Virus record (IMG/VR): IMGVR_UViG_3300029122_000292
Strand: one strand, 5' to 3'
Source of the DNA: a virus
DNA: 64,000 nucleotides
In this document: positions 1 to 64,000 of the stretch, piece by piece
How the letters are laid out: the number at the start of each line of letters is the position of its first letter
Position numbering within the stretch: position 1 is the first letter of the stretch
Position numbers and translations under genes: made by a program
Notes under the pieces: generated by a model
Databases searched by the model: none
Told to the model about the DNA's origin: nothing
What the model saw: the letters and a program-made list of their open reading frames with translations, nothing else

Positions 1-735
1 CAGTGTTCCAAATGTGTTTGTTTCGGCAAGAGTATTGTCGTTTGTTTGATTCGGCTTCACATTGGCGGAAGTCATTAGATTCTGCAAATTGTCATTTGCT
101 TCCTTGATTTTTTTTGTATCTCCGGTAGCGTCTGCTTTTTCACAGATAAGTTCGCCCTTTGCAATGCGCTTAAACAAAGTTTCTTGTGGCACAGTTTTAC
201 ATTCTTGACGTGTGATCCAATTCTGATAGTGATCCTCAAGAAATAAATAATCCTGTTCCTCCAGACCAGCACCCCAGAATTTAATCATCTTCTGAGTGAC
301 TTTTGTGTTGCCAGTACGACCAGCAGCCAGCGCGTCCTTCTTCTCCTGATCTAACGTATCGTCATAAGACTTCCCCGCGTGCTGTCGCATATTAAGACGT
401 CCCATATATGTGTTGATTTTTGGAGAACCGGGAGTAGAGTGATCTGCAGCTTCAAGAAGTCCGTCACAGTAAAACATATCAAACAACATGGCTAATCGCT
501 TTATTGCTTCGTTCTCATCTCCGTATTTCTTTGCATAGAAGTTGAACATTTCTTCTTTGCATTCGTTGCACCACGGCAAATATCCATCGTTACCCATAAA
601 CCACTGACTCTGCGTCTTTGAGAAATTTCCCTTGCGCACATCATAGATCTTTCCGCAGCACATACATTTACCACCACTCCATGAGGCAGGGACCTTAATG
701 CGTGGCGGTTTCTTTTCAACGGCAGTTCTGGCCAT
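1..735 (-). CDS. hypothetical protein, N-terminal 245 aa of a gene that runs off the window edge; Cys-rich N-terminus
   Basis: Own reverse-strand translation from ATG 735-733 (MARTAVEKKPPRIKVPASWSGGKCMCCGK...) reads to position 1 without a stop. Absent from the ORF track, probably because no stop lies inside the window. Confidence 0.4.
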   Translation of the reverse strand, partial: MARTAVEKKPPRIKVPASWSGGKCMCCGKIYDVRKGNFSKTQSQWFMGNDGYLPWCNECKEEMFNFYAKKYGDENEAIKRLAMLFDMFYCDGLLEAADHSTPGSPKINTYMGRLNMRQHAGKSYDDTLDQEKKDALAAGRTGNTKVTQKMIKFWGAGLEEQDYLFLEDHYQNWITRQECKTVPQETLFKRIAKGELICEKADATGDTKKIKEANDNLQNLMTSANVKPNQTNDNTLAETNTFGTL

Positions 736-976
736 AGTCCTTCACCACCGTTCCGTCATCTGACATATTGTCAAAGCGATACTTGATATCATCCCACAGC
801 TTTAAGATTGCATTGAGCTTTTTTGTTTTGTGGAACTTTGTATATACAGAGCCCGTAGTTGGATGCTCGCCAATCTCTTCATAAAAAATTCCCATTGCAC
901 GAATAAAGAATGCACAACGGCGGGAATAGCAGTAGAAGTAATCGCCTCCTAAATCTTTATGAAATTTTTCTTCCAT
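716..976 (-). CDS. hypothetical protein (86 aa)
   Basis: ORF track; compact minus-strand gene order. Confidence 0.5.
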   Translation of the reverse strand: MEEKFHKDLGGDYFYCYSRRCAFFIRAMGIFYEEIGEHPTTGSVYTKFHKTKKLNAILKLWDDIKYRFDNMSDDGTVVKDYGQNCR

Positions 977-1146
977 CTTTGAATTCTGGAACCTCCTTTA
1001 CAATTTAATTTCATGGGTACAGGTATGCGAGTCGAACGCATCTGGAATTTTTCCTTGTCTCAGCTTATGAGGCTGGCCAGCACACCGGCGCTGTCACCTG
1101 CGACATATAGGGCTCGCCTTTTCGGACGAGCCGTTTATTTAACTAT

Positions 1147-1320
1147 TGTTGAATTTATCTGACAATTCTTTTAGGATCTGATAAGTCGTTTTCAATTCGC
1201 CATCATCGTTTTTAATATCGATCCCTAGTTCTTTAAGACTGGTTTCAATGTCCTTATCGGGACCAGCATAAACAGAATCGTGTTTGGAACCTGCCAAAAC
1301 AGAACAAATATCGTCCATAA
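1147..1320 (-). CDS. hypothetical small acidic protein (57 aa)
   Basis: Own translation MDDICSVLAGSKHDSVYAGPDKDIETSLKELGIDIKNDDGELKTTYQILKELSDKFNNS with GAGGAG ribosome-binding site 8 nt upstream; below the ORF-track length cutoff. Confidence 0.4.
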
Positions 1321-1380
1321 TAATTCTCCTCTACAATATAAAAACGCCCTGAGCGATTAAGCGCAGAGCGTCTAAATCTG

Positions 1381-2580
1381 TTAAATTACTATCTTTGCTG
1401 GTTTTTCAAGCTTCACATCATACAGACAGGTCAAACCATCATCAGCAATAACAGCTACGGCCTGCTGTGGGATATCATTCTTGCGAATACCAACGGCATA
1501 ACTATCAGTGCCGCATACGCAGCCGCTTTCAATAACCTTTGTCCCGTGTACAGTTGTCATTCCGTTTGTGTGGCGATGTCCGAGGAAGACCAAATCAATC
1601 GGCTGTTTCACCATCATGGTCAAATGTTCAACGACGTTAGCAGGGGAGTCTTTATCTCCATGTGCATACATCACCAGACTATTACGAGCCTTAAATCCAC
1701 CAAACGTAGGATCGAGCTTCTCTGTTTTTACTTCAATGCCAGCCAGATTCTGTAGCCGTGCCTTCATATAAAACGGAATCAGCGCTTCGAGTTCATCACC
1801 AGCGACTTGTTCGTCCTTGTTTGGGAAAACCCGTGAATGATTGCCGCTGACCGAATACACATCAATGTGTTGGCATACTTCGTACAGTTCTGCTACAAAG
1901 TTGCTTACCAACTCTGCGGCTGTCATAACCTGTTCGATACTATTTTCATTGTTCTGAACTCGAGTGTTAATATGAATATGACCATTGATAAGATCACCAA
2001 GCAACAGCACATGAATCTTTTCGGCAGCATGTCGCTCAACAATGTTAAATACTTGAGTGACATAGCTTTCTAGCCTTGCCTTTAAAATTTCCTTATCAAA
2101 CTTGTTCCATGCAGAGTCAATGCCAGCACCTGTATGTAAGTCAGATAGGCACACAATTAAGTCATGTCCGCTGCCTTCGTACTGTACAATATTCAGGAAA
2201 TCATTCTTGTCATAGGGCACAACAGCACTTGCAATCATTTCCTTGATGGATTCAGCACGCGCAATATCACGATAAACCTTATTTGTTGCCGCCCGCTCGT
2301 CTCGCATCTTGACCTGTTCTATCTTCAGCCGCTGCAACTCGTCTGCCACAGTGCTACCGCACATATGTTCAAGCGCATAGTCGTAGCCGGCCTTCCACGA
2401 CTTATATTTCTTTCGATAAGCACATTCCCCAAAATTGGAATTTGTAGCTTCGTTCAAAACTACGGCTGCTTGATCCCATGTTAATTTTCGCTCAGAGCAC
2501 GCATTGCCAATACGCATCATGTACTCGTCAAAGGATTCGTCATCCGTCTTTCTGAATTCATTCTTTTTAATTTCGTCCAT
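1381..2580 (-). CDS. calcineurin-like metallophosphoesterase (SbcD/Mre11-type or Ser/Thr phosphatase fold) with about 130-aa N-terminal extension
   Basis: Motifs GDLINGHIH, GNHSR, GHRHT typical of the metallophosphoesterase superfamily. Confidence 0.8.
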   Translation of the reverse strand: MDEIKKNEFRKTDDESFDEYMMRIGNACSERKLTWDQAAVVLNEATNSNFGECAYRKKYKSWKAGYDYALEHMCGSTVADELQRLKIEQVKMRDERAATNKVYRDIARAESIKEMIASAVVPYDKNDFLNIVQYEGSGHDLIVCLSDLHTGAGIDSAWNKFDKEILKARLESYVTQVFNIVERHAAEKIHVLLLGDLINGHIHINTRVQNNENSIEQVMTAAELVSNFVAELYEVCQHIDVYSVSGNHSRVFPNKDEQVAGDELEALIPFYMKARLQNLAGIEVKTEKLDPTFGGFKARNSLVMYAHGDKDSPANVVEHLTMMVKQPIDLVFLGHRHTNGMTTVHGTKVIESGCVCGTDSYAVGIRKNDIPQQAVAVIADDGLTCLYDVKLEKPAKIVI

Positions 2581-2588
2581 TCTATACC

Positions 2589-2786
2589 TCAGATCTCAAA
2601 ATTAGAGTTAGTGCGATGAGTGCGATTTAGTTCGCGCAACGCCTCCTCGGCTTCAACATTGCCGGGCAGCTGGGTTAAAACAGACTTGATTTCTTCCGCA
2701 TACCACTTATGAGTAGTGCGAGTAATGTGCACATTGGGGATAATCTTCCGCAGGTAAGTTGCTTCATTCTTAGTAATTTCAATCAT
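2589..2786 (-). CDS. hypothetical protein (65 aa)
   Basis: ORF track, co-oriented and tightly spaced. Confidence 0.45.
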   Translation of the reverse strand: MIEITKNEATYLRKIIPNVHITRTTHKWYAEEIKSVLTQLPGNVEAEEALRELNRTHRTNSNFEI

Positions 2787-2874
2787 ATGTATTAAATCTC
2801 CTTTTAAATTTAAAGTAGAAAGAGTTATACCCTTTCATATATTAAGAAAATAAAGTTAATTTCGTGTATCTTCG

Positions 2875-3669
2875 TCAATTCCGTTTGATTTTCGCTAACC
2901 GTGCCTTCTCTTTGTCTGTAGCACACTCTTTGCAATACAGACTGGCATTCGGTCTCTTTGCGATATACTTTTCACCACAAACAGTACAATAGCATTCTTT
3001 AGGATCAAACAATTCTCGCGCCACTTTACTGAGGTTAAGTCGGTTGTTCTCAAGTGTTACATTGAACGTGTACGCAATTACGTCATCTTTATCAAGTGCA
3101 AAATTCGGATATGTATATAAGCAGCCAATATCGTCTGTTCCAGTTCGATAGAGTAGATGATGCACGTCAGACAGTTCGTACATGCCGCGTACCGTGTTGT
3201 ATCCATCGTCCCAGTTGGACCCACCGCGATACATGATTTCGGTCTGTTCATCAAAACATTTCCCAAACCGCTTCATTTTAAAATCAGTGTCTAATGCCAC
3301 CGTGTCACTGCCATACAATCGGCAGAAGAAGATAATTCCAAGCAAGACTCTAAGTTGTGCCCAGTTGATGTGATAGCGGCGACGAGCGTCGGTGATATAA
3401 TCTAAATCTTTCTGATATAAAACAACTTGATGTACGTCAAGTATTGGTGCGTTATTTTTGCGCCCTCGGCTGAATGTTTGAATCAGATGGCTGCGATCAT
3501 AACTGACAGACTCGGGGTTTCGCATTCGTTCATAATAAATCGTGGCACATTCAATAGGGGAGAGGCTTGTCCGCTTTAATAAATTACGCAGCATCAGGTT
3601 TGACTCGTGATAGTATTTCCAATTGTCAAGAAGCATATTTTCGTTGCAATAAAATGTCGTATAAGCCAT
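2875..3669 (-). CDS. hypothetical protein with C-terminal zinc ribbon (CxxC...CxxC)
   Basis: ORF track; C-terminus CYCTVCGEKYIAKRPNASLYCKEC. Confidence 0.6.
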   Translation of the reverse strand: MAYTTFYCNENMLLDNWKYYHESNLMLRNLLKRTSLSPIECATIYYERMRNPESVSYDRSHLIQTFSRGRKNNAPILDVHQVVLYQKDLDYITDARRRYHINWAQLRVLLGIIFFCRLYGSDTVALDTDFKMKRFGKCFDEQTEIMYRGGSNWDDGYNTVRGMYELSDVHHLLYRTGTDDIGCLYTYPNFALDKDDVIAYTFNVTLENNRLNLSKVARELFDPKECYCTVCGEKYIAKRPNASLYCKECATDKEKARLAKIKRN

Positions 3670-3678
3670 TTAACCTCC

Positions 3679-3954
3679 TTACTCGATTGGTACAATATTG
3701 CCATCAATATAACGACAAAGCTGTCCATGTTCGTTATAGTATGGAGCCATATAGCTCGCTCCTGCACCACCACTAATGTAATAATACATAACTTTTGTAT
3801 CCTTGGCGTACACGATAGAAGTATTCAAAATATGATAAAAATTGTCACTATAATTGTCGGCCCAATTACCATATTGGTCTTCTTTTGTACCGCAGCCAGT
3901 CAGCAAACATCCTATCAAACAGATGGAAATCAATATAACAAAAACCCTCTTCAT
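3679..3954 (-). CDS. putative lipoprotein (91 aa)
   Basis: N-terminal signal peptide with lipobox LLTGC (MKRVFVILISICLIGCLLTGCG). Confidence 0.6.
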   Translation of the reverse strand: MKRVFVILISICLIGCLLTGCGTKEDQYGNWADNYSDNFYHILNTSIVYAKDTKVMYYYISGGAGASYMAPYYNEHGQLCRYIDGNIVPIE

Positions 3955-4211
3955 TCTGTTTTGTCCTCCCAGCCCACAGATTCATGAGCGAATTTTTGGA
4001 TACGTTGAGCTTCGTCCCAGCTAAACATCATCTCGCCGCAATTCGCACATTTCATGGCGGTAACATTTGAGGCTTCGAGTTCCTGTCCACGGCAGTGGAA
4101 TTTATATGTCAGCCCATTTGTCAGTGTCATAGTTCCGCCGCACTTGGGGCATTCCATCTGCTGCGGGGTTTCTGCGTGCTGTGGTTTCTTTTTTTTGAAC
4201 AGATTAAACAT
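3951..4211 (-). CDS. zinc-ribbon protein (86 aa)
   Basis: CPKCGG...CANCG cysteine pairs; start overlaps upstream stop. Confidence 0.55.
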   Translation of the reverse strand: MFNLFKKKKPQHAETPQQMECPKCGGTMTLTNGLTYKFHCRGQELEASNVTAMKCANCGEMMFSWDEAQRIQKFAHESVGWEDKTE

Positions 4212-4494
4212 CGATATTCACCTCTGCTGATTCTGGATAAAATTCTGGATCACCTGAAACATTTTTGCATTGTTGGATTATCTCATTAACCTTTGTTGTA
4301 TACGCAGTTTTACAATCGGCGCAATAGAATATATTAACGTTCTGAATTTTGATTTCTTGATGAGGTGTATTTTTGTTTTTGACTTTTATATCCTTTATAA
4401 CAGCAGGATATACTCTTGTTGAATAACAAAATGGACAATAAAACATATTCTTTTCAAGTTCAGCTATATTTATAAAATATTTAAAATCATTCAT
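4204..4494 (-). CDS. zinc-finger protein (96 aa)
   Basis: CPFC...CADC motif; ORF track. Confidence 0.5.
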   Translation of the reverse strand: MNDFKYFINIAELEKNMFYCPFCYSTRVYPAVIKDIKVKNKNTPHQEIKIQNVNIFYCADCKTAYTTKVNEIIQQCKNVSGDPEFYPESAEVNIDV

Positions 4495-4495
4495 A

Positions 4496-7045
4496 TCATT
4501 TCACCCTCGCCTCATAAATTTTTGGTTCAGCTAAACTATATCGTTGACCAAGGTATTCATACTTGCCATTCGGGTCGTGAACTGGTAACTGCACTGGAAC
4601 GGGTTTGATATTTTCAACTACGCCAGCACCAGCCATGTGCCACAAGAACTTTTTAAACTTGTTAGGATATTTTTCATAGCACAGCACCACTAGAATGTTA
4701 GCCAACTCACGAACATCGGGGCAGACCAGCTTGCACTTGTTACGATACACGTTATAGATTGCTTGCCAGTTGGTTTCATAGGTCTTTGCTTCTTCTTTCG
4801 TCATGATGCCTTCAAGCTCTTTACGATAGAGTTTCCAGTTTTTAGCTTTCTTTTCGAGCTCTAACTGGTTCTTGCGGTATTTATTAAAGTCCAGAAAGAT
4901 GGCTTCGATCTCATTAAATACATCCTGATCATAGCCGATTTCAGAATCGTACATTATGTGCCAATTAAAACTGCCAGCGGGCTCTTTATGCCAACGGACA
5001 CCACGCTCCCAACGCTCGAGACTCATACAAAGTAAATTCATATTGCTGTGTGCCTTGCTAAGATTATGTAAACGTGCATAGTAGGGGCCTGCATATTTCA
5101 TGAAATAGGGCGTGCTCTTAGGACCAGTACCATATTTTTGTATATTTCTGGGAATCTTATATCCACAGCCAGTTTTAGCTCTATCGATTTCCTTTCCATT
5201 TGCGACTGACAAAAGAGAAACATATTTCAAATATTCTTGTTTTGTCTTTTCAGTCTTAGGAACTTTGTTTTGATAGACAGTGCTTAAATTTGAAATCTCG
5301 CCAATTTGACTTTTAAGACCACGAAGAGTACAAGCAAATTTATTGTCAAGGGTATCAGTTTCAGCAAGAGCAGTCTTTTTGTCCTCAAGATCCAACGTAA
5401 TAGGGATATCTGTATGTACTCCGGGAATCATGGAAGGTTCATCAATAACAAGGACGAGGTCGCCGTCAAAATCGGAACCATTGAGTCGAGGTGCATTAAT
5501 GTCATAAATCGAAGTGAAACAACAATTTACAAGTCCATGAAAATATTTTTGAGTCAATTCATTATCGACGGCGCTAACAAGCAGGTGCTCTGATCTTGAT
5601 ATATGGGGGTTTCGTTCACAAATGCGGTCTCCAAGTGCAACGCCACGACGATCAAAAGTATAAATCTCACCAGCCTTTAACGCTCCAACAACAGGGAGCC
5701 CGCCAGCCCATTCCATTAGAGCAACAAGATCTGGTACCCAAAATTTAAATGTTGCATTCATCCAGAGTTTTCCACATTTAAATCCATCACGAGTTTTATC
5801 AAGTAAGGAATGGACATACTCTTTAACGCATGGCTCGTGAATCATTTCTTGATTACGTGCTAATGCAGCAATATAATGATTCAATGGATTAACATCGTCA
5901 GCCATTAATCCAAGAAAACAATCAGTGTAAAAAATATCATCACTTGTGACTTTTTCATAAAAATCTACAGACATGTCAGCGAAGTGTTTGAAATCATCGA
6001 ATTCTAGGTCTATATTTTGCAAAATTTGATAATTGCATTTTGTGGTTAAATTTTCTCGTTCAGCGCTATAATTCCATTTCGCAATAGCAAAGCAGCTTTT
6101 TGTTTTACGAAACCATTCCAAATATCTCTCCCAGTCTTTATATGTGCCGTCTTTCTTGAAATATTTATATCCTTTATAAAGGCTGACGGTAAGAATCATA
6201 AGTGGTTCACTGCCGGGAGTTACATCATATTCTTGTCCCCAAATATCTTTGATTTTTGTAACGCCACGCTCCGCATAAAATGATTCATAATCAATCTCGT
6301 GCATGCATCCTTTGATATATGGTGCGCGAATAATACAACTGTTAATATGTTCGTCAGTATTTATTTTGCGTTCAATCTGGCGCATGATTTCTGGATGACA
6401 AATACCTGCACCATCGAAGCAGTTAATAGTGATATCGGCTTTCTTTACAGCGACATCTTTTTGTGTCCAACTTCTTTTGTTGCCAGCTTTATCAATGAAT
6501 TCTGTTGTTTTATCGTATAGATATTCAACCATTTGGTCTTTAATTGTATTCTCGTAATCATCAACGATACAAATTTTAGGTTCCCATTCCGGTAAGCAAA
6601 AAGCAGACGAAAGATTCAAACCACGATAAGCATAATATTTGCTAAGAACAGTTGGCGTTTCAGAAAAATCAAGTCCCATACTAATTCGCCTATCAAGTTC
6701 TGGTGCAATATGACGTTCAACAAAGCTGAGCATGCTTTGACGAACCATACTTGCACTGCGTTCACTAAACAAATACGTTTCTCCATTGATTTTAAATCCG
6801 TGTTTCACAAGGCGTTCAAGAGCTTTTGGTTTGTTGTATCCACCTGTAGCGTCAACAAAAACAACAAATTTCTGAAACTTATCGTCATTCATAGATATCA
6901 TACGAATTTGGCGGAACATCATGTTATCTCCCTGTAACACAGTGAAATGAATAAGTTCTTCGTTAGTTAGTTTGAAATTATAATCATGAGTAATAATATA
7001 GTTAAGAGGAAATTTTAAAACGCTATATAATGGAGGAGAAAACAT
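4496..7045 (-). CDS. 849-aa protein with NGSDFDGD motif; candidate non-canonical single-subunit RNA polymerase (YonO / two-barrel type)
   Basis: Long ORF. DxDGD, the metal-binding signature of double-psi beta-barrel RNAPs (YonO has DFDGD), found as SDFDGDLVLVID. Rest of the fold cannot be verified by eye. Confidence 0.45.
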   Translation of the reverse strand: MFSPPLYSVLKFPLNYIITHDYNFKLTNEELIHFTVLQGDNMMFRQIRMISMNDDKFQKFVVFVDATGGYNKPKALERLVKHGFKINGETYLFSERSASMVRQSMLSFVERHIAPELDRRISMGLDFSETPTVLSKYYAYRGLNLSSAFCLPEWEPKICIVDDYENTIKDQMVEYLYDKTTEFIDKAGNKRSWTQKDVAVKKADITINCFDGAGICHPEIMRQIERKINTDEHINSCIIRAPYIKGCMHEIDYESFYAERGVTKIKDIWGQEYDVTPGSEPLMILTVSLYKGYKYFKKDGTYKDWERYLEWFRKTKSCFAIAKWNYSAERENLTTKCNYQILQNIDLEFDDFKHFADMSVDFYEKVTSDDIFYTDCFLGLMADDVNPLNHYIAALARNQEMIHEPCVKEYVHSLLDKTRDGFKCGKLWMNATFKFWVPDLVALMEWAGGLPVVGALKAGEIYTFDRRGVALGDRICERNPHISRSEHLLVSAVDNELTQKYFHGLVNCCFTSIYDINAPRLNGSDFDGDLVLVIDEPSMIPGVHTDIPITLDLEDKKTALAETDTLDNKFACTLRGLKSQIGEISNLSTVYQNKVPKTEKTKQEYLKYVSLLSVANGKEIDRAKTGCGYKIPRNIQKYGTGPKSTPYFMKYAGPYYARLHNLSKAHSNMNLLCMSLERWERGVRWHKEPAGSFNWHIMYDSEIGYDQDVFNEIEAIFLDFNKYRKNQLELEKKAKNWKLYRKELEGIMTKEEAKTYETNWQAIYNVYRNKCKLVCPDVRELANILVVLCYEKYPNKFKKFLWHMAGAGVVENIKPVPVQLPVHDPNGKYEYLGQRYSLAEPKIYEARVK

Positions 7046-7061
7046 CTATATCAATTCTCCT

Positions 7062-7412
7062 TTACTTTAATTTGTTTTGGAAATCGTCGTCATCGCCAGA
7101 GTCATCATCGCTGTCATCCAACTCGCTATTGCACACAACGTAGTAACAATCAATTGCACTGCTAATATAAAATACAAGAAGGGGAGTAATAACCAGCGCC
7201 ACGAATAACACTTTTCCAATAATCTGATAGGCCAAGTAGAAGATTACCAGTGTCTCAGCAGCGTGCAGTATCCAATTAAACCAGTCTTTGCTATTGATAA
7301 AAGCAGATACCGCAATAGTCAAAGGAATATTTGTACTCATCATGCCCTGCTGGCCGTCTTCGTCTTGCAGATCGTCAGACTTCTTAGGATCTTTATCCAC
7401 TGTTGCATTCAT
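7062..7412 (-). CDS. membrane protein with acidic C-terminal tail (holin-like topology)
   Basis: Two hydrophobic segments followed by DDSDDDSGDDDD. Confidence 0.5.
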   Translation of the reverse strand: MNATVDKDPKKSDDLQDEDGQQGMMSTNIPLTIAVSAFINSKDWFNWILHAAETLVIFYLAYQIIGKVLFVALVITPLLVFYISSAIDCYYVVCNSELDDSDDDSGDDDDFQNKLK

Positions 7413-7414
7413 CC

Positions 7415-7591
7415 TTACTCTTCATCATCCCACTCGCGGCGTTGCTTGTGGGATTTTTTACTATATTTAGACGCCGGAGCTTCCTGCGCTTTTTCGATCT
7501 CCTGCATAAACTGGTTTTCAATCATGCGCTGTTTGCGGGCTGCTCTCATATATGTACTCTTAGAATTCTTATCTCGTTTGCGGTCACTCAT
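7415..7591 (-). CDS. small basic protein (about 58 aa)
   Basis: ORF 7415..7636 trimmed to the internal Met (MSDRKRDKNSK...) to avoid a 53-nt overlap. Confidence 0.4.
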   Translation of the reverse strand: MSDRKRDKNSKSTYMRAARKQRMIENQFMQEIEKAQEAPASKYSKKSHKQRREWDDEE

Positions 7592-7892
7592 CGCCGTAAT
7601 CCTCCTCACTGTCGTTATCGTATTCTTCCAACCCATATAGCTTATGATATAAATATCGGGTCAAAGAAGGGGACATAGGCGTATAGTCTTCCATCCAGAG
7701 CGTATCATACAGTGAAGCATCACCAATAACTTCCTGCCAGTCCGCGTATACTTGAATCGCGTCAATGATATTTTCTACTGTGACACTATAATTACGCACC
7801 GCATCAACTACGGCGAATCCAATATTAAAAATATCCTGTTTTGAAAATTCTTCTTCTTTCATAATAGTCCTCCTTATAGAAGCGATTTGCAC
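7584..7892 (-). CDS. hypothetical acidic protein (102 aa)
   Basis: ORF track. Confidence 0.5.
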   Translation of the reverse strand: MQIASIRRTIMKEEEFSKQDIFNIGFAVVDAVRNYSVTVENIIDAIQVYADWQEVIGDASLYDTLWMEDYTPMSPSLTRYLYHKLYGLEEYDNDSEEDYGDE

Positions 7893-8095
7893 CGAAGTGG
7901 CTTCTTTAGTTTATCTAATTGGTTGTAAATATCTGCGATTTGCTCTTCTATAGTTTTTATTCTATCCCATGCGGATTCTTCTACAGGTTGTTCTTTGGGT
8001 ATGACAATAGCTGAATTTTTTGCTAAATCGCTCGATATCCAATAACCATAAGGGTTCTCCGGATTTCCAATAAAATCTAAGTCAATAACATCCAT
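7874..8095 (-). CDS. small protein with C-terminal ...RCKSLL tail
   Basis: ORF track; AGGAG ribosome-binding site upstream; member of the CxSLL-tail set. Confidence 0.6.
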   Translation of the reverse strand: MDVIDLDFIGNPENPYGYWISSDLAKNSAIVIPKEQPVEESAWDRIKTIEEQIADIYNQLDKLKKPLRCKSLL

Positions 8096-8107
8096 TTGGC
8101 GTCTCCT

Positions 8108-8335
8108 TTACAGTAAACTGTGACATACAAATGATTTCTTTTTCTTTATTTCAATACTTACTTCAGGACACCGCTCACGAAAAAAATCATATATTGCTTT
8201 ATCTGAAATGCAATCAAGTCCAACTAACTGTCCATCCGAAATTAACAATTCATCATCATAAGACCTGATACTGTCTCCGCGAGCGACCGCATCTATCAGA
8301 AGTCTTGCTCCTTCTTCTGTCCATTCAATAATCAT
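8108..8335 (-). CDS. small protein with C-terminal ...VCHSLL tail
   Basis: ORF 8108..8350 trimmed to ATG 8335 (MIIEW...). That ATG overlaps the upstream TGA (ATGA) and is preceded by AGGAG encoded within the upstream tail codons. Confidence 0.6.
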   Translation of the reverse strand: MIIEWTEEGARLLIDAVARGDSIRSYDDELLISDGQLVGLDCISDKAIYDFFRERCPEVSIEIKKKKSFVCHSLL

Positions 8336-8544
8336 AAAAGGCTCCTGCAAATAAACGATTTCGAATTTCTAATCATATACACAATTTGATCGTATATTTC
8401 TTTATCGGTTCTTCCCCAAAATCCATAGTATTCAAAATCTGGTTTAATTTTGCTTTCATCTATATCAGGTGCAAATGGATAAAGCTTTTTATATTCTCTG
8501 ACGAAACCTTTAATCATATTGAGTTCATCAATCTCATCTCTCAT
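8332..8544 (-). CDS. small protein with C-terminal ...ICRSLL tail
   Basis: ORF track; tail codons TGC AGG AGC CTT TTA TGA carry the ribosome-binding site and start of the next gene. Confidence 0.6.
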   Translation of the reverse strand: MRDEIDELNMIKGFVREYKKLYPFAPDIDESKIKPDFEYYGFWGRTDKEIYDQIVYMIRNSKSFICRSLL

Positions 8545-8948
8545 AATAGGCTCCTACATCTGAGTGGCCGTCTACTGGTTCGAATAATATCTTCCAAGCA
8601 TTCTGGCACGACAGAAAACCCTTTAAACAAATCAAACGTATTGCGGTATATTAAATCATCTATATTTATCTGTCGCATTTTATTTTCACAGATGTATCGA
8701 ACATCAGCTTCTCCATACAGCTTAGTGAATAATTTGCAATATTCAAACGACTTGGCCAATCCAAGATCTTCATCAAAGTAGAACATAGTACACTGTGCAT
8801 TCATTTTACTATAGTCAAACTTTTCACGAAATTCATCCGGCGATTTGCATATTACGATTACTTTGCGGTGTTTTTGTACAGTGTCTAAATTATCATACCA
8901 GTTACATACTGCTTGGTAGTTCTCTGGCTTTACGAATAATACTCTCAT
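8541..8948 (-). CDS. 135-aa protein with C-terminal ...RCRSLL tail
   Basis: ORF track; ATGA-type overlaps with neighbours. Confidence 0.6.
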   Translation of the reverse strand: MRVLFVKPENYQAVCNWYDNLDTVQKHRKVIVICKSPDEFREKFDYSKMNAQCTMFYFDEDLGLAKSFEYCKLFTKLYGEADVRYICENKMRQINIDDLIYRNTFDLFKGFSVVPECLEDIIRTSRRPLRCRSLL

Positions 8949-8978
8949 TGCGGTTTCCTCTGTGGCGCTGCGGCGCTC

Positions 8979-9398
8979 TTATAACAAGCTGTGGCATACT
9001 AGATTCTTTTTATTTCGTTCATGCCATGATGCTTTGATTTTTACGACATGATCTGGGGTCCACATATAGTCAAGCTCGATAGGATGTGCTAAATCCAGAT
9101 TGCTATCCTTATTAACAAGTCGGTAATAATTCATATCATTAAGCTGATCGAATTCTTTTGCAAGCCGTGTCGCTACATCACTCATGGAATTATAGGTATA
9201 TCCGGGTCCAAACCATATCTGATGAAATATTTTTGAACTATCGTCTGCTCTTAAATACCATGCTCTAAAATCACGGTACGATTTGAATGGCATGACCCAT
9301 ACCATGTTATTATCGTTTAATGGGACGTATATCCCATTTTTGGCGTTATAATTTACAGAAGTCAGCATTGCGACTCTGGCGGTTACAGTGTAATTCAT
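8979..9398 (-). CDS. 139-aa protein with C-terminal ...VCHSLL tail
   Basis: ORF track; start ATG overlaps stop of 9395..9658. Confidence 0.6.
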   Translation of the reverse strand: MNYTVTARVAMLTSVNYNAKNGIYVPLNDNNMVWVMPFKSYRDFRAWYLRADDSSKIFHQIWFGPGYTYNSMSDVATRLAKEFDQLNDMNYYRLVNKDSNLDLAHPIELDYMWTPDHVVKIKASWHERNKKNLVCHSLL

Positions 9399-9658
9399 AG
9401 TAAACTCCTACACGTGAGAGGTTTTAAATACCATGGCGTTGGTTTTGGCTCCCACTGGTTAAACAAACGTTCAAAGTAGAACCTTTCGTTTTTCTCGTCC
9501 AAGCACAATCTCACGTCGTGATAATTCACATATTTAGCGTCGGTATCGGCGAAACATTTTAAAATAGCGGACATCTCATTGTAAGTTTCTTTGAAGTAAC
9601 TGGAACGTCCCGTTTGTACGTAATCAATCGCTTCTTTTATAATTTCTTCTCGTGTCAT
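9395..9658 (-). CDS. 87-aa protein with C-terminal ...TCRSLL tail
   Basis: ORF track; tail codons TGT AGG AGT TTA CTA TGA embed AGGAG and ATG of the downstream gene. Confidence 0.6.
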   Translation of the reverse strand: MTREEIIKEAIDYVQTGRSSYFKETYNEMSAILKCFADTDAKYVNYHDVRLCLDEKNERFYFERLFNQWEPKPTPWYLKPLTCRSLL

Positions 9659-9685
9659 ACTATTGGGTTCCTCTAACTGTTGAAT

Positions 9686-10033
9686 TTATAATAGGCTATG
9701 GCAAACAAATGATTTTTTAGATTGCATTGTATACTTGCCGACTAATTGAAGATATTTTTTGTAGATTGCCTCTGCGGCGTCTCCATCAATTGTTTCTATA
9801 TGTTGTTCAGACATTATATCGACTTTGAAACGTTCTATTGATGAATCAAGTATGGAAGCTAATTCTGAATCATAATGTATGTATCTGCGGTCTACATCGA
9901 CATGAATTACAATAGAATCTATTTTTTTATTAAGTTCTTCGCTAAGCTGTTCACAGATATCCTTACTTGCGAGTTCTAGTATTTCTTTCTCATTCTTCTT
10001 GTAATTAGTCATTCCAAAAACATCTGTTATCAT
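9686..10033 (-). CDS. 115-aa protein with C-terminal ...VCHSLL tail
   Basis: ORF track. Confidence 0.6.
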   Translation of the reverse strand: MITDVFGMTNYKKNEKEILELASKDICEQLSEELNKKIDSIVIHVDVDRRYIHYDSELASILDSSIERFKVDIMSEQHIETIDGDAAEAIYKKYLQLVGKYTMQSKKSFVCHSLL

Positions 10034-10494
10034 AGCAAACTCCTACAGGTCAGTTGCACCGTTGGTCTTCCTATGGTTGGATCGTCCGCGTCCTCGATTT
10101 CTGGGTGAAACGCAACTTCGGATGGATCATATGTAGCTATAGAGCAGGCGGCAATATTACGACCTCCTATGATATGTTGCATACATAAATCAACATCGTC
10201 GATTACAACTTGTTTTGCGTTATATCCAAAGCTGGCGAGTTGGAAATCTAAGGCGTTAAAAACTCGAATAGTCAGTCGTTTTCCCTCAGTATCAACATAG
10301 ACTTCTCGCGAATCAACTCTGTATCCTCTATATGTCCATTTCCCGCAAGATGATTCGCATAAAAATATTATTGTTTTTGTCACTAGCTCCACATTAAGAG
10401 ATGTTGGTACAATAATATCACAGTCATTTTCAATTGCGTATTTACATATTTGATAGGTGCGACCACCGCCGCGTGGGGCGAATATTTTATACAT
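10030..10494 (-). CDS. 154-aa protein with P-loop-like N-terminus (APRGGGRT) and C-terminal ...TCRSLL tail
   Basis: ORF 10030..10512 trimmed to MYKIF ATG at 10494, which has AGGAGG 6 nt upstream. Confidence 0.55.
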   Translation of the reverse strand: MYKIFAPRGGGRTYQICKYAIENDCDIIVPTSLNVELVTKTIIFLCESSCGKWTYRGYRVDSREVYVDTEGKRLTIRVFNALDFQLASFGYNAKQVVIDDVDLCMQHIIGGRNIAACSIATYDPSEVAFHPEIEDADDPTIGRPTVQLTCRSLL

Positions 10495-10511
10495 GCTATG
10501 CAACCTCCTCA

Positions 10512-11267
10512 TTACGCGGCTTCTGGTTTGCGTTCAATCAATGGGAAGATCCCGTCTTTCTTTAATAAATCATAGATGAACAGACGACCTTTTTGAGTCC
10601 AATATGTGTGTACGTGGCTATGTGAGATTCCATTAGTATCTTCAGTAATAGACGTCTTAGTTACCGTGTAGCCTTGCTCGGCGTATTCTTGATAAAGCAG
10701 CCAGATACGTCCCTGCTGATATTGTATACGACGAGATCGCAGTTCCTGATTCATCTTCTGAGCGCTCCATCCATAGTCTTTAGCAATAACACTGATAGGA
10801 AGAGCATCAGGAGTCTGAAGAACCACATCATAGTAAGATGCCTTTGGCTGCATCTCTGCAAGCTGTTGTGTTTGGATAGCTACAGTTTCCTGAAGTGCTT
10901 TTACGCGAGCATTTGCGATAAGAAGAGCACGCTGCATAATCGCATCAGGAGAGTTCCACTGTTCTTCAATTTTGATAAAATACTGGCGTGCAATCTTGCC
11001 ACGTTCATTGCGCTGAATCATTGCAATTTCTTTTGCCATCGGAATAGTAAGCTGATGATCGGTTCGAGGCTTTCCTGCGAGGCCATCAGACCTATTTTCC
11101 AAAAATGGAACATAGTCTTCATTTTCTGTAAAACCGTAATCACACATTCTCTTGAACCATGTGGTGTAATTACTGTCAACATGGAGGAAATCGTAAAGTT
11201 CTCGACCGCTTACGGTTGGGCGTTCAGGATTTTCATAATTGATAGGGATTAAGTCAGTCATATTCAT
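10512..11267 (-). CDS. phage antirepressor (AntA N-terminal domain plus KilA-C-like C-terminal domain)
   Basis: N-terminal RELYDFL...TWFKR...GFTENEDY matches the AntA family. Confidence 0.7.
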   Translation of the reverse strand: MNMTDLIPINYENPERPTVSGRELYDFLHVDSNYTTWFKRMCDYGFTENEDYVPFLENRSDGLAGKPRTDHQLTIPMAKEIAMIQRNERGKIARQYFIKIEEQWNSPDAIMQRALLIANARVKALQETVAIQTQQLAEMQPKASYYDVVLQTPDALPISVIAKDYGWSAQKMNQELRSRRIQYQQGRIWLLYQEYAEQGYTVTKTSITEDTNGISHSHVHTYWTQKGRLFIYDLLKKDGIFPLIERKPEAA

Positions 11268-11710
11268 TCTCCTACTGCATGCGCAGCACTATGTAATTTG
11301 CCAAATGGTGTAATCAAATATCGATGTAGGGCTGTGTCTTCCATCTCTTTTTGTAACTGATGGAACTTAGCCATATTATCAAGATAAGAGGGAAGCACTT
11401 TTTCTACGATCTCATAGGTCAAGGCGTATATCTGCAACCATTCTTTCATCGTCATTCCACGATGCACCATAGGACGAATCATCTGCTCAATCTGGTCGCG
11501 GATATAATCAATAGAGAAAAAATCAATTTCGTGTAGTATACTCATTCTTTCTATGTAGTTCTTGAATAACTCCACTGTCTGTTCGGCTTCTGCTTCTCGG
11601 TAGCGGTCGTACAATTCTTTTGCAAGACTATCAATGGCGTCATAGTTCCATCCGTCGGTGGGAGACCAGTAGTCCGCTACTTTCAGGCCGCTTATTTTTA
11701 TTTCTATCAT
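11264..11710 (-). CDS. hypothetical protein (about 149 aa)
   Basis: ORF 11264..11911 trimmed to an internal Met so that it does not overlap the PhoH gene by 187 nt. Confidence 0.4.
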   Translation of the reverse strand: MIEIKISGLKVADYWSPTDGWNYDAIDSLAKELYDRYREAEAEQTVELFKNYIERMSILHEIDFFSIDYIRDQIEQMIRPMVHRGMTMKEWLQIYALTYEIVEKVLPSYLDNMAKFHQLQKEMEDTALHRYLITPFGKLHSAAHAVGE

Positions 11711-11723
11711 CTTGCGCGACTCC

Positions 11724-13070
11724 TCAATCGAGTAGATCGGCCAGTTTAGCGGTTTCGCTTCGTTCGCTGATTGGCATATACACAACACCAAACCGGTGCT
11801 GACCTGTGAGACGTTCGATTGCCTTCCGAAGACCGTTATTTGACTCAAATACAACATCATCAATCTGTCGCAGATCGCCATTGAGCCACAGGGCGCTATC
11901 TTCACCAACACGTCCGATTAGTAACTGAATATGCTCCTTAGTAAGATTCTCTGCTTCGCTGCAATAAATAATAGACCGTTTATAGCTTCGACCTCGAATT
12001 GGTCCCAGATGTTCCAGCTTAACCCAACCGTCAATAATGGCACGCTCAAGAGCTACATCGCCGCCAAGAGTATCGGATAGTGGTCCTGCATATGGCATCA
12101 ATTTTTCATTCGCGGTACCGGGTAAAAAACCAATCGATCTAGAATTCTTAACTTCGACAGTGTTCCGGACCCATACGATTCTGTCGTATTTGCCTTTTTC
12201 AATCAAGTCGATAGCGTGATTAACCATCAGGAAGTCCTTGCCGCTACCATACACACCAAGAAGCAGTTTGATTGTAATGTCGTCGTTCTGAAGTAGGTCA
12301 AAGGCAAGCTTTTGCTGAATGTTGAGCGGTTTGATCTTACCTGAGTATGCGGTGTTCAGGTTCTTGTATTTAATAGGTACATAGCGCGAGCCATCCCAGC
12401 GGAGTCCAGCCGTGTTACCATCAGCGTCGGCGTTTGGAATCAATACATAACCGTTTGTTGGTGTATCAACCAAGTTCTTTTGCTCGATATCTTTGGAGTA
12501 GGCCATTGCTAATGCTTCCTCGCCACCCTGATCAATGGGCACCTCTGTCCAGCCGGTGTAGTCATTGTGAGCACCGCCGTGATCAAGAGATAGTTCACAG
12601 GGCAGTTTCATAACCCGCTGCGCAAGATTGAAGCAGCTTAGGTCACTGGTAACAAAACAGAAGGAGTCAACATCAGCGGTCGTCTTGGCTACAAGTTCAT
12701 CTGCGGCCGACTTTTCAAACACTCCTGTCCTGGCATGAATCTTCTCTGCATCTTCTTTCTTTTCAATCAGCTCATTCAGATACCATCGGGCAGCAGCCAT
12801 AATCGTTCCGTCGTTGTTGTCTTTGACTGGGACATCATTCAGGATCGAGAATAGCTGATGGTAATCAATAGATACTACTGTGTACGCTGCTGGATGTTCG
12901 GCGAGCAGGCGAGTGACGGTGCGAGCCTTAGCTTTGGTGGTTTCATCCTTCTTGCCATTAGTTTTAATATCTTCCAGCTCATAGAGAGTGATGTCAGCAA
13001 TTAGAAACTGCTGTGCAAGCAGTGTGTCGGGCGGAAGATCTAGCAGAGCAGAGGTGTCATAGAATTTCAT
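11724..13070 (-). CDS. phoH: PIN-domain / PhoH-like ATPase (PhoH2/YlaK type)
   Basis: Walker A GVYGSGKDFLM plus N-terminal PIN-like domain; domain architecture common in phages. Confidence 0.8.
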   Translation of the reverse strand: MKFYDTSALLDLPPDTLLAQQFLIADITLYELEDIKTNGKKDETTKAKARTVTRLLAEHPAAYTVVSIDYHQLFSILNDVPVKDNNDGTIMAAARWYLNELIEKKEDAEKIHARTGVFEKSAADELVAKTTADVDSFCFVTSDLSCFNLAQRVMKLPCELSLDHGGAHNDYTGWTEVPIDQGGEEALAMAYSKDIEQKNLVDTPTNGYVLIPNADADGNTAGLRWDGSRYVPIKYKNLNTAYSGKIKPLNIQQKLAFDLLQNDDITIKLLLGVYGSGKDFLMVNHAIDLIEKGKYDRIVWVRNTVEVKNSRSIGFLPGTANEKLMPYAGPLSDTLGGDVALERAIIDGWVKLEHLGPIRGRSYKRSIIYCSEAENLTKEHIQLLIGRVGEDSALWLNGDLRQIDDVVFESNNGLRKAIERLTGQHRFGVVYMPISERSETAKLADLLD

Positions 13071-13076
13071 AGTGGA

Positions 13077-14790
13077 TCATTGTCCTCCTTGATAAGGATG
13101 TATTGGATATCGTTTTACGGTTAATATGTTTAAGTACTGTTTGTAAGGGCGAAATTTTGAGCTGCCAGAACATAGCGGGCGAGAAATGCTCTCAGCAGCA
13201 CAAACGGGACTTAAATATATCATGCCTATATTATACACCAAATTTTTGTTATTTGCAAGCGAAATTGCATATATTTTCCGGGGCGATACGTTGTTTTTTA
13301 GCGATGCTGCGCAGGACAGCTGCTTAATGGAGTGTTTAACGGCGTTTATGCGTGAAATGTGCGTTTTTAGTGGCATTTTTAGCGTTTTTAGGGCAAAATT
13401 TAACGTTTTTGATCAAAAAATGAGCGAAATTTGAGCGATCAGGGAAGTGAATTTTGGTCTTTATGGGATACTAGCGGGATGAAATTACGATGATAGGCGC
13501 AATTTATAACAATATAATATGATGTAAATTTGAACGATAATACGTTGTTTACCGGGTGATGCTTCGGGACGTTTTTTGGCTACGCAGCAATGTACTGTGG
13601 TATGGCGGCGTGTGGTGTTGTAGGCGACAGCTGTGCGATCTTGATGGGTGGAAATAGGGGCTGCAGAGCGGTGGTTGACATGGCTGTTGAGATTAAAATT
13701 GGGAAGTGAGGTGCTGCACAGATGGATGTAGAAATGTTGTGAGCTACGCAAGAGCTCGGGAGATTTAGGGCGTGATGGGGAGATAGAACAACTAAGCCCT
13801 TCGGGCTTCGCGCGGGCTGACCCCGGATTTTCAACCTGCCCCCCTCTTGCCCTGTCTATCATCCATTTTTTCTAGGATTCATGCGGCTTTTCGGCTAATA
13901 TGACCTTTTGTTAAAAGGTGGGATTAGGTAGTCCCTGAACACGGAATTTATACCTATTTATATATAGGCGACTTTCCATTCCGTTTTTGTGGGCGGTGGA
14001 TTTTGGTGTTTGTGCGCTTGTTGCAAAAATAAATAGATGGTCTATACTGTAGACACTCCAAGGGGAGCGGGAAACACCGGGAACGGCACCCACACCCCGG
14101 GGAGTAGTCGCACCTTGAAAATTGCAAAGTTTGGATTTTCCCATGTGGGCGGTTTATACCGCGCCGGGTATCCGGTCAAGGTTTATGCCTTGCCATTTTC
14201 AAAACATGGGTTTCCTATCTGAACAATTAGTGCGCCCAAACCCCGATGGCCAAACATTACCGGCATAATTCCCAAGAACGTGGGAGAAGTGCGGGGGGGG
14301 GCGGTGTACCTTGAAAACTGAACAAAAGGCAGAACCTAAGATAACACCACGGGGACTGTTATGCGCAAGCATAGTTTTGTAGAAAACGCCAAGGCCAGAG
14401 CTGGCGATAATAGATACAATACCAAAGATAGTACGGTTGTTTGATGGCGTAGAACCGCCTAGAGGAGAAAAAAGCTCTTGTACCACCCCTACTATAAGCT
14501 AGAATAGCGGGCAAGGGTGCAAGCAAAAGAACACCATTAGTTCCAGATGGGCAAAGTGCGCCAAGACTAACTAACGCACGATGGACAGCACACGGGCTGT
14601 ATAAGTCCGTGCCATAATGGAACACGGGCAACAGTGCAATGGCCTAGAGAAAAGCACAACCCCAAAAGCATATAAGCTGCAAGTGTAGCTTTACATAAAA
14701 GAGACGGTCATCGGTATGCACTCTCCAAAAGCGTACCGTACCAGAGCGCTAAACAATCCGGTTTAGTGCAAGTTTTTATAAGATGAGAGG
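13077..14790. other. 1.7 kb non-coding, locally GC-rich, structured region between divergent gene blocks; candidate origin/regulatory hub and/or ncRNA locus
   Basis: Only short mutually overlapping ORFs; phased (A)GCGTTTTTA(G) repeats at 13360-13430; GNRA-type hairpins such as AGCCCTTCGGGCT; G-runs. Confidence 0.4.
14017..14044 (+). promoter_or_regulatory. sigma70-like promoter TTGCAA-N16-TATACT
   Basis: Read directly from sequence inside the non-coding region. Confidence 0.35.
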
Positions 14791-14798
14791 TAACTATT

Positions 14799-15650
14799 AT
14801 GCTGAAAGTTTATGCTGATTATGACGCCATTGCTAAGGCGGGCAAGCTGAACGAACTGACCATCCCTGAACTGGTAAAGTTCTTGAATGACCAGAAAACC
14901 GTTCTGACCGCTGAGCAGTCTCAGAATGTCACCGCCACGCTCAACAAGGCAGTCGAAAATTCCAACAAGGCCGCCTGTGATGCAAAGTGTGGTGAGTTCT
15001 GCGCTATGGAACGTGCTGAAATGTGGCGTTCCTACGCTCCTAACCCATACTATCATGGCACCAAGATTACCACCGACCCCAAGACTATGGTTCTGTCCAC
15101 CCAGGATGCAAAGATGCTTATCAAGTTCAAGACCCTCGAAAAGTATTACCAGACCCTGAACGCTGTTGAAACCAACGACAAGGGAGAGCCTATGCCCAAC
15201 AAGGCGGTTTCTCTCTGCTCCAATGGCCGTTACGAAAAGCTGATTATGCTGTTCAACGGTATGCTCTCTGAGGAGACTGCAACCGAACTCAACGCGGCCA
15301 AGATGGTTCGTAGCACTAAGGTCGAGGAGACTCTCAAAGATATGGGTTTGGATTGCTTTGTCGGTCCTGTCAACAAGGGCAAGCGTCTTGCTCAGCTCCA
15401 GGCCATTTGGAACACCATGCTCCCCGAGGAACTGTCTGCAACTTGCACCGCACTGTCTTGTGACGTCAAGTATCTCAAGATTGCAGCAAACCGCGCAAAA
15501 CAGGGCTCTGTCAATGGCATTGGCGACAAGGCCATGATTGACGAGATTGTTGTCACCATCTCTAAGGGGCTGTCTTTTGATGGCAAGGCGCGTTCCTCTA
15601 AGTACGACTTTGCAAGCAAGAGCAAGTTCTTTGCCAAGGCTGAGCAGTAA
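14799..15650 (+). CDS. hypothetical protein (283 aa), GC3-rich with strong ribosome-binding site; probably highly expressed
   Basis: RBS GAGAGGTAACTATTATG; codon usage clearly differs from neighbouring AT-rich genes. Confidence 0.7.
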   Translation: MLKVYADYDAIAKAGKLNELTIPELVKFLNDQKTVLTAEQSQNVTATLNKAVENSNKAACDAKCGEFCAMERAEMWRSYAPNPYYHGTKITTDPKTMVLSTQDAKMLIKFKTLEKYYQTLNAVETNDKGEPMPNKAVSLCSNGRYEKLIMLFNGMLSEETATELNAAKMVRSTKVEETLKDMGLDCFVGPVNKGKRLAQLQAIWNTMLPEELSATCTALSCDVKYLKIAANRAKQGSVNGIGDKAMIDEIVVTISKGLSFDGKARSSKYDFASKSKFFAKAEQ

Positions 15651-15770
15651 CACACAGTAGTCGGATACCCTTTCGAGGTCGCACCGTTCAAAGCGGCCTC
15701 TTTCCAACGCAGTATGCGTAGCGTCTTAGAGTGTGGCGCATTTTGTACACTCAGAAAAGAGGTTATCACT

Positions 15771-16352
15771 ATGTCTTGTCCTTATGTCATAAGAGAAACC
15801 ATTGACGCCGACCACGTCCGTGAGCATGGGTATTACCAGCTTGACGAGATGGTTTATGACCTGACCCACGACTTTGCAAACGCAGATGTTAAGATCATCA
15901 CTCGCCCTGTGTACAATGTCGTCATGGAAAGTGGCGAAAGCCTTTCCGATGTGGACGACGAGACGGTGTTTAAGATGCTGTCTGCTGCTCTGCCTATTCG
16001 ACACATCGAAAATGCAAGGGATGGGTATATCATGTACTCTCGTCCTGAGAGCAAGCCCGCTGTCAAGGTTAAGACAGCCGATAGTATCACTCGTGCAAGC
16101 GTCACCGTTCGTGGCGTTAAACAGTATGATGAGCCTGTAATTTTGCCCATGGCGAGAGAGTGGTTTGTCGTCACTCATGCCGACATTCCTACTTGCCATT
16201 ACGGAACTGACGATGAACAGTATGCAACGAAGCGTTTCGAAAGAAGTGTTTCTAGAAAGTGGTACTATGACCCGTTCTATGACGAAGTTCGTTTGTATCA
16301 CAACGGACGTGTCATTCGTGCGGCTGTTTTGGGACACGAAATCGTTCTGTGA
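15771..16352 (+). CDS. hypothetical protein (193 aa)
   Basis: ORF 15714..16352 trimmed to the ATG preceded by AAGAGG. Confidence 0.55.
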   Translation: MSCPYVIRETIDADHVREHGYYQLDEMVYDLTHDFANADVKIITRPVYNVVMESGESLSDVDDETVFKMLSAALPIRHIENARDGYIMYSRPESKPAVKVKTADSITRASVTVRGVKQYDEPVILPMAREWFVVTHADIPTCHYGTDDEQYATKRFERSVSRKWYYDPFYDEVRLYHNGRVIRAAVLGHEIVL

Positions 16353-16503
16353 AAAAGGAGACCCGCCGGGTATGAAATCCTAAATAACATCTGCTGTCCC
16401 GGGTATGACGTTAAACTACTCACTCCCGCAAATTCAGAACGCCTTGACGTGGCGCGGGGGCTTTAAACTAAGATTCTGATAGAAAAGAGAGGTAATGCGT
16501 TAA

Positions 16504-17073
16504 ATGTTTAAAGACAGAAATGGCATAGTTATCCAGTGCGTCAATCGTAAAGGCATGACGTACAATGGGTGCAAAGTCCCGTATATGGGACTGTACGGCA
16601 CGCTCAACGGCAAGGAATTTGTTGCGGAGCCTCGTCTGAACGTGAAAACCGGAGAGATGCGACTCAAGCATCGTGACATGAAAACAAAATCCAGATGGGA
16701 CGATATCCCTGATAGGGCTATTGTTTTCCATGTTATCGAAGCGGCAAAGGTTGGATGCATCAAGCTTTACAAGTGGGAAACCAAAATGGTAAATCCCAAT
16801 CAGGACGAAATGAAAAAAGAGGCTTCTATTTGGCATAAAGAAGCTTCTAATCCTGACTGTATTAGACGTAAAAAGTATAAACTAAAATATCGTCAATCGT
16901 CTATGAGTGGCTACGGATACTCTGAACTTAGCTGCGCTCTTTACGGCGAATCCATTGAGATGAACGGAAAACAGAAAAAGCTGAACCGCTCTATGCAGAC
17001 ATATATGGATGGAACTGGCATGAGTTCTTCTTTTGATAATAGAGACAGAAGACCATTAAATCCAGCTATTTAA
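16504..17073 (+). CDS. hypothetical protein (189 aa)
   Basis: ORF track. Confidence 0.55.
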   Translation: MFKDRNGIVIQCVNRKGMTYNGCKVPYMGLYGTLNGKEFVAEPRLNVKTGEMRLKHRDMKTKSRWDDIPDRAIVFHVIEAAKVGCIKLYKWETKMVNPNQDEMKKEASIWHKEASNPDCIRRKKYKLKYRQSSMSGYGYSELSCALYGESIEMNGKQKKLNRSMQTYMDGTGMSSSFDNRDRRPLNPAI

Positions 17074-17097
17074 TCAAAAGCGGAAAGCGTTAATGAG

Positions 17098-17355
17098 TTA
17101 TTTATTGTTGCCGTGATTCCATTGACCATCTGCACCTAATTTTGGACTTGAATCATTTCCCAAATTTGAGTTTAAGCAAGTGATTTTATCGGATTGAAGC
17201 TGTTTGAGTTCTTTCGGCGTAAATCGAACTTTGATAAATGTTCCATTCTTTTTCGCAATTCCTTGCCGTTTGTTACATAAATGCTTATAACATAATCCAT
17301 CTTGAAAAACTGGGTTGTTACATTTAGGTCTATAACAAGTCAATTTCGGTTTCAT
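17098..17355 (-). CDS. small Cys-rich protein (85 aa)
   Basis: ORF track; CYRPKCNNPVFQDGLCYKH; lone minus-strand gene in the plus block. Confidence 0.45.
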   Translation of the reverse strand: MKPKLTCYRPKCNNPVFQDGLCYKHLCNKRQGIAKKNGTFIKVRFTPKELKQLQSDKITCLNSNLGNDSSPKLGADGQWNHGNNK

Positions 17356-17495
17356 AGTATCACCTCTTAGCTAGATTATAGTTTAAACTTTTAATAAAAT
17401 CAATTGGTCAACCCCAACGTCATTCGATTAAATTCGGCTGGCGTTTTCTTTTTTTACCTCTTTTCTCTGCTCCGTAAGGGGCGATACTGGGCGAT

Positions 17496-17522
17496 TCACG
17501 GTACCAGGGCAGACGAAACCGT
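17496..17522 (+). ncRNA. conserved hairpin element, copy 1 (stem CACGGU/ACCGUG, loop ACCAGGGCAGACGAA)
   Basis: One of three copies with covarying stems; see findings. Confidence 0.45.
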
Positions 17523-17565
17523 GACCAACGCGATAGCGTACACACAAGAAAGGAAGCACAGCAGT

Positions 17566-17973
17566 ATGAACGCAATCGAAAAGGTAATCTCGATGGAGTG
17601 GGGCGACATAATAGCCTTATTCCGTGAGTACAACCGCACCGCGAGCATCAACGCAAAGCCCCTAACCGCTTACATCATTTACGATGCAAGCAACTGGAAC
17701 AAGCTGATTCATGAGACCGCCCGCACGTACTCTGTCAATTCGTGGAGCAATCTTTTCTTCGATGGCAAGATTTCCACCAGCTTGTTCGGTGACTGCCTCG
17801 ATTTGTCAGAGTTTGGTGTCAGACTCGACTGGTACAACTGGAAGCGTGAGAAGTGCTACCTGTGCACCGATGGTCTGCCTGCCAACTGGAAAGAGCTGAT
17901 TCAGTCTTACAAAGACCGGATGGAAGTTCTCGCAAGCATGGCGGATGAAATTGAAACCGTTGAAGAGGTGTAA
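17566..17973 (+). CDS. hypothetical protein (135 aa)
   Basis: ORF 17404..17973 trimmed to MNAIEKV, preceded by GAAAGGAAG. Confidence 0.5.
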   Translation: MNAIEKVISMEWGDIIALFREYNRTASINAKPLTAYIIYDASNWNKLIHETARTYSVNSWSNLFFDGKISTSLFGDCLDLSEFGVRLDWYNWKREKCYLCTDGLPANWKELIQSYKDRMEVLASMADEIETVEEV

Positions 17974-18211
17974 TTCATGGCCATCATCGCAATCGAATCC
18001 GCCCTCGATGTCGCAATTATGTTTGGCGACAAAGAACTGGCGGTAATCTACGCCGAAGCCCTTGAAGAGGCTGGCGTCCACTATGAAAGCCCTGCCAAGT
18101 GCTGGGAATGACGAAAGAAGCGAAAATATTATTATAGCCTTAACTATGATTGTAGTGTGGGCTGTGGTATAATAAGGGAAGAAAACCCTTAAAGAAAGGA
18201 GAAGAAACATC

Positions 18212-18574
18212 ATGGATGCAAGAATGATTAGTTTTTGGGGTTGCGAAACTAACCCATGCGCAAACCCTGATACGGCAAATAACGGAGGGGGATACTCTCA
18301 ACCGTCCGGTGGAATCCTTGTTGCTCTCGAAAACGGTGAATATCTTATCGTCACCGTGGATGATATGTCTTGCGGCGATTTTGGCAGCAGAATCGGTTGG
18401 ACTATCGACAGTTCAGACAGTCGCAGATGGGGCGGCTGTTATGGCACCATGAACGATGCTATGGTGGATAACGAATGGACGGAAGAGTCTCTGGATTCCG
18501 TGTCTGGTGTGTACGGGATTGATGCCCGTGCAATGTTGTCGGATGCAATTTTGGCTGTGCATATTGCCGCATAA
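18212..18574 (+). CDS. hypothetical protein (120 aa)
   Basis: ORF track; AAGGAGAAG ribosome-binding site. Confidence 0.55.
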   Translation: MDARMISFWGCETNPCANPDTANNGGGYSQPSGGILVALENGEYLIVTVDDMSCGDFGSRIGWTIDSSDSRRWGGCYGTMNDAMVDNEWTEESLDSVSGVYGIDARAMLSDAILAVHIAA

Positions 18575-18596
18575 CGATAACGGAATGTTTCCGTCA

Positions 18597-18637
18597 AGAA
18601 GAGTCTTGTAAGTTAATTCTTGCAAGGCTCTTTTTTA
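18597..18637 (+). terminator. rho-independent terminator
   Basis: 12-bp stem GAGTCTTGTAAG/CTTGCAAGGCTC (with G-U pairs) followed by TTTTTTATTT. Confidence 0.6.
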
Positions 18638-18811
18638 TTTGAAAGGAGCATTATTATGGATTACTTTAGCAGTCAGACCATTTTCTTTTGTGGTATCGTT
18701 GTTGGTATTGGATTTGCCGTATCGATTCAGCTCGCAATCAAAGAGCTGTTCCACCAGCGGCGTCCCCACTAACAGCGTCTCACCAGTGCACACAGAAAGG
18801 AAGCGTATCAT

Positions 18812-19367
18812 CATGAAAGCAATTCGGAAATCCCTCCAAGGCGTAGCAGTCGTTATCGCAAGTATTTTTGCAGCGGCTACCGTATTTGCAATCCCTGTTA
18901 ATGCAGCAGAACCCTCAACCTACATCCAGTCTGGCACGATCTGGAGTGAAAGCGCCGGCGAGTATCAGGTACTCGATGATGCTGGCGAGTTGTGGGGCTT
19001 TACCGCCGGAGTTTATGACTATGTCGTTGGACAGTATGTCGAGATGACTATGTCAGACATGGGCACCCCGGACAACATCTACGACGACACTCTCATTGCC
19101 GTGTCTCCTGTATGGCGCGACTATGAAAGCGACATCGTTGGCCCCTTTGGCTACTACGTCGTTGATGGATGGATTGCAACCGATAACACAAGCTGCCTCA
19201 GCTACTGGGTGAGGGATTCTTACGGATCTTTATGGTTCTGGAACGGATTTTGCCCCAAACAGAAGGGTGAGCACGTTGTTCTCATTATGAACAGCAACGG
19301 CACACCCGACAAATTCTCAGATGATTCTATCGAGGACATCTTGTGGAGCGAAGACGAGGTAGACTGA
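18812..19367 (+). CDS. secreted protein with signal peptide (185 aa)
   Basis: MKAIRKSLQGVAVVIASIFAAATVFAIPVNAA; ribosome-binding site GAAAGGAAG. Confidence 0.6.
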
Positions 19368-19505
19368 AATGGATTCTATGAAATTTGATATGCTGTCTAT
19401 TGCGGCCGCTCTGTATGAAGGCGGCTGGCGTTCCACTATTGATGACTACGAACGGCTTGTAAGAGACTATCGCATGTCTCAGAAAGAAGAGAGGTAATCT
19501 ATATT

Positions 19506-20009
19506 ATGAATCAGTTGAAAGTACTTCAGTATGCACAGGCAGCCGCTATGGATAAGTGGTGGCTTTATGATGGGCTTGCCGACAAGTTCACTGGCGAAAA
19601 GGCTGGCGAGATGGCACGTGAAATGGCGAACAAAGTCATGAATGACGTTAAAGAAATTGGCGTCATGATTGATGCAGAAGAAAAGAGTCTCCGTGCCGAG
19701 GCTGAAAAGCAGCGCAAGCAGGAGCAGGCCGCAAAAGCACAGCAGGCGCAGCAGGCACAGCAGGAGAAAGCGCCGCAGCAACAGGAGCGCCCCACTGCCG
19801 GGCGTATCGTGGATGATGGCACGAAATGGACTGTTGCTATCCGATATAAAGATGGCAGCGAAACCGTTTCCCGATTCTCCAATGAAGATATCGCCCGTAA
19901 GGCATACGAAACAATCCGGATGCTGGATAGGGGGATTGCCGAATCGAATCTTTCCCGTATGACCTTGACCCACAAGAACAGCGTCGTGAAAGCATACGAG
20001 CGAGATTGA
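19506..20009 (+). CDS. hypothetical protein with KQ/AQ-rich low-complexity linker (167 aa)
   Basis: ORF track; GAGAGGTAA ribosome-binding site. Confidence 0.6.
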   Translation: MNQLKVLQYAQAAAMDKWWLYDGLADKFTGEKAGEMAREMANKVMNDVKEIGVMIDAEEKSLRAEAEKQRKQEQAAKAQQAQQAQQEKAPQQQERPTAGRIVDDGTKWTVAIRYKDGSETVSRFSNEDIARKAYETIRMLDRGIAESNLSRMTLTHKNSVVKAYERD

Positions 20010-20020
20010 GAGGCGCAACG

Positions 20021-20359
20021 ATGTATTTCAACTTCTTTTACGAGGACAACGCAGGGAATATCTTTGTGTTTGTCTACTATCGCGACGACCTTATCAACGT
20101 TGTGCATCTACGTGGCAATGAAAGCATCGAATCTGTGATGGATTCCTGTGATAGCGGCTGGCCGTTTGCTGATGAGTATAACCCTGAAAACTATGGCGGG
20201 TTGAGCATGACAGCGTTTCTTGACGAACTCGACATTATGGATGCGGAAGTTATCGCGGAGATCAATGGTCGCGAGCCGATTCTGTATCCCGCAGATATGG
20301 GAGCCGCAGGACGCAAGCTGTTTCAGAGTTTGATTGCGGAAAGGGGCGCAGCCGTATGA
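20021..20359 (+). CDS. hypothetical protein (112 aa)
   Basis: ORF 20006..20359 trimmed to ATG after GAGAGG. Confidence 0.5.
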   Translation: MYFNFFYEDNAGNIFVFVYYRDDLINVVHLRGNESIESVMDSCDSGWPFADEYNPENYGGLSMTAFLDELDIMDAEVIAEINGREPILYPADMGAAGRKLFQSLIAERGAAV

Positions 20360-20757
20360 TCGTCAGCGAGATCTACGAAACCATGGCGGGCGACCTCTAT
20401 GGTGTGGTTCTGAATGAGGATATCAAAATCATTCGGGTTGTCAAAATCAACGACCGCGAGCTTACCCCTGATTTTTTCCGGCGAGCAAGAATGGGATTCC
20501 TTACTGAGCATTCGTATGACCAGTTGCCCAAAGAAGAGATGTGGCGGTGTATTGAATCAAATTGCCGTCTGGTGGCGACCATCACAAACTGCCACGGATT
20601 TATCGTTCATGCAGACCACGATATGACCCGCAGCAGCCGTAAGATGTTTGGCAAGAGAGCGCGAATGAATTACGACCGCAGATACAATGGAGGCGATTAT
20701 GGTGGAACAATTCACAGTCAAGCCAACTACTGCCGCAAAGCAAACCAGTTCGCCTAA
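20356..20757 (+). CDS. hypothetical protein (133 aa)
   Basis: ORF track; ATGA overlap. Confidence 0.5.
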   Translation: MIVSEIYETMAGDLYGVVLNEDIKIIRVVKINDRELTPDFFRRARMGFLTEHSYDQLPKEEMWRCIESNCRLVATITNCHGFIVHADHDMTRSSRKMFGKRARMNYDRRYNGGDYGGTIHSQANYCRKANQFA

Positions 20758-20959
20758 AGCAATCGCAGTGTGTCCTATCTCGAATTTCGGCGGTTATGAA
20801 ATCTATGAATGTGACGATGAGCGCGTTCATGTAGGTATCAACAACGGCGATACAATCGAGGACTATGGGACACGCCAAGTCAAATATACGTCAAGCGGGC
20901 GTACGTACTTCAATCTGGGCGGACAGCGTCACTATATCGACGATTTTATCAGAGTTTAA
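20699..20959 (+). CDS. hypothetical protein (86 aa)
   Basis: ORF 20687..20959 trimmed to second ATG with GGAGG 6 nt upstream. Confidence 0.45.
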   Translation: MVEQFTVKPTTAAKQTSSPKAIAVCPISNFGGYEIYECDDERVHVGINNGDTIEDYGTRQVKYTSSGRTYFNLGGQRHYIDDFIRV

Positions 20960-20971
20960 GGAGAGCAGAAA

Positions 20972-21250
20972 ATGTCAGAATGGCAAGAGCTTTGTAGCCG
21001 CGCTATCTGGGTCACCGTTGGAATCTTTGTTGTTCCGTATGCTGGGCTTCAGATTGGCCGCGGGTTTTATTACCTAGATGAGTTCCCGCGATTCAATCGA
21101 GTCTGTCGGGGCTTGTATCGTGCGGTGAAAAATCTAGTGAGCGGCATCGTAGCTGTCTATCAGGATTGTCCGTGTGAATTCGTTCTATATACCACAGCGG
21201 TGATTGTAATCATTGCTGTTGCGATAAATAACGCGGCGGCACTCATGTAA
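20972..21250 (+). CDS. membrane protein (92 aa)
   Basis: Two hydrophobic helices. Confidence 0.5.
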   Translation: MSEWQELCSRAIWVTVGIFVVPYAGLQIGRGFYYLDEFPRFNRVCRGLYRAVKNLVSGIVAVYQDCPCEFVLYTTAVIVIIAVAINNAAALM

Positions 21251-21294
21251 GAGTACGCCACCACTACACACATCAAAAGAGAGAGGTAAGAAAA

Positions 21295-21714
21295 ATGTTG
21301 TTTTATCGTACTAAGCGTGAGGCCAACAACAAACCCATGTATCGCGGCAAGGGCAAGCGCAAGGATGAGGAAATTTGGAGTATCTACATCGCAGACGAGC
21401 TGTTCACCGAGGCCGAAGTCAAGCGGTTGAATCTGAATCTGGCTTACCTCGAACAGGTTGAAATCTCCCGGCGGCAGACACACCATCAGGGCTGTTATCG
21501 TGTGGCGAATTTTGACGCCAACATTACGGCTGTGAAACCGGTAAAGCAGGCTCCGGTCAAGATTCTTCCTAAGCAGGCCGAGATTGAAGTTGTCAAGCGT
21601 CTGAATGACCGGCGCGTATATAAGAAGCATAAGTGCCTTTGCCCCGACAATCGGCCGACGACCAAATTCGTTCGATACCATGTTGCAAATGATGCGGCGG
21701 TGGCAAACAAGTAA
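21295..21714 (+). CDS. hypothetical basic protein (139 aa)
   Basis: ORF track; GAGAGGTAAGAAAAATG. Confidence 0.55.
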   Translation: MLFYRTKREANNKPMYRGKGKRKDEEIWSIYIADELFTEAEVKRLNLNLAYLEQVEISRRQTHHQGCYRVANFDANITAVKPVKQAPVKILPKQAEIEVVKRLNDRRVYKKHKCLCPDNRPTTKFVRYHVANDAAVANK

Positions 21715-22366
21715 GAATTTCCAGCAATTTTCTACATACATAATGCGAGTCCAGATGATATTATAAACGAAGTTTTCGCAGAGGGAACTCCGGTAGTGTG
21801 AAAACGCACCGCCGGGGTTTAATGCGGCTACTGGTTCTGCAGAACTGGTACTGGTCCCAAGCCCAGAAATGCAATCGCAAGTGGCGCACATAGCGTCATG
21901 ATCGAAGCGGTTGCACAAACAGAAGGGCGCTCCACCGCACTAGTGAAATTTGATTTGATTTTGAAGCAAAGGCCACGCTGATAAATCAATGATAAAAGTA
22001 AACTAGAGGGTGTTACTTGAAGTGAGCGAAACTAAACGAAAGGAGGGTTTATAGCTTGAATTGTAAAATCAGTTACCGCTCGCTAGGAGTGGTCTTTGGT
22101 GCAAGGGTCGCGTCTTACTCCAATGAGAAAATTTTCATGGGATGGCGATACAAACTGTTTTGACGTTTAACTGAAACTTCCAAATTAAATAGAATTGACG
22201 TTGCAAGTGCTCGTTGCATCCGAGCATAAGTTCGCATCATACATACGAGTTTAGCGGTAGTCGCAAATAGGCGTAATCGACCTATAAGGTTCGCTATAAT
22301 GCGGGGCTAGGTGATTCCCGAACGGACAAGTTAAACGTATGTTAAGGATAAGAAACCGGGCGACTG

Positions 22367-22391
22367 GTGGTACCGGGGCAGACGTAACCAC
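22367..22391 (+). ncRNA. conserved hairpin element, copy 2 (stem GUGGU/ACCAC, loop ACCGGGGCAGACGUA)
   Basis: Compensatory stem changes relative to copies 1 and 3. Confidence 0.45.
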
Positions 22392-22444
22392 ATCCACCAC
22401 ATGCGTAGTAATGTAGTAAAGCAAAAAAGGAGGAAGTTGTAACA

Positions 22445-22714
22445 ATGATGGTACATATCTTAGATAATTCCTATTCCAAGCGAACCAAAGGTCAACCGTG
22501 GGTGATGTTCAATCGTTACAATGGGGATGTTTATAGCAGTCGTGAGCGTGCTATGAAAACGTTGACCGAAATGGCAAAATCGGTGAGTGCAGACTCGGAG
22601 TGCTATGACGTCGAATTTGATGCTGATGGCCGCAATCTTCATTATCGTTGGAAGAATTTGGACGGCGATGAGTTCGAACGCTATATTCAGATTGAATCAA
22701 GAGAAGTGAAATGA
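22445..22714 (+). CDS. hypothetical protein, paralog of 22730..23011
   Basis: Shared C-terminal region YDV..D.....YRWK......ER....I. Confidence 0.55.
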   Translation: MMVHILDNSYSKRTKGQPWVMFNRYNGDVYSSRERAMKTLTEMAKSVSADSECYDVEFDADGRNLHYRWKNLDGDEFERYIQIESREVK

Positions 22715-22729
22715 AAGGAGCACACACCT

Positions 22730-23011
22730 ATGAATGCACCTGTATATATCGTTGAGAATTCTTATTATATGCAGAACGATAAGTTCTCTTGGACTGAATA
22801 CGACCACAACATTCAGTCTGTACATAAGAATTTTGAGGGCGCCCTCGATGTCCTTCGTGCCATTTATAAGGAAGCAACTCAGAACCCAAATAATTACGAT
22901 GTGCTGATCGATAAAGAAGCAGCGGTTCCGTATGTGCTTTATCGCTGGAAGGGTGCAGAAAACAAACAGTACGAACGTTTCGCAGAAATTATTATTCATG
23001 ACCTGAAATGA
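22730..23011 (+). CDS. hypothetical protein, paralog of 22445..22714
   Basis: ORF track; tandem duplication. Confidence 0.55.
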   Translation: MNAPVYIVENSYYMQNDKFSWTEYDHNIQSVHKNFEGALDVLRAIYKEATQNPNNYDVLIDKEAAVPYVLYRWKGAENKQYERFAEIIIHDLK

Positions 23012-23026
23012 AAGGAGTTACGTAGT

Positions 23027-23362
23027 ATGGTTATCAACATGACTGAACTTTCTGTGGCGCAGTGGTCACTGAAGCAGCTCGATGCAGCTCGTAAGTTGTG
23101 TACGGATGGAGTTCTTCATGATGGGCCATTGCCTACAATTTCCCCTACGGACGCATCTATCAAAGTAAGACATATGGCATGGCAGATGGCCGAACAAATT
23201 GAGAAGTTGAAGCCGGAAGCAATCATCATCCAGGGTGAACCTGTTTTCGTGGCCACCTTCGTAAACAACTATCGTGACTTGCAGTGTTGCTCTCCTGATT
23301 ACGCTGAGTGTTACTCTCCTTGCTACGCTGACGGCAAGTTCGTGCAGTTCAGGAGGTTTTAA
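23027..23362 (+). CDS. hypothetical protein (111 aa)
   Basis: ORF track. Confidence 0.5.
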   Translation: MVINMTELSVAQWSLKQLDAARKLCTDGVLHDGPLPTISPTDASIKVRHMAWQMAEQIEKLKPEAIIIQGEPVFVATFVNNYRDLQCCSPDYAECYSPCYADGKFVQFRRF

Positions 23363-23388
23363 CGCTGTAGCGTGTAAGGAGTCCCTAA

Positions 23389-23591
23389 TGAAACCAGTAA
23401 GAGATAATCCTATCGAAGAAGGAATCGATGCTTTCTTTGAAGAAAAACAAAGACTCGAAGAAGAAAAGCAAAAACTCGAAAATGAAATTCGAGATTATGA
23501 ACAGAAATATTTAGATCAATATTATGATCAATTATACGAACAAGAGCTTTCCGAACTCTTGGATTTTTATAAGGAGATACTATATGAGTGA
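23389..23591 (+). CDS. coiled-coil small protein (67 aa)
   Basis: ORF 23274..23591 trimmed to MKPVRDN after AAGGAG. Confidence 0.45.
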
Positions 23592-23859
23592 TGCAGGACG
23601 TTGGAAGCTTGGTAAAGATATGCTTACCAGCGATACGATTCTCGATCCTGTCACGTTTGATGACCTGATTCTGGCTCTGAAATGCAACTACGCATATATC
23701 GGCGAAACAGCAGTCAGAACCCAGATGAAAGAAATTCTGGATCAGCGACTGGAAGATGTCAAATATCTGATCGAAAACAACATTGACGAGATCATTGCGC
23801 TGGCATCAGATGAACCGCTTGAGGACGCTGGCCACGATGATATTACACTCGAAGAATAG
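23584..23859 (+). CDS. hypothetical protein (91 aa)
   Basis: ORF 23524..23859 trimmed to MSDAGRW after GGAGAT. Confidence 0.45.
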   Translation: MSDAGRWKLGKDMLTSDTILDPVTFDDLILALKCNYAYIGETAVRTQMKEILDQRLEDVKYLIENNIDEIIALASDEPLEDAGHDDITLEE

Positions 23860-23868
23860 GAGTAAGAT

Positions 23869-24141
23869 ATGTTTGTTTTGACTGAAATTGTGGCCAATAA
23901 TGTTTCTGCATACGTTGGCAATATCCATGTATCAAACAATGTGGAAGAGCTTCAGAAAATTATGAATGCCGATTTTGACCACGATTTGAAAGAAGCAAAT
24001 GATCTTTGGATGGATTGCGGATCTAATCTCAATGATAAGCCACTGTCTATTTGTCACACATATTCTGCAAAAATCAAAACGTTAAAAGAATTCAAAAGCT
24101 GGTCGATTATGAAAGTGCAAGGGGAGGTGACGCAGTCGTGA
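23869..24141 (+). CDS. hypothetical protein (90 aa)
   Basis: ORF track. Confidence 0.5.
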   Translation: MFVLTEIVANNVSAYVGNIHVSNNVEELQKIMNADFDHDLKEANDLWMDCGSNLNDKPLSICHTYSAKIKTLKEFKSWSIMKVQGEVTQS

Positions 24142-24764
24142 AAACTGAAATCAATGGACAGCCCGCCGAACTGCTGTTCTATAACAATTGGATGTACAAC
24201 GTAGTCCGTATCCAGAACGAACTCAAGCGCATCTTTGAGAATGAAGGCGGTGAAATGGTACGGCGAGACCGTTATCAAAAGCCACTCCAGCTGCCGTCAA
24301 TTCCGACTTATGTGGTCAATCGCACGCTGAAAGAGCAAATCAAACAACTCGAAGAAAAGGTGTCATATCTGGAAACGCGCCCTATCAAATGCGTGGAGTC
24401 TTATCTTGATTACAAGAACAAACTGGAACGACTTCAGCAGATTCCAAATGAACCGATTTTAAAAACCGGCGCACATGATTTCGTCTTGGATGATATGTAT
24501 TACGGAATTCTGTTTGATGACAATATGTTTTTCGCTACATATTATGCAGTGGCGCATATTTCACACTCTGGTAATTACCGTATGGTTGCATATGATTACT
24601 TCAAAAAAATGACGACTGAGTGGAAATACGACTGCTTATATCGATATGATTGCAGTGAGACTGATATCAGAGAGATTGCTTATCAGATCTTCAATATGCT
24701 AATCAAACATAAAGCATTTCCAAAGCGCGGCAGTTCGGCTTATTTACATACAGTCACAATCTAA
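24138..24764 (+). CDS. hypothetical protein (208 aa), GTG start
   Basis: ORF 24051..24764 trimmed to GTG 24138, preceded by AAGGGGAGG and overlapping the upstream stop. Confidence 0.5.
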   Translation: MKTEINGQPAELLFYNNWMYNVVRIQNELKRIFENEGGEMVRRDRYQKPLQLPSIPTYVVNRTLKEQIKQLEEKVSYLETRPIKCVESYLDYKNKLERLQQIPNEPILKTGAHDFVLDDMYYGILFDDNMFFATYYAVAHISHSGNYRMVAYDYFKKMTTEWKYDCLYRYDCSETDIREIAYQIFNMLIKHKAFPKRGSSAYLHTVTI

Positions 24765-24782
24765 GAGGGGGTATGAAGTATA

Positions 24783-25055
24783 ATGAAATCAATCGAAGTT
24801 ACATACGATGTAGAAGTGTGGAATGGCAAAGCGTGGGAAACGGGTGAGGCTGCGACCAAATTGGAATTTATTGATGACGACACGGTTAAGGATCTTGTGA
24901 GATTCGAACACGCAGATACATCACAAATGGATTCAATCACCTATATGAAATGGCAAAAAATGGAGCAAATTCTTCGAGCAGTTGAATTTCTTCGTCGTAG
25001 ATGCTATGCTGAGCACTCTATCAAATCAATCAAGATCGTTGGAGGTGATAACTGA
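24783..25055 (+). CDS. hypothetical protein (90 aa)
   Basis: ORF track. Confidence 0.5.
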   Translation: MKSIEVTYDVEVWNGKAWETGEAATKLEFIDDDTVKDLVRFEHADTSQMDSITYMKWQKMEQILRAVEFLRRRCYAEHSIKSIKIVGGDN

Positions 25056-25471
25056 TGAAAGTATCAATCGAAGAAAAGCGTGCCGAAGCCATCAAGCGAA
25101 TGAAAGCGTTTGGATTCTTTCACGAAGCAATTGAACTGTTCGAGGCAGACGGTACACCGCTATCCAGTGAGCCGCCTTGGGGTGCATTTTACGTTCTGGA
25201 TGATAAACAGAAAGCAGCTGTTCACGAATTTGAAGAAGAGTACGGCGGACTTGTTTACAGTGTGATTCGGTCATTCCATAAGGAACTTGGCATCATTGAT
25301 AATTTGCTTTATGTCAGTGATGAAAAAGATGAATGGCCGATGGATTTGGACGACATTGAAAATATGTGTCCTTGTGTCTATGCTGTCAATTACAATACGC
25401 CAGAATTCAGCGAGTTTGGTTCGATCGGCGTGAAAATGGGTGCTGGAGCAGGGCTGATTCGCATTAGTTAA
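25055..25471 (+). CDS. hypothetical protein (138 aa)
   Basis: ORF track; ATGA overlap. Confidence 0.5.
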   Translation: MKVSIEEKRAEAIKRMKAFGFFHEAIELFEADGTPLSSEPPWGAFYVLDDKQKAAVHEFEEEYGGLVYSVIRSFHKELGIIDNLLYVSDEKDEWPMDLDDIENMCPCVYAVNYNTPEFSEFGSIGVKMGAGAGLIRIS

Positions 25472-25825
25472 ACTTCTTTAAGTGTTACTTAATTCACCCC
25501 ATACAGTTGTAAAATCTTCAAAAACCTGCGCTAACTCACTTGACTATAACATCATACCGTTGTATAATAGAAGCTGAAGAGCTATATATTTTGATCAGTT
25601 TGGGCGAATTGGTCAATATGCAACGAAATGTATATTTATTCAAATGTTCAATCATTCAATTCACAATTCAAAAAAATCAGAAACGAAATAGCGAATGGGT
25701 TTGGGCGAAGTCCAATCGCGAAGCGCCTCTGATTTGAAGCCGTGGCGAGCGATGAGCGAGTGGCGGCGAAAAAAATTTGGAAAGAGGATGAATTGAGATA
25801 ATGATGATGAGTTGTTAGTGATGTA

Positions 25826-25948
25826 AGAAAGAAGAGGATTATAGGAGATAATAGATAGAGAGTGTGAGAGGAAGGAAGAAGAGGAAGAAAGGAGAAGGAA
25901 GAGAGAAGAGAAAGAAGAGAAGAAGCGGAAGAGAAAGGAAGGGGAAAA
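25826..25948 (+). repeat. polypurine (GA-rich) tract; about 57 nt with no pyrimidine, about 120 nt almost pyrimidine-free
   Basis: GAGGAAGGAAGAAGAGGAAGAAAGGAGAAGGAAGAGAGAAGAGAAAGAAGAGAAGAAG... directly upstream of the lipoprotein gene start. Confidence 0.8.
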
Positions 25949-25953
25949 CCTTT

Positions 25954-26211
25954 ATGCGATTTCGAAAATTGTTTGCGGCGGCCGTACTGGCTTCTGCTCT
26001 GATGCTGACTGGATGCGGTGAAAAATCTGAGTCGGACGAAAATCTTCCCCGGGTCAAGTATGCCAAGGTCTACAACCCTGATGGTACGCTGTTGGTTGAA
26101 GGAGAGTATGAATCTTGCTACTATGGCAACCAGGTTGTCACGATCGAAATCGACGGTGTCAAGTATCAAACTGCCTATGTTAATGTAGTCACGATGTGGT
26201 GGTATGAATAA
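25954..26211 (+). CDS. small lipoprotein (85 aa)
   Basis: MRFRKLFAAAVLASALMLTGCGEKSE lipobox. The ORF-track N-terminal extension through the GA-tract is rejected. Confidence 0.6.
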   Translation: MRFRKLFAAAVLASALMLTGCGEKSESDENLPRVKYAKVYNPDGTLLVEGEYESCYYGNQVVTIEIDGVKYQTAYVNVVTMWWYE

Positions 26212-26239
26212 CTCCGGTAAAAGAAAGGAACGATAAATC

Positions 26240-26584
26240 GTGGAAGAAATCATAATGAAAGCCATTCCTGAGCACGGCGGAGTGTCGATGACTCGAGCCG
26301 AACAGGAAACCATTATCACGATCGGGGCGCTGGACAAGATTGCCGAGGTATGTTCTAACGATCCAATCTATTGGCGCAAGCTCGATGCTATGTGTGAAAA
26401 GTCTCCCGATGACTATAAGCTGACGAAGATTCATCGCACCAAGGACGGTTTGATTCTGTGCAAGTGGTACACAGTGCCGCGCAAACTGCTTGGGTTCAGA
26501 TCTTCACGTGTCTATACGGAAGAGCAGCGGGCACAGATTGCAGAACGATTCAAACAGTATCGAGAAGCGAAGGTCGAGCTTTGA
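26240..26584 (+). CDS. hypothetical protein (114 aa)
   Basis: ORF track (GTG start) or ATG at 26255. Confidence 0.5.
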   Translation: MEEIIMKAIPEHGGVSMTRAEQETIITIGALDKIAEVCSNDPIYWRKLDAMCEKSPDDYKLTKIHRTKDGLILCKWYTVPRKLLGFRSSRVYTEEQRAQIAERFKQYREAKVEL

Positions 26585-26847
26585 TCGCTTCCAGAATCAA
26601 TTCTTAGCCTGAAACGTCCTTATACGATAAGGGTTTCTCAGACATATAGTGATTCTGTAATGAAACTGCTATATCAGCACCAAATATGTGTCTACACCCC
26701 TTATTGCATAAGGGGGAAATGGCATAATATGAAACGAGGTGATATCGTGAAGGCATTCGATAACACATCTTAGGCGAATACACTCGTGGCAATCACCGCA
26801 AGACAGTTATCGTAAAACATCGAGATGAATACGTATTTCAGTTACGG

Positions 26848-26865
26848 CTGCCGGTTGACCGACAG
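26848..26865. promoter_or_regulatory. 18-bp imperfect palindrome CTGCCGGTTGACCGACAG (operator-like), copy A
   Basis: Half-sites CTGCCGG / CCGACAG (reverse complement CTGTCGG) separated by 4 nt; three copies in the window. Confidence 0.5.
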
Positions 26866-27289
26866 TTACGCAAAGGTAGGATGAGGTATCCCGGGGCGGA
26901 GGGGCCTGCTTTCAGCCTCTGAACGAGTCGACGGAGTCAGACCCAGAACCACTGAACGCCGAGCAAGGCGATTTGGTTGCAAAACGCCCGAAACTCAACA
27001 AAGTAGCTCATCAAAGTTCGACAGAAGCTCATCAATTGAACTCAATCAACGCGAGTTGAACGGGTACTGATCAACTTCGGGACCTTTTTAAGATCAATCT
27101 TGAGAGCTTAAAAGAGCAACAACATCATTTAGATCTCGATGAATAATAATGCATAAATATGCAGAAAGGACGAATAATATACAATGATTTATGCATAGCT
27201 AATTGAGGCGCTGCCTAACGCCTATTATAAATAAGGTAGTCGACAAAAATGACACAAAAAATATATTTAAGTTCTGTTTATAATGACAA

Positions 27290-27318
27290 TTGACGACACA
27301 GAGAAAATGTGTTATCAT
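27290..27318 (+). promoter_or_regulatory. sigma70-like promoter TTGACG-N17-TATCAT with TGn extension
   Basis: Read from sequence; 45 nt upstream of the Bro-N gene start. Confidence 0.5.
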
Positions 27319-27363
27319 CATTTCACAAACAGGACTTAAATATACATAAGGGAGGAAAAACAA

Positions 27364-28863
27364 GTGAATGAGAACGAAAACGTAGCGATGCAGCTGGCGA
27401 CCACAAGGAAGTTCGGCGAGCTTGAGATTCAGGTCTACGAGAATCCGGCGGTCGGTCACAGCAGGGTACAGGATGATTTCTGGATGACACGGGAGCAGAT
27501 TGGCACTGCATTGGAATACGATAAGCCGAATGAACGTATCGGCAAGATTCATCAACGTAACGCAGATCGTCTTGACCCACTTTCAACTTTGGTCAAAATG
27601 ACCAAGGTTGAAGGCAATAGAACGGTAAAACGTGAAATTATTTGTTACAATCTGCGTGGTGTTATGGAGATCTGCCGCTACAGCACCCAGCCTAAAGCGA
27701 ACGCCTTCATTGATTTCTGCTGGGATGTGATGGTCGCTCTGATGCAGGGCGAAACCGTATCTCTGGACAGAGGGAAGATGAGTGATGTAGAGTTGCGGCG
27801 ACAGGCACGCTTTGATGTTATGACTCAAGGCATTGAAGAACTTCGCCAGTCTCAGATTCAGCTTTGTTCTCAGATGGCCAAGATGGAAGAAAAGCGCCGG
27901 CAGGACAGGGAAGCTCTTGAGAATTTGATCCATTTCACAAAAGCAGACCTTGAGAAGGCAGAACGCATTGTGAGCAAGAACGACATCATTATCTCCACAA
28001 TTGAACAGATCAAGAAGCAGCTGGCAACGACTATCCAGCAGCCAACTTATCAGAATGGTTCTTATACTCCGCGTAAGACTTACATTCAGCCAGCAGAAAC
28101 TTCGTGGAAACATGACGTTAAGGAGATGGTGAGAAAAATCTCCCACATTGAGGGTGTGCCCCAAAAAGACATCTTTAACGGCATGTACAAAACCTTCGAG
28201 AAAGAGTTCGGATGGTCGGTATACGAAGAACGAAAGCTCTACGCGAAGAAAAAGGATATTTCGGATATTTATTCGATCCCGCTCATTGATATTGTGGAGA
28301 TGGCCAACGATAACATTCGGTCAAGTTTCTATTGCCGACTCAAGGATCGCTATGAGAACGATCTTTTTGATCCCGAGGAAGCAAAGAGGCAGCCGCATGT
28401 GAGCAAGCGAAATCCGCCGATGATCCCTGCCAGCATGATTCCTACACGGCATAAGTTTGAAGATTTTCCGAGTGTGTTGTCTCCTGAAAATCCGGGCGGC
28501 AATGATATCAAGGTTGTAGCAGAGGTTCAGGCAGTTGAAGTTGAAGCTCCAACGGTTGAAACGCCGGTGGCTGAAGCTCTGGTGGTCAAAGAACCGAAAA
28601 AGAAATACTACTACAAGCCGAGCATTACACTTCCGATCGTTGAACCCATTGCAAAAAAGCTGGGTGATAAGACGATTGGGTATTGGGTTACCTATGCAAA
28701 GATCTATGACACGATCGGCGTTGTCAAGATGGATCGTATGCGCAAGGCGTATGTACGTTCTCATAATAAGCCGCCCAAGGCTACTCCTGATATTTTCCAA
28801 CATTCTGATAAGAATATGAAAGTGTTTAAGGAAGCCGCAAAGATTGTGGCGGCAGCTATCTAA
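27364..28863 (+). CDS. Bro-N / KilA-C family antirepressor-like protein (499 aa)
   Basis: N-terminal Bro-N-like segment (FGELEIQVYEN...DFWMTREQIGTALEY...); GTG start after AGGGAGGAAAAACAA. Confidence 0.65.
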   Translation: MNENENVAMQLATTRKFGELEIQVYENPAVGHSRVQDDFWMTREQIGTALEYDKPNERIGKIHQRNADRLDPLSTLVKMTKVEGNRTVKREIICYNLRGVMEICRYSTQPKANAFIDFCWDVMVALMQGETVSLDRGKMSDVELRRQARFDVMTQGIEELRQSQIQLCSQMAKMEEKRRQDREALENLIHFTKADLEKAERIVSKNDIIISTIEQIKKQLATTIQQPTYQNGSYTPRKTYIQPAETSWKHDVKEMVRKISHIEGVPQKDIFNGMYKTFEKEFGWSVYEERKLYAKKKDISDIYSIPLIDIVEMANDNIRSSFYCRLKDRYENDLFDPEEAKRQPHVSKRNPPMIPASMIPTRHKFEDFPSVLSPENPGGNDIKVVAEVQAVEVEAPTVETPVAEALVVKEPKKKYYYKPSITLPIVEPIAKKLGDKTIGYWVTYAKIYDTIGVVKMDRMRKAYVRSHNKPPKATPDIFQHSDKNMKVFKEAAKIVAAAI

Positions 28864-29112
28864 GCTATCTACTTTCCTCCATTGTCCTTGGGACTGACAG
28901 CCGGGAAAGACCGGCATATATCCGGGTGTAGCGAAGCTGGTATCGCGCCAAATTTGGGATTTGGAGATTTCGCCCGTTCAAGTCGGGTCACTCGGACCAT
29001 GGTGCAGGGTCTTTCCTTTCTACCTGTGCCTATTGTGTGTATAAAACGGTTTCCATTAGACGAAACCGCGTGGCTGAAAATGCCGAGCAGGTACGATAAT
29101 CCTGCCTTATAT

Positions 29113-29499
29113 GGGCCCGAAAGGTTTTCGACAGGGCTATGAAAATTCACAATTCGCAGGTCGGCCATCACCTTACGAGGCAAAAAACAATAAACGCTAA
29201 CTACAATAGTTATCGCTGCGCGGCTTGATGCCGTGCCCAAAACAGCATCCTGATAGGCAGGTAAATGTTTGATGGTTCAAAGAATAAATCCCGGAACCCG
29301 ATGTAAACGGTAATAAACACCGGCGTTCTCGGACGCTAAAACCGAGTGGTGGAGTGATGTAACAAACCGTTACGTCCCTGGGTTTGCTGTGTTGGCGGCA
29401 TGAATTCCTTTCAAAAATTCTAAATGCTAACTATTGCGTAAGAAGATTGTGTACGAGTAATAGTTCTGGACGTGGGTTCGAATCCCACCGGGTCCACCA
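29113..29499 (+). ncRNA. ssrA: tmRNA (ssrA); putative tag peptide (A)NYNSYRCAA
   Basis: 5' GGGCCCG pairs with 3' CGGGTCC-A-CCA giving a G3-U70 wobble (AlaRS identity element); T-arm GGGTTCGAATCCC; internal reading frame starting GCT and ending GCG GCT TGA. Confidence 0.75.
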
Positions 29500-29862
29500 G
29501 TGGCGCAAGCCGCAAAGCTAGGTTCGATGCGACAGCGTAGTGTAGTGCGAGGTCGCTGGGGTGGCGCAATTCCACCGTGGATGCAATGCATTCATAACGC
29601 TTTGACCGAAATTGTGCGAACAGACTGCGACGGGGTAGCTCCTCGTGGAGTGAGGGTCTGGTGACAACATGAGTAGGCGATAGGATGACCTGCGAAAGTG
29701 GTCTAGTCAGTTTGGTGCCCGGACTGGCGGAGAGTGGATTTAAAAGGGCAGCCTTTGAGGATGGACTCTGGGGAAGACAAAATGTACCTAGTTGTATCTG
29801 CTGACGCGGTTAAGTCGCATTGCACATCGCCGATGCTGTTACATGGTTAAATCCTCCTCTCT

Positions 29863-29938
29863 GTGGCGTTAGTTCAGTTGGCAGAACACTTGGCTCATAA
29901 CCGAGTAGTCGTGGGTTCAAAGCCCTCACGCCGCACCA
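29863..29938 (+). tRNA. tRNA-Met (anticodon CAT)
   Basis: Manual fold: acceptor GTGGCGT/ACGCCGC, D-stem GTTC/GAAC, anticodon loop CTCATAA, T-loop TTCAAAG, encoded CCA. Confidence 0.75.
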
Positions 29939-29981
29939 TTTCGTGTACGAATATCAACAAATCAAAAAGAGGTAAATCAAA

Positions 29982-30245
29982 ATGGCTGAGAATGCAGCTA
30001 AAAATACCGAAAGATATCAATCCTATAAACTTCAATGGATGTTGGATCATGGACACACATTAGAGGAAATTTTTAGAGAACTCTACATGATTCAAAAGGA
30101 ATACTTGGAAGACGGAGAGTCATGCCCAAGCATTTGGACGTTGTTGGATCGATGGGAAAAGGATATTGGGTTTGGTGGAGAATGTTGGGCTTGCTTTGAT
30201 GAATGGCTGGAGAATGAAGGTAGAGAGGTAAATCAAAATGGCTGA
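29982..30245 (+). CDS. hypothetical protein (87 aa)
   Basis: ORF track; GAGGTAAATCAAAATG. Confidence 0.5.
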   Translation: MAENAAKNTERYQSYKLQWMLDHGHTLEEIFRELYMIQKEYLEDGESCPSIWTLLDRWEKDIGFGGECWACFDEWLENEGREVNQNG

Positions 30246-30909
30246 CAAGTATCTCAGTATCATTACAAACTTCGGCTGCCACTATAGCTGCCCTGAGTGT
30301 ATTGTCCGCAATAACAAGCTCAAGATGACACCGACAGACGAGTATTCTTCTTATATGCAGTTAGAGCATGTTCTGAAGAACGAATGTAATGACTGTAATT
30401 GGGTATCTGTGTCTGGCGGCGGTGATCCACTTTATCACTGGTGGGAACATCAGGCGTGGTGGACAGGATTCTTTTCGGTGTGTAAAGAACTTGGTCGCAA
30501 GATTGAGTTGCATACGAGCTATTATGATTTTGATCATGATGATGGAATTTTAATGTTTCCATTCGAACAGTTTGATAGAGTTGTGTATCATTTGCATTGT
30601 GCAGAGGAGCTTTATAAGATTTGTCGCCGGGGTAAAGAAATCGTTCGAGTGGTATTCGTTGTGGACGATTCTATGGACGAATACGAAGTTAGCAGGATTT
30701 CAGCTATTGTTCAAGAAAGCGACGATATCGACGAGCTTACATTCCGGCAACGCGTGGATGCAAACTATAAGCCGACCTATCATTTGCGCGGTCTCCTGCT
30801 GGCGGGGCATAAAAAGGCTTGGTGGTATGTGACACAGTGCGATTACAATACTTACTTCCACAACGGTAAACTGTACACGAAGTACACGGATATCTTTGAG
30901 AAGGAGTAA
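30238..30909 (+). CDS. small radical-SAM protein (CX3CX2C; QueE- or activase-like size)
   Basis: CHYSCPEC motif near the N-terminus; glycine-rich SVSGGGDPL segment. Confidence 0.55.
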   Translation: MADKYLSIITNFGCHYSCPECIVRNNKLKMTPTDEYSSYMQLEHVLKNECNDCNWVSVSGGGDPLYHWWEHQAWWTGFFSVCKELGRKIELHTSYYDFDHDDGILMFPFEQFDRVVYHLHCAEELYKICRRGKEIVRVVFVVDDSMDEYEVSRISAIVQESDDIDELTFRQRVDANYKPTYHLRGLLLAGHKKAWWYVTQCDYNTYFHNGKLYTKYTDIFEKE

Positions 30910-30914
30910 TTCAG

Positions 30915-31223
30915 ATGTACATTGTCGTAAGCGATTATACCAACGAAAAAGTTGACATCTACAAATCAGTAAGTTTCGATAAAGCATTTCAGGCGAGAAG
31001 CGATGCGATTGATTTTGCTGCCCGTAGCTATCAGAGCTTCTTTGACAATATGCCCAGCGATGAAGCTGCACGGTATGAAAACGCAACGCGAATTAACACT
31101 GACTCTTATGCGGATTTCTGTGGGTGTGCTTTGTGTCCGTATCCCGAGTATGCTATCGGAGCTGCGGTTGATAATGGTGAAGATAATCACATGTACTACA
31201 TGGTATTTAAGGTGGAGGAGTGA
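30915..31223 (+). CDS. hypothetical protein (102 aa)
   Basis: ORF track. Confidence 0.5.
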   Translation: MYIVVSDYTNEKVDIYKSVSFDKAFQARSDAIDFAARSYQSFFDNMPSDEAARYENATRINTDSYADFCGCALCPYPEYAIGAAVDNGEDNHMYYMVFKVEE

Positions 31224-31315
31224 TTTCATGAAGCGATACCTTGTAAGCGTTTGGATACGACAGTCTTATTCCATTTGTGGCAAAAAGCTGAGACCGGATT
31301 CTGAGGTAGTAAGTT

Positions 31316-31540
31316 ATGAAAAAACATAAAGATTTATTGCTGGCAGCCTGCGCATCGGCTGTTTCGTTTTTGAGTCTCGATGATGTTTTTGAGAAACTTC
31401 TACGGCACATCTCGCTTGTTCAAATGGCAACAGGAAACATAAGTTCTCTTTACGGACGTGTCAGCGAGTTGGCTCTTTCGGTATCTGTGGCTCTGTCGCT
31501 TGCGATTGGAGCTGTGGTATATATTTTATTCAAAAATTAA
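31316..31540 (+). CDS. small membrane protein (74 aa)
   Basis: Hydrophobic N- and C-terminal segments. Confidence 0.45.
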   Translation: MKKHKDLLLAACASAVSFLSLDDVFEKLLRHISLVQMATGNISSLYGRVSELALSVSVALSLAIGAVVYILFKN

Positions 31541-31552
31541 AAGGAGGAACGA

Positions 31553-32464
31553 ATGAAGAAGTTCAAAAAGATTTTCGTGGTTTCGTGTGCAATCGTGATG
31601 GCGTTGACCTTTACGGGGTGTACCAAGAAAGAGGTGTATACAATCGAACCTCATGAAACTGCATTTCTGATTTCACTCTCTGAGGGCGGTGGGAAACAGG
31701 CGTCCTTTGAGAGTGAGGCAATGCTCGCTGAAGCAAAGGTGGCAGCCAAACAGGTGTACATTACTTACTCGAAGCGACATCTGTCGCCGACTGACATCAT
31801 TGGTACTTGGGTACCGGATAACATGTTGGTTGTCGTCAATAGAACTCCTGTTACTCGTGAATGGTCCGAGGGCAAGGACAGTGGCACCAGCACTGTCAAC
31901 CAGTCCATCTCTGCCGAAAGCAAGGAGTCTATTGGCTTCTCTGTCGGTATGAACTGCTCTGCTCAGATCTACACTGAAAACGATGCAGTCAAGTTCCTGT
32001 ATTCCTACAACAACAAACAGCTCTCCGAGATTATGGATACTGAAATCCGTGCTCGTGTTGAAGCTGACTTTGTTGAAATGTGCGCCAAGTACACCATGAA
32101 TGAGATCCTTGAGAAGAAGGCCGAGATCATGGAGTATGTCCGCAAGGATGTGACTGAGTATTTTGCAGAACGCGGTATCACGATTACTGTCCTTGGTATG
32201 AAGGATGGCATTGAGTACGACGATGCGTCTGTTCAGGCTGCTATTAACAAGTCCTTTGTGGCTGAGCGCAATGATGAGGCGCAGGAGATTGAGAATCAGA
32301 CTAAGATTTCCAAGGCGAACGCAGAAGCCGAGGCGAATAAAATCATCTCTGAGTCTCTGACTGACCGGCTGATTCAGCAGCAGATGTATGAAAAGTGGGA
32401 TGGTAAGCTTCCTACTTATGTCGGCGGCGATGCCAGCATTCCTGTACTGAACGATATGAAGTAA
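31553..32464 (+). CDS. SPFH (band-7/prohibitin-like) domain lipoprotein (303 aa)
   Basis: Lipobox LTFTGC; Ala/Glu-rich coiled C-terminus typical of the SPFH family; GC3-rich. Confidence 0.6.
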   Translation: MKKFKKIFVVSCAIVMALTFTGCTKKEVYTIEPHETAFLISLSEGGGKQASFESEAMLAEAKVAAKQVYITYSKRHLSPTDIIGTWVPDNMLVVVNRTPVTREWSEGKDSGTSTVNQSISAESKESIGFSVGMNCSAQIYTENDAVKFLYSYNNKQLSEIMDTEIRARVEADFVEMCAKYTMNEILEKKAEIMEYVRKDVTEYFAERGITITVLGMKDGIEYDDASVQAAINKSFVAERNDEAQEIENQTKISKANAEAEANKIISESLTDRLIQQQMYEKWDGKLPTYVGGDASIPVLNDMK

Positions 32465-32553
32465 CCTCGTAGGAACGGAGACATTAAACCCGTGTCCTGA
32501 GATCAACACAAGATCTAAAAACTGTGTGGCAGCTCGGAAAGACGAGCAAGTAT

Positions 32554-32636
32554 GTTTCGGTGCTGGAATCGGCAGACAGGGGAGTCTCAAAAACTTCTGC
32601 GAAAGCATGTGGGTTCAAGTCCCATCCGAAACGCCA
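32554..32636 (+). tRNA. tRNA-Leu (anticodon CAA), type II
   Basis: Acceptor GTTTCGG/CCGAAAC, anticodon loop CTCAAAA, long variable arm, T-loop TTCAAGT, CCA. Confidence 0.7.
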
Positions 32637-32759
32637 TGGGTGAGTTGCGTCGCCCAAAAATCTCCTTTTCCTCACAAATGCTTAGTGGCTCATGAGTTCC
32701 AGACATGAATCACCGTGACTGAACAAGTCGTAGCAGGTACGCAATCCTGTTTTTGATAA

Positions 32760-32845
32760 GTCGGTATGGTGGAATAGGCGAGACACGTCTGCTTTAGGGA
32801 CAGATGCTTAAGTGCATGTGAGTTCAAATCTCACTACCGACACCA
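32760..32845 (+). tRNA. tRNA-Leu (anticodon TAG), type II
   Basis: Acceptor GTCGGTA/TACCGAC, anticodon loop TTTAGGG, variable arm ATGCTTAAGTGCAT, T-arm GTGAG-TTCAAAT-CTCAC, CCA. Confidence 0.6.
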
Positions 32846-32995
32846 ATCTCGCATGGGTAGGATCTTTAGCGGTCAGATCCGGCCGCGCCTGTGCGAGATA
32901 CCACCCCCCTGTGGGGAATGTTAAATTTTTCCATGTACGTTATTCTCGGCTCGCTCGAAAGAGTGCAGCGTGCCTTTGTAAGCCGAGTATTTTAT

Positions 32996-33064
32996 GTGGC
33001 TGTAGCTCAGATGGTAGAGCAGCAAGCTAACTGCGCGCCGTTGGTTCAAGTCCAACCAGTCACT
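32996..33064 (+). tRNA. tRNA-like gene; anticodon arm not resolved by eye
   Basis: Acceptor GTGGCTG/CAGTCAC, D-arm GCTC-AGATGGTA-GAGC, T-arm GTTGG-TTCAAGT-CCAAC. Region between the arms is too short for a standard anticodon arm plus variable loop. Confidence 0.4.
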
Positions 33065-33183
33065 CCGATGCCCGCTTATAGGGTCTCATTCCTCCTATTC
33101 GGGCTTTACCTCTTTTCTTCCTTGTTATTCCCGGCTCCATGGCGAATGCTGTGGCAATAAGGCGTAGTAAGCTGGGTTTATAT

Positions 33184-33258
33184 GCAGCGGTCGTACATCG
33201 GCTAGTATATCAGCCTTCCAAGCTGAGGAGGTGGGTTCGACTCCCATTCGCTGCTCCA
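33184..33258 (+). tRNA. tRNA-Gly (anticodon TCC)
   Basis: Acceptor GCAGCGG/TCGCTGC, anticodon stem TCAGC/GCTGA, loop CTTCCAA, T-loop TTCGACT, CCA. Confidence 0.7.
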
Positions 33259-33566
33259 TCGTGTGCGACGGTTTGAGACTCCTACATGCAAATCCAGCCG
33301 GGTAAGTCCGTCCACAACCGGTGTAGGTAGACATCTTTACTCATTAGGTCTCTAACTAAATGAGGAATAGAAAATCAGTTGTTCCAGCTAGATCGGGGAT
33401 TGGCCGTTCATTGGCAAACGACAGGCATCACACCGGTAAATGATGCTGAGCCAAATAGGAAGGGGAATAAGGTGCAAGTCGAGTAGCTGTCGGACGAATA
33501 CTCTTCAGGTAGCCAGTAAACTGGAACGTAAAACGAATGTTGGCTGTTTCTGATTTTCTTTTATAT

Positions 33567-33653
33567 GCTACCATGATGTAACTGGCAGGCATGAGGGACT
33601 TAAAATCCCTTGCTGGAAACAGCGTGCGGGTTCAAGTCCCGCTGGTAGCACCA
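33567..33653 (+). tRNA. tRNA-Leu (anticodon TAA), type II
   Basis: Acceptor GCTACCA/TGGTAGC, anticodon stem AGGGA/TCCCT, loop CTTAAAA, long variable arm, T-arm GCGGG-TTCAAGT-CCCGC, CCA. Confidence 0.75.
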
Positions 33654-33694
33654 TTGTTCGAATATCAACACATAAAAAATAGGAGCAAAACAAC

Positions 33695-33943
33695 ATGAAT
33701 ATCGTTATTGAAACTAAGGACGACAAATATGTAGCCGGTGTTTATGCTGACGAGGGAGAGAATACCGAAAACGATACGATCATTGATTGTGCTGTAAACG
33801 GGCTTCTTGCTATTATTCGTTTTTATATTCTTAAAGACGAAACCCTTACGATGGAAAACAAGAAGAATGTTGTGTCTGACCTATGCGATGAAATTAAGAA
33901 AAAGCTTTTGGAAGCAATTGAAGAGGAGAGCGCAGTCGTATGA
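33695..33943 (+). CDS. hypothetical acidic protein (82 aa)
   Basis: ORF track; AGGAGCAAAACAACATG. Confidence 0.5.
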   Translation: MNIVIETKDDKYVAGVYADEGENTENDTIIDCAVNGLLAIIRFYILKDETLTMENKKNVVSDLCDEIKKKLLEAIEEESAVV

Positions 33944-34329
33944 ATTCTATTATCAGTCCGTGGGTGTTTTATCTGATTGGCATGGCTGACACCATTCAGA
34001 TTTTGGCGCTTTTCGCTTCTATTTGTTTTGTTGCCATCTCTGGTTATTTGTGGTTTGATTGGATGAATGATTTCGCTCGTTATGGAGAAAAGGATGAAGA
34101 TGTTTTAAGAGAGCGCAAGATTGTTGTAAAGGTGTCAATTGCGGCAATTGTGAGCCTAGCGATTCTTGTCTTTACCCCTTCTTCCAAGACCTGTTATAAA
34201 ATGCTCGCCGCCAATATGTTTACAGAAAAGAATGTAACTGCTGCAACTGAATATGTCACTGACGTAATCGACTATGCAGTCGACAAAGTAAAAGAACTTG
34301 ACCCTGCAACTGAAAATGAAAGGAGCTAA
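33940..34329 (+). CDS. membrane protein (129 aa)
   Basis: Three hydrophobic segments; ATGA overlap. Confidence 0.5.
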   Translation: MNSIISPWVFYLIGMADTIQILALFASICFVAISGYLWFDWMNDFARYGEKDEDVLRERKIVVKVSIAAIVSLAILVFTPSSKTCYKMLAANMFTEKNVTAATEYVTDVIDYAVDKVKELDPATENERS

Positions 34330-34334
34330 ACATT

Positions 34335-34601
34335 ATGATCACCATGTCACATGAGGAAGTTCTTGAGACGATTCCGTTTATGTTTGTTTGCGAAACTCGG
34401 GAAGGTGCTCGTTGGAACAGTGGTACTCGCCGTAGGCTCTGGAACGAACAGTTTACCAAACAGGAACAAGCAGCGTGTGCAAGTTTGTTTAAGATGGCGC
34501 ATGAGTGGGCGCTCATTCGCGGTGTCCCTGATGTTGTTCGGATGGATCAGTCTACATATTGGCTGTGGATCAAGCTTGGCGAGTTTTGTGAAATGCTTTG
34601 A
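34335..34601 (+). CDS. hypothetical protein (88 aa)
   Basis: ORF track. Confidence 0.45.
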   Translation: MITMSHEEVLETIPFMFVCETREGARWNSGTRRRLWNEQFTKQEQAACASLFKMAHEWALIRGVPDVVRMDQSTYWLWIKLGEFCEML

Positions 34602-34616
34602 TCGCGAGGTGATGAC

Positions 34617-34874
34617 GTGAAGGTTTATGTTCTTTATGACTGTGTCGAAAATCCAGACGAGTGGGCGTTTGCTGGTGTTGAACACATTTATGCGAATCAT
34701 GCAGACGCGGTAGATCGGATGCAGGATTTGTTCTTAGAGTGTTTGAACGAACACGACATAAATAATGCAGAAAGTATGCGAGATAGCTATATTGACGATT
34801 GGGGAGCGCGTGTCGCGGACGTTCCGGCTGGTTATCGTCACACATGGACAATTACAGAGGAGACAGTTGTATGA
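34617..34874 (+). CDS. hypothetical protein (85 aa)
   Basis: ORF track. Confidence 0.45.
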   Translation: MKVYVLYDCVENPDEWAFAGVEHIYANHADAVDRMQDLFLECLNEHDINNAESMRDSYIDDWGARVADVPAGYRHTWTITEETVV

Positions 34875-35095
34875 AATACGATTTACATGTTGGGCAATTA
34901 GTTAGAATCGGCAATGAAGTGTCTGAAAACGATATGAATCGCAACAAAAGAGGGCGCATCGTAAGATTTGATAAAGATTACCCAGTTGTAGAGATGTTAG
35001 ACCCATTTACAAGTGGAGAAACAACGATTACTTGGTGCCCGCAGAGATTTTGGGAGCCGTGTCCAACAAAACTTACTTGCAAATCACTTCTGTGA
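34872..35095 (+). CDS. 74-aa SH3/KOW-like small protein with C-terminal ...TCKSLL tail
   Basis: ORF 34799..35095 trimmed to MKYDLHVGQLVRI. Paralog of 41540, 42637, 42926 and 45562. Confidence 0.55.
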
Positions 35096-35147
35096 TTTTA
35101 TTTTTTGGTCACACAAACATAACTTAAATATATAAAGGAGCGAAGAA

Positions 35148-35273
35148 ATGGTTATCAAGTATGTTGACGGCCACTATGAAATCGTATCGGCGGATAGTGG
35201 TCAGTTTATTCAGTCGGCCGATACATGGGACGAAGCTCTGGATAATATGAAGGAGCTACTACAAACCGCATAA
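35148..35273 (+). CDS. very small protein (41 aa)
   Basis: MVIKYVDGHYEIVSADSGQF... preceded by AAAGGAGCG and the CACAAAC..ACTTAAATATA motif. Confidence 0.4.
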   Translation: MVIKYVDGHYEIVSADSGQFIQSADTWDEALDNMKELLQTA

Positions 35274-35332
35274 GGTACAACGGGTGATTGCCCGTTTACA
35301 TATCAATCTTTAATTACAAAGGAGAAAACATT

Positions 35333-35755
35333 ATGAAAGCAATCGTTAAGTTCAACAATCTGTTCGTCACTTCCGCATACGATGTCGCTACCCTGAAGAA
35401 GGTCGAGAAGTTCCGTCCCGAGGCTTTGAAGCTGTATGAGGGCGAGGGCAAGGAGAAGAAGCTTGTGAGCGCCATTGCTGTTGCTTCTAAGGATGATATT
35501 AGCAAGTTCGGCGTGGCTTTTGCTCAGGATGCAGTCACTGGCGATAAGGTTGCCGTTTTGAGCCGTCCTGTTCCTGCTGGTATGAAGTCTGAGGCAGAGA
35601 TCAAGGAGTGGGTTCGCGACATGATTGGTCTGACCATTGTTCGCGGCACCAAGATCGAGGAGCAGATCGCAGCCGCTATGGAGTCCATCAATGCTGATGA
35701 GGCTGCCATGAATGCTGCAATCACTATCGATGGTGAGGACGCAGACGCCGAGTAA
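35333..35755 (+). CDS. hypothetical protein (141 aa), GC3-rich; probably abundant
   Basis: ORF 35288..35755 trimmed to MKAIVKF after AAAGGAGAAAACATT. Confidence 0.6.
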   Translation: MKAIVKFNNLFVTSAYDVATLKKVEKFRPEALKLYEGEGKEKKLVSAIAVASKDDISKFGVAFAQDAVTGDKVAVLSRPVPAGMKSEAEIKEWVRDMIGLTIVRGTKIEEQIAAAMESINADEAAMNAAITIDGEDADAE

Positions 35756-35852
35756 GAGCGCTGCTGAGGTTCCACGCCGGATGTTCCTGCGCAATACGTC
35801 CGGCATTTTAACGAGTAAACGATATTTTTCAAATTAAAAAGGAGTACATACT

Positions 35853-36092
35853 ATGATTAAGATTTGGGTTACCACTAATGACGACAAGATCGAGGACGTT
35901 GTTGCTACCAGCATGACCCCGAAGGACGTGTTCGCAAAGCATGGCGTGAACTACGCCAATGGCCAGAGCACTCTGGATGGCTGCATTCTGACGGTGGCAC
36001 AGCTGAACACTCCGCTGTCTGAGCTGGGCGTCGGCGATGAGGTGTATCTGGCCTCCATCTCCAAGCACGACAATGCGACTGGTATGAACTGA
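35853..36092 (+). CDS. 79-aa protein with possible MoaD/ThiS-like beta-grasp (ubiquitin-like) fold
   Basis: MIKIWV... N-terminus and GDEVYLASISKHDNATG near the C-terminus resemble MoaD (MIKVLFF... GDEVAFFPPVTGG). No terminal GG unless processed. Confidence 0.35.
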   Translation: MIKIWVTTNDDKIEDVVATSMTPKDVFAKHGVNYANGQSTLDGCILTVAQLNTPLSELGVGDEVYLASISKHDNATGMN

Positions 36093-36235
36093 TCGCGCTG
36101 ATCCGAAAATAAACAACTGAATTCGTTATTGGTTACAACGATATTCTAAACACTGCAGCCGCTGGCAGGCCGGTTAAAGTCTGCCTTATATGTGTCCAGT
36201 ATCTGGGCTTTTAAATTAAACAGGAGGAAATACAT

Positions 36236-37753
36236 ATGGCTTTCACAGCTTATTCCAGCAAGATCGGTTCGAGAGATTGCGACGAAGCATATCCGTTGAT
36301 TCTGAATTGCGACAATAGCAATCTCAACGATAATGTGATGTTGTCTGTACTGCGCGTACTGATCAATGATGACCGTATCAAGCATTCTATTTCGGGAGGG
36401 CATCGCATTCAGTCAATTATTGATTGCCAACAGTTCTATATGGGCGACGACGAAAAGTTCACTAAGGACATGTTCGTTCATGAAGATAACGCTTTCAATC
36501 AGATGAAATTTGGCATCATGTTTCAGACGATCGACGATAAGAAAGCAGACGCCATTATTTCTGAGTTCAAGAAGTACAATGCGGATTACGAAGCTGCCGG
36601 TTGGAAGATCATGGATGTCGCAGCTAAGTACATCGATAAGAATGGCAACGTCTATGTATATCAGAATGAAAAGAAGCAGGGTGTTGTCGTTGTTTGTGCT
36701 AAGAAGAATCTGATTCAGGCCATGCACATGGCGGCGAGTTGTTTGCCAAACCTGATGCCGTGGTTTTTCGCTGATCAGCCGCTGACTGATGATGAGAAGG
36801 CGATGCTGCGTACTCTTTATGATCAGGACAACGAAGCTTTCGGCAAATACATGGAGAAGGCATACGAGACCGGCGATTTCTATGGTAAGAAGTTGCGTGG
36901 CGCTCTGAAGGGATTTTGCAAGAAGGATTATGCAAACGAAATTACCCGGCAGGAGCGATATATTCGTGAAATCCAAGATGAAATCGAAAGAAAATATAAC
37001 GATATCCGTGAGAGAAATAAAAATCTTGAAGAAGCTCAATTTAAACTCACTATGATCATGGACCGTGCTTGCTGCACTGAGGATGACGAAGCTGCAATTG
37101 TTAATTTCCTGAAGCGCTGCAAGACGCTGGTTTATCTTGACTCCAATAGTGATCGAATCTCTATTGGTTATGTTGGCACGCTAAACGATTGTGATGAGGG
37201 CGAGTTCCGCACTTGTGTTGAGAAAAAGGCAAATAGTCGAAGCTACATTTTTCAGCGTTCGCCGTATGACACGGAACTTACGAAAGATTTCTTTGTGTCA
37301 ATTTGGAAGACCCATCGGTTCGCTATTCGCACCTACTGTGAATGGCGACTGTATTCCAGCTGCAAGGTTGAAGCAATTCGTGGTTCTGATATGCAAGGTC
37401 GCTCTGATTTGATGAAGGATCGTATTCGTCAGCCCCATATCGATCGGCATGCGTGCTATAGCGGTTATCGAGAGATGCTCAATGCGCTTAGTGTAAAACA
37501 CGATTACATTGGCGTCCTGACTACGATTATTGGTTCAAGCGCATCTATCAACTGGAAGGATGGCACCGTTGTAAGCGACCTCATGTACGATTTGTTTGAC
37601 GAATACTATATCAAAACTCGTAAGTGTATCGAGGATAACGCGGGTAATCTGTACACGGTGGCAGAAGTATTTGATATTCTCAAGAACGAAAAGGACGCAG
37701 CAGCAACAGCAGAAGCAGTAAAGAAGGAGGTCGCTAAAGATGAAGCCCATTAA
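36236..37753 (+). CDS. hypothetical protein (505 aa)
   Basis: ORF track; GGAGGAAATACATATG. Confidence 0.6.
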   Translation: MAFTAYSSKIGSRDCDEAYPLILNCDNSNLNDNVMLSVLRVLINDDRIKHSISGGHRIQSIIDCQQFYMGDDEKFTKDMFVHEDNAFNQMKFGIMFQTIDDKKADAIISEFKKYNADYEAAGWKIMDVAAKYIDKNGNVYVYQNEKKQGVVVVCAKKNLIQAMHMAASCLPNLMPWFFADQPLTDDEKAMLRTLYDQDNEAFGKYMEKAYETGDFYGKKLRGALKGFCKKDYANEITRQERYIREIQDEIERKYNDIRERNKNLEEAQFKLTMIMDRACCTEDDEAAIVNFLKRCKTLVYLDSNSDRISIGYVGTLNDCDEGEFRTCVEKKANSRSYIFQRSPYDTELTKDFFVSIWKTHRFAIRTYCEWRLYSSCKVEAIRGSDMQGRSDLMKDRIRQPHIDRHACYSGYREMLNALSVKHDYIGVLTTIIGSSASINWKDGTVVSDLMYDLFDEYYIKTRKCIEDNAGNLYTVAEVFDILKNEKDAAATAEAVKKEVAKDEAH

Positions 37754-38636
37754 TATCACGGAGCAGGTTGTAGCAGATATGGCACGTGAATTTGTTCAGG
37801 AGCTGTATAAGACCGGTAGGGTTAAGACGGATTCTTTCTCATACAAGAAGAATTTTGCGTCTGTTAAAAAGGATGCTGTCGAGGTGAATTTCACCTATGA
37901 AGCGTATTCTCAGATGTTTGCGTTGATTGATCACTTCGATTGTGAGGTTGCATGGCGCGGCATTGTGAATCGTATCGATAAGACGCATTTTCAGATTACC
38001 AAGATTCTGCTGTATCCTCAGACTGTGACTGGTACCACAGTGGACACCGATCAGGAAGAATTTTCAAAGTGGTTTCAGGCGCTGCCTGTTGAAACGATTC
38101 GCAACCTGAGATTTCAGGGACACAGCCATGTCGATTTCGGTGTAACGCCGAGCAGTCGCGATATGGAGGATCAGTGGCGATTCATTGACGGACTCAAGCC
38201 GACGAGTTATCAGATTTTTATGATTTGGAACAAGAAGCGTCAGTATAACGTTCGCGTCATTGATCTGGCCGACAATGTCATCTATGAGGGAGCCGATGTC
38301 AAGGTTACTGTTGGAGATTTTGACTCGACTCGATTTCTCGAGGATGCAGACAAAACGGTTCGAAAGCGCCCTGTATATGTCGCAAGCACAGTCGCAAATT
38401 ACGGAGCTTATGGAGCAGGCACCTATTATGGTAAAGCAGTTACGCCGCAAAAAACGTACCCGCAAACAGTTACCACGCAAACGCCAGTGCCGCAAATCAA
38501 GACGGTAACTGGCGCAGCGGCTCCGAAAGTCAAGGAAGTGTCTGAGACTCGATATCCATTGGTCAATCATTACAAGGAGAATCCAGAAGATCTTGATACG
38601 TGCTGGAATTCCAGCTGTTTTCCGTATGACAATTAA
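37740..38636 (+). CDS. JAMM/MPN+ family metallopeptidase (298 aa)
   Basis: Canonical JAMM motif HSHVDFGVTPSSRD (HxHx7Sx2D) with upstream Glu. Confidence 0.65.
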   Translation: MKPINITEQVVADMAREFVQELYKTGRVKTDSFSYKKNFASVKKDAVEVNFTYEAYSQMFALIDHFDCEVAWRGIVNRIDKTHFQITKILLYPQTVTGTTVDTDQEEFSKWFQALPVETIRNLRFQGHSHVDFGVTPSSRDMEDQWRFIDGLKPTSYQIFMIWNKKRQYNVRVIDLADNVIYEGADVKVTVGDFDSTRFLEDADKTVRKRPVYVASTVANYGAYGAGTYYGKAVTPQKTYPQTVTTQTPVPQIKTVTGAAAPKVKEVSETRYPLVNHYKENPEDLDTCWNSSCFPYDN

Positions 38637-38651
38637 AGAAAGGACTACAAA

Positions 38652-39326
38652 ATGAATCTGAGTAAGCTTGAAATGGTATTCAACCCCGATGATATCAGCG
38701 GCCAGATCCACATTATTGGTTGTGGTTCGGTTGGCTCTACTGTGGCGGAACTTCTTGCACGGTATGGTCTGAAGAATTTCACGCTGTGGGATATGGACGA
38801 GGTTGAAAGCAAGAATATCGTCAACCAGATGTTCTTCGCCAACAATATTGAAGCTCCAAAGGTCGAGGCGGTTCGCGATATTATCTGTGCCATCAATCCT
38901 GATGCCAAAGATGAAATTGTTCTGAAGCCGAATGGTTGGCAGGGTGAGATGATTCGCGGTTATGTATTCCTCGCGGTCGACAATATCGAAATTCGCAAGC
39001 AATTCATGGAGGCGAACAAGTACAATCCGAATATCAAGGGTGTGTTTGATGTCCGCACCGGGTTCCATGATGCACAGTGCTGGGCAGCAGATTGGAGTAA
39101 GGAAAAAGACCGAGAGAATTTATGGAACTCTATGAATTTCTCTCATGAAGATGCACAGGCTGGCACTCCGGTTTCTGCATGTGGCATCGTTCAAGGTCTC
39201 GCCCCGACTGTTCGTTTCGTGTGTTGTTTGGCGGTTACGAACTTTATCAATTTCGCGACTAATATCGCACCTTTGAAGAAAATGATCGTTGCAAATCCGT
39301 ACACTTTTAACGTTACGGCTGCATAA
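38652..39326 (+). CDS. ThiF/MoeB-family E1-like adenylyltransferase (224 aa)
   Basis: Rossmann motif IIGCGSVGSTVAELLARYGL followed by LWDMDEVESKNIVNQ, as in the E1/MoeB/ThiF nucleotide-binding site. Confidence 0.65.
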   Translation: MNLSKLEMVFNPDDISGQIHIIGCGSVGSTVAELLARYGLKNFTLWDMDEVESKNIVNQMFFANNIEAPKVEAVRDIICAINPDAKDEIVLKPNGWQGEMIRGYVFLAVDNIEIRKQFMEANKYNPNIKGVFDVRTGFHDAQCWAADWSKEKDRENLWNSMNFSHEDAQAGTPVSACGIVQGLAPTVRFVCCLAVTNFINFATNIAPLKKMIVANPYTFNVTAA

Positions 39327-39375
39327 AGAATAAATAAAAAAAAATCGTGATGAATTACTGTTGAAATATACAGTC

Positions 39376-39393
39376 CTGCCGGATGACCGACAG
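39376..39393. promoter_or_regulatory. 18-bp imperfect palindrome CTGCCGGATGACCGACAG, copy B, at the head of the 290-nt leader upstream of the RT
   Basis: Identical at 18/18 to copy C and 17/18 to copy A. Confidence 0.5.
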
Positions 39394-39620
39394 GTTCGTA
39401 AAGGTAAGATCATATACATCCCACCGGGAAACCGAGGCGTGTGATCGCATGCGATGTACGTCGGCTCCGCAGGTATGCTGATTCGCTGATCGAAATAATC
39501 AACGTAGACACGTGCCGGCAATGAGCTCAAAACGCAAACCCGCAGGAAGACGTCCCGTCGAAGGCACCTCCCTGAGCATACAAACCACCATTTAGATCAC
39601 GATTTAGAAGAGGTAAACAT
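39394..39620 (+). ncRNA. candidate structured ncRNA / RT-associated RNA in the non-coding region upstream of the RT
   Basis: About 230 nt with no ORF; contains the perfect 12-nt palindrome ATCGCATGCGAT and several GC hairpins. Identity as msr/msd-like RNA is inference only. Confidence 0.3.
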
Positions 39621-40856
39621 ATGTACGTTACTTATTGGAATCCGCCGAGAACAAGGCAGATTACGTTTGATGAAATCCTTAGTGGAGTCGTTGACGTGAA
39701 CCAGTTGAAATATGCTGGCGATGAAACTTCTACTCGAACTGTACAGCGTAATGGGTTGAATGATCGTCTCGTAGCAATTACAAACGTTACCAATATGATT
39801 GCACGGCTCGCGGAATTCAATCAGAAATACGCTCGTCTTGAAGCAGTACGTGACCTGTCGACGTATTACTATCACTTTGAAATTCCCAAGAAGACTGGTG
39901 GCGTTCGTCCAATTGATGCACCGAACAATGAACTGAGCGATGCGTTGGTTGAGTTGCGGACGCTGTTAAAAAGTTTCATGATTGCTGATTATCACACGGC
40001 AGCACACGCATATATCAATGGGCGCGGCACTCTGAGTGCAATTAAAAAGCATCAGGCGGGACACAGATATACAGTAAAAGATCGTGAGACTGGGAAAGAA
40101 AAGATCGTCACCTATGAAAACAACTGGGCTGTCAAGTTTGACTTTCATGGATTCTTCCCGAGCTCCACTCCTGAGTTTATCTACAGTATGTTCAGAAAGA
40201 TTTATCCGTTTTCTCTCATTATGAAGGATCGAAATGGATACAATCAGCTGACTAAAGCGATGCGCCTGTGCTTCTTGAACGGCGGTCTTCCGCAGGGAAC
40301 GCCAATCAGTCCGTGGATCACGAACGTTATGATGATCCCGTTTGATTATATGTTAAACAAGAAGCTTTCTTACAAATATACCATGAAAGACGGCATTTCT
40401 CGCACTTTTACATACACCAGATATGCAGACGATATCACCATCAGCTGCTATTTGAGTTTTGACCCGATGGAAATGCAGGATATTATCAAAGAGACGTTGG
40501 ACGCAATCAATGCTCCGTTTACTTTGAATGAAGAAAAAACGCATTATGGTAATCGGCATTCGAGCGAAAACTGGATGCTCGGTCTGATGTGGAACGCCAA
40601 TAACGATATCACAGTCGGATGGCGCAATTTTAAGGACTTCAAGAAGATGGCATCTAATTACATCATCTGCAAGAAAGAAGGGAAAACGTGGGACCTTGAA
40701 GACTTGCAGCAGTTTAATGGCAGGCTGAATTACTACCGTATGGTAGAAAAAGAATCGGTTGACACGGTGATTTCTCGGTACAACGAAAAGTATCGTGTTG
40801 ATATGATGGCAATGCTCAAAGCTGACTTAAAACCAAAAGAAGGAGTTGTTTTCTAA
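39621..40856 (+). CDS. reverse transcriptase, retron/group-II-like clade (411 aa)
   Basis: RT motifs IPKKTGGVRPI, FDFHGFFPS, GLPQGTPISP, YTRYADDITIS; N-terminal similarity to retron RTs. Confidence 0.85.
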   Translation: MYVTYWNPPRTRQITFDEILSGVVDVNQLKYAGDETSTRTVQRNGLNDRLVAITNVTNMIARLAEFNQKYARLEAVRDLSTYYYHFEIPKKTGGVRPIDAPNNELSDALVELRTLLKSFMIADYHTAAHAYINGRGTLSAIKKHQAGHRYTVKDRETGKEKIVTYENNWAVKFDFHGFFPSSTPEFIYSMFRKIYPFSLIMKDRNGYNQLTKAMRLCFLNGGLPQGTPISPWITNVMMIPFDYMLNKKLSYKYTMKDGISRTFTYTRYADDITISCYLSFDPMEMQDIIKETLDAINAPFTLNEEKTHYGNRHSSENWMLGLMWNANNDITVGWRNFKDFKKMASNYIICKKEGKTWDLEDLQQFNGRLNYYRMVEKESVDTVISRYNEKYRVDMMAMLKADLKPKEGVVF

Positions 40857-41194
40857 TGATTGAAATGATGTGTAGAGATGGCGGCACTCCAGTTGAATTG
40901 CTCGATCAAGCGGCAAGTGTCGTAGAGGAATCCATTGGGTGTCCAGTTGACCTGTTGGATATCGACGACCACAGAGCAATGGTCTATTGGGGGCCGTCTG
41001 ATGTTGCAAGCGCAATCAAGGAGCTTGGCATCAAAGAAATCGATGCAGAGGATATGAGCTTATGTGCAGATCTCTTGTGCGATTTTGAAGTGAATATTCA
41101 TCAGGCAATGCTTGAGGCCGGACACGACGCTCTACAGAGCTGTTTGGAATGTCTTGTTGATGAACTGCGAAAACAGGACAAAGAATCCAAGTAA
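40856..41194 (+). CDS. small acidic protein translationally coupled to the RT (112 aa)
   Basis: ATGA overlap with RT stop. Confidence 0.55.
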   Translation: MIEMMCRDGGTPVELLDQAASVVEESIGCPVDLLDIDDHRAMVYWGPSDVASAIKELGIKEIDAEDMSLCADLLCDFEVNIHQAMLEAGHDALQSCLECLVDELRKQDKESK

Positions 41195-41241
41195 TTATAT
41201 ATTGTAATCTCTTTTGAATATCGGGCGTTTTACGTCGCGAG

Positions 41242-41259
41242 CTGCCGGATGACCGACAG
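41242..41259. promoter_or_regulatory. 18-bp imperfect palindrome CTGCCGGATGACCGACAG, copy C
   Basis: Followed by about 280 nt of hairpin-rich non-coding sequence (for example GCTGCCTGAGTTGGCAGC). Confidence 0.5.
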
Positions 41260-41539
41260 TTATGAAGAATACCATAGCACGCTCATACGGGCTCCATGGG
41301 CTGCCTGAGTTGGCAGCCTCGCCCTCCTGAGCTATGGATCAAATTAGTTCGCAAGCACGGAGTCTCCGTTCTGCAGCCTAGATCCCAGCAGAGCTGGAGA
41401 TCGCGGCTGCAATCGCTGCGACTCATTGGCCATCAGAACATTTACTCGACAATGCTTCCGGGATCAAAGATCCCTCCAAATTATCTCGCAAATGTTCTTC
41501 CAGCCAACTGTTACTCACAATTTAGAAAAGAGATTGATT

Positions 41540-41803
41540 ATGGATTACAAATATAAAATTGGACAAAAAGTACGAATTCGGAAAGACTTGACAGCTGGTG
41601 CAGAATATCCAATGCAGAGCGGAGAAAGCTATGGTTGCAATCCGGGAGTTAATGAAGATATGGAAAGATACCGTGGTCAACTTATGACAATCGATCGCCA
41701 AACATACGGTGTTTATACGCTCTGTGAGGACAACGAATATTGGAGTTGGACTGACACGATGTTTGAGTCTCCAAAACCACTTACATGTAAAAGTCTTTTG
41801 TAA
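41540..41803 (+). CDS. 87-aa SH3/KOW-like small protein with C-terminal ...TCKSLL tail
   Basis: ORF 41426..41803 trimmed to MDYKYKIGQKVRIRKDL. Confidence 0.55.
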   Translation: MDYKYKIGQKVRIRKDLTAGAEYPMQSGESYGCNPGVNEDMERYRGQLMTIDRQTYGVYTLCEDNEYWSWTDTMFESPKPLTCKSLL

Positions 41804-41817
41804 AGGAGTGAATTTTA

Positions 41818-42633
41818 ATGGCAGAAACCGCAAAGAAAGTGGCACAAAAAACCATTCTTTTCCCAGTTGAAGATCAGCCTGCAAAACTCGTCGTTACAGA
41901 GGACGATATTGAACGAATTATTCAGCAGGCAGTTAAAAGTGCCACTGCAACGAAAAAAGCACGGAAACCTCGTCGGACGGACAGTCTTTATCTCAAGGAT
42001 GGGCGTAGAAAGCCAACCCCGGCAGATCCTATCAAGTCAAAGGAAGATTTTAAGAAAATTGTTGATTATCTTGGATCAAATGGCACTGAAGAAATTGCGC
42101 TCAGGAACAAAACACTATTCATTCTCGGCTGTTCAATTGGTGTTCGATGCGGCGATTTGTTGAAGCTTAAAACGGCTGATGTTTATTATGAGAACGCTCA
42201 TGTAAAAGATCATGTTGAGCTGATCGAACAGAAGACCGGCAAGCGAAACGTGTGTAAGATTTCTCATATGGCAAAAGAAGCTTTAAGAGAATATTATCAG
42301 GCAATTAGTTTTCGAATTGACCGCGACACGCTTCTTTTTCAGAGCAAGAAAGGTGGACAGCTTAACGTTAGATCAGTGAGCAACCTTTTGAAGAAGGCTG
42401 GTAAGGCGTGTGGTTTGAATATTGAGTTATCTACTCACACTATGCGTAAAACTTATGCTATGGCCGCGTTACAGAGTGCAGAAGGTACAGTTGATGAAGC
42501 GAACATCGTGAGTATTCTGCAAAACAAATTTAACCACAGTAATCAGCGTATTACGATGAGATATATCAAAATGGATCAAGAAAAACTTGATGAAGTCTCT
42601 GAGAATGTTTCCGACTGGTTTGAAGGAGAATAA
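41818..42633 (+). CDS. tyrosine recombinase / phage-integrase-family catalytic domain protein (271 aa)
   Basis: Arg I (GVRCGDLLKL), HxxR (THTMRKTYA) and catalytic Tyr (ITMRYIKMD). Confidence 0.7.
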   Translation: MAETAKKVAQKTILFPVEDQPAKLVVTEDDIERIIQQAVKSATATKKARKPRRTDSLYLKDGRRKPTPADPIKSKEDFKKIVDYLGSNGTEEIALRNKTLFILGCSIGVRCGDLLKLKTADVYYENAHVKDHVELIEQKTGKRNVCKISHMAKEALREYYQAISFRIDRDTLLFQSKKGGQLNVRSVSNLLKKAGKACGLNIELSTHTMRKTYAMAALQSAEGTVDEANIVSILQNKFNHSNQRITMRYIKMDQEKLDEVSENVSDWFEGE

Positions 42634-42636
42634 GCT

Positions 42637-42909
42637 ATGAATTATAGATTTAAACCCGGTGACAAAGTGACCGTTAGAAAAGATTTGGCGACATATGAAA
42701 CGTATCATATGTTATCTGGAGAAACCCCATGTGATGCCATTATTGCTACTTATTCTATGGAAAATCTTCGAGGGAAACAAGTCACAATCGAGAACTATGA
42801 TTGTTGTGGGAGTGCAATGTGTTACAGGGTAAAAGAAAGCTCCAGATATTGGGCAGATGAAATGTTTGAAGAGTCTAAAAAGCCGTTTACGTGTAAAAGT
42901 CTATTATGA
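42637..42909 (+). CDS. 90-aa SH3/KOW-like small protein with C-terminal ...TCKSLL tail
   Basis: ORF track; KPGDKVTVRKDL...WADEMFE. Confidence 0.6.
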   Translation: MNYRFKPGDKVTVRKDLATYETYHMLSGETPCDAIIATYSMENLRGKQVTIENYDCCGSAMCYRVKESSRYWADEMFEESKKPFTCKSLL

Positions 42910-42925
42910 AAAGAGGTAAGAGAAC

Positions 42926-43210
42926 GTGTCGAAAAGCAAGTACAAATATAAGAATGGAGAAGCAATTCGCGTCAGGGAAGATCTTCAATCTGGAACAGTT
43001 TATTACATGAGATCTGGTCCAGAACCGGATGCCAATGGTATTGAGACGTCATGGAGTGGACGTGGACAAGTAGGTTATCGTGGACAAATTGTACATATTT
43101 CTCACAAAGCAAACGGTCGATACAAAATTCTTGAAGACGGAAAAACATATTATTATACGGATGAAATGTTCGATCGTCCAAAGAACTTGATTTGCAAAAG
43201 TTTGTTGTGA
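42926..43210 (+). CDS. 94-aa small protein with C-terminal ...ICKSLL tail
   Basis: ORF track; GTG start after AGAGG. Confidence 0.55.
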   Translation: MSKSKYKYKNGEAIRVREDLQSGTVYYMRSGPEPDANGIETSWSGRGQVGYRGQIVHISHKANGRYKILEDGKTYYYTDEMFDRPKNLICKSLL

Positions 43211-43219
43211 GGTGATTGT

Positions 43220-43375
43220 ATGAATGAAATCTGGTGCGTGATTGAATGCAGTTCAGATGGCGAAATCTTTCAGCCTGATTTTTTCAATTCAAAGGAAGAT
43301 GCGGCTGCATTTATTGAGGAAGAGACAAAAGAATGTCTTTTCAATATGGCAGATTTACCTGGGCTGATAGAATGA
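43220..43375 (+). CDS. very small acidic protein (51 aa)
   Basis: Own translation MNEIWCVIECSSDGEIFQPDFFNSKEDAAAFIEEE...; GAGGTGATTGTATG. Confidence 0.35.
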   Translation: MNEIWCVIECSSDGEIFQPDFFNSKEDAAAFIEEETKECLFNMADLPGLIE

Positions 43376-43489
43376 CCGATATCGTTGACGGGGAACCGAT
43401 TGGAGGGGTATGGACGGATAAATACAGTTGGGTTTGGCATAGCTTTGAAGTTACTAATAAAATTGAAAAATTAAAGGAGAATAATAACA

Positions 43490-45562
43490 ATGTCTGATTT
43501 CAAGAAATTTCGTGCACTGCTGCAGAACCACTTCAATGAGATGGTGAAGGGTGAGAATCCACTGTTTATCACCGATGCAGACGAGGATGAACTGTACAAT
43601 CTGTATCTTGATAGTTTCCCGGCCGGCACAAATGAGCTGTTCCGTAAGCGGCGCGAGTATGACTGTTCCTGCTGCCGCCGTTTTGTGAAGAATATCGGCA
43701 AGCTGGTGGCGTTTGACAAGAATTATAATTTGATTTCCATCTGGGATTTCGATGCAAAGTCTGCCAAGTATCAGCCTGTTGTTGATACGCTGGCTGCCTA
43801 TGTAAAGAGCCGCGCCATTGTGAATCCGTACTTTGTCAGTCGCAATATGATCGGTTCTGGGAATATGTTCGGCACCGAGATGAACTACGAGTATGATGAA
43901 AACCACAATGATGTATATACTTGGGATCATTTCGCAGTCAAGATTCCGCAGCGTTTTATTACCAGTGGAGATGACGTGGCTACCAAGATGGCACAGTGGC
44001 GTGACTCCGCAAACGTGTTCAAGCGTTCTCTGGAAGAGCTAACCATGGAGGCTGTTGATACTGTGCTGGAGCTGATTGCTCAGAATAGTCTGTATCGCGG
44101 CAAGGAGTTTGAGCGATCTGTAAAGGAGTTTAAGCACGATAAGATTGACTATGACAAACTGTCTGTTAATGAAAAGCTTGCCTTTGTATGGCTTGCCCCT
44201 ACGTATGCTACGGCGGCGCAGCTTCGTATTCGTAACACCGCTATCGGCACCCTTCTTATCAATTTGAGCGAAGGTATGAACGTGGATGCAGCCGTTACTG
44301 CCTTCGAGAAAGTTGTTGCTCCCGCAAACTATAAGCGTCCCAAGGCGATTTTCACCAAGAAGATGTTGGAAGATGCACAGAAGACTGTCACCGAGCTGGG
44401 CTATATGAGCAGTCTGGGTCGTCGGTTTGCTACTCTGGATGATATCACCGCCAACAATATCTTGTTCTGCAACCGTGATGCTGCTTCTCGTATTGCTGGT
44501 GCTACAAATCCGTTTGAAGCAATGGCTAAGACTGTTGCGATTGATCCCAAGAAGTTTAACCGTGCAGAAGAAATTGGCATCGACAAGTTTATCAAAGACG
44601 TGCTGCCGACTGCAACTGGTTTGGAACTGTTCATGGAAAATCGTTTCGAGAAGAATATGATGTCTCTGATTGCACCGCAGGATAAGACTGCGCCGAGCAT
44701 GTTCAAGTGGCCGAATGGTTTCAGCTGGGCATATACCGGTAATGTGACTGACAGTCAGATCCGCGAGAACGTCAAGAACGCTGGTGGCAAAGTCGATGGC
44801 GTGCTGCGTTTCTCTATTCAGTGGAACGATAAGCCGGGTGAATGGGATGAAAACGATCTCGATGCCCACTGTGTTGAACCGAATGGCTTTGAGATCTATT
44901 ACGGCGACAAACGAGATTTGCGTACCGGTGGTAATCTGGACGTGGATATCATTCATCCTAATTGTAATAAGGCGGCTGTTGAGAACATCACTTGGTCTGA
45001 CATCAAGAAGATGAAGGATGGCGAGTATAACTTTTCTGTTCATTGCTTCTCTAACCGTGGCGGCAAAACCGGCTTCCGCGCAGAGATTGAATTTGATGGT
45101 CAAATCTACTCCTTTAATTATAATATTCCGCTGCGTCAGACTCAGATTGTTTCTGTTGCTACTGTTGTGTTGAAGGATGGGCAGTTTACTATTAAGGAAC
45201 ATCTCAATAGTTCTACTTCTTCCCGTGAGATCTGGGGTGTGAATTCCAATCAGTTCGTACCTGTGTCTGTGGCGATGTACTCTCCGAACTACTGGGATGA
45301 GCAGACTGGCAATGGCAACCGTCACTACTTCTTCATGCTCAAGGATTGCGTCAACCCTGAAAAGCCCAATGGTTTCTACAACGAATTCCTGAAGGCGGAA
45401 CTGCTACAGCATAAGCGTGTGTTCGAGGCTCTCGGTTCTCAGATGGCGGTTCAATCGGTGGATGACCAGCTGTCTGGTGTTGGCTTCTCTGAGACGAAGC
45501 ACGACTCCCTCATTGTCAAGGTGCAAGGCGCTACTGAGCGAGTTCTGAAAGTGGTGATTTAA
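43490..45562 (+). CDS. hypothetical protein (690 aa), GC3-rich
   Basis: ORF track; AAGGAGAATAATAACAATG; no recognisable motifs. Confidence 0.7.
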   Translation: MSDFKKFRALLQNHFNEMVKGENPLFITDADEDELYNLYLDSFPAGTNELFRKRREYDCSCCRRFVKNIGKLVAFDKNYNLISIWDFDAKSAKYQPVVDTLAAYVKSRAIVNPYFVSRNMIGSGNMFGTEMNYEYDENHNDVYTWDHFAVKIPQRFITSGDDVATKMAQWRDSANVFKRSLEELTMEAVDTVLELIAQNSLYRGKEFERSVKEFKHDKIDYDKLSVNEKLAFVWLAPTYATAAQLRIRNTAIGTLLINLSEGMNVDAAVTAFEKVVAPANYKRPKAIFTKKMLEDAQKTVTELGYMSSLGRRFATLDDITANNILFCNRDAASRIAGATNPFEAMAKTVAIDPKKFNRAEEIGIDKFIKDVLPTATGLELFMENRFEKNMMSLIAPQDKTAPSMFKWPNGFSWAYTGNVTDSQIRENVKNAGGKVDGVLRFSIQWNDKPGEWDENDLDAHCVEPNGFEIYYGDKRDLRTGGNLDVDIIHPNCNKAAVENITWSDIKKMKDGEYNFSVHCFSNRGGKTGFRAEIEFDGQIYSFNYNIPLRQTQIVSVATVVLKDGQFTIKEHLNSSTSSREIWGVNSNQFVPVSVAMYSPNYWDEQTGNGNRHYFFMLKDCVNPEKPNGFYNEFLKAELLQHKRVFEALGSQMAVQSVDDQLSGVGFSETKHDSLIVKVQGATERVLKVVI

Positions 45563-45834
45563 TGGCTCGTTACAAAGTCGGAGACAAGGTACGCTTAATC
45601 GATAATTTTGTGCAATACGAAGAGTATCATATGCGAGATCGGAATAACAATCCCGGATATACTATAACAGTCAAGTGGTCATTAGAAGAAAGAATGAAAC
45701 TTGCTGGAAAAATTGTGACGATTGCTGAAGTTGGAGAATACTACCGAATCGAAGAAGACAACCATAGTAAACATTGGACTGATGATATGTTTGTTGGCAC
45801 GGCAAAATGTCTTGTTTGTCGGTCGTTACTGTAA
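45562..45834 (+). CDS. 90-aa SH3/KOW-like small protein with C-terminal ...VCRSLL tail
   Basis: ORF track; ATGG overlap with upstream stop. Confidence 0.6.
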   Translation: MARYKVGDKVRLIDNFVQYEEYHMRDRNNNPGYTITVKWSLEERMKLAGKIVTIAEVGEYYRIEEDNHSKHWTDDMFVGTAKCLVCRSLL

Positions 45835-45854
45835 TTTTGAAAGGGGAAATTATT

Positions 45855-46238
45855 ATGGAAAAGAATCTGTTTGAAATCGCAACTCGTAATCGTTACCGCT
45901 TCACCTACAAGGGCGTCATGACTGTTGAGGATCTGTGGGACCTGAATGTTGAGGCTCTGGATGCAATTTTTAAGACTCTGAATCGTCAGAAGAAGACCGC
46001 AGACGAAGACTCTTTGCTGGCTGTTAAGAGTGCCGAAGATACTGAACTGGCAAACAAGATTGAACTGGTGAAGTATATCGTGTCTGTCAAGTTGGCTGAG
46101 TCTGAGGCACGTGTGAATGCTGCCGAGAAGAAGGCGCAGCGCGATAAGATTATGAAAATCGTGGCAAAGAAGAAGGACAAGGAACTGGAAGATATGGATG
46201 TCGAGCAGCTGATGAAGAAGCTGGAAGAGCTGAACTGA
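45855..46238 (+). CDS. hypothetical coiled-coil protein (127 aa)
   Basis: ORF 45807..46238 trimmed to MEKNLFEIA after AAAGGGGAAATTATT. Confidence 0.55.
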   Translation: MEKNLFEIATRNRYRFTYKGVMTVEDLWDLNVEALDAIFKTLNRQKKTADEDSLLAVKSAEDTELANKIELVKYIVSVKLAESEARVNAAEKKAQRDKIMKIVAKKKDKELEDMDVEQLMKKLEELN

Positions 46239-46255
46239 GAAGGGAAGTATCAAAA

Positions 46256-47359
46256 ATGAAAGTTGTTGAAAGCGCAAGCAATCTGTTCCTGTATGGCGAC
46301 GATATGAAGGCGTATGACAAGATCCCGGCGGGTACCTATGATATCCACTGTTCTGAGATGACCGGTTTCTATCTGTCCCGCCGCCCTGATATGGTCATCA
46401 ACGAAAAGGTGTATGGTGTCCAGAGTGGCAAGGTTGCCAAAGTGCTGAATTCGTTCAAAGCGTTCAATCGTAACTTGGGTGTCATCCTCAGCGGCAATAA
46501 AGGCATCGGCAAATCTCTGACCGCTAAGATGATTGCAATCGAGGCTATTAAGCAGGGCTATCCTGTCATTCTGGCTAACCGCTATATCGGCGGTATCGCA
46601 AATTTCATCGAATCCATCAATCAGGAAGTTATGATCCTGTTTGACGAGTTTGATAAGACCTTCAAGTCCCGGGACAATGAAAATCCGCAGGATACGATGC
46701 TGAGTCTGTTCGATGGCACCAGCGCGGGCAAAAAGCTCTTCGTTGTCACCTGTAACCAGCTCAATGGCCTGAACGATTATCTGGTCAACCGTCCCGGCCG
46801 CTTCCACTATCACTTCCGCTTCGATTATCCGGGCGCTGACGAGGTAGAAACCTATCTCAAAGATAAGCTCGAAGAGAAGTATTACGATCAGATCCCAGCT
46901 GTGGTCGATTTTTCTGGCAAGATCGATCTGAACTACGACTGCCTGCGGTCTATTGCTTTTGAACTGAATCTTGGCACTCCATTCGCAGAAGCCATCAAGG
47001 ATCTGAATATCATCAATATGAACGAGACCAGCTACAAGATCACTGTTTTATTCAAGGATGGTTACCGTACGTCCTGCACCAAGCGTTTTGATATGTTCAA
47101 TGGTGCACAGCGTATCTATTTTGAGATCAAACTGAAGGATGGCTTCTGGCCTGATTGCTACATCAACACCGAGGATATCCAGTATAACCCCGCCAACGGC
47201 GAGCAGTTCATTGATGGCAAGAAGGTTGATGTGGTCAATCCGTATTCTAAGAACGTAGAGGATGAAAAAGATCGCTATGAAGCCTTTGAAAAGGATAATG
47301 GCGTGGCCAAGGTCATCATTTCTCGTGCTCGTGAAAGAGACATTCACTACATGGTCTAA
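46256..47359 (+). CDS. classic AAA-family ATPase (367 aa)
   Basis: Walker A GNKGIGKS, Walker B ILFDEFD, sensor-2-like NRPGRFHYHF. Confidence 0.75.
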   Translation: MKVVESASNLFLYGDDMKAYDKIPAGTYDIHCSEMTGFYLSRRPDMVINEKVYGVQSGKVAKVLNSFKAFNRNLGVILSGNKGIGKSLTAKMIAIEAIKQGYPVILANRYIGGIANFIESINQEVMILFDEFDKTFKSRDNENPQDTMLSLFDGTSAGKKLFVVTCNQLNGLNDYLVNRPGRFHYHFRFDYPGADEVETYLKDKLEEKYYDQIPAVVDFSGKIDLNYDCLRSIAFELNLGTPFAEAIKDLNIINMNETSYKITVLFKDGYRTSCTKRFDMFNGAQRIYFEIKLKDGFWPDCYINTEDIQYNPANGEQFIDGKKVDVVNPYSKNVEDEKDRYEAFEKDNGVAKVIISRARERDIHYMV

Positions 47360-47370
47360 GGAGGCTCAAT

Positions 47371-48198
47371 ATGGTCAAAGCAAATTATTATGAAATCAGT
47401 TCTTTCCCTGATGGCACTCCGCTGATTAAGAAGGATAAAGCTATCAATTATCTCAATGCGATCAATATCGTTTGGACGTTTGAATCCATGGCAGAGCTCC
47501 CCACAGTCATTATGATCGCAAAGGACGCAAAGGATAACGGGGCAGAAGTCGAGCTGTTTATGCCGTATATTCCGAACGCTCGTATGGATCGCGTTCATAG
47601 TGACGAGGATGTGTTTACTCTCAAGTGGTTCGCAGAGGAGATCAATCGATGTGGGTTCAGCTGCGTCAACGTGTTCGATCCCCACAGTGATGTGGCTCCC
47701 GCATTGATCAATCGTTGCGAGGTACATACTCCGATTCGTGAAATCTGTCAGGCAATCGAGGAAAGCAAGCCTGATGTGGTCTATTTCCCAGATGCCGGCG
47801 CAATGAAACGGTACGAAGGAACTGTTCACTGGGCACTCGATCGTGTCGGTTGTAAGGCTTATATCATTCACGGAGACAAGAAGCGTGACTGGAAGACCGG
47901 AAAGATTCTCGGCTTGGATGTCACCGGTTATCCTCCAAAGGGTGGCAAGGTTCTGATGATTGACGATATTTGTTCTTACGGTGGCACTATGTTCTATTCG
48001 GCCAAGAAGCTGAAGGAACTGGGTGCTGGTGATATCGATATGTATATCAGCCACTGCGAGAACAGTATTCTGGATTCTGAGCGCGGCCATCTGTTTGATA
48101 ACCCGGATCTGATTCATATGGTCTATACCACGGACAGTATCTTCACTGGCCATCACGACAAGGTCACTGTATTAGAGCATCATTGGGATGAGGACTGA
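47371..48198 (+). CDS. prs: ribose-phosphate pyrophosphokinase (PRPP synthetase) family; either Prs or the Prs-like ADPR-PP synthetase (Adps) of phage NAD+ reconstitution pathways
   Basis: Type-I PRTase/PRPP-binding loop KVLMIDDICSYGGTM; size and layout of Prs. Confidence 0.7.
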   Translation: MVKANYYEISSFPDGTPLIKKDKAINYLNAINIVWTFESMAELPTVIMIAKDAKDNGAEVELFMPYIPNARMDRVHSDEDVFTLKWFAEEINRCGFSCVNVFDPHSDVAPALINRCEVHTPIREICQAIEESKPDVVYFPDAGAMKRYEGTVHWALDRVGCKAYIIHGDKKRDWKTGKILGLDVTGYPPKGGKVLMIDDICSYGGTMFYSAKKLKELGAGDIDMYISHCENSILDSERGHLFDNPDLIHMVYTTDSIFTGHHDKVTVLEHHWDED

Positions 48199-48490
48199 TA
48201 TGAAATTTAACAAAGAAGAAGTCTATAACGCTCTTGATATTCTGACTTGTCAAATCCAAGAGTCTGACGAGGTCGGATGGTGTTGTAAGCAGGAACTGAA
48301 AAATGTCCTTGACGATTACTTCAATTGAATCGAAAGCAAGAAAGTCGTAGTCGATCCAAAATATGAAAGCTATAGATGCCCAAAGTGTAATACAACGTTA
48401 ATTGGTCAATATGATCACTACTGCAGACAATGTGGTCAAAAATTGGACTGGAGGATTAACGATAAAAGTTAAGATTTAAGGAGAATTGGC

Positions 48491-48667
48491 ATGAATTACT
48501 TTGAGTATGAAAAATTCGATATCTCTGACAAAGCAGCGAAGGTGGCGGAGTGGCTCAGGGAGCACGGTGATGATTTTATCACCATTGAAGGGTTGAATCT
48601 TAACTCAAGTGGTTTGGCTGACAATCTTGAAACGTTGGCGTATGTCCTTCGTGGTAGAGTTGAATAA
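48491..48667 (+). CDS. small protein (58 aa)
   Basis: AAGGAGAATTGGCATG; ORF below the track cutoff. Confidence 0.4.
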   Translation: MNYFEYEKFDISDKAAKVAEWLREHGDDFITIEGLNLNSSGLADNLETLAYVLRGRVE

Positions 48668-48695
48668 AAGCTGAGATTTAAGGAGAGGATTTGAA

Positions 48696-50174
48696 ATGAT
48701 CAACATTAACCCAATGCTGCTGTGCGATTTCTATAAAACAACGCACAGTAAGCAGTTCCCGGCTGGCACTACTAAGCTGGTTAGTTATTTCACTCCGCGC
48801 ATGAGCCGTCTGGATGGCGTGGATGAAGTCGTTGTGTTTGGTGTTCAGGCGTTCTGCAAGAATTATCTGCAGAATTATTTTAAACGTTGGTTTTTTGATT
48901 TCCCAAAGGAGTGGGTTGTCTCAAATTATCAGCGTGTCCTGGACGCAACCATTGGCAAGGACGCTTATGATATCGATAAGATTGCTGCCCTGCATGACCT
49001 GGGCTATCTTCCTGTCGAGATCAAGGCGCTGCCAGAAGGCACTCGTTGCCCCATCCATGTGCCGTTCCTTGAGATGAGCAATACACATCCTGATTTCGCA
49101 TGGGTTCCGCAGTTCCTCGAATCTTTTATGAGTTCTGAGCTGTGGCATCCGATGATTTCTGCAACGGTCGGAACTCTGTATCGCGATATCGTGGACAAGT
49201 ATTACGATGAAACCGTGGATGATGGCGTACCGCATGCTCGTGCTCTAGGCGATTTCAGTTTCCGTGGTCAGGAGTGTATGCAGTCGGCAGTTAAGTCAAG
49301 CGCCGGTTGGTGTCTGAGTTTTCTGAATACGGCTACTGTCCCTGCGATTCCGTATCTGGAAGAAATGTATCGCTGCAATTGTGAAGAAGAGCCTGTTGCG
49401 TTTGGCGCTGTTAGCACCGAGCATAGTGTGATGTGTTCTAACTTCGCTGTCGATGGTGACGAGATTACTTTCATCCGCCGGGCACTGACTGAGCTGTATC
49501 CCAATATGAGCTTCAGCATGGTATCTGATTCCTACGACTATTGGAATCTAGTCGATAATATCCTGCCGCAGCTCAAGGATGAAATTATGGCGCACAACGG
49601 TACGATGCTGATTCGTGGCGACTCTGGTGATCCGGTCGAAATCGTCACGCAGACCGTCTATCATCTGTGGAATATCTTCGGTGGCACGGTCAACAGCAAG
49701 GGTTATAAGGTGCTCGACCCTCATGTAAAGGCTCTGTATGGCGATTCCATCACTGTGCAGCGCTGTGAAAAGATTTATGCCGAACTCAAAGCACATGGTT
49801 TCGCCTGCAACAATGTCAGTCTTGGCGTTGGTTCGTTCTCCATGCAGTGCATCGAGCAGAATGGTCAGTTGAAGCCGTTTACTCGCGATACTTTTGGCAT
49901 GGCAGTTAAGGCAACTTATGGCGTTGTCAATGGCAAGGAGATTCAGATCTTCAAAGATCCCAAGACTGATACCGACCACTTCAAGAAGAGTCTGAAGGGC
50001 ATGTGTTATGTCACTAAGGATGATTCTGGAAAGCTGGTTTGTACTGATGGTCTGATGGATCATGCTGCTCATTCGGATGGCAATCTGTTGCAGCCCGTAT
50101 TCCGTAATGGCGTGATGGTCAAGGAATACAGTTTGAAGGAAGTTCGCGACCGGCTGTGGGAAGGAAAGTTCTAA
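48696..50174 (+). CDS. nadV: nicotinamide phosphoribosyltransferase family (NadV/NAMPT, or the NAMPT-like Namat)
   Basis: Extensive similarity to NAMPT: LLCDFYKTTHSKQFP, VSDSYDYWN, IRGDSGDP, NSKGYKVLDPHVKALYGDSI. Confidence 0.8.
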   Translation: MININPMLLCDFYKTTHSKQFPAGTTKLVSYFTPRMSRLDGVDEVVVFGVQAFCKNYLQNYFKRWFFDFPKEWVVSNYQRVLDATIGKDAYDIDKIAALHDLGYLPVEIKALPEGTRCPIHVPFLEMSNTHPDFAWVPQFLESFMSSELWHPMISATVGTLYRDIVDKYYDETVDDGVPHARALGDFSFRGQECMQSAVKSSAGWCLSFLNTATVPAIPYLEEMYRCNCEEEPVAFGAVSTEHSVMCSNFAVDGDEITFIRRALTELYPNMSFSMVSDSYDYWNLVDNILPQLKDEIMAHNGTMLIRGDSGDPVEIVTQTVYHLWNIFGGTVNSKGYKVLDPHVKALYGDSITVQRCEKIYAELKAHGFACNNVSLGVGSFSMQCIEQNGQLKPFTRDTFGMAVKATYGVVNGKEIQIFKDPKTDTDHFKKSLKGMCYVTKDDSGKLVCTDGLMDHAAHSDGNLLQPVFRNGVMVKEYSLKEVRDRLWEGKF

Positions 50175-50407
50175 TGAGTGGTTCAAGAACGTGGATGGGC
50201 GAACCAGAGCTATTATACTTCATTGTTGATGGCAAAGCAGTTGCGTGTGAGTATCGAAATGAAGCTAGAAAGCTTATTCAAAATGGATTTTTCAGGAAAT
50301 ATGGGTATGGCAATGTTATAGTTGTGAATCCTACTTTTGAAAAATTCAATCTAAATAGTCCGAGAGCAGCACAGTATTTTGCAATTAAAAATTTAGATAA
50401 GAGGTGA
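50174..50407 (+). CDS. hypothetical protein (77 aa)
   Basis: ORF 50156..50407 trimmed to ATG overlapping the nadV stop. Confidence 0.4.
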   Translation: MSGSRTWMGEPELLYFIVDGKAVACEYRNEARKLIQNGFFRKYGYGNVIVVNPTFEKFNLNSPRAAQYFAIKNLDKR

Positions 50408-50411
50408 GTTC

Positions 50412-50885
50412 ATGGCCATAATTATCAAAGAGGGCAACGTATTTGATTCCGATGCCGACATTATTTGCCATCAGGTGAATTGTCAGGGTGTAATGGGGTC
50501 AGGTGTTGCTAAAGAAGTTCGCGAGCGTTATCCAGATGTATATGCTCAGCATAAGTATCTATGTGATATAAATAAGGATTATTCTGCAGGATTACTTGGA
50601 AAGGCACAAATCATTTCGGCTGACAACGCATTTTCTCGATACATCGCTAATTGTTTCGGTCAGGATAAATACGGTTATGATGGTGCTCAGTATACTTCAG
50701 TTGGTGCATTGATGGAAGCTTTTGTCTATGTAGCGGAGATTGCACGAAAGAATCACTTAAAGGTCGCTATGCCGTATAAAATCGGTTGCGTTCGTGGTGG
50801 TGCTGACTGGGAGACCGTCAAGAAGATCATTGATGTTACATTTCAAGACGTAGATGTAGAACTGTGGAAACTGGAGGGTAAATAA
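50412..50885 (+). CDS. macro-domain protein (ADP-ribose binding / hydrolase)
   Basis: N-terminal IIKEGNVFDSDADIICHQVNCQGVMGSGVAKEV typical of macro domains. Confidence 0.7.
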   Translation: MAIIIKEGNVFDSDADIICHQVNCQGVMGSGVAKEVRERYPDVYAQHKYLCDINKDYSAGLLGKAQIISADNAFSRYIANCFGQDKYGYDGAQYTSVGALMEAFVYVAEIARKNHLKVAMPYKIGCVRGGADWETVKKIIDVTFQDVDVELWKLEGK

Positions 50886-50886
50886 T

Positions 50887-51651
50887 ATGCGTAAGTATGA
50901 ATTTGATGCAGCAAAGACAAAGGATGAAATCATTACGTGGATTCGGAATTATTTCCGAAAGAATGGCCCTGATTGCAATGCTGTGATTGGTATTTCTGGC
51001 GGCAAGGATTCAAGTATCGTCGCTGCTCTGTGCTGCGAGGCGCTTGGCAATGGCCGCGTGATCGGAGTTCTGATGCCGCAGGGTGTACAGGAAGATATCG
51101 ATGTGGCGCGGGAACTGGTTGCTCATCTAGGGATCAAGTCCTTCGAGATCAATATCGCCGAGACTGTGAATACGCTGTTAGCCAATGGACGGGCAGCGGG
51201 GCTGTGTGATTCAAAGCAGGCTCGTGTAAATCTGCCGGCACGAATCCGTATGGCAACCCTGTTCATGGTGTCTCAGAGTACGAATGGGCGAGTGGCTAAC
51301 ACTTGCAACGCTTCAGAAAATTTCGTCGGGTGGCAAACTGTGGGAGGGGATGGATTTGGCCAGTTCAGTCCTCTTAGTAAGCTGACTGTTACTGAGGTAA
51401 AATCCGTTGGTCGTGAGTTGGGTCTTCCTGAAAAGTTCATCGAGAAAGCACCTGCAGATGGGCTGACTGGCAAAACCGATGAAGATAATTTCGGGTTTAC
51501 TTATGAATTCCTTGACAAATATATCCGCACTGGTGAGTTTGGTGGCGATACCGCAACTGCAGCTAAGATCGATCGGATGCATGAGGCGAATTTGTTTAAG
51601 GATTTGCCGATGCCTACGTATGACCCATCCTTGTTTAATTGGTGGGGCTAA
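50887..51651 (+). CDS. nadE: NH3-dependent NAD+ synthetase
   Basis: PP-loop GISGGKDSS and overall NadE-like layout. Confidence 0.75.
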   Translation: MRKYEFDAAKTKDEIITWIRNYFRKNGPDCNAVIGISGGKDSSIVAALCCEALGNGRVIGVLMPQGVQEDIDVARELVAHLGIKSFEINIAETVNTLLANGRAAGLCDSKQARVNLPARIRMATLFMVSQSTNGRVANTCNASENFVGWQTVGGDGFGQFSPLSKLTVTEVKSVGRELGLPEKFIEKAPADGLTGKTDEDNFGFTYEFLDKYIRTGEFGGDTATAAKIDRMHEANLFKDLPMPTYDPSLFNWWG

Positions 51652-52058
51652 TGATTTGGATCGTACTGTTTTTAAGTATGATATGGCTTCATATTTATGA
51701 CGATTATCATACACAAGGGATTCTGGCGCAATTCAAACAGAAGAAATGGTGGAAAGAAAATTATCCACAGGATCTGTACAAACACGATTGGAGGATTGCT
51801 CTATACGAACATGCTTTTCAATGGTCGTTCACCACGATGCTCCCGCTGCTTGTGTATTCTATGTGGGCATGGAAAGAAACAGGTTTATATCATGGTTTGA
51901 TATGGTGGACTGGATTGCTTGTCATAAATACAAAGGTTCATGCTGAAATAGACAATGAAAAAGCAAATAATCTGACGATCAGTTTGTTTATAGATCAGAT
52001 TCTTCACATTCTTCAGATCGGATTTACGATTATACTTTTTATGATTGGAGTGAATTAA
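51651..52058 (+). CDS. membrane protein (135 aa)
   Basis: Hydrophobic helices; ATGA overlap with nadE stop. Confidence 0.5.
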   Translation: MIWIVLFLSMIWLHIYDDYHTQGILAQFKQKKWWKENYPQDLYKHDWRIALYEHAFQWSFTTMLPLLVYSMWAWKETGLYHGLIWWTGLLVINTKVHAEIDNEKANNLTISLFIDQILHILQIGFTIILFMIGVN

Positions 52059-52631
52059 ATGGAAAAGACAAAGGTTGATGTCTTGATTGTTGTCGATATG
52101 CAGAACGATTTTGTTACTGGCGCTCTTGGCACTCCTGAAGCTCAGGCCATTGTGCCAAAGGTCGTGGAGAAGATCAAGAACTGGAATGGTCCGGTATTCT
52201 ACACGATGGACACTCATGATGAAGACTATCTTAATACTCAGGAGGGCAAACATCTTCCCATTATTCATTGCGTTGAAGGAACAGACGGATGGAAGTTGAT
52301 AAACGAAATCGGAGATGGTTTTGTCACAGACTACGATCAAATCTATCATAAGAAAACGTTTGGTAGTTATGAGTTGTTCATTGATGCAACGTTAGACGAT
52401 AATCAAAAAATCTATCAGACGTTGTTTCCTGGGAATGTTAATTCCATCACTTTGATTGGGCTTTGCACAGATATTTGCGTGATTACAAATGCGTTGCTTT
52501 TGAAAACGGCAAAGCCTGAAGTTCCTATCATTGTGGATGCAAGCTGCTGTGCCGGTGTTACTCCTGAGTCTCACAAGAATGCTTTGGCAGCCATGAAGAT
52601 GTGCCAGATTGAGATTGTAAACGAGGAATAA
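52059..52631 (+). CDS. pncA: isochorismatase-family nicotinamidase (PncA-like)
   Basis: VVDMQNDF Asp motif, catalytic Cys in LIGLCTDICV, conserved Lys; 190 aa. Confidence 0.7.
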   Translation: MEKTKVDVLIVVDMQNDFVTGALGTPEAQAIVPKVVEKIKNWNGPVFYTMDTHDEDYLNTQEGKHLPIIHCVEGTDGWKLINEIGDGFVTDYDQIYHKKTFGSYELFIDATLDDNQKIYQTLFPGNVNSITLIGLCTDICVITNALLLKTAKPEVPIIVDASCCAGVTPESHKNALAAMKMCQIEIVNEE

Positions 52632-52632
52632 A

Positions 52633-52821
52633 ATGCACTACGTTAATGAAGATATTATTTTGAGTGCTGATGGAGCAAAACGACTCCGGTATCTTTTAAG
52701 CCATCCGGACGTAGAGAACACGCAAAAGAAGTTAAAGGAGTGTATGGACTCTCTCGCTGAAATGAACTATCGAGAAAATGAGGACGGCACTGCTTCTTTT
52801 GATATTGATATTGAGGTGTAA
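52633..52821 (+). CDS. hypothetical protein (62 aa)
   Basis: ORF track. Confidence 0.4.
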   Translation: MHYVNEDIILSADGAKRLRYLLSHPDVENTQKKLKECMDSLAEMNYRENEDGTASFDIDIEV

Positions 52822-52875
52822 TCAATGGAAGAAATTATGATTTTCGGTTAATTCACAGCGGATGCCAGGTGAGTA

Positions 52876-52900
52876 GCGGTACTGGGGCAGACATAACCGC
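52876..52900 (+). ncRNA. conserved hairpin element, copy 3 (stem GCGGU/ACCGC, loop ACUGGGGCAGACAUA)
   Basis: Third copy, 43 nt upstream of the 52943 gene. Confidence 0.45.
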
Positions 52901-52942
52901 CGCCAGAATAAAACAATAAAACATATAAAGGAGCAGACGAGT

Positions 52943-53143
52943 ATGAAAAGATTGGTCGTAACTGTAAATTGTATGGCTGTTTACAATAGTTTTATTGACG
53001 TTCCTGATAGTATGAATATTGATGAAGCCATTAAATATGCGAAAGAACATCTTTCTAATATCCCTATTACAAATGGGCTCGAATATGTTTCTGATAGTGA
53101 TGAATTGGATGAAGAAAATTGTGAGTTCGAAGATGTTGAGTAA
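52943..53143 (+). CDS. small acidic protein (66 aa)
   Basis: ORF track; AAAGGAGCAGACGAGTATG. Confidence 0.5.
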   Translation: MKRLVVTVNCMAVYNSFIDVPDSMNIDEAIKYAKEHLSNIPITNGLEYVSDSDELDEENCEFEDVE

Positions 53144-53173
53144 TGAAATCATGCTTTTGTTGGAGATGATCGT

Positions 53174-53437
53174 ATGATCCTTATTAATGAAATAGATATG
53201 AAAATTAAGATCCCCGGTGGATATTTCGTATGTCTGCCAACTGGAGCCACGGACGATTATCCGGGTCTTGGCATCTTTTTCTCTAAAGACGGGAAAACAG
53301 TTGATTGGAATGACCTGATTTCAATCACTGAATACAATTCTATATTTAAAAATATCCAAACGGTTGGCTTTCGGCAAGGGCAGGAAAACTATGTCGCCGC
53401 TATTCGTTTTGAAGATGGAAATATTATTGGAGAATGA
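53174..53437 (+). CDS. hypothetical protein (87 aa)
   Basis: ORF track. Confidence 0.45.
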   Translation: MILINEIDMKIKIPGGYFVCLPTGATDDYPGLGIFFSKDGKTVDWNDLISITEYNSIFKNIQTVGFRQGQENYVAAIRFEDGNIIGE

Positions 53438-53448
53438 GGTAGAGCAAA

Positions 53449-53703
53449 ATGAATAATACAAAAATAACAAGAATTGAAACACCGGTTGGAACTCTTCGCG
53501 TCGAAGTAGGAGAAACGAATCATTCGTATTATGTTTCGGTTTCGCTTGAACAAGATAATGGAGACATTGTAGATCTTACGGATAGTGAAATTGTTAAAGA
53601 AGACAATCATGCTGAAATCACTGTATGGGCAAATCCCACTACAGACGAATGGACGAAGCAGTATTTTATTTCAGAGAATGTTTTGAAAGGAAGTGCTATA
53701 TAA
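53449..53703 (+). CDS. hypothetical protein (84 aa)
   Basis: ORF track; GAGGTAGAGCAAAATG. Confidence 0.5.
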   Translation: MNNTKITRIETPVGTLRVEVGETNHSYYVSVSLEQDNGDIVDLTDSEIVKEDNHAEITVWANPTTDEWTKQYFISENVLKGSAI

Positions 53704-53704
53704 A

Positions 53705-54253
53705 GTGAACGCGGAAAACATCAAGAACGAAGCATATCAGCTGATTGATAAATATTTCATGCCAGCAAAGGCAATCATTGTGAAGGATTTCCTTAATACA
53801 TATGGATTTTGGGACGCTCCGGCTTCCACCAAATATCACGGTAACTATCCCGGCGGCTTGGCTGAGCACAGTCTGGCGGTTGCAAAAAATCTTTTGATGT
53901 TAACAGAGAAGCTTGGTTTGAAATGGGATAATCCCGGGTCTCCATTTATTGTTGGTCTGCTACATGATGTTTGTAAGATGGATCAATACAAGCTGATTGG
54001 CACAGAAAATGGTTATCAGTATGTTTATGCGAATGATTCGATCTACAGCCATCACGGTGAAAAGTCCATTTGTATGTTGGCGAGTTATATCACCCTTACC
54101 CAAGAGGAAATCGCTTGTATCCGCTGGCACATGGGCGCATATGAGACCGATACAAACGAGTGGAAGTATTATGGCAACGCCATTGCAAAATATCCAAACG
54201 TGCTCTGGACGCACACTGCGGACATGATGGCAAGTCATATCGAAGGAGTGTAA
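53705..54253 (+). CDS. HD-domain phosphohydrolase
   Basis: H...HD motif (LAEHSLAVAKN...GLLHDVCK); GTG start at 53705 after GAAAGGAAG (the ORF track uses GTG at 53693). Confidence 0.65.
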   Translation: MNAENIKNEAYQLIDKYFMPAKAIIVKDFLNTYGFWDAPASTKYHGNYPGGLAEHSLAVAKNLLMLTEKLGLKWDNPGSPFIVGLLHDVCKMDQYKLIGTENGYQYVYANDSIYSHHGEKSICMLASYITLTQEEIACIRWHMGAYETDTNEWKYYGNAIAKYPNVLWTHTADMMASHIEGV

Positions 54254-54255
54254 AT

Positions 54256-54504
54256 ATGCTTGCATATGGAGAACTTAGCTGTCAAAGATGTGGAATTACG
54301 TGGTATGGGCCCAAATGTGGAATGAAATATTGCAAAGAGTGTCGACGAATTGTCAATAGAGAAAAGGTTGCTCGTTGTAATCAGAAAAAGCGGGCAGAAA
54401 AAGAATCCAAAGACAAAACTCGTGAAGCATTTCTGGATATTGTAAGAAAGGCCGATGCAGAAGGATTATCTTATGGGCACTATTGTTTAAAGCATGGAAT
54501 TTGA
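54256..54504 (+). CDS. zinc-ribbon protein (82 aa)
   Basis: CQRCG...CGMKYCKEC; start trimmed to MLAYG after GGAGTG. Confidence 0.5.
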   Translation: MLAYGELSCQRCGITWYGPKCGMKYCKECRRIVNREKVARCNQKKRAEKESKDKTREAFLDIVRKADAEGLSYGHYCLKHGI

Positions 54505-54512
54505 GGTGTAGT

Positions 54513-54683
54513 ATGAAATATACGGTATATGCTTCTGCAATTAGATACTATGAGACTGTCATTGAGGCAGACTCAAAAGAAGAAGCGGAAAGAATCGCAA
54601 AAATCATGTATAACGAGAATGAAATGAACGATTATGAAGACGAATTGATGTCGATCGAAGTTGATGGAGAAAATGATGAATGA
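54513..54683 (+). CDS. small acidic protein (56 aa)
   Basis: ORF 54483..54683 trimmed to MKYTVYAS after GAGGTG. Confidence 0.4.
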   Translation: MKYTVYASAIRYYETVIEADSKEEAERIAKIMYNENEMNDYEDELMSIEVDGENDE

Positions 54684-54827
54684 CATTAATGATTTATATG
54701 ATGTGATTCAGTCTGGATTAGCTCTTGCTGGACTGTCAATTATAGATTTCGATAAAGATGGAATGATTGTCCGCGACAAAATCAAAGACAATGATTATCG
54801 AATCAAAATTACAGAAGAGGTTAACTG

Positions 54828-55160
54828 ATGAAGGTAAAAAGTACGACGGCAGATATTACATACGAAATGACCGAAGATCAAATTGAGGCAGCATATCGAT
54901 ATCAGGAATTCAAATATCGAGTTGAGGACGCAAAGGGCCACATTTACGACATGTTCAATTCATGCGACTGCGATGAAGAAGCGTTCAAAGAAGAGTATGG
55001 CGTTACTTACAGTGAAATTCTGAATTGCGCAGAAGATGTTGCGGAGCAGTTTTTAGACGATTATGATTGCAACATTCCAGAAAACGATGAGTTCGATTTT
55101 ATCATCTGGGATAAGATGCGACAGCTTTGTAAGGCAAAAGAGGCTGTTGATGCCAAATAA
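54828..55160 (+). CDS. hypothetical acidic protein (110 aa)
   Basis: ORF track. Confidence 0.5.
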   Translation: MKVKSTTADITYEMTEDQIEAAYRYQEFKYRVEDAKGHIYDMFNSCDCDEEAFKEEYGVTYSEILNCAEDVAEQFLDDYDCNIPENDEFDFIIWDKMRQLCKAKEAVDAK

Positions 55161-55464
55161 ATGGAGAAACGTGCGGCTTTCAGAGATTCAAGATCGTCGA
55201 GTAAAACTTACGAGCGAAAAGAAAACTGAAATTCTGCGCAAATATCAAACTGGTGGATATTCGCTTAGAAGTTTGGCTAGAGAATACAATGTGAGTCATA
55301 AAACAATCGCGTTGATTGTGAATCCAGAATCAAAAGCAAAAAACGATCAATACATAAAGGACCACTGGATGTTTTACGCTCTCGACTCAGAATCTCAAAG
55401 ATTGGCACATCAGCGTACAGAAGAATATAAAAAACGATTATATCAAAAAGGAGAATTAAAGTAA
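55153..55464 (+). CDS. helix-turn-helix protein (resolvase/terminase-small-like HTH) (103 aa)
   Basis: EILRKYQTGGYSLRSLAREYNVSHKTIALIV. Confidence 0.5.
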   Translation, partial: PNKWRNVRLSEIQDRRVKLTSEKKTEILRKYQTGGYSLRSLAREYNVSHKTIALIVNPESKAKNDQYIKDHWMFYALDSESQRLAHQRTEEYKKRLYQKGELK

Positions 55465-56048
55465 TGGGACAGCGATTAGTTATCACAGTTCATGCTTTTG
55501 ACGAAGATATCGCTAAGATCTATTATCATTGGTCTGCATATACCACAAGTGCCCTTCAGAAGGCAAAAGACATCATCGATAACGTTGATTGGTTTAATTC
55601 TACTAGCAAGGACGAACTTATTCTTCGCATTACAAGACAGCTTGAGAAATGCGGTGGTGGAGTGAATATTCGCGACCGAGAAGCGTTCAAGAAAAAATAC
55701 CCGAATGAAACATTTAAAGATAACATCAACAGAAATTATGGTTTGATTGCAATCACGGACGACGGTATAGAAGAATTAGAGCACTGGTCGCAAGGTGATC
55801 TAACCATCGATTTCGATACGGAAAAAGTCTACAATGATGTGATGTTTACATATGAATCTGATGAAGAATTTAAGCAAGATAGATTGGATGCTGGATTTGA
55901 AGATGACGATATTGATGTGAAAAACATCAAGCAGCTTTTATTTGATCCGACCGAAGTGCATTTCTTTGCGCTCGATTCAGCAATTGAGACGTTGGATGGT
56001 TTACAGTTCTGCCGCTACTTTGGTCAGATTTATGAGTTGATTATTTGA
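55464..56048 (+). CDS. hypothetical protein (194 aa)
   Basis: ORF track; ATGG overlap. Confidence 0.55.
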   Translation: MGQRLVITVHAFDEDIAKIYYHWSAYTTSALQKAKDIIDNVDWFNSTSKDELILRITRQLEKCGGGVNIRDREAFKKKYPNETFKDNINRNYGLIAITDDGIEELEHWSQGDLTIDFDTEKVYNDVMFTYESDEEFKQDRLDAGFEDDDIDVKNIKQLLFDPTEVHFFALDSAIETLDGLQFCRYFGQIYELII

Positions 56049-56056
56049 GGTGAATT

Positions 56057-56896
56057 ATGACACACGAATGGGTGGAACAGAAAAATAAAGAATATCATGA
56101 ACAGTTTAAAGATTATCCACAGGCATTGGTAGATGAATGGAATCGAATTCCTGAATGGGCTAAGAGCGCCATTGATCGTCGTATTGCTGATGTCGAAATA
56201 AAACTGTTTGAGGCGCTTGCAAAGCTTAACGAGGAACCAGACAGTTTCGATGTACATAGATTGGTCACAGAAACGGATAGCGATTCCTTTTTTGTGAAAT
56301 GGTATATTAACCATGATATCGAAAAGGGCGCAGATTCCGATGAAGCGCTGAAGAAAATCTCGAAGGAATTTGAAAAACTGCGAGATATGGCAGAAAAATA
56401 TGAAGAATTCTTAGAATATAAAGATCGTTATCTTGAAGCAGAAGATCGTATTATGGAGTTTGATGGGGATATTATCATTACAGATCCATGTTATCTGTCT
56501 CATAATATGTCAAATGACGAGCGGAGAAAATTTGAATGTTGCGATATCGGCAGTCATGGCATTATTGGAATAGAGTCCAATACTTACTACGGTGATTGGC
56601 GTTGTACTACATTCGTGCCCGAAACGAATGTTAAACTGGGCGGATTCTGCGCAGATGCCGGTATGGTATGTGTGGCTGATTTAGTCTCCGTCTTAAAGTT
56701 TAATCCAAAATACAATGATCATCTTGAAAAGCCTTGGTGTGCAACTTGGATCAAAAATCTCAAAGGTGTTGTTCGTATCGCCATTGATGAAAACAAAGAG
56801 CGCTGGCCAGCTTATATCGTTCATGTGGTAGGGCATGGTGTCAATAAAGAAACAGGAGAGACGATCGAATTTGATACGGTGCAAACAGGGTTATGA
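56057..56896 (+). CDS. hypothetical protein (279 aa)
   Basis: ORF track; GAGGTGAATTATG. Confidence 0.55.
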   Translation: MTHEWVEQKNKEYHEQFKDYPQALVDEWNRIPEWAKSAIDRRIADVEIKLFEALAKLNEEPDSFDVHRLVTETDSDSFFVKWYINHDIEKGADSDEALKKISKEFEKLRDMAEKYEEFLEYKDRYLEAEDRIMEFDGDIIITDPCYLSHNMSNDERRKFECCDIGSHGIIGIESNTYYGDWRCTTFVPETNVKLGGFCADAGMVCVADLVSVLKFNPKYNDHLEKPWCATWIKNLKGVVRIAIDENKERWPAYIVHVVGHGVNKETGETIEFDTVQTGL

Positions 56897-57022
56897 TGAA
56901 CTATATTTTGTTATTTCAATTTATTGATTTTTGCCTTGATTGGGCATGGTTAATTGTTCCGATATGGGCATTTTGTTTTATTGCTGTGATGTTAATAATC
57001 TAAAGCGTAAAGAGGTGGTAAA

Positions 57023-57826
57023 ATGACACGAGAAGAATTACAACGTATCATTGATAGCGAACCCTATGATTTTCTACGTACTGATCCTCACCTTGGCAAG
57101 CATTTGATGTTTCTGACCATTGGCGGCAGCCATGCTTATGGAACGAATGTAGCAGGATCAGATGTTGATATTCGCGGTGTCGCTTTGAACTCCAAAGAGG
57201 ATCTACTCGGGTTGGGTGAGTTTGAACATCGTGTAGATACGATGACGGATACAACGGTATTTAGCTTCAACAAGGCTGCGAAGTTATTGTGTAGCAGGAA
57301 TCCAAACATGCTGGAACAGTTTGGTAATCCAGACGAGCTTGTTATCACTTACAGCCCGACCGCAAAGCTGTTGTTCGATAATAAGAATTTGTTTCTATCA
57401 AAGCGTGTGATTTATTCATTTGGTGGATTTGCAGGGAAGTTAATTAAAGAAGCAGATGCTAAATGGCGTGCGTACCTGTATGAAGTTGAAGTATCTGGCG
57501 TGAATCCAAATGTTAAACCGTATATTCCATGTGGAGAAAAACGTTTCAATAAGATTGTAATGAATGTGATTCGCTTATATCATATGTTGTTTGACATCTT
57601 AGAAAAAGGTGAGATCAACACTTATCGTGGGGCTGAGCACGATATTTTGATGCAGATTCGAAACGGGGACTACGACTACGAAGAGTTGCGCAAGCATACG
57701 ATTCCTATTTATGAGGCAAGACTGCAGGCAGACAAGAAAGAAACAGATCTGCCTGACCGAGTTGATATGAAACAGGTCAATGAGTTAGCCGTGACTATCA
57801 ATGAGCAGGCGCTAAAGGTGGTGTAA
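57023..57826 (+). CDS. polymerase-beta-superfamily nucleotidyltransferase (267 aa)
   Basis: GGSHAYGTNVAGSDVDIRGV fits the GS...DxD nucleotidyltransferase signature. Confidence 0.6.
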   Translation: MTREELQRIIDSEPYDFLRTDPHLGKHLMFLTIGGSHAYGTNVAGSDVDIRGVALNSKEDLLGLGEFEHRVDTMTDTTVFSFNKAAKLLCSRNPNMLEQFGNPDELVITYSPTAKLLFDNKNLFLSKRVIYSFGGFAGKLIKEADAKWRAYLYEVEVSGVNPNVKPYIPCGEKRFNKIVMNVIRLYHMLFDILEKGEINTYRGAEHDILMQIRNGDYDYEELRKHTIPIYEARLQADKKETDLPDRVDMKQVNELAVTINEQALKVV

Positions 57827-58049
57827 AATGAAAATTGAAGACTATTCGCCAGATGAATTGGCTGAAATTTTTAAGGAAGAATTAGATCGTCTTGGCATCC
57901 CATATCATTATGATCTGGACGTGGAATCGAAATTTGAACCCTTAATGCCTGATGAGCCGGTTTTGAAAGTGTAATTTATTGTACTATTAGGATGATATAA
58001 TTATAAGGAAGGAGTGCGCCCTCTTAAAGTGAGGGTGTAAAAATTGAAT

Positions 58050-58652
58050 ATGTTGAAGCTGTCAGTGTCGAACGCAAACAGCAAGATGGGTAATATTAAA
58101 TCCATCTCTATGCCACGAGTGGTTACTTGTGCGCCTGACGTGCCTTGTGCGAAGACGTGCTATGTTAGTCATTTCGATTGGCGACGAACGGTACAAAACG
58201 CATATGAAAACAACCTGAATCTTTGGTTGACAGACCCTGACAGCTTCGAACAGCAAGCAATTGCTGCAGCTTACGGGTCTTTTTATTTTAGGTGGCATGT
58301 CAGTGGAGACATTATCAGTCAGGATTATCTTGCGATGATGTGCCGCGTCGCTCGTAAGTTGCCGCATACTCACTTCCTGGCGTTCACAAAACAGTATAAA
58401 ATCGTTAACCAGTATTTGGCAGCGAAAAAGAAAATTCCCAAAAATTTACATATTTTATTTTCAGAATGGCCGGGTTATAATATGGATAACACCTATAATT
58501 TACCAGTTGCTTATGTATCGTTCAAAAATGGAGTTTGCGATGCACCGGCAGACGCAAACGAATGTGGCGGTCATTGTGAAGATTGCGCATATGCCGGCAA
58601 GAACTGTTGGGTGTTGAAAAAGGGGCAGTCTGTAGTACTGCGGGAGCATTAA
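58050..58652 (+). CDS. Cys-rich hypothetical protein (200 aa)
   Basis: ORF 58044..58652 trimmed to ATG after GAGGGTG. Confidence 0.5.
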   Translation: MLKLSVSNANSKMGNIKSISMPRVVTCAPDVPCAKTCYVSHFDWRRTVQNAYENNLNLWLTDPDSFEQQAIAAAYGSFYFRWHVSGDIISQDYLAMMCRVARKLPHTHFLAFTKQYKIVNQYLAAKKKIPKNLHILFSEWPGYNMDNTYNLPVAYVSFKNGVCDAPADANECGGHCEDCAYAGKNCWVLKKGQSVVLREH

Positions 58653-58690
58653 TCTGCAGACCCCTATTATAATAAGGTAGGAGGATGCGC

Positions 58691-59314
58691 ATGAACTGTG
58701 TTATTACAAACGGTGCGTGCTACATTAAAAGAAACAGCGAGAACTTATTGGTCGCAACGGATAGCCTTGGAGACGCATTTCTGTTTCCGGCTGAAAAAGC
58801 ACAAGCGACAATCACATGTCTACCAAAGGCATTACAGGACAAAGGATTCAAAGTAAAAAGTGTCTCAGAGATTCTTGGACGTATAGAATCGACCGTGATG
58901 GCCGAGGTTGGAAGAGCTGAACAGGAACAGTATGATGCCGGCATTCCCATCAAAGAAGGGGAGACATTACATAATCTGAAGCAGGCATTGTTGATTGTAG
59001 ACGAGACTCTTGGATCGATTCAATCATTATATGTTGATGCTTGTAAAGAGCTGAACGATGTAAGCCTCGAAATTATTGATCTTCAGCATGCCATTGAATT
59101 CGCAAAGGCGAATGCGGTTAGAAAGTGCTATCTTGAAACAGAATTGCAAAAAGCGTTGCTTAAACGACGAGAATGCAAAGATGTAAAAGTACTTATCGAG
59201 TGTGTTATGGAGTTTGACAGAGGAGATTGGGGCACAGGAAAACTGCAAAAAGTTTTTGATCGGTCTGAAAAACGGTCTTATATGCCGCGTATCCGTAATG
59301 ATTTGTTTGAATAA
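58691..59314 (+). CDS. hypothetical protein (207 aa)
   Basis: Second ATG after GGAGG. Confidence 0.5.
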   Translation: MNCVITNGACYIKRNSENLLVATDSLGDAFLFPAEKAQATITCLPKALQDKGFKVKSVSEILGRIESTVMAEVGRAEQEQYDAGIPIKEGETLHNLKQALLIVDETLGSIQSLYVDACKELNDVSLEIIDLQHAIEFAKANAVRKCYLETELQKALLKRRECKDVKVLIECVMEFDRGDWGTGKLQKVFDRSEKRSYMPRIRNDLFE

Positions 59315-59336
59315 AAAAATATAAAGGAGTCTTATC

Positions 59337-59735
59337 ATGAGTGGAGCTATTTCGTTTTTCCTTGGGTTGTTCGGTCTTGGTGCGGCTGGTGCAGTCAGCG
59401 CGGGACAGAACGCAAAAATCAAGAAGGCAGATTATCAGTATGGCGAAGAGCATGGCCTTCATGGCACCTCTGAGGTTCTGCAAATGCGGGAGCGAGTGCG
59501 TAAAGAATGGTGGAGCATCTGCGGCAAAACCTACAACGCATGTGAGCGGCCTGCATCGAGTTACGGCGACCTCAGCAGAACCCCGTGGTGCTATCTGAAA
59601 AAGCGCTGGTTCATTGATCATCTGAACAAAAAGGGCATTCCTTATGATGATCTGGTCGTGGATGATGTTACCGGCGTTACCTTCTACGAGAGCCAGAAAA
59701 GAACGTCCCAAGCCTATATGAGAAAGCTGCGGTAA
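59337..59735 (+). CDS. membrane-anchored protein (132 aa)
   Basis: N-terminal hydrophobic ISFFLGLFGLGAAGAV. Confidence 0.5.
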   Translation: MSGAISFFLGLFGLGAAGAVSAGQNAKIKKADYQYGEEHGLHGTSEVLQMRERVRKEWWSICGKTYNACERPASSYGDLSRTPWCYLKKRWFIDHLNKKGIPYDDLVVDDVTGVTFYESQKRTSQAYMRKLR

Positions 59736-59750
59736 TAGGAGAATAATTAT

Positions 59751-59969
59751 ATGAAAGCTTATGACGCATTAACTGCTGTACTTAGAACCGTTGAAGCGAA
59801 TCATGCCAAATTACGCGAAGAACCTGATTCTGACGGCGATACCCATGATAAATGGGAAGCGGAAGAAGATGTTCTGTGCGAATTGGAGGAGGCGCTTGAA
59901 GAAGCTATTGATCGATACGAAGAAGCGATGGAAGTGCGAAAGAGTTTGCGAGTTGCAATATTGAAATAA
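59751..59969 (+). CDS. small acidic helical protein (72 aa)
   Basis: ORF track. Confidence 0.45.
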   Translation: MKAYDALTAVLRTVEANHAKLREEPDSDGDTHDKWEAEEDVLCELEEALEEAIDRYEEAMEVRKSLRVAILK

Positions 59970-60082
59970 CAACCAAGAAGTTTAAATTGGGGGTTGAATA
60001 TTAAGACATAATATGGTAGAATAACAACTGAAAATAGTAATGCCGCAGAATTCAATGTGAATTTCGGTTGTATTTGGAGGTC

Positions 60083-60406
60083 ATGATGATAAAAACTTTT
60101 ACTGCGGAGGAGTTTTTTAGCTACATCCGGTCTTTTGAAAAAATGTATGTATGGTGCGGTTCGGATGGAAACAGTGGATTGTTTATTCGGACAAATCCAA
60201 AACGCGCTGCTATCATGAAAAGAAAAAATGGGTATGAGATCTCTTGCATGATCGCTCAGAAAGGAGCGATGTTTTGCGAGGAGGGCGGGCTGATACTTTA
60301 CGGCAATGAATTTCAGTGTAACATTGAAACAGATTGCGCTAGATATGAGGTGGCTGTAAAATCTGATAAGATGGCTGGACTGATGAAAATCATTTTACAA
60401 ACATAA
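60083..60406 (+). CDS. hypothetical protein (107 aa)
   Basis: ATG after GGAGG. Confidence 0.5.
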   Translation: MMIKTFTAEEFFSYIRSFEKMYVWCGSDGNSGLFIRTNPKRAAIMKRKNGYEISCMIAQKGAMFCEEGGLILYGNEFQCNIETDCARYEVAVKSDKMAGLMKIILQT

Positions 60407-60431
60407 CTTAAAAATAAAATGAATAAAAACG

Positions 60432-60460
60432 CTTGACAAGTCAGGTTTGAGGTGATATAA
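60432..60460 (+). promoter_or_regulatory. near-consensus sigma70 promoter TTGACA-N17-TATAAT with TGn extended -10
   Basis: Read from sequence; 43 nt upstream of the MazF-like gene. Confidence 0.6.
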
Positions 60461-60502
60461 TGGTACCATAGAGAACAAGCCATAGACAAGGAGGTCATAA
60501 AT

Positions 60503-60919
60503 ATGTTCGTGGCTGGAAAGAGCATCCCGAAGATTGGCGAAATCCGTTTTGGATACGCCAGTGACGATGAAAGTCGACTAAGTACTCATAAATACGTCGG
60601 CGTCCATCCGTATCTCGTTGTGTCAAACAATACTTACAATAAGACTTCTGGACAGTGCGAAGTTATTCCGTTTACCACAAAGCGGATCGGCAAGTACAAT
60701 CCAGTTCACGTTGAGTATAAGGCGGGCGAGGTAAGTGGGTTAATCAAAGATTCCACTCTAATCATTGAGGGAAGAGATACGCTGCGAAATTGCCAGCTTA
60801 GTGAACCGGTGGGCGAGTTCACGGAAGGAAACTGGGAGCGCGTTGTGGAAGCAATGAAAGTTCAGTGCCCTTTCCTAAGAAAAGAATCAGCAGATAAACC
60901 TGTTTTAACAATCGCATAA
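60503..60919 (+). CDS. MazF/PemK/Kid-family toxin-like protein (mRNA interferase fold)
   Basis: HPYLVVSNNTYNKTSGQCEVIPFTTK aligns with MazF RPAVVLSPFMYNNKTGMCLCVPCTTQ; N-terminal P.IGEI also conserved. Confidence 0.7.
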   Translation: MFVAGKSIPKIGEIRFGYASDDESRLSTHKYVGVHPYLVVSNNTYNKTSGQCEVIPFTTKRIGKYNPVHVEYKAGEVSGLIKDSTLIIEGRDTLRNCQLSEPVGEFTEGNWERVVEAMKVQCPFLRKESADKPVLTIA

Positions 60920-60994
60920 ATTATTGTCTATTGAAAAAACTCCTTACATAGTGTAAAATATTATAAAAACACCCTCACTATGTAAGGAGTGAAT

Positions 60995-62059
60995 ATGATG
61001 GACAGCACGATGTACAACTACGATCGCAAAGCTGCTTTCATGGAGTTTTATATCAACGGTGGAAGAAACGAAGACGCCGCTAGGTACAGACAAAGAGATG
61101 CAGTAACTGCGTTGAACAAGGTTGCAATTGTTGAAACAAAATACAATAAAGATTTCTGTGAATTTAAAAGCGGCTCAACAGAGATGAATGATCTTTGTGT
61201 TTTGTGGCTTAACAATTTGGCGGATACAAGAAGAGTAAGAATGACATCTATTTTAAGAGCCTATCTTAAATGGTGTTATCAAAACGATTATATCAACGCC
61301 GAACAGTATTATAGTCATGATATGACTAGTACAGTATCTAGAAGCTCAAACAAAACCGACGTCTGGTCTTCGATGTTGATTAAACAGATGGAGGTTGCAA
61401 GCGAAAACGAAACAAACTCTCTAGACTCTGACTTTATTTTTGAAGATAAAGAGTCCTTTATAGAATATGTTTCGACTGTGCTTGGTCATGAAAAATATAC
61501 GATGCCGGCAGCTTTAATGATTTTACTTTACTATCAGTTTGAATCTACAGCTGTAACGAAAATATTAAAGACAGAAGTAGATGCCGCCGGGCATACAGTG
61601 CAAAACGTTTATATCGATGACGAAACAGCATTTAATATTATTTATCGTGCAAAAGTCATTGACAGTTATAGCACAACGTTTGAAAGAAATAATAAAAATT
61701 ATGATCGAATAGAGTATTATGCTGATTCTCCGTACTTGTTAAGAAATACTTCAAGAGGAAGAAAAAAAGAACAAGAAACCGATCAGCAAGTTCCATATTC
61801 GTTCGTAAAAAAGGTTATGGAAGTGGAACGAAAAGCGAACAAAGAACTTCCAGAAGATTCTCCGTATAAAAATGTTATTATAAAGGGCGCAACAATTTCA
61901 AAATTAAAACTGTTCCACGAAATGAGAGTAGACGAAAAAAAGTACGGATTAGAATTTGTAAAAGAAAACATAATAGATGGAAAGTATGGTAATTATACAG
62001 TTCCGCAAACTGTATATAGAGAGTATTGTTTGATGGCGTCCAAAGCACGAAAAATTTAA
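60995..62059 (+). CDS. hypothetical protein (354 aa)
   Basis: ATG after AAGGAGTG. Confidence 0.55.
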   Translation: MMDSTMYNYDRKAAFMEFYINGGRNEDAARYRQRDAVTALNKVAIVETKYNKDFCEFKSGSTEMNDLCVLWLNNLADTRRVRMTSILRAYLKWCYQNDYINAEQYYSHDMTSTVSRSSNKTDVWSSMLIKQMEVASENETNSLDSDFIFEDKESFIEYVSTVLGHEKYTMPAALMILLYYQFESTAVTKILKTEVDAAGHTVQNVYIDDETAFNIIYRAKVIDSYSTTFERNNKNYDRIEYYADSPYLLRNTSRGRKKEQETDQQVPYSFVKKVMEVERKANKELPEDSPYKNVIIKGATISKLKLFHEMRVDEKKYGLEFVKENIIDGKYGNYTVPQTVYREYCLMASKARKI

Positions 62060-62068
62060 AAAGATATT

Positions 62069-62092
62069 GAGCCGAAAGGCTCTTTATCTTTC
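62069..62092 (+). terminator. rho-independent terminator GAGCCGAAAGGCTC + TTTATCTTT
   Basis: Read from sequence. Confidence 0.5.
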
Positions 62093-62139
62093 GACGCACA
62101 AACATGACTTAAATATACTTTCTGCAAGGAGGTGAGAGA

Positions 62140-62742
62140 ATGAAGAGGATGATTGCGGCGTGTATCTCAACGATTATGGTTGCGTGCGTGACTATTTCGG
62201 CTGCAGCTGATGATCCAATTGGGACATACGACAGTTGGAAGCCGGATTTAAAAGAATACACTTCACAAGTCTGCGATGAATATGGAGTCGATTATAGTTT
62301 GGCTCTTGGCGTGATATATAATGAAAGCCGATTTAAAAGCGGACTGACTCATATGAACTCAAACGGAACAACCGATTATGGGCTGATGCAAGTCAATGAG
62401 GTTAATTTCAAATATTTGAACAGGACGCTTGGCATTACATCAATGAATCAGTTGTTGGATGATAGGGTTGGAATTAGATGTGGAGTTCACTTACTCGCGT
62501 ATCATAAACACGCAACAGGGAACGATTCCGCAGCTCTCCTACGATATCAGGTGGGAGAGGGTACATATAAAAAGTATATAAAACGTGGTAAGTACACAAA
62601 TGATACTCATGGTCGGGTATGGCAGTACAGAAACATCTATTATGAATATCTGAATCAACACAATGAATCAAAATTAAATGGCTTCACGAGGAAAGATCCG
62701 ATTGAATCCATTTTAAATACGTGGGCAGAAATGCTCACTTGA
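62140..62742 (+). CDS. secreted lytic transglycosylase (SLT domain), candidate endolysin
   Basis: Signal peptide; catalytic ES and GLMQV motifs (VIYNESRFKSG...DYGLMQVNE). Confidence 0.7.
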   Translation: MKRMIAACISTIMVACVTISAAADDPIGTYDSWKPDLKEYTSQVCDEYGVDYSLALGVIYNESRFKSGLTHMNSNGTTDYGLMQVNEVNFKYLNRTLGITSMNQLLDDRVGIRCGVHLLAYHKHATGNDSAALLRYQVGEGTYKKYIKRGKYTNDTHGRVWQYRNIYYEYLNQHNESKLNGFTRKDPIESILNTWAEMLT

Positions 62743-62849
62743 CAAGCTGATGTAGCTCAGAGGCAGAGCACGGTACTTGTAATGCCGGGGTCGAGATTCC
62801 GAAATTCTCCATCAGCTCCATTTAAAAATTTCTCAGGAGGAATATAAAT

Positions 62850-63014
62850 ATGCTTACGGTCGTAATGAAGGATGGCAACATCAAAGAGTACGGATTAGGT
62901 GAATTTACTGAATACGAATGGCGGAGAGAGGTTTTTGTCGTCATAAAAGGTGCTCAGTGGATTGGAATGTTTAATTGGGATTCTGTTAAAGAAGTCCATT
63001 TTACAGAAGTTTAA
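62850..63014 (+). CDS. small protein (54 aa)
   Basis: Own translation MLTVVMKDGNIKEYGLGEFTEYEW... after CAGGAGGAATATAAAT. Confidence 0.4.
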   Translation: MLTVVMKDGNIKEYGLGEFTEYEWRREVFVVIKGAQWIGMFNWDSVKEVHFTEV

Positions 63015-63035
63015 ATATTATGAAGGAGAAGGATT

Positions 63036-63677
63036 ATGACTACTGAAACTATGACAATTCATCGCGGTCTGGCAGAGCTAAAGGTTATTGAAGATCGCAT
63101 CAACAAGCTGCTTCGTGAAGCTAAGTTTTGTGCACCAGCTAAAAAGAGCATGAAGAAGCTGGACGGTGTGGATATCGATGAGTTTAAGACAAATGCTCAG
63201 TCCGTTTTCGATAAGATCACTGCACTGATTTCAAAGCAGGCAGCACTTAAGCGGGCGATTTCTGAATCCAACGCAAAGACCTATGTTACTGTGGCCGGTA
63301 TTAATTTTACTGTTGCGATGGCAATCTGGATGAATCAGCATGGCATTGATTTCCAGAGTGCGCTGCTTAATGTGATCGATCGCCAGTACTCTAATGCCAC
63401 TGCTGTGATTGAAAACGCAAACGCTCGTCTGAGTGACCGTGCTGACTCTTTTGTGAGCTCTACAAATTCCGCTTCGGATAAGAACAACATGGACGCGGAT
63501 ACCTTGAAGGAAATCCGCCAAGACTATATTGATCGTGAGACTATGGTTTTGGTTGATGGTATCGATGTTAAAAGGGTAAAGAACGAGCTGGCTGACAAGA
63601 TCGATAAGTTTAAGGCCGAAGTCGATGCAGCACTGTCTGCCTCTAATGCCGTGACCGAGATCACGATTGAGTACTAA
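63036..63677 (+). CDS. hypothetical protein (213 aa)
   Basis: ORF track; GGAGAAGGATTATG. Confidence 0.55.
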   Translation: MTTETMTIHRGLAELKVIEDRINKLLREAKFCAPAKKSMKKLDGVDIDEFKTNAQSVFDKITALISKQAALKRAISESNAKTYVTVAGINFTVAMAIWMNQHGIDFQSALLNVIDRQYSNATAVIENANARLSDRADSFVSSTNSASDKNNMDADTLKEIRQDYIDRETMVLVDGIDVKRVKNELADKIDKFKAEVDAALSASNAVTEITIEY

Positions 63678-63868
63678 GTTGTAACACCGCAAGGTGTCTA
63701 CATAATCATTGTTTATCGAAAACGACAAACCGTAATTGTTCGCTTTTGTTTATAGGGACTTGCTTAAGCGAAATCAAAATATAAAAAGCTAACACCTATA
63801 TAAAAGTGGCCTTATAAGCCTTCATGATGAAGAACAAGTTTATATTAGATTATAAATAATACTTGATT

Positions 63869-63940
63869 TTCTGATTTGCTAAATGGTTAAAGCGACAGAC
63901 AGAAAATCTGTAATTGTAGGTTCGAATCCTGCATCAGAGA
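63869..63940 (+). tRNA. tRNA-like gene, possibly Phe (GAA), with unusual A33 and no encoded CCA
   Basis: Acceptor TTCTGAT/ATCAGAG, anticodon stem ACAGA/TCTGT, T-arm GTAGG-TTCGAAT-CCTGC. Confidence 0.4.
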
Positions 63941-64000
63941 ACAAAATCGATCAGTAAGCGGAATCAACCCAAGGGAAGATACGAGCTGATCAAATTCATC

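Follow-up and report, generated by a model that had tools for sequence, protein, structure and literature searches.

A gut-phage locus was found to encode a retron-type reverse transcriptase (RT) amid repeated copies of a structured RNA of ~290 nt, directly behind a complete operon for ubiquitin-like (Ubl) conjugation. The RNA is a previously undescribed family, and the arrangement is kept in hundreds of phage contigs and fits no known retron, DRT or Bil system. We analyzed the locus within a stretch of phage DNA of 64 kb (the window; Table 1) and in related loci (L numbers). The reading that we prefer, with a probability of about 0.5, is that the retron-type RT would use the family of RNA units as its cognate RNA and synthesize self-primed cDNA, probably with coupling to the Ubl pathway.

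The carrier phages form a lineage of about 145 kb that is represented by more than 540 contigs in IMG/VR and by dozens of contigs in gut MAGs. The relatives comprise a GenBank 'Bacteriophage sp.' record and IMG/VR contigs 70-150 kb long, and genes around the RT locus match PHROG families, bearing out the phage carriage that had been proposed in an earlier, sequence-only reading of this DNA. A search for cultured relatives yielded just distant ThiF genes in Xanthomonas and Erwinia jumbo phages.

Table 1. Features of the RT locus and of the related RNA units in the window
Feature	Position	Strand	Evidence or characteristics
ncRNA unit A, leader paralogue	26819..27140	+	hp2 18-mer, closing helix, model R1
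Ubiquitin-like (beta-grasp) protein, 79 aa	35853..36092	+	C-terminal ..K.DNA, then short variable tail (TGMN here)
E2-like protein, 505 aa	36236..37753	+	UBC/RWD fold domains, long coiled coil, invariant Cys169 (AASCLP..PW)
JAB/JAMM metallopeptidase, 298 aa	37740..38636	+	JAMM motif, PADLOC JAB
ThiF/MoeB-type E1 adenylation domain, 224 aa	38652..39326	+	Pfam, PADLOC, NCBIfam
ncRNA unit B, RT leader	39344..39603	+	model R1, orthologues, covariation
Retron-type reverse transcriptase, 411 aa	39621..40856	+	PADLOC, NCBIfam, PDB matches
Small acidic ORF, 112 aa	40856..41194	+	ATGA overlap with RT stop; no family matches
ncRNA unit C	41208..41533	+	hp2 identity, architecture, L002d match
87-aa protein ending ..TCKSLL	41540..41803	+	phrog_7488 at 4e-10
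Xer-like tyrosine recombinase, 271 aa	41818..42633	+	Pfam Phage_integrase 2.4e-17, phrog_216 8e-47

The RT resembles retron enzymes

The motifs quoted in the earlier reading (IPKKTGGVRPI, FDFHGFFPS, GLPQGTPISP and YTRYADDITIS) are all present in the RT, which matches Pfam RVT_1 at 1.5e-13. The catalytic DD and the QG..SP motif are invariant in 18 homologues. YTRYADD and LPQG.P.SP are likewise invariant in RT homologues, as in Ec86, and YxYADD and LPQG.P.SP are common to retron RTs. In PADLOC, the top 25 profiles were all retron RTs, with RT_II-A first at 2.1e-37. The best NCBIfam model was retron_St85_RT (3.5e-43); group II reached 4.6e-16 (TIGR04416, 59 bits against a cutoff of 300), Drt2 2.7e-10 (40 bits against 390) and Drt3a 26.6 bits against 200. 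Among PDB entries, Ec83 was the best match, followed by Ec78, Ec67 and Ec86. Solved retron RTs ranged from 1.5e-27 (Ec83) to ~4e-15, compared to ~1e-10 for a group II intron RT and 4e-5 for Drt2. Retron profiles and structures (Ec86, Ec83, Ec78, St85) thus match the RT best, in agreement with the earlier assignment to retron-type enzymes rather than to diversity-generating retroelements (DGRs). A DRT identity was rejected, the Drt2 and Drt3a models being far below cutoff.

The RT also differs from described retron RTs. It falls below the curated cutoffs of all named retron families (e.g. 148 bits against 235 for retron_St85_RT) and has an N-terminal extension of about 85 aa. Retron signatures are NAXXH in region X and VTG in region Y, with H and G as the most conserved residues of these regions (PMC7736814). 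Both signatures are altered here: region X reads RS..DA.KKHQ or (D/S)A.xKH, with an A-H spacing of three residues rather than two, and region Y has N.ITVG or ITIG in place of VTG. The residues H144 (region X) and G333 (region Y) are invariant in the homologues. Judged by its profile and structure matches, the RT is a retron-type enzyme and a candidate member of the retron or retron-like clade.

The RT leader is one of three related RNA units

The earlier reading had proposed that the RT leader is free of ORFs and contains an msr/msd-like ncRNA. No + strand ORF of at least 40 aa is present in 39327-39620, the sole ORF there being a mechanical one on the - strand (39120..39530). As to the ncRNA, structure and a retron-like layout with terminal repeats and a conserved G were borne out, but instead of a single msr/msd, the window contains three same-strand copies of a repeated RNA (units A, B and C), the leader being one of them. 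In unit B, the leader copy, a1/a2-like inverted repeats and a candidate priming G were located as follows: helix 5' strand (39344-39351), unpaired G (39352), hairpin hp1 (39357-39374), hairpin hp2 (39375-39394) and, after a variable interior, AG (39594-39595) and the helix 3' strand (39596-39603). The start codon of the RT follows 17 nt after the 3' strand.

The palindromes and GC hairpins that had been cited as signs of structure did not survive comparison. The palindrome ATCGCATGCGAT is present at 39444-39455, within the hypervariable interior, but is not retained even in phages with 97% identical RT. Folding of the leader (unit B) as a single sequence detected no significant structure (z = -1.31) and therefore neither supports nor refutes structure; the evidence for it comes from sequence comparison.

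A covariance model (R1) was built from the 5' domain only, with a seed lacking the sequences of the window's closest lineage (the group with at least 96% identity plus L002). Its best match in the whole window was unit B, with exact coordinates (18.2 bits, E = 0.16), and its second-best match was unit A (15.8 bits, E = 0.51); unit C did not reach E ≤ 1. Unit A is 12.5 kb away from the RT on the upstream side and is followed after about 220 nt by a 499-aa Bro-N/Ant-like gene. Its closing helix, ATCGAGAT/ATCTCGAT, has a G behind the 5' strand and an AG in front of the 3' strand, and its hp2 differs by one mismatch from the 18-mer of units B and C. In the window, this hp2 18-mer has 3 matches versus 0.02 expected. 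Unit C is positioned right after the small acidic ORF and right before the 87-aa ORF and the tyrosine recombinase. It has the closing helix TCTCTTTT/AAAAGAGA, with G and AG at the junction, and folds with z = -5.01. We assign unit C to the family because it shares the hp2 18-mer of unit B in full, has the same architecture and is matched in nhmmer by its closest counterpart, L002d (1e-18), and because R1 detects such downstream (d-type) units elsewhere (42-49 bits in the clades with 61-66% RT identity).

Units A, B and C had no match in Rfam at E ≤ 5 or at the gathering threshold. Given the RNA elements on both sides of the RT, and with group II RTs as the second-best RT class in profiles, we considered a group II intron remnant or a DGR as the identity of the locus. 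Rfam scans found no group II domain in 38500-42500 and 26600-27400 (E ≤ 5) or in the whole window (gathering threshold), which supports the earlier reading, and the flanking RNAs are paralogous to each other, each with its own closing helix. With respect to a DGR, a VR-like imperfect repeat of the unit interiors is absent anywhere in the 64-kb window, and the RT has QG..SP and lacks the DGR signature. Both identities are refuted by these Rfam, repeat and RT-motif tests, and we give an explanation along these lines almost no weight.

The RNA family is conserved across related loci

The units share a layout of terminal helix (8-14 bp), unpaired G, two hairpins, variable interior (150-250 nt), (A/G)G and helix 3' strand, and are about 210-500 nt long (median 288). 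R1 produced 208 matches in 108 related loci; every one is on the strand of the RT, and the opposite strand has none. An upstream group of 48 matches starts 222-384 nt before the RT start, and a downstream group of 37 starts 6-83 nt beyond the RT end. Back-to-back arrays are evident from tandem spacings of 255-371 nt, and in relatives they comprise up to 6 copies within the ±6 kb flanks. Orthologous units are present upstream of the RT in essentially all loci.

Among 106 distinct natural sequences, compensatory changes were observed in 14 of 15 pairs (528 cells), with 95.5% of cells paired versus 65% in shuffled and 36-46% in slid controls. The terminal helix was tested on matches to the 5' domain, and thus without circularity. 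A helix of at least 8 bp abutting the G was found for 92 of 111 R1 matches, versus 15 of 111 with shuffled downstream sequence, and all 8 terminal-helix pairs show compensatory changes. Model position 9, unpaired and directly 3' of the helix 5' strand, is G in 109 of 112 R1 matches, and the base preceding the helix 3' strand is G in 95 of 101. Within an array, the helix sequence differs unit by unit. By these comparative measures the leader is a genuine, structured ncRNA that is retron-like in layout. The family has no entry in Rfam 15, and the covariation already suffices to define it.

Note that a first descriptor scan (perfect helix plus G/AG) returned ~5 chance matches per 64 kb, and that its two-hairpin filter was too permissive (~1 false match per locus); both were used for leads only. 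The idea that a common hp2 within a phage proves a shared binding protein was rejected, as a common hp2 is found in the window, L002, L005 and L007 but fails in the 65% clade.

Unit interiors vary, with no single msd hairpin predicted

The interiors are predicted to be multi-branched, with several hairpins, or poorly structured, without the single long msd hairpin typical of retrons. Across clades they have neither a consensus structure nor alignable sequence. Interior identity between orthologues is 0.5-0.65, near the paralogue baseline of 0.45-0.56, and MAFFT plus RNAalifold on whole units recovers just the terminal helix because the interiors do not align. In phages with at least 96% RT identity, the diversity of the unit B interior is 0.21-0.25; that of flanking genes is 0.02-0.05 in most 50-nt windows and 0.09-0.12 in a few. 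The high interior diversity may reflect two recombining alleles plus weak constraint rather than hypermutation. Taken as possible guides against other phages, the interiors had no match at E ≤ 1 in 50,697 phage records.

Weak conservation of the interiors is one of several observations that would suit stable or regulatory RNAs rather than RT templates. Such RNAs might be leaders or processing modules that are cut out of polycistronic transcripts via their terminal helices and control expression of the following genes, or RNP scaffolds bound by the RT or another phage protein. Another such observation is that units end 10-30 nt before a start codon or the next unit, as seen for the RT, the 87-aa ORF/recombinase, the tRNAs of L007 and genes of L006. 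The 12.5-kb distance of unit A from the RT points the same way, and an unusual transcription signal is conceivable because the phage has a gene for its own YonO/RdRP-fold RNA polymerase. However, two of the three units in 64 kb flank the RT, and units are grouped immediately around the RT in 64 of 70 distant loci, with the linkage kept to 36% RT identity. Moreover, a catalytically intact RT is kept throughout, and the invariant unpaired G at the helix end has no obvious role in a leader. We therefore regard a purely regulatory nature of the units as unlikely. Units also directly precede other genes (recombinase, Bro-N-like, tRNAs), and a leader or processing role would fit these positions as well.

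Alternatively, the RT could copy the units in a manner different from retrons, by DRT2-like rolling-circle or template-jumping synthesis of concatemers, or by DRT9/AbiK-like homopolymer or protein-primed synthesis. The terminal helix would then join the template ends rather than present a branching G; the closing helix of the DRT2 ncRNA reportedly juxtaposes template ends. Antisense frames of some interiors are nearly stop-free (84/86 codons in unit B, 85/86 in L002u, 82/83 in L060u), and DRT2 resembles the present locus in that one RT gene follows a structured ncRNA of ~250-300 nt whose ends are joined by a helix. In contrast to DRT2, several units are present per RT, the template has no conserved open frame, and the RT belongs to a different family, as seen from the Drt2 scores given above. 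Neo-like open frames were rejected as a feature of the family, being inconsistent from unit to unit, and unit lengths are in no single phase. Copying of this kind appears improbable to us.

A Ubl conjugation cassette is syntenic with the RT

As read from domain matches and gene order, the conserved partners of the RT are an upstream cassette of Ubl, E2/RWD-like, JAMM and ThiF-type E1 genes. The E1 matches ThiF in Pfam (7.4e-21) and NCBIfam (1.4e-18), and PADLOC E1-E2 models to 1.6e-15. For the JAB protein, whose gene is kept between the E2-like and E1 genes, the JAMM motif HSHVDFGVTPSSRD (HxHx7Sx2D) was read directly from the gene sequence, and the PADLOC JAB model matched across residues 127-167 at E = 0.0034. 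The conserved C-terminus of the Ubl is ..ADNA, with ..ADGA in some loci and ..AYGG in one (L115).

Ubl, E2-like, JAB and E1 are encoded together, as in a BilABCD-type operon, and in BilABCD gene order. The cassette differs from BilABCD and from Cap2/Cap3 of type II CBASS in several respects. In place of a reactive C-terminal Gly, the Ubl has ..DNA (Ala), the E2-like protein of 505 aa has two UBC/RWD-like domains plus a coiled coil, and the 224-aa E1 is made up of an adenylation domain alone, where BilABCD has a multidomain E1 with a catalytic Cys. In addition, an RT and an ncRNA array are attached and the cassette is phage-borne. PADLOC gave no system-level match, but individual domains alone.

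Of 129 loci, 124 have E1 and JAB upstream of the RT, at RT identities as low as 36%; among the 71 loci with RT identity below 50%, the count is 66. Across the 129 loci, all of which were found through the RT, E1 identity follows RT identity with r = 0.96. Gene order is stable from 99% to 36% RT identity while downstream genes change. In four loci with the RT, the cassette is missing from the surrounding 6 kb; at least two of these (L124 and L126) contain a complete RNA unit. The linkage of the cassette to the RT is syntenic only.

The earlier reading had suggested defence or superinfection exclusion as the function. Retrons and Bil/CBASS-type E1-E2-JAB systems are known to act against phages (PMC7736814; PMC10557695), and in a temperate phage the whole cassette might serve in this way, with the RT/RNA as sensor and Bil-like Ubl conjugation as effector against incoming phages. 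In several clades a tyrosine or serine recombinase is encoded just downstream. Such a neighbourhood is typical of the lysogeny/moron region of temperate phages. Moreover, genes for NAD salvage (PRPP synthetase, NAMPT and NAD synthetase), described as phage counter-defence genes, are found 6-10 kb downstream of the locus. Unlike mobile cargo, however, the module has co-diverged with the phage backbone, and the co-variation of RT and E1 looks more like that of a stably inherited phage module than of shuffling defence cargo. The lack of a PADLOC system-level match beyond single domains also argues against defence. Lysogeny is putative, the matches in genome collections all being MAG contigs of phage size. 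A defensive role is thus conceivable but remains, in our estimate, rather doubtful.

Proposed mechanism and comparison with known systems

Self-primed cDNA synthesis would be the best mechanism for the RT and its RNA units, because the terminal helix and the invariant G mirror the a1/a2 repeats and the branching G of retrons. As in retrons, the ncRNA is immediately upstream of the RT on the same strand, the terminal repeats are a1/a2-like and the 5' repeat is bordered at its 3' end by a conserved unpaired G, stem-loops after the G are followed by a variable, template-like region, and conserved accessory genes are part of the RT operon. In contrast to retrons, two to six RNA units are present per RT, often in tandem arrays and on both sides of it, and the interiors of 150-250 nt lack a single long hairpin. 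Furthermore, the accessory genes are the Ubl, E2-like, JAB and E1 cassette, and the carrier is a lineage of ~145-kb phages. The retron effector classes of PMC7736814 include no Ubl cassette, and the terms 'ThiF' and 'JAB' are absent from the text of that paper.

We propose that the units would be excised or folded out of the operon transcript and that the RT would bind the hp1/hp2 handle. The terminal helix would set the 2'-OH of the G beside the 3' end of the interior, as in retrons, and the RT would reverse-transcribe a portion of the interior, each unit giving rise to its own branched RT-DNA. Coupling of the RT/RNA module to the Ubl conjugation pathway is probable, at the place where classical retrons carry an effector. 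The module might allow a lysogen to exclude other phages, act in counter-defence or serve the phage's own cycle at some step. In a more tentative extension, the array of self-folding RNA units and the RT might generate a repertoire of RT-DNAs or RNPs coupled mechanistically to the dedicated Ubl pathway. For example, the Ubl might be conjugated to the RT/RT-DNA complex or to its targets, or conjugation might be gated by RT-DNA. The fast-evolving interiors would lend such a system its specificity in an arms race.

Natural retrons as known combine one RT with a single ncRNA and an effector, and the diversity of retron ncRNAs underlies genome-editing tools. To our knowledge, natural retrons have not been described with several ncRNAs per RT or with arrays. 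One RT serves several ncRNA units in engineered 'retron arrays' (PMC10370050), but these are synthetic constructs. In the searchable literature we found neither a natural counterpart of such arrays nor a report linking an RT to an E1/JAB/Ubl cassette. One preprint of September 2026 (10.64898/2026.09.22.753630), which uses the words 'ncRNA array' and 'reverse transcriptase', is possibly relevant and may overlap with the RNA arrays described here. Should the units serve as templates, the locus would represent a naturally multiplexed retron and offer new RT and ncRNA scaffolds. Functional coupling of the Ubl pathway, if real, would join reverse transcription to ubiquitin-like conjugation, two major branches of prokaryotic conflict systems hitherto studied apart. 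The RNA/RT/Ubl reading, should it be true, would define a new class of phage RT system, a conclusion that we hold only loosely at present.

Genes downstream of the RT

The small ORF behind the RT had been described as a translationally coupled acidic partner. It is indeed acidic (26 D+E versus 8 K+R), and its start overlaps the RT stop in the window. However, of 159 related loci, 67 contain the ORF, all from the clade with at least 60% RT identity. In 11 of these 67 it overlaps the RT through ATGA; in the others, gaps of 12-33 nt or more separate the two. Coupling is thus lineage-specific. Profile searches including Pfam, PADLOC, NCBIfam and PHROG gave no family match for this protein.

The 87-aa protein is one of four paralogues in the window (the others at 34799..35095, 42637..42909 and 42926..43210), and in L111 and L150 relatives of it separate the E1 gene from the RT; its membership in the system is uncertain. 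The tyrosine recombinase adjoins the locus solely in the clade with at least 60% RT identity, and distant loci have a serine resolvase or other genes at this position. Elsewhere, the window encodes a tmRNA and has nine tRNA matches in Rfam, of which ARAGORN called eight.

A repeated RNA family in the window

The sequence-only reading had described a retron-like reverse transcriptase (RT) gene with a structured upstream leader and a coupled acidic partner. All four RT motifs that it quoted are present in the 411-aa product, the 294 nt from the stop codon at 39326 to the RT start contain no plus-strand ORF of at least 40 aa, and an acidic ORF overlaps the RT stop codon; the locus had therefore been described and placed correctly. 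The proposal that the leader is a structured non-coding RNA gained comparative support, but the leader proved to be one member of a repeated family and not a single-copy element. A perfect direct repeat of 18 nt, CTGCCGGATGACCGACAG, occurs at 39376 and 41242, and a third copy with one mismatch is found at 26848 (3 matches in all, compared to 0.02 expected). Together with a shared architecture, these copies define units A, B (the leader) and C.

Positions of features in the window
Feature	Position	Strand	Details
848-aa protein	4496-7045	-	Pfam RdRP PF05183, 2.8e-14; phrog_8308
Twister ribozyme, type P5	21777-21866	+	47.1 bits (Rfam gathering threshold 37.6)
Unit A	26819-27140	+	One-mismatch 18-mer, shared architecture
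tmRNA	29113-29499	+	Rfam 96 bits; tag peptide ANYNSYRCAA
JAMM peptidase (JAB)	37740-38636	+	Motif HxHx7Sx2D
ThiF-type E1	38652-39326	+	224 aa
Unit B (leader)	39344-39603	+	18-mer, shared architecture
RT	39621-40856	+	411 aa; Pfam RVT_1 1.5e-13
Small acidic ORF	40856-41194	+	112 aa; start inside RT stop codon (ATGA); 26 acidic, 8 basic residues
Unit C	41208-41533	+	18-mer, shared architecture
phrog_7488 paralogues	34799-35095, 41540-41803, 42637-42909, 42926-43210	+	All end ..(T/I)CKSLL
DUF8224/phrog_1735 protein	43490-45562	+	690 aa
PRPP synthetase	47371-48198	+	
NAMPT	48696-50174	+	
NAD synthetase	50887-51651	+	

Each unit begins with a 5' strand of at least 8 nt, followed by an unpaired G and NAU, a small hairpin (hp1), a second hairpin that holds the 18-mer (hp2), a short purine-rich single-stranded motif and 150-250 nt of unrelated sequence; it ends with (A/G)G and the exact complement of the 5' strand. 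The closing helices of A, B and C (ATCGAGAT/ATCTCGAT, ATCGTGAT/ATCACGAT and TCTCTTTT/AAAAGAGA, respectively) differ in sequence, each pair being complementary. Unit C has a much more stable fold than its shuffles (z = -5.0); unit B alone does not (z = -1.3). No family in Rfam 15 matches unit A, B or C. A weak sigma-70-like promoter match (9/12) lies just before unit C at 41175-41203 (+); across 35.5-42.8 kb, promoter-like and terminator-like sites are no commoner than in shuffles.

Conservation of the units in related loci

RT relatives were collected from public assemblies, IMG/VR (540 confirmed relatives, 79 loci retained, contigs mostly 70-150 kb) and GTDB genomes (70 loci, all on MAG contigs, mostly binned as Clostridia from animal and human guts). 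A covariance model, R1, was built on 28 sequences and is restricted to the 5' domain (5' strand, G, hp1, hp2 and flank); its seed contained neither the 3' strand nor the closest lineage of the window. Searching both strands of the 64-kb window with filters off, R1 returned units B and A as its two best matches at exactly the predicted coordinates, with weak scores (18.2 bits, E 0.16, and 15.8 bits, E 0.51). Related loci gave 153 + 55 matches at E <= 1; all 208 share the orientation of the RT, with 0 on the opposite strand. Matches were present in 64 of the 70 MAG loci, in 1-6 copies within ±6 kb. In these loci, 48 begin 222-384 nt upstream of the RT start and 37 begin 6-83 nt downstream of the RT end; ~20 neighbour spacings measure 255-371 nt, indicating complete units back to back. 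When 106 distinct natural sequences were aligned to R1, compensatory changes were found in 14 of 15 hp1 and hp2 pairs (528 cells), and 95.5% of cells were paired, compared to 65% when shuffled and 36-46% with partners slid; being fitted to R1, this alignment is biased towards structure. One related locus (L007) carries two tRNA-like sequences in the fold output directly after its downstream unit (about 5670-5830), and a second RT gene (7000-8346, 448 aa) ~1.8 kb downstream of the first.

The terminal helix was analyzed in a non-circular manner, starting from 111 matches to the 5' domain and looking 150-560 nt downstream. In 92 of 111 cases, there was a helix of 8 bp or more whose 5' strand runs right up to the conserved G (median 10 bp), compared to 15 of 111 (median 6 bp) with shuffled downstream sequence. 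R1 position 9 is G in 109 of 112 matches, and a G precedes the 3' strand in 95 of 101 (AG in 72), with a median unit length of 288 nt. Within an array, the helix sequence is specific to each member, and it is retained between orthologous units of different phages. In a constructed alignment of helix strands and hp2, 16 of 17 pairs show compensatory changes, a value that is only descriptive since the sequences were chosen for pairing. The a1/a2-like inverted repeats and conserved G of an msr/msd-like RNA are present in unit B and in most R1 matches.

Classification of the RT

The catalytic YTRYADD and the LPQG.P.SP motif are invariant among 18 homologues with 46-71% identity to the RT. In PADLOC, retron RT models account for all top 25 matches (RT_II-A 2.1e-37, then III-A, XII, XIII, I-A and others). 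NCBIfam retron models also lead (retron_St85_RT 3.5e-43, retron_Ec67 4.3e-25), ahead of group II maturase (4.6e-16), Drt2 (2.7e-10) and Drt3a (3.6e-6), with the RT missing the curated cutoff of each. A profile of the RT family searched against PDB sequences found Ec83 first (1.5e-27), then Ec78, the St85 family, Ec67 and Ec86, with group II RTs at ~1e-10 and DRTs at 1e-5 or worse. Synthesis in a DRT2-like or other non-retron mode is disfavored by this family membership and appears improbable. Readings of the locus as a group II intron or DGR were rejected.

Retron RTs carry NAXXH in region X and VTG in region Y, the H and G being most conserved (PMC7736814). Here, the sequence of region X is RS..DA.KKHQ, with one residue more, and that of region Y is ITVG or ITIG; the signatures match only approximately, yet the H and the G are invariant in the homologue alignment. 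Because the best matches are retron RTs, cutoffs are missed, signatures are approximate and H and G are invariant, we call the RT retron-type without placing it in any retron type.

Variability of the unit interiors

The interiors, the variable stretches behind the 5' handle, are unalignable between clades and share no fold. Between orthologues, interior identity is 0.5-0.65 at an RT gene identity of 0.70-0.75, close to the value for paralogous interiors (0.45-0.56). The interiors have no second copy in the window and no consistent open frame, and nothing in 50,697 phage records matches them. Among phages with RT identity of at least 96%, diversity in the unit B interior (39400-39590) is 0.21-0.25; most 50-nt windows in the flanking genes show 0.02-0.05, and the 5' handle shows 0.019. 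Compared with loci L011-L018 from this group, diversity in the interior is 5-10 times that in the flanking genes, with two allele types and clustered substitutions that preserve a small hairpin. Recombination, relaxed constraint or directed diversification may underlie this diversity.

Possible function of the units

The terminal helix can be likened to the a1/a2 repeats of retron msr-msd RNA, and the invariant unpaired G closing the 5' strand to the branching G. Stem-loops likewise follow the G, then a variable region, and the RT gene begins 17 nt after the 3' strand of unit B. The best-supported reading, with a probability of about 0.5, is that each unit would be a self-priming template from which the RT would make one RT-DNA species. 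As the main alternative, the units could be stable or regulatory RNAs excised via their closing helices. This would explain units in front of other genes but does not account for the invariant G, or for why the units cluster so tightly around an RT that is catalytically intact, and we regard it as unlikely. The upstream Ubl cassette sits where effectors are found in retron operons; we infer RT binding, priming at the G, the extent of the cDNA and coupling to Ubl conjugation.

The Ubl, E2-like, JAB and E1 genes keep their order and orientation as RT identity falls from 99% to 36%. Where the flank is long enough, 124 of 129 loci contain E1 and JAB; among loci whose RT is less than 50% identical, the figure is 66 of 71. 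The correlation between RT identity and E1 identity is r = 0.96. The gene order is identical to that of BilABCD, in which the JAB enzyme trims the Ubl tail (PMC10557695). The cassette here differs from BilABCD in having a very large E2-like protein and a minimal E1, and the exposed Ubl residue would be Ala instead of Gly. Four loci with the RT lack the cassette within 6 kb, and R1 units adjoin the RT in all four (in L124 and L126 as a complete unit directly upstream); the RT is therefore linked more tightly to the RNA than to the cassette. In two loci (L008, at 1345-2012, and L009), a PIN/MazE toxin-antitoxin pair is inserted between the E2-like and JAB genes.

The acidic ORF and its ATGA overlap are real, but as a coupled partner it is confined to one clade: it occurs in 67 of 159 loci, only where RT identity is at least 60%, and its overlap with the RT stop is seen in just 11. 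Also largely limited to this clade are the integrase, the small ..CKSLL proteins and the DUF8224 gene. Relatives of the ..CKSLL proteins occur near the RT in distant loci, between E1 and RT in L111 and L150 and in several copies in L126. Phages with an RT identity of only 62-71% still share 79-92% identity in the DUF8224 protein, a conservation much above that of its neighbours.

Biological role and other features

The known roles of retrons and Bil, together with the recombinases nearby, make a prophage-borne exclusion system, as proposed from sequence, plausible. A stable phage function or counter-defence would fit the long co-divergence with the phage backbone equally well. We rate the finding as retron-like, with a smaller but appreciable chance that RT, RNA array and Ubl cassette form a coupled system in a class of its own. 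We found neither the linkage of a retron-type RT to a Ubl/E2/JAB/E1 cassette nor naturally occurring ncRNA arrays of several units around such an RT described in the literature; 'retron arrays' there are engineered (PMC10370050). Priority for the RNA arrays is uncertain, because a September 2026 preprint contains 'ncRNA array' and 'reverse transcriptase', though not 'ubiquitin' or 'ThiF'.

Also nearby are NAD-salvage genes, a tmRNA and a putative phage RNA polymerase. The PRPP synthetase, NAMPT and NAD synthetase cluster (47371-51651) looks like an NAD-regeneration (counter-defence) pathway, and profile matches of the 848-aa protein suggest a phage-encoded YonO/crAss-like two-barrel RNA polymerase. 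The window carries eight to ten tRNAs (ARAGORN eight, Rfam nine, one unique to each tool), at 28922, 29863, 32554, 32760, 32996, 33184, 33567, 62746 and 63868.

Follow-up and report, generated by a model that had tools for sequence, protein, structure and literature searches.

Gene content of the locus

The window, i.e. the whole stretch of 64,000 nucleotides that was analysed, derives from a human-gut phage (IMG/VR record IMGVR_UViG_3300029122_000292) and had been predicted to carry a six-gene NAD+ set within 7 kb. All six ORFs were found on the plus strand at the predicted coordinates with the quoted motifs, and their family matches agree with this assignment, that of the HD protein being borderline. 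Together with two intervening ORFs the region is organised as follows:

47371..48198, + strand: Adps-like enzyme (ADP-ribose pyrophosphokinase, PRPP-synthetase fold), 275 aa, containing KVLMIDDICSYGGT
48696..50174, + strand: Namat* (Namat-family ADPR-transferase with remodelled base pocket, A213 and S240; predicted nicotinate user), 492 aa, VSDSYDYWN and RGDSGDP
50156..50407, + strand: ORF of 83 aa between Namat* and the macro gene, no family match; variable, non-core
50412..50885, + strand: macro-domain protein, Adpp-like, 157 aa, PF01661
50887..51651, + strand: NadE, NH3-dependent NAD+ synthetase (NaAD to NAD+), 254 aa, SGGKDS
51639..52058, + strand: DUF3307-like membrane protein between NadE and PncA, weak PF11750 match; variable passenger, non-core
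52059..52631, + strand: PncA-type nicotinamidase (nicotinamide to nicotinate and NH3), isochorismatase family, 190 aa, GLCTDICV
53693..54253, + strand: HD-domain phosphohydrolase, 186 aa, borderline PF01966; neighbour outside the conserved module

Homologs of the 83-aa protein occur in 37 loci (37 hits), every one a close relative, and the DUF3307-like gene (PF11750, a weak 18.3 bits; phrog_2470 ‘membrane protein’, 1.2e-8) is restricted to some close relatives. The absence of an NMNAT, which had been noticed before, was borne out: 68 ORFs of the window compared with Pfam, together with a six-frame motif scan, revealed no NMNAT, NadD, PncB, NadR or PnuC.

Placement in the Adps and Namat lineages

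In phmmer searches the Prs-like protein reached 123 bits against Adps from Bacillus phage MrDarsey and 93.5 bits against the experimentally validated Adps from ICP1, but just 20.8 bits against E. coli Prs. It matches phrog_619 (6.7e-60), stays below the cutoff of the Prs model TIGR01251 (77 bits vs 113), keeps the ICP1 residues F18, R87, H121, D161, K185, D212, D213, I214 and C215 and nests within the phage Adps radiation in a neighbour-joining tree rooted with E. coli Prs. For its NAMPT-like partner we obtained E = 8.5e-138 with NF006629 and 1.5e-25 with PF04095; the top PDB match is the 9w5x chain, which we take to be SpβL1 Namat, with 438 bits compared to about 180 bits for NAMPTs. Both proteins fall on the Adps/Namat side and not on that of Prs and NAMPT, and with no NMNAT in the window these sequence comparisons support the original prediction of a NARP1-type pair and place it in the Adps/Namat lineage of phages.

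Base pocket and donor site of Namat*

The window protein is part of a monophyletic subclade (200/200 bootstraps), here called Namat*. Its catalytic core is invariant, R38 and F381 (R40 and F392 in SpβL1 Namat) are retained, and A213 and S240 stand in place of SpβL1 D215 and A242, respectively. The Asp by which nicotinamide is recognised (D215 in SpβL1, D219 in human NAMPT) is Ala or Ser in the Namat* subclade. It sets the substrate specificity of human NAMPT (PMC7096376), and its exchange in SpβL1 Namat D215A lowers NAD+ synthesis from nicotinamide about 8-fold (PMC12774641). D215 to A/S together with A242 to S was found in all 34 subclade representatives and in none of the 61 canonical ones. 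The two clades are discriminated by 15 of 457 alignment columns, and 11 of these, including the equivalent of human H191, lie near or at the nicotinamide contacts F189, D215, A242 and R306 (three short stretches, SpβL1 184–187, 207–215 and 239–242, as well as 299 and 304 for R306).

The selectivity helix of the window protein carries a 9-residue insertion, GSFSMQCIEQNGQLKPFTRD, by which the 11-residue SCH motif is interrupted. Across the subclade these insertions span 9–40 residues and the Y396 equivalent is lost; F392, T398, R399 and D400 are present in 34 of 34 representatives and R40 in 31 of 34. When the 80 bacterial loci described below are taken together with the window protein, the clamp Arg is found in 81 of 81 and the clamp Phe in 80 of 81. 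Phass-1, the sister of the Namat* subclade, has the A/S pocket along with the full canonical clamp (GAYTYQYVTRD), a nicotinamidase and NadE. The earlier description as a bona fide NAMPT-family enzyme is corrected in that the protein is no canonical NAMPT or Namat, as the amide-binding Asp is lost and the selectivity helix contains the insertion. Because the consensus of this helix is broken and Y396 is missing, the use of ADPR-PP by Namat* is not guaranteed, and as the D215A variant keeps residual activity with nicotinamide, Namat* could also be promiscuous.

Nicotinamidase and NadE as constant partners

NadE (TIGR00552, 166 bits and 7.8e-49 at a cutoff of 63.65; PF02540, 1.1e-48) has the SGGKDS PP-loop and is devoid of a glutaminase domain. 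The nicotinamidase (PF00857, 1.1e-23) shows 1ilw, the pyrazinamidase/nicotinamidase from P. horikoshii, as top PDB match, and its catalytic residues D10, K94 and C133 and metal ligands D52, H54 and H71 are conserved in the window and in about 100 module-associated homologs. After dereplication NadE was present in 33 of 34 Namat* loci vs none of the 59 canonical NARP1 loci (Fisher p = 2e-24), and the nicotinamidase in 31 of 34 vs 0 of 59; among the diverged loci L120 lacks NadE and L122 the nicotinamidase within 10 kb. Among diverged loci of phages and bacteria, about 100 in all, the replacement of the Asp tracks with both genes. With the subclade being monophyletic, this association reflects essentially one evolutionary origin and not many independent ones. 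Gene order varies between phage groups, and in phage as well as bacterial genomes the four module genes remain adjacent and co-oriented despite these rearrangements. The phage NadE is of the short NH3-dependent type, whereas the bacterial one is often the 650-aa Gln-dependent type, and from these non-orthologous enzymes it follows that the NadE function was retained across replacement. Active site and fixed partner genes of Namat* point to a route via nicotinic acid.

Would an ordinary nicotinamide-using NARP1-AP, to which PncA and NadE are separate additions that boost the deamidated salvage of the host (PncB/NadD), account for the same genes? Assorted NAD genes have already been catalogued in gut phages (PMC11662467), and with nicotinamide the D215A variant of SpβL1 Namat is still about one-eighth as active. 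PncA and Namat would then compete for nicotinamide, however, and neither the two substitutions at nicotinamide contacts, fixed together with PncA and NadE and found in 0 of 59 loci without them, nor the persistence of four co-oriented genes would be explained, so that we regard this possibility as very doubtful.

A nicotinate-using pocket associated with PncA and NadE would fit equally well to a Preiss-Handler salvage with swapped parts, in which the NAMPT-family enzyme acts as nicotinate phosphoribosyltransferase (nicotinate and PRPP to NaMN), the Prs-like protein as a dedicated PRPP synthetase, host NadD forms NaAD and phage NadE completes the pathway. ‘Nicotinate phosphoribosyltransferase’ is indeed the NCBI label of Namat*-type proteins, Namat retains activity with PRPP in vitro (PMC12774641), and adenine recognition could have been lost through the insertion in the selectivity helix. 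NadD or another NMNAT was absent from 213 loci with one exception, but every host has the essential NadD, and since it is always available its lack in the module is not decisive. On the other hand, the Prs-like protein branches among the Adps enzymes, with validated members on either side, and is distant from E. coli Prs by the score given above, the adenine-stacking R40 and F392 are almost invariant and Phass-1 has the full clamp. Bacteria with the operon would already own a housekeeping Prs, and the genes found in association with the operons (NrtR, PARG, macro) are all related to ADPR. Moreover, Bacillus phage G, a phage with the PRPP route, has no Adps or other Prs-like gene and encodes an isochorismatase, a PncB-type NAPRT, NadD and NadE. 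Taken together, we consider a PRPP-based pathway unlikely.

Macro and HD proteins

The macro protein matches PF01661 (34.6 bits, 2e-8, cutoff 22) and phrog_335 ‘phosphatase’ (4.4e-40) and reaches 91–98 bits against the macro genes lying between Adps and Namat in the canonical loci L132 and L139. When the macro proteins were combined into a profile, it matched DarG (77 bits) and Poa1p (63 bits) over the full length. The gene is present in just a subset of the module loci, and its product is predicted to be an ADPR-1''-phosphate phosphatase or an ADPR-releasing hydrolase. The HD protein (PF01966, 21.9 bits at a cutoff of 22; phrog_5889, 1e-33) was rejected as a module part, as its co-occurrence is limited to near relatives and the two diverged loci L102 and L116. 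Both proteins had been proposed to clean up nucleotides; a role for the macro protein is kept in the form published for NARP1-AP (ADPR-1''-phosphate phosphatase) instead of generic clean-up, and the HD protein is no longer included.

A proposed deamido route to NAD+

We therefore favour, as the probable reading, a ‘deamido’ version of NARP1 made up of four genes, of which the phage carries a copy extended by the NARP1-AP macro phosphatase. This reading builds on what was observed, namely the identity of the genes, their clades, the residues of the active sites and the strict co-occurrence. The route would start with the cleavage of NAD+ by a host NADase, which leaves ADP-ribose and nicotinamide. 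Where this yields ADPR-1''-phosphate, or ADPR attached to protein or nucleic acid, the macro protein would free ADPR. Adps would transfer pyrophosphate from ATP onto ADPR to give ADPR-PP, while the nicotinamidase would convert nicotinamide into nicotinate with release of NH3. Namat*, with Ala213 instead of the amide-recognising Asp and the newly gained Ser240, would then join nicotinate and ADPR-PP directly to NaAD, making both PncB and NadD unnecessary, and NadE would amidate NaAD to NAD+, consuming one ATP. It counts against this reading that the route would remove nicotinamide, an inhibitor of many NADases, and spend an extra ATP.

A deamido route had been suggested before, and it is now favoured by comparative evidence, namely the replaced specificity Asp and its tracking with nicotinamidase and NadE; the single enzymatic steps, the nicotinate specificity and a role in counter-defence are inferred. 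Our literature search found no description of a route from nicotinamide to nicotinate and, with ADPR-PP, via NaAD to NAD+. The Adps/Namat pair and the macro extension are already known; the Namat* pocket with its nicotinamidase and NadE partners appears to be new.

The module in gut Clostridia

A chromosomal Isoc-Adps-Namat*-NadE operon was found in all 80 sampled genomes of gut Clostridia, and all 80 species representatives (Lachnospiraceae, Ruminococcus and other Clostridia) show the Namat* signature. The module is common to phage and gut Clostridia chromosomes and thus not phage-specific. NrtR, an ADPR-responsive regulator (PMC2330246), adjoins about 60 of the 80 operons and PARG one of them. 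Whatever its chemistry, the phage module might therefore be a captured housekeeping operon that generally raises NAD+ for phage replication and is not dedicated to counter-defence, in line with the homeostasis role proposed for bacterial NARP1-like modules (PMC12774641). We see this as a minor but real possibility: canonical NARP1 and NARP1-AP experimentally overcome Thoeris, DSR2, Nezha and aRES (bioRxiv 2024.02.11.579819; bioRxiv 10.64898/2026.01.28.702374), the phage version has dropped NrtR, and many phage loci have gained the macro gene typical of NARP1-AP. Both roles are also not mutually exclusive.

Comparison with known systems

With NARP1 (Adps and Namat from Bacillus phage SpβL1, E. 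coli phage Bas63 and Vibrio phage ICP1) the locus shares adjacent Adps- and Namat-clade genes, the NAMPT-like catalytic core, the SCL arginine, the first aromatic residue of SCH and the absence of an NMNAT. It differs in Ala for Asp215 and Ser for A242, in the SCH motif split by nine residues with loss of the Y396 equivalent, in the near-constant nicotinamidase and NadE, found in no sampled canonical NARP1 locus, and in its predicted product NaAD instead of NAD+. As in NARP1-AP (Adps-Adpp-Namat from Vibrio phage Gary; bioRxiv 10.64898/2026.01.28.702374), a macro gene lies at most two genes from the NARP1 core, and its family, a relative of Poa1p, is that of canonical Adps-Macro-Namat loci; here, however, it is located downstream of Namat and not between the core genes, and only in part of the Namat* subclade.

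Deamidated salvage via PncB and NadD likewise begins with nicotinamidase, ends with NadE and is linked to NrtR in bacteria, but PncB and NadD (PRPP, NaMN) are replaced here by Adps and Namat* (predicted ADPR-PP to NaAD). The NrtR-regulated prs-nadV operons of γ-proteobacteria (Shewanella, Acinetobacter) also combine a second Prs paralog and a NAMPT-family gene with an ADPR-sensing regulator; in contrast, they are without pncA and nadE and were interpreted as converting nicotinamide into NMN with a dedicated PRPP supply (PMC2330246). NARP2 (NadV and NMNAT from Vibrio phage KVP40) and NARP3 (PnuC and NadR from phage Bas30) are phage-encoded NAD+ restoration pathways as well, from which the locus is distinguished by its Prs-like gene and by the lack of NMNAT in the first case and of NadR and PnuC in the second.

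The NAD+ module and its genes

All six ORFs that the original prediction had grouped into an NAD+ salvage module lie on the plus strand at the following positions and carry the motifs quoted for them. Five of the six have strong family matches, the HD protein being the exception.

Genes of the module as originally predicted
47371-48198 (+), Prs-like/Adps-like protein; phrog_619 6.7e-60, TIGR01251 77 bits (cutoff 113, not reached)
48696-50174 (+), NAMPT-like protein, here called Namat*; NF006629, E = 8.5e-138
50412-50885 (+), macro domain protein; PF01661 34.6 bits (cutoff 22)
50887-51651 (+), NadE (NAD+ synthetase); TIGR00552 166 bits (cutoff 63.65)
52059-52631 (+), isochorismatase-family protein of the PncA (nicotinamidase) type; PF00857 1.1e-23
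53693-54253 (+), HD protein; borderline in Pfam

The module genes share one orientation with little space between them, and two small ORFs occupy the 292-bp gap 3' of the Adps-like gene (48199-48490), one of about 42 aa and the other encoding a CxxC...CxxC zinc-ribbon-like peptide. Membership of the HD hydrolase had to be given up, as its gene is kept only in close relatives and two diverged loci, and a DUF3307-like membrane protein and an 83-aa ORF were rejected as variable passengers; neither these three nor the other small ORFs belong to the conserved module. Between 45.5 and 55 kb, predicted promoters and terminators were exactly as numerous as in shuffled sequence. Two genes precede the module:

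43490-45562 (+), 690-aa protein, phrog_1735, no Pfam match
46256-47359 (+), AAA/STAND-like ATPase, phrog_2376, directly upstream of the module

Diverged phages (L084-L101, L105, L107) also have a homologue of the 690-aa protein next to the module, which may reflect synteny or a functional link.

Comparing 68 ORFs with Pfam and scanning all six frames for motifs, we found no NMNAT, NadD, PncB, NadR or PnuC in the window, which represents 64 kb of a genome of ~145 kb and contains neither a CTP_transf_like match nor a GxFxPxHxGH motif. Within this stretch the predicted lack of a visible NMNAT was thus borne out, and the proposed search for NadD and PncB likewise gave no candidate. The window therefore holds neither the NMN adenylyltransferase partner of NARP2 nor the PncB-type NAPRT and NadD of the Preiss-Handler pathway.

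Phylogenetic placement and the altered base pocket

The Prs-like protein scores 123 bits against the Adps (ADPR-PP synthetase) of Bacillus phage MrDarsey and 93.5 bits against the experimentally validated Adps of ICP1, whose sequence was taken from GenBank, but only 20.8 bits against E. coli Prs, and it fails the Prs model TIGR01251. In a neighbour-joining (NJ) tree rooted on a single cellular Prs, that of E. coli, it is enclosed by the phage Adps radiation. The ICP1 residues F18, R87, H121, D161, K185, D212 and D213 (PMC13586617) are all kept. In the comparison of Adps with Prs proposed in the original prediction, bit scores and tree thus place it in the Adps clade. A sequence search of the PDB for an Adps structure matched only Prs entries; Adps-like genes are present in 1,531 of 50,697 catalogued phage records.

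A comparable picture emerged for Namat*, which reaches 438 bits to PDB entries 9w5x/9w5w and ~180 bits to human and Xanthomonas NAMPT. The 9w5x chain reads as the Namat (ADPR-PP:nicotinamide transferase) of SpβL1, whose published residues D13, Y15, R40 and GSFTYQYNTRD it matches, and its numbering is used here. As to the question of Namat versus NAMPT, the Namat radiation encloses the window protein. Its subclade, in the following the variant clade, is monophyletic in 200/200 NJ bootstraps and lies within Namat, adjoining the Firmicutes-phage group with SpβL1; the Adps tree mirrors that of Namat.

The catalytic core (D13, Y15, F189, R192, the catalytic His, R306, D308 and R399) is invariant in both the variant and the canonical clades. 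In the alignment, the window protein has Ala213 in place of SpβL1 Asp215 and Ser240 in place of Ala242. The nicotinamide-recognising Asp215 is replaced by Ala or Ser in all 34 representatives of the variant clade, while canonical Namat has Asp or Glu (61/61), and the 120 closest database homologues all carry Ala in this column. A D219S mutant of human NAMPT, altered at the residue equivalent to Asp215, reportedly accepts nicotinic acid. Asp215 hydrogen-bonds nicotinamide, and D215A in SpβL1 costs ~8-fold in activity (PMC12774641); human Asp219 has been described as defining substrate specificity (PMC7096376). Perfect separation of variant and canonical sequences is seen in 15 of 457 aligned columns, two of them coinciding with residues on the published list of seven nicotinamide contacts (hypergeometric P ~0.02) and nine more at most six residues from such a contact. 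They include SpβL1 184, 187, 207, 213, 239 and 240, near F189, D215 and A242, as well as 299 and 304, near R306; position 187 is the equivalent of the human tunnel residue H191 (PMC7464552).

The selectivity helix (SCH) of the window protein, GSFSMQCIEQNGQLKPFTRD, retains the Phe at position 3, carries a 9-residue insertion and departs from that of canonical NARP1, with Cys as the equivalent of Y396. In the other selectivity element (SCL), R38 aligns with SpβL1 R40, so that the third position holds one of the stacking residues Arg, Lys or Tyr. R40 is retained in 31/34 variant representatives and in 81/81 sequences when the 80 bacterial loci are aligned together with the window protein; F392 is retained in 34/34 and 80/81, respectively, and T398, R399 and D400 in 34/34 representatives. 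The adenine clamp by which ADPR-PP users are recognised is thus preserved in its residues. A PRPP-based nicotinate phosphoribosyltransferase relying on a host NadD is distinctly unlikely in view of this clamp, the Adps-clade membership of the Prs-like protein and the neighbours linked to ADPR.

The published human-gut phage Phass-1 (L295, OQ749652.1, 96860-101298), a stop-codon-recoded phage (code 15), branches as the sister of the variant clade in 150/200 bootstraps. Its Namat combines the Ala/Ser pocket with a fully canonical clamp, GAYTYQYVTRD. Its module has genes annotated as nicotinamidase, Prs and NAMPT together with a NadE that is annotated as hypothetical, as is a 139-aa neighbour. 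Since the altered pocket and the partners occur here with a canonical helix, the pocket switch and partner genes predate the helix insertion and are independent of it.

Co-occurrence with NadE and nicotinamidase

The comparison drew on viral loci centred on relatives of the window protein (127) or on canonical Namat (80) and on 80 loci from bacterial genomes; the groups were compared after dereplication at 90% identity.

Pocket residues and partner genes in variant and canonical loci
Variant, 34 representatives: position 215 Ala 31, Ser 3; position 242 Ser 34; helix 20-53 residues; NadE 33; nicotinamidase 31
Canonical, 59 loci (61 sequences): position 215 Asp/Glu 61; position 242 Ala 61; helix 11 residues in all sequences but one (truncated); NadE 0; nicotinamidase 0

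The association of NadE with the variant is highly significant (Fisher's exact test, p = 2e-24), but as the variant clade is monophyletic and nested in Namat, it represents essentially one origin. It has been maintained down to ~50% identity in phage and bacterial genomes despite changed gene orders: the window has Adps-Namat*-Macro-NadE-x-PncA, most other loci PncA-Adps-Namat*-[Macro]-NadE. Among the variant loci with a missing gene, L082 and L112 are cut by the contig end and L120 and L122 are true exceptions. Only one locus of 213, L080, has an NMNAT-like ORF (GSFNPITLGH, 19030-19686, +), ~8 kb from the module, and its Adps groups with canonical Adps. An ordinary nicotinamide-using NARP1, with PncA and NadE as unrelated add-ons, would leave the fixed pocket substitutions unexplained, and we regard it as very unlikely.

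The isochorismatase-family protein bears the nicotinamidase signature. Its residues D13, K98 and C140 align with the catalytic D10, K94 and C133 of P. horikoshii PncA, and the metal ligands D51, H53 and H70 with D52, H54 and H71; triad and ligands are kept in ~100 module-associated homologues. The protein scores 44.6 bits against the nicotinamidase equivalog NF008623 (cutoff 174), a model of the enterobacterial bifunctional enzyme. NadE, with 254 aa, the SGGKDS PP-loop and no glutaminase domain, is of the NH3-dependent type. Both genes are rare, NadE being present in 47 and nicotinamidase in 8 of the 50,697 catalogued phage records. The NadE of the marine phages HTVC008M and P-TIM68 was dismissed as an uninformative comparison, because its neighbourhood is one of sugar-modification genes and includes no NARP gene.

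The macro gene is the second gene downstream of Namat* and thus falls within the definition of NARP1-AP, which asks for a PF01661, PF14519 or PF20016 gene no more than two genes away from the NARP1 core. Its product scores 91-98 bits against macro proteins of canonical loci in which the macro gene separates Adps from Namat; ~14% of the canonical loci have a macro gene, in agreement with the published 15%. As a single sequence it reaches 42.7 bits with DarG and 27 bits, over a partial stretch, with Poa1p; the family profile gives 77 bits with DarG and 63 bits with Poa1p over its full length. Poa1p is an ADPR-1''-phosphate phosphatase.

A bacterial counterpart

The order Isoc-Adps-Namat*-NadE, Isoc being the isochorismatase-family nicotinamidase, is also found in chromosomal context in Lachnospiraceae, Ruminococcus, Pseudoruminococcus, Acetatifactor and other Clostridia (L208-L213, L215-L294). 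All 80 species representatives show the Namat* signature, and in ~60 of the 80 the operon is adjoined by NrtR, a regulator that comes off its DNA in response to ADP-ribose (PMC2330246). One operon (L212) has a PARG-type macro enzyme beside it. One Lachnospiraceae group has a conserved 111-aa ORF between Namat* and NadE. The bacterial NadE is often a glutamine-dependent enzyme of 650 aa with 29-32 bits to phage NadE; phages and bacteria thus retain the function with non-orthologous genes. The C. acetobutylicum counterpart is nrtR-pncA-pncB-nadD-nadE (PMC2330246); Adps and Namat* fill the place of PncB and NadD, the segment from nicotinate to NaAD (nicotinate adenine dinucleotide). Bacillus phage G encodes an isochorismatase, a PncB-type NAPRT, NadD and NadE and has no Prs-like gene, and its PncB scores 0.2 bits against Namat*. 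A general metabolic role instead of counter-defence, which is compatible with the other readings, seems unlikely.

Proposed route to NAD+

The best-supported reading, and a fairly probable one, is a route from PncA through Adps and Namat* to NadE via NaAD, with every enzymatic step inferred. PncA would convert nicotinamide to nicotinate and Adps would make ADPR-PP; Namat* would join nicotinate and ADPR-PP to NaAD, and NadE would convert NaAD to NAD+, possibly re-using the NH3 released by PncA. The macro protein would supply ADPR from ADPR-1''-phosphate or ADP-ribosylated targets. The deamidated PncA route has been reported as the commoner bacterial nicotinamide salvage (PMC6593275), so that nicotinate, not nicotinamide, may be the available base, which is a putative reason for such a variant.

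On balance we lean slightly towards Namat* being a one-step nicotinate:ADPR-PP transferase that makes NaAD. PncA, Adps, Namat* and NadE would together form a fourth route of NAD+ reconstitution, ‘deamido-NARP1’, which in a large share of gut Clostridia would also be a so far unrecognised pathway for NrtR-controlled recycling of ADP-ribose and nicotinamide, standing in the operon in place of PncB and NadD. If so, NAD metabolism would gain a new reaction, nicotinate + ADPR-PP → NaAD, catalysed by a so far undescribed enzyme activity, and two pocket residues would allow the NAMPT/Namat scaffold to change base specificity. Phage NAD+ reconstitution would then exist in host-adapted versions. Many Lachnospiraceae and Ruminococcus genes annotated as ‘nicotinate phosphoribosyltransferase’ and ‘ribose-phosphate pyrophosphokinase’ would also have to be reassigned, altering vitamin B3/NAD reconstructions of the gut microbiome.

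Other features of the window

A shared C-terminal peptide, ...[KR][KR]x[PSN][LF]xC[KRH]SLL followed by the stop codon, ends 13 otherwise different ORFs:

plus strand, ORFs ending at 35095, 41803, 42909, 43210 and 45834
minus strand, ORFs 7874-8107, 8108-8368, 8332-8553, 8541-8978, 8979-9407, 9395-9685, 9686-10042 and 10030-10533

Translation in six frames gives 14 instances of C.[ST]LL, and in 13 of them a stop codon follows directly. Since Ser is encoded by codons of both its families and Leu by five different codons, it is the peptide that is conserved. The motif is confined to this phage family, at 1.6 copies on average per 21-kb locus among close relatives against ~0 elsewhere, and literature searches gave no match for the tag, which could serve sorting, packaging, degradation (degron) or modification. 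Further genes are:

1381-2580 (−), calcineurin-like phosphoesterase
4496-7045 (−), 849-aa protein, RdRP family PF05183 2.8e-14 over nearly the whole profile
11724-13070 (−), PhoH
36236-37753 and 37740-38636, two large ORFs upstream of the ThiF gene, no Pfam match
38652-39326 (+), ThiF-family E1-like protein, PF00899 7.4e-21
39621-40856 (+), reverse transcriptase, RVT_1 1.5e-13
41818-42633 (+), tyrosine recombinase, Phage_integrase 2.4e-17
57023-57826 (+), RlaP-family nucleotidyltransferase (RNA repair)
60503-60919 (+), PemK/MazF-like toxin

A link between the ThiF-family protein and the C-terminal tag is conceivable, and the 849-aa protein could be a single-subunit RNA polymerase of the two-barrel type, similar to YonO. 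The reverse transcriptase, encoded near the tyrosine recombinase, is probably not part of a classical diversity-generating retroelement, since a search for template/variable repeat pairs of 40 nt or more gave none.

Comparison with known systems

In NARP1, Adps forms ADPR-PP from ADPR and ATP and Namat joins ADPR-PP and nicotinamide to NAD+; the pathway is present in 4.3% of phages (bioRxiv 2024.02.11.579819). NARP1-AP, 15% of NARP1 operons, adds a macro-domain ADPR-1''-phosphate phosphatase and counters aRES (bioRxiv 10.64898/2026.01.28.702374). NARP3 consists of PnuC and NadR. A NARP variant that uses nicotinate or forms NaAD was not described in any paper that the literature searches turned up, and nicotinate is not mentioned in the Namat structure paper. 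A survey of gut jumbo phages assigned their NAD genes to conventional pathways (PMC11662467). Chromosomal NARP1-like modules are already known, and the one tested is of the canonical Asp type. By homology of Namat, Adps and the macro protein, the locus is a NARP1-AP-type module. It differs from NARP1 in Asp215 and in the selectivity-helix consensus, the latter being kept by Phass-1, and shares with it an Adps-clade protein, an adjoining Namat-clade transferase, the catalytic core and the SCL Arg.

What the first reader, a model, noticed from the sequence alone, without database searches (positions are those of the whole stretch)
60421..60919. Orphan MazF/PemK-like toxin gene driven by a near-consensus extended -10 promoter, without an obvious antitoxin
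The protein aligns with MazF across the catalytic loop region (HPYLVVSNNTYNKTSGQCEVIPFTT). The promoter TTGACA-N17-TGaTATAAT is the strongest sigma70 match in the window. The upstream 107-aa gene does not look like a MazE/PemI antitoxin and lies in a separate transcription unit. A phage-borne interferase could be a host shut-off tool or a decoy/inhibitor of host MazF-type abortive infection. An antitoxin may be the downstream 354-aa protein or encoded elsewhere.
Basis: partly seen in the sequence, partly recalled or inferred. Interest (0 to 1): 0.6.

Follow-up and report, generated by a model that had tools for sequence, protein, structure and literature searches.

The report
Phage MazF-like RNase beside its repressor
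A large SPβ-like gut phage carries its own MazF-type RNA-cutting enzyme directly upstream of its integrase-fold repressor gene, and the RNA between them hides the repressor's ribosome-binding site next to an invariant MazF-type cut site (UACAUA), which suggests a built-in RNase switch for choosing dormancy.

Summary
ORF 60503-60919 (138 aa) is a PemK/MazF-fold protein (Pfam 35.6 bits, cut-off 23.1). Its promoter, TTGACA-17-TGaTATAAT, is the only 12/12 sigma-70 match in the 64 kb. No canonical antitoxin is present.

The interpretation needs revising. The window is part of a ~140-150 kb SPβ-like phage of gut Clostridia. The 354-aa downstream protein is not an antitoxin. It is an integrase-fold protein homologous to SroF/MrpR, the SPβ/phi3T master repressor.

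The order [~105-aa protein]-[MazF-like]-[MrpR-like] is kept in 13 lineages. MazF-like proteins stay 56-69% identical while the neighbours fall to 20-30%.

The spacer holds an internal promoter and a co-evolving hairpin that masks the repressor's Shine-Dalgarno. Its left arm always carries UACAUA, the strict site of Bacillota MazF (88/88 loci). Sense-strand UACAUA is enriched 2.4-fold in the phage's genes but nearly absent from the two module ORFs, as published for phi3T/SPβ, which use the host MazF.

Best reading (inferred, ~0.4): a phage-encoded MazF RNase that favours lysogeny. Caveat: the catalytic Arg is His here.

The parts
60083..60406 (+). Conserved upstream partner gene (106-107 aa, unknown fold). 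It is the only adjacent candidate for a non-canonical inhibitor of the MazF-like protein.
   Evidence: An ORF of 88-121 aa ends 58-122 nt before the MazF-like start in 13/13 lineages, and most share a weak N-terminal motif T-[FY]-T-A-x-E-[FL]..S-[FY]. Identity between lineages is <=25%. No family or PDB match. The AF2 model is unusable, pLDDT 35.
60397..60416 (+). Copy of a dispersed 20-nt box (ACAAACAKRACTTAAAWATA), 17 nt upstream of the -35 hexamer. Candidate SPBRE-like operator of the cognate MrpR-like repressor.
   Evidence: 7 copies in the window against 0.05 expected. Lineage-specific: present in L004, absent from 12 other lineages. Different lineage-specific repeats occupy the equivalent two positions in L011, L016, L024 and L034.
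60433..60461 (+). Sigma-70/sigma-A promoter of the MazF-like gene: TTGACA, 17 nt, TATAAT, with an extended -10 TG.
   Evidence: Only 12/12 match in the 64 kb. Conserved in 13/13 lineages.
60503..60919 (+). MazF/PemK-fold protein, 138 aa. His35 replaces the catalytic Arg. Thr58, Pro36 and Asn46 are invariant.
   Evidence: The clade is small: 8 representative clusters at E<=1e-30 among 1.84 billion proteins. 79 clusters at 90% identity.
60931..60959 (+). Internal promoter for the repressor gene (TTGAAA, 17 nt, TAAAAT). Its spacer contains the anti-SD and UACAUA, so transcripts starting here lack the left arm of the hairpin.
   Evidence: 10/12. A TTGCAA/TTGAAA-17-TAAAAT/TACAAT/TATACT arrangement recurs in the diverged spacers.
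60939..60990 (+). SD-sequestering hairpin. Left arm 60939-60953 holds the anti-SD CUCCUU and then UACAUA at 60945-60950. The loop is 22 nt. Right arm 60976-60990 includes the SD AAGGAG at 60984-60989.
   Evidence: 15-nt perfect inverted repeat. dG -28.7 kcal/mol, z -7.1. The same architecture is found in the diverged lineages, with compensatory anti-SD/SD changes. Cognate arms pair at -8.5 against -5.2 kcal/mol for non-cognate arms, 0/20000 permutations. TACATA is present in 88/88 loci and is the only invariant block. No Rfam family.
60995..62059 (+). SroF/MrpR-like integrase-fold protein (354 aa), the presumed master repressor.
   Evidence: MrpR_N_CB 26.8 bits (cut-off 27). AF2 model pLDDT 77. 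Foldseek top hits are Cre recombinase and phage integrase-fold proteins. hhalign against SroF of phi3T gives E 3.4e-5. No Phage_integrase Pfam hit. No TACAT in the ORF.
62069..62090 (+). Terminator-like hairpin with a T-tract, ending the module.
62098..62117 (+). Second copy of the 20-nt box, bracketing the module and overlapping the promoter-like site of the next gene (SLT transglycosylase, 62140-62742).

Best explanation
The gene encodes a phage-borne MazF-family endoribonuclease that belongs to the phage's lysis-lysogeny (immunity) module. It is not one half of a classical toxin-antitoxin pair. Proposed mechanism: on infection, host RNA polymerase fires the very strong promoter at 60433-60461 and makes a long mazF-like/mrpR-like transcript. 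MazF-like protein is translated from it, but the repressor's Shine-Dalgarno is locked in a hairpin with an anti-SD sequence. A UACAUA-specific RNase then cuts U^ACAUA immediately 3' of the anti-SD, which frees the SD. That RNase is most simply the phage's own MazF-like protein, possibly together with the host MazF. The same activity degrades the phage's lytic transcripts, which are enriched in UACAUA, while the two module ORFs lack the site. The balance therefore tips towards repressor accumulation and lysogeny. In the lysogen the repressor is made from the internal promoter, whose transcripts lack the anti-SD arm, and it binds the dispersed 20-nt boxes, one of which lies next to the MazF-like promoter. 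This is the phi3T/SPβ logic, where MazF activity promotes lysogeny and spares the repressor operon, except that here the RNase is carried by the phage. Shown: fold and family; promoter; conserved synteny; integrase fold and SroF similarity of the neighbour; a co-evolving SD-masking hairpin; invariance and position of UACAUA; strand-specific enrichment and depletion of UACAUA; dispersed lineage-specific boxes. Inferred: RNase activity despite R->H; UACAUA specificity of the phage enzyme; cleavage-activated translation; repressor function; box binding; the direction of the effect (towards lysogeny).
For: (1) The element is SPβ-like. It has a YonO-type RNAP at 4496-7045, related contigs are 135-151 kb, and AAA_24 (YorG-like) and YorH lie next to the module in L013. 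(2) The MazF-like / MrpR-like pairing is fixed in all loci, with MazF-like 56-69% identical where MrpR-like is 20-30% identical. (3) The neighbour is SroF/MrpR-like. MrpR's closest structural relative is also Cre. (4) Hairpin: z -7.1, compensatory anti-SD/SD changes, cognate better than non-cognate pairing at 0/20000 permutations. (5) UACAUA is invariant in the left arm while its partner strand drifts (A or G opposite U4). It is present in 88/88 loci and in 40/40 distinct proteins within 100 nt of the stop. UACAUA is the strict site of B. subtilis, Listeria and S. aureus MazF. (6) In the window's CDS, sense UACAUA is 20 against 8.3+-2.6 under synonymous shuffles (0/200), ranking 4th of 3769 hexamers, with the reverse complement at z~0. 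The module ORFs have 2 sites in 19.5 kb against 12.9 expected at flank density over 13 lineages (P 2.5e-4), and the reverse complement is not depleted. The same signature is published for phi3T/SPβ and was reproduced here. (7) In phi3T, MazF promotes lysogeny and spares the sro operon. (8) The putative RNA-binding and catalytic loops are the most conserved part of the protein. The best PDB relatives are the UACAU-type Firmicute MazFs, not E. coli MazF. (9) Lineage-specific boxes bracket the module.
Against: The catalytic Arg is His35 in this protein. Arg is found in 114/123 wider relatives and in the basal members of the clade. R25 mutants of MazF are inactive. G18 and E20 of the beta1-beta2 loop are not kept. 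The specificity of the phage enzyme is unknown; it is only ~25% identical to BsMazF. UACAUA lies inside a stable stem, whereas MazF cuts single-stranded RNA. UACAUA also lies in the spacer of the internal promoter, so a DNA-level constraint cannot be excluded. With shuffle-based nulls the depletion in the MrpR-like ORFs alone is only marginal (TACATA 1 against 4.4, P~0.06-0.08). No inhibitor (an AimX/YosL/MazE mimic) was found in the 64 kb, and no arbitrium genes were seen among the ORFs scanned. The box at 60397 does not overlap the core promoter. Nothing here is experimental.
Confidence: 0.4

Rival explanations
1. Non-canonical type II toxin-antitoxin (addiction or abortive-infection) pair. 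The conserved ~105-aa upstream protein would be a novel antitoxin that neutralises the MazF-like toxin, and the pair would protect the lysogen or stabilise the prophage.
For: The upstream ORF is present in 13/13 lineages at 58-122 nt, with a weakly conserved N-terminal helix motif. Antitoxin-first gene order is typical of MazEF. Prophage morons often carry their own promoter.
Against: No similarity to any antitoxin family or fold. The toxin has its own promoter, much stronger than the promoter-like site ahead of the upstream gene, and sits after a 58-122-nt gap. That is the opposite of the antitoxin-excess, co-translated design of type II systems. The upstream protein is <=25% identical between lineages whose toxins are 57-69% identical. 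This reading does not explain the invariant UACAUA hairpin or the fixed linkage to the repressor. No PADLOC hit.
Confidence: 0.2
2. The UACAUA leader and the genome-wide UACAUA bias serve the host's MazF, as in phi3T/SPβ. The phage MazF-like protein has a different specificity or role, for example host mRNA shut-off or processing of early transcripts during lytic growth, in the manner of T4 RegB.
For: UACAUA specificity is conserved among Bacillota MazFs. phi3T, which has no MazF gene of its own, shows the same bias and also has a UACAUA in its sro leader. The strong early-type promoter fits a takeover function. PHROG files such proteins under host takeover.
Against: This does not explain why the gene is always fused to the repressor gene through the switch, or why it is far more conserved than its neighbours. 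A general shut-off RNase would also hit the phage's own UACAUA-rich mRNAs only if it shared that specificity.
Confidence: 0.2
3. Catalytically impaired MazF decoy. The protein would titrate host MazE, releasing host MazF as SroA/SroB do in phi3T, or would form inactive heterodimers with host MazF as an anti-defence measure.
For: The catalytic Arg is replaced by His, and G18/E20 are not kept. phi3T proteins that bind MazE to activate MazF are encoded in the repressor operon.
Against: The active-site and RNA-binding loops are the most conserved segments (invariant H29, Y31, G33, P36, N46, T58, P67-H69, S84-L86). Basal members with the same cassette keep Arg. His can serve as a general acid/base, and M. 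tuberculosis MazF4 works with Lys at this position.
Confidence: 0.1
4. The adjacency is only inherited synteny. The MazF-like gene would be an unrelated moron, and the UACAUA block would be a DNA-level element, such as a promoter-spacer feature or the site of an unknown conserved DNA-binding factor.
For: UACAUA lies 3-7 nt upstream of the -10 of the internal promoter. All loci belong to one phage family, so linkage could reflect descent.
Against: The register of UACAUA relative to the -10 shifts (3 nt in most lineages, 7 nt in L013), while its place in the RNA stem is kept. G-U-compatible drift and compensatory changes point to RNA. The UACAUA bias is specific to the sense strand, genome-wide. 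Neighbouring genes are reshuffled in some lineages (SLT is absent in L011), but the trio is not.
Confidence: 0.1

Closest known systems
MazF (EndoA/NdoA) of Bacillus subtilis and MazF of Staphylococcus aureus (PemK/MazF family, PF02452)
   Same: Same fold and family: Pfam hit above the cut-off and best PDB hits. The catalytic Thr is conserved (T48/T58), as are Pro26/36, Asn36/46, the P-x-H-V motif and the D-S-x-hhh-E motif. A UACAUA site, the strict site of these enzymes, is the invariant element of the adjacent leader.
   Different: About 25% identity. NCBIfam MazF equivalog 19 bits against a cut-off of 120. The catalytic Arg is His (Arg in basal clade members). The beta1-beta2 loop is remodelled (H29-x-Y31 replaces S-E-Q). 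There is a C-terminal tail. There is no MazE, the gene has its own strong promoter, and it is phage-borne and linked to a repressor gene.
phi3T/SPβ arbitrium - MazEF - sroA-F lysis-lysogeny circuit
   Same: SPβ-like phage (YonO-type RNAP, size, YorG/YorH). Integrase-fold master repressor (SroF/MrpR). Phage transcripts are enriched in MazF sites while the repressor transcription unit is poor in them. MazF activity is linked to lysogeny.
   Different: There the RNase is the host's MazF. The phage activates it through SroA/SroB binding MazE and blocks it with AimX/YosL. Here a MazF homolog is encoded by the phage immediately upstream of the repressor. No AimX/YosL/MazE mimic and no AimR/AimP were seen in the 64 kb (Pfam). 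The host is a gut Clostridia member (Lachnospiraceae and Peptococcaceae MAGs), not Bacillus. I found no description of an SD-masking UACAUA leader in the papers read.
MrpR (YopR) / SroF master repressor with SPBRE / phi3T boxes
   Same: The downstream protein has CB and CAT domains of the tyrosine-recombinase fold, with Cre as its closest solved relative, a MrpR_N_CB match and profile similarity to SroF of phi3T. A long asymmetric box is dispersed over distant intergenic sites and is lineage-specific.
   Different: 17-30% identity even within the family. Sequence similarity to SroF is detectable only over the N-terminal ~140 residues. DNA binding and repression are untested. Loss of recombinase catalytic residues was not rigorously established.
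T4 RegB (phage-encoded, toxin-fold, sequence-specific endoribonuclease without antitoxin); comparison from my own knowledge, not tested here
   Same: A phage carries a toxin-superfamily RNase without an antitoxin, expressed early, acting on specific short motifs at or near Shine-Dalgarno regions to reprogramme expression.
   Different: RegB has a RelE/YoeB-like fold, cuts GGAG and inactivates early mRNAs in a virulent phage. Here the fold is MazF, the phage is temperate, and the predicted cut would activate translation of a repressor.
PHROG 1936 'MazF-like growth inhibitor' of Ca. Heliusvirales gut phages (for example Blautia phage NatCom_27009)
   Same: Orphan MazF-like genes in gut Lachnospiraceae phages, 34-40% identical, with no annotated antitoxin.
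   Different: They sit inside the replication module, tightly packed after a ~160-aa gene, with no MrpR-like neighbour and no TACATA after the stop codon.

Membership tests
MazF/PemK toxin family (PF02452) | Sequence match to the family profile above the curated threshold | tested here: met
   35.6 bits against a cut-off of 23.1, E 1.2e-8, covering 92 of 109 profile positions. PDB MazFs at E~2e-4.
MazF/PemK toxin family (PF02452) | General acid/base Arg in the beta1-beta2 loop (BsMazF R25 / EcMazF R29) | tested here: not met
   His35 in the window protein and in most of the clade. Arg in basal members (P0053, P0063, P0067, P0070, P0071, P0073) and in 114/123 wider relatives.
MazF/PemK toxin family (PF02452) | Transition-state-stabilising Thr/Ser (BsMazF T48) | tested here: met
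   T58 is invariant in 25/25 family members.
MazF/PemK toxin family (PF02452) | Conserved substrate-binding residues G18, E20, P26, N36 of UACA-type MazFs | tested here: inconclusive
   P36 and N46 are invariant. The G18 and E20 equivalents are T28 and K30, with invariant H29 and Y31 instead.
MazF/PemK toxin family (PF02452) | Sequence-specific endoribonuclease activity | not testable with these tools
   Needs an enzyme assay. The only indirect support is the invariant UACAUA in the adjacent leader and the genome-wide UACAUA bias.
Canonical type II MazEF / PemIK toxin-antitoxin module | Adjacent, co-transcribed antitoxin gene of a known antitoxin fold (AbrB/SpoVT, RHH and similar), usually overlapping or within a few nt | tested here: not met
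   The upstream 106-aa protein has no family or PDB hit. A 96-nt gap holds the toxin's own 12/12 promoter. No overlapping ORF. No MazE/AimX-like motif in six frames. The fold of the 106-aa protein is unresolved (pLDDT 35).
Orthologue of chromosomal MazF (NCBIfam NF007386 equivalog) | Score above the equivalog cut-off | tested here: not met
   19.1 bits against a cut-off of 120.
SroF/MrpR-type integrase-fold phage repressor (downstream gene 60995-62059) | Two-domain tyrosine-recombinase fold (CB and CAT domains) | tested here: met
   AF2 pLDDT 77. Foldseek PDB top 30 are all Cre/Tre or Tn1549 Int, E down to 1e-4, prob 1.0. BFVD hits are integrase-fold proteins.
SroF/MrpR-type integrase-fold phage repressor (downstream gene 60995-62059) | MrpR-type N-terminal core-binding domain and sequence relation to SroF | tested here: inconclusive
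   PF22822 at 26.8 bits against a cut-off of 27 for the window protein. The family is listed for homologs P0081, P0082 and P0084-87. hhalign against SroF of phi3T: probability 72%, E 3.4e-5, 137 columns.
SroF/MrpR-type integrase-fold phage repressor (downstream gene 60995-62059) | Loss of the recombinase catalytic set (Arg, His) with the Tyr retained | tested here: inconclusive
   No Pfam Phage_integrase hit. Y344 is invariant, and by-eye alignment suggests Arg-I is missing. No residue-level structural superposition was possible.
SroF/MrpR-type integrase-fold phage repressor (downstream gene 60995-62059) | Long asymmetric operator box repeated at distant intergenic sites (SPBRE-like), specific to the repressor lineage | tested here: met
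   7 copies of a 20-mer against 0.05 expected. Lineage-specific. Other lineages have their own repeats at equivalent positions. Binding itself is untested.
SPβ-type MazF-dependent lysis-lysogeny control | Phage coding strands enriched in the MazF site, repressor unit poor in it | tested here: met
   20 against 8.3 (z 4.7, rank 4 of 3769). Module ORFs 2 against 12.9 at flank density, but only P~0.06-0.08 for the MrpR-like ORFs alone against shuffles. The phi3T control reproduces the pattern.
SPβ-type MazF-dependent lysis-lysogeny control | Phage-encoded MazE-mimic inhibitors (AimX/YosL) and arbitrium AimR/AimP | tested here: not met
   None detected in this 64-kb window. The rest of the ~145-kb genome was not available.

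The most novel reading that the evidence does not exclude
A family of SPβ-like gut phages has internalised the MazF step of the arbitrium-type lysogeny circuit. The phage's own MazF-like RNase, with a His in place of the catalytic Arg, cuts a UACAUA placed exactly between an anti-SD and the rest of the leader of the repressor mRNA. It thereby switches on repressor translation while destroying UACAUA-rich lytic transcripts. This would be a self-contained, cleavage-activated RNA timer for lysogeny establishment that needs no antitoxin, because the RNase promoter is itself under repressor control.
Probability: 0.3. Interest if true: 0.85.

Novelty: new variant of a known kind. Interest (0 to 1): 0.68.

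Why it matters

This locus suggests that the same logic operates in abundant ~145-kb phages of human-gut Clostridia, with the RNase moved into the phage genome and wired to the repressor through a cis-acting RNA switch.

If that is right, it would:
- give a physiological role to 'orphan' phage MazF genes, currently annotated only as growth inhibitors;
- provide a natural example of translation activated by a toxin-family RNase;
- offer a MazF variant with His at the catalytic position for enzymology;
- supply a compact module of promoter, RNase, leader and repressor that can be tested directly with reporters.

It also offers candidate operator boxes for an uncharacterised integrase-fold repressor family.

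Tried and rejected
1. **Structure of the upstream 106-aa protein.** The AF2 model from 6 close sequences had pLDDT 35 and was unusable, so no fold search was run.
2. **Sequence searches of the two neighbours against the PDB.** Single-sequence and profile searches gave nothing meaningful. Only the structure route worked for the 354-aa protein.
3. **Acidic 72-aa protein (59751-59969) as a YopT/Sar-like antirepressor.** No PDB similarity. Left open.
4. **A-tract AAAAATAAAAT upstream of the -35 as an SroF-type operator core.** 7 against 5.3 expected, which is chance, so rejected.
5. **The 20-nt box as a promoter for the conserved YonO-like polymerase.** Rejected because the box is absent from 12 other lineages.
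6. **AimX/MazE-mimic search.** tblastn and the M-x3-Y-x-E-M motif in six frames gave only noise.
7. **PADLOC defence models.** No hit for any cassette protein.
8. **Rfam.** No family in 59700-62200.
9. **TACATA as part of a longer repeated element.** The contexts of all 56 occurrences in the window are unrelated.
10. **Search for MrpR-like genes lacking an upstream MazF-like gene** (to separate the host MazF from the phage MazF as the actor). All 14 loci found were already-known MazF-like contigs. The scan used a single peptide pattern, so it is uninformative.
11. **Genome-contig scan.** Only two MAG contigs, Lachnospiraceae and Peptococcaceae.
12. **BsMazF-RNA structure paper (Simanshu 2013).** It could not be read, so residue-level base contacts come second-hand.
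13. **MAFFT alignment of the spacers.** It misaligned the right arms because loop lengths vary, so RNAalifold and the count of structure pairs were not used. Per-sequence folds and a cognate/non-cognate duplex permutation test were used instead.
Full report
**1. The observation**

The ORF at 60503-60919 (+ strand, 138 aa) is real. It is preceded by a strong Shine-Dalgarno, AAGGAGG, at 60488-60494. It matches Pfam PemK_toxin above the curated threshold (35.6 bits against 23.1, E 1.2e-8) and PHROG 1936 'MazF-like growth inhibitor'. Its best solved relatives are the S. aureus and B. subtilis MazF proteins (E about 2e-4).

The promoter is TTGACA (60433-60438), 17 nt, TG, then TATAAT (60456-61). 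It is the only 12/12 sigma-70 match on either strand of the 64 kb. The upstream 106/107-aa gene and every overlapping ORF lack any antitoxin signature.

**2. Catalytic residues**

I aligned the protein with BsMazF and with 24 family members.
- The catalytic Thr (BsMazF T48) is invariant as T58. P26 -> P36 and N36 -> N46 are also invariant.
- The general acid/base Arg (R25) is His35 in this protein and in most of the clade.
- The G18 and E20 equivalents are not kept. H29 and Y31 are invariant instead.
- Among 123 wider relatives from an exhaustive profile search, the position is Arg in 114, His in 6 and Lys in 2.
- Basal members of the same clade, which have the same gene neighbourhood (for example L013), keep Arg.

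R25 mutants of MazF are inactive, but M. tuberculosis MazF4 works with Lys at this position. The loops that bind RNA in MazF are the most conserved part of this family. That argues against a decaying pseudo-enzyme, but activity is not shown.

The clade is small and distinct: 8 representative clusters at E<=1e-30 among 1.84 billion proteins. It falls far below the NCBIfam MazF equivalog cut-off.

**3. What the element is**

The window encodes the following:
- an 849-aa RdRP-type single-subunit RNA polymerase, homologous to those of SPβ-like Bacillus phages and of Thomasclavelia, Enterocloster and Clostridium phages;
- PhoH, an AntA/KilAC antirepressor, NAD-salvage enzymes, and a retron-type reverse transcriptase.

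Relatives of the MazF-like gene lie on 80 viral contigs, mostly 135-151 kb, and on MAG contigs of Lachnospiraceae and Peptococcaceae. In L013 the module is followed by AAA_24 and YorH homologs, as in phi3T/SPβ. This is an SPβ-like large temperate phage of gut Clostridia.

**4. The neighbours**

In all loci the order is [~105-aa protein] - [MazF-like] - [332-382-aa protein], usually followed by an SLT transglycosylase.

For the 354-aa downstream protein:
- It hits the MrpR N-terminal core-binding domain at 26.8 bits against a cut-off of 27. The same family is recorded for several homologs.
- Its AF2 model (pLDDT 77) matches Cre and other tyrosine recombinases (E 1e-4, prob 1.0) and phage integrase-fold proteins.
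- A profile of the family aligns with the phi3T master repressor SroF at E 3.4e-5.
- It gives no Phage_integrase Pfam hit.

MrpR/SroF is exactly this kind of protein: an integrase fold, Cre as closest structural relative, and recombinase function lost.

Between lineages, the MazF-like proteins stay 56-69% identical. The MrpR-like proteins fall to 20-30% and the upstream proteins to 25% or less. Immunity repressors are expected to diversify like this. The RNase-like protein is under much stronger constraint.

**5. The spacer between the two genes**

The 75-nt spacer contains three features:
- an internal promoter, TTGAAA-17-TAAAAT (60931-60959);
- a perfect 15-nt inverted repeat, 60939-60953 / 60976-60990;
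- within the right arm, the Shine-Dalgarno of the repressor gene (AAGGAG, 60984-60989).

As RNA the hairpin is -28.7 kcal/mol, with z = -7.1 against shuffles. The -10 element lies in the loop. Transcripts from the internal promoter therefore lack the left arm, and only read-through transcripts from the strong MazF-like promoter have a masked SD. No terminator intervenes.

The same architecture recurs in the diverged lineages, with loops of 13-50 nt. The anti-SD and SD change together: CUCCUU/AAGGAG, CCCACCU/AGGUGGG, CCUGUCU/AGGCAGG. Cognate arms pair better than non-cognate arms, -8.5 against -5.2 kcal/mol, and 0 of 20,000 permutations do as well. This is a co-evolving RNA structure. Rfam has no family for it.

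**6. The invariant hexamer**

The only invariant block of the spacer is TACATA (60945-60950), immediately 3' of the anti-SD.
- It is present within 200 nt of the stop codon in 88/88 loci, and within 100 nt in 40/40 loci with distinct MazF-like proteins.
- The opposite strand of the stem drifts (A or G opposite U4, and unpaired positions in some lineages), while the left-arm hexamer never changes.
- In L013 the hexamer sits 7 nt rather than 3 nt from the -10, yet it is still in a stem.

U^ACAUA is the strict six-base site of B. subtilis, Listeria and S. aureus MazF. A cut there would sever the anti-SD from the message.

**7. Genome-wide signal**

- In 80 ORFs of the window (44 kb), sense-strand UACAUA occurs 20 times against 8.3 +- 2.6 under synonymous-codon shuffles (0/200). 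It ranks 4th of 3,769 hexamers. The reverse complement is at expectation.
- The MazF-like and MrpR-like ORFs of the window contain no UACAU at all.
- Over 13 independent lineages, the two module ORFs hold 2 UACAUA in 19.5 kb against 12.9 expected at the density of their own flanks (P 2.5e-4). The reverse complement is not depleted.
- Against shuffle nulls, the depletion in the MrpR-like ORFs alone is marginal (1 against 4.4, P 0.06-0.08; UACAU 10 against 18.7, P 0.007-0.03).
- The same signature is published for phi3T and SPβ: transcripts enriched in MazF sites and the sro repressor operon spared. I reproduced it on phi3T: 1 site per 863 nt overall, and 1 site in the 4.2-kb sro operon.

**8. 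Candidate operators**

A 20-mer, ACAAACAKRACTTAAAWATA, occurs 7 times in the window against 0.05 expected. One copy lies 17 nt upstream of the MazF-like -35 (60397-60416). Another lies just after the module's terminator (62098-62117). The others sit at intergenic positions near 13.1, 13.2, 27.3 (two copies) and 35.1 kb.

The box is present in the window's own lineage and absent from 12 others. In L011, L016, L024 and L034, a different lineage-specific sequence is repeated at the equivalent two positions. This is how SPBRE-type operators and their SroF/MrpR repressors co-vary. It suggests that the MazF-like/MrpR-like pair is a bracketed immunity module whose RNase promoter may be repressor-controlled. 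Binding is untested.

**9. Mechanism proposed**

All steps here are inferred, and overall confidence is about 0.4.
1. On infection, the strong promoter produces the bicistronic RNA.
2. MazF-like protein accumulates. Repressor translation is blocked by the hairpin.
3. A UACAUA-specific RNase cleaves U^ACAUA, unmasks the SD and degrades the UACAUA-rich lytic transcripts. That RNase is most simply the phage's own MazF-like protein, and possibly also the host MazF.
4. The repressor accumulates and lysogeny follows.
5. In the lysogen, the internal promoter supplies SD-free repressor mRNA.

This is the phi3T/SPβ logic with the RNase internalised.

Weak points:
- His at the catalytic position.
- Unknown specificity of the phage enzyme.
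- The site lies in a stable stem, although MazF needs single-stranded RNA.
- The hexamer overlaps a promoter spacer.
- No inhibitor or arbitrium genes were seen in this 64-kb window.

**10. Rivals**

- A non-canonical TA pair with the conserved ~105-aa upstream protein as antitoxin (0.2). The gene order fits, but the independent, stronger toxin promoter, the 58-122-nt gap, the lack of any antitoxin fold and the extreme divergence of the partner argue against it.
- The host MazF is the UACAUA actor and the phage enzyme has another role, such as host or early-mRNA shut-off (0.2).
- A catalytically impaired decoy that titrates host MazE or MazF (0.1).
- Mere inherited synteny with a DNA-level TACATA element (0.1).

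**11. Novelty**

Phage MazF-like genes are annotated ('MazF-like growth inhibitor'), for example in Ca. Heliusvirales. The MazF-lysogeny link is known for Bacillus SPβ-like phages.

I found no description of a phage-encoded MazF fixed next to an SroF-like repressor, nor of an SD-masking leader with a MazF site. I therefore rate it a new variant of a known kind.

Noticed in passing
window 13125-13144(-), 13200-13219(+), 27262-27281(-), 27325-27344(+), 35113-35132(+), 60397-60416(+), 62098-62117(+): A dispersed 20-nt box, ACAAACAKRACTTAAAWATA, with 7 copies against 0.05 expected. Copies mostly lie just before a Shine-Dalgarno or after a terminator hairpin. The box is lineage-specific. It looks like an SPBRE-type operator set for the MrpR-like repressor.
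   Followed up: partly
window 39621-40856 (+), with neighbours 38652-39326 (ThiF-like) and 41818-42633 (XerC/D-like tyrosine recombinase): A retron-type reverse transcriptase (PADLOC RT_II-A, E 2e-37; Pfam RVT_1) is carried by the phage. It is possibly a phage-borne retron or defence island.
   Followed up: no
window 48696-50174 and 50887-51651 (+): Nicotinamide/nicotinate phosphoribosyltransferase and NAD synthase genes, forming an NAD-salvage pair of the kind phages use to counter NAD-depleting defences.
   Followed up: no
window 4496-7045 (-): An 849-aa RdRP-type single-subunit RNA polymerase, homologous to the YonO-type proteins of SPβ-like Bacillus phages (22% identity) and of Thomasclavelia (39.5% identity) and Enterocloster (23-25% identity) phages. 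It marks the window as an SPβ-related lineage in Clostridia.
   Followed up: partly
window 59751-59969 (+): A 72-aa, highly acidic, helical protein two genes upstream of the MazF-like gene, conserved in L006 and L008. It is the same length as YopT, the SPβ antirepressor (Sar), which mimics DNA with acidic residues. No detectable sequence similarity to any PDB entry.
   Followed up: partly
L098 (phi3T KY030782) 20588-20593: phi3T itself has a UACAUA in the leader of its sro repressor operon, a few nt after the -10 and ~32 nt before the phi3T_92 start codon. The papers I read do not mention it. It may be a counterpart of the leader site described here.
   Followed up: no
window 10512-11267 (-), 11724-13070 (-), 27364-28863 (+): An AntA/KilAC antirepressor, a PhoH-like ATPase and a Bro-N domain protein. 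The latter two are immediately preceded by copies of the 20-nt box.
   Followed up: no
window 46256-47359 (+), 31553-32464 (+), 57023-57826 (+): An AAA/nSTAND3-like NTPase (weak PADLOC IetA hit), an SPFH/Band-7 protein and an RlaP-type nucleotidyltransferase. These are accessory genes of possible defence or anti-defence function.
   Followed up: no
L001 4031-4396, L002 3938-4294 (Ca. Heliusvirales phages): A second, distantly related (34-40% identity) group of orphan MazF-like genes in gut Lachnospiraceae phages. They sit in the replication module, with no MrpR-like neighbour and no TACATA leader, so their role probably differs.
   Followed up: partly
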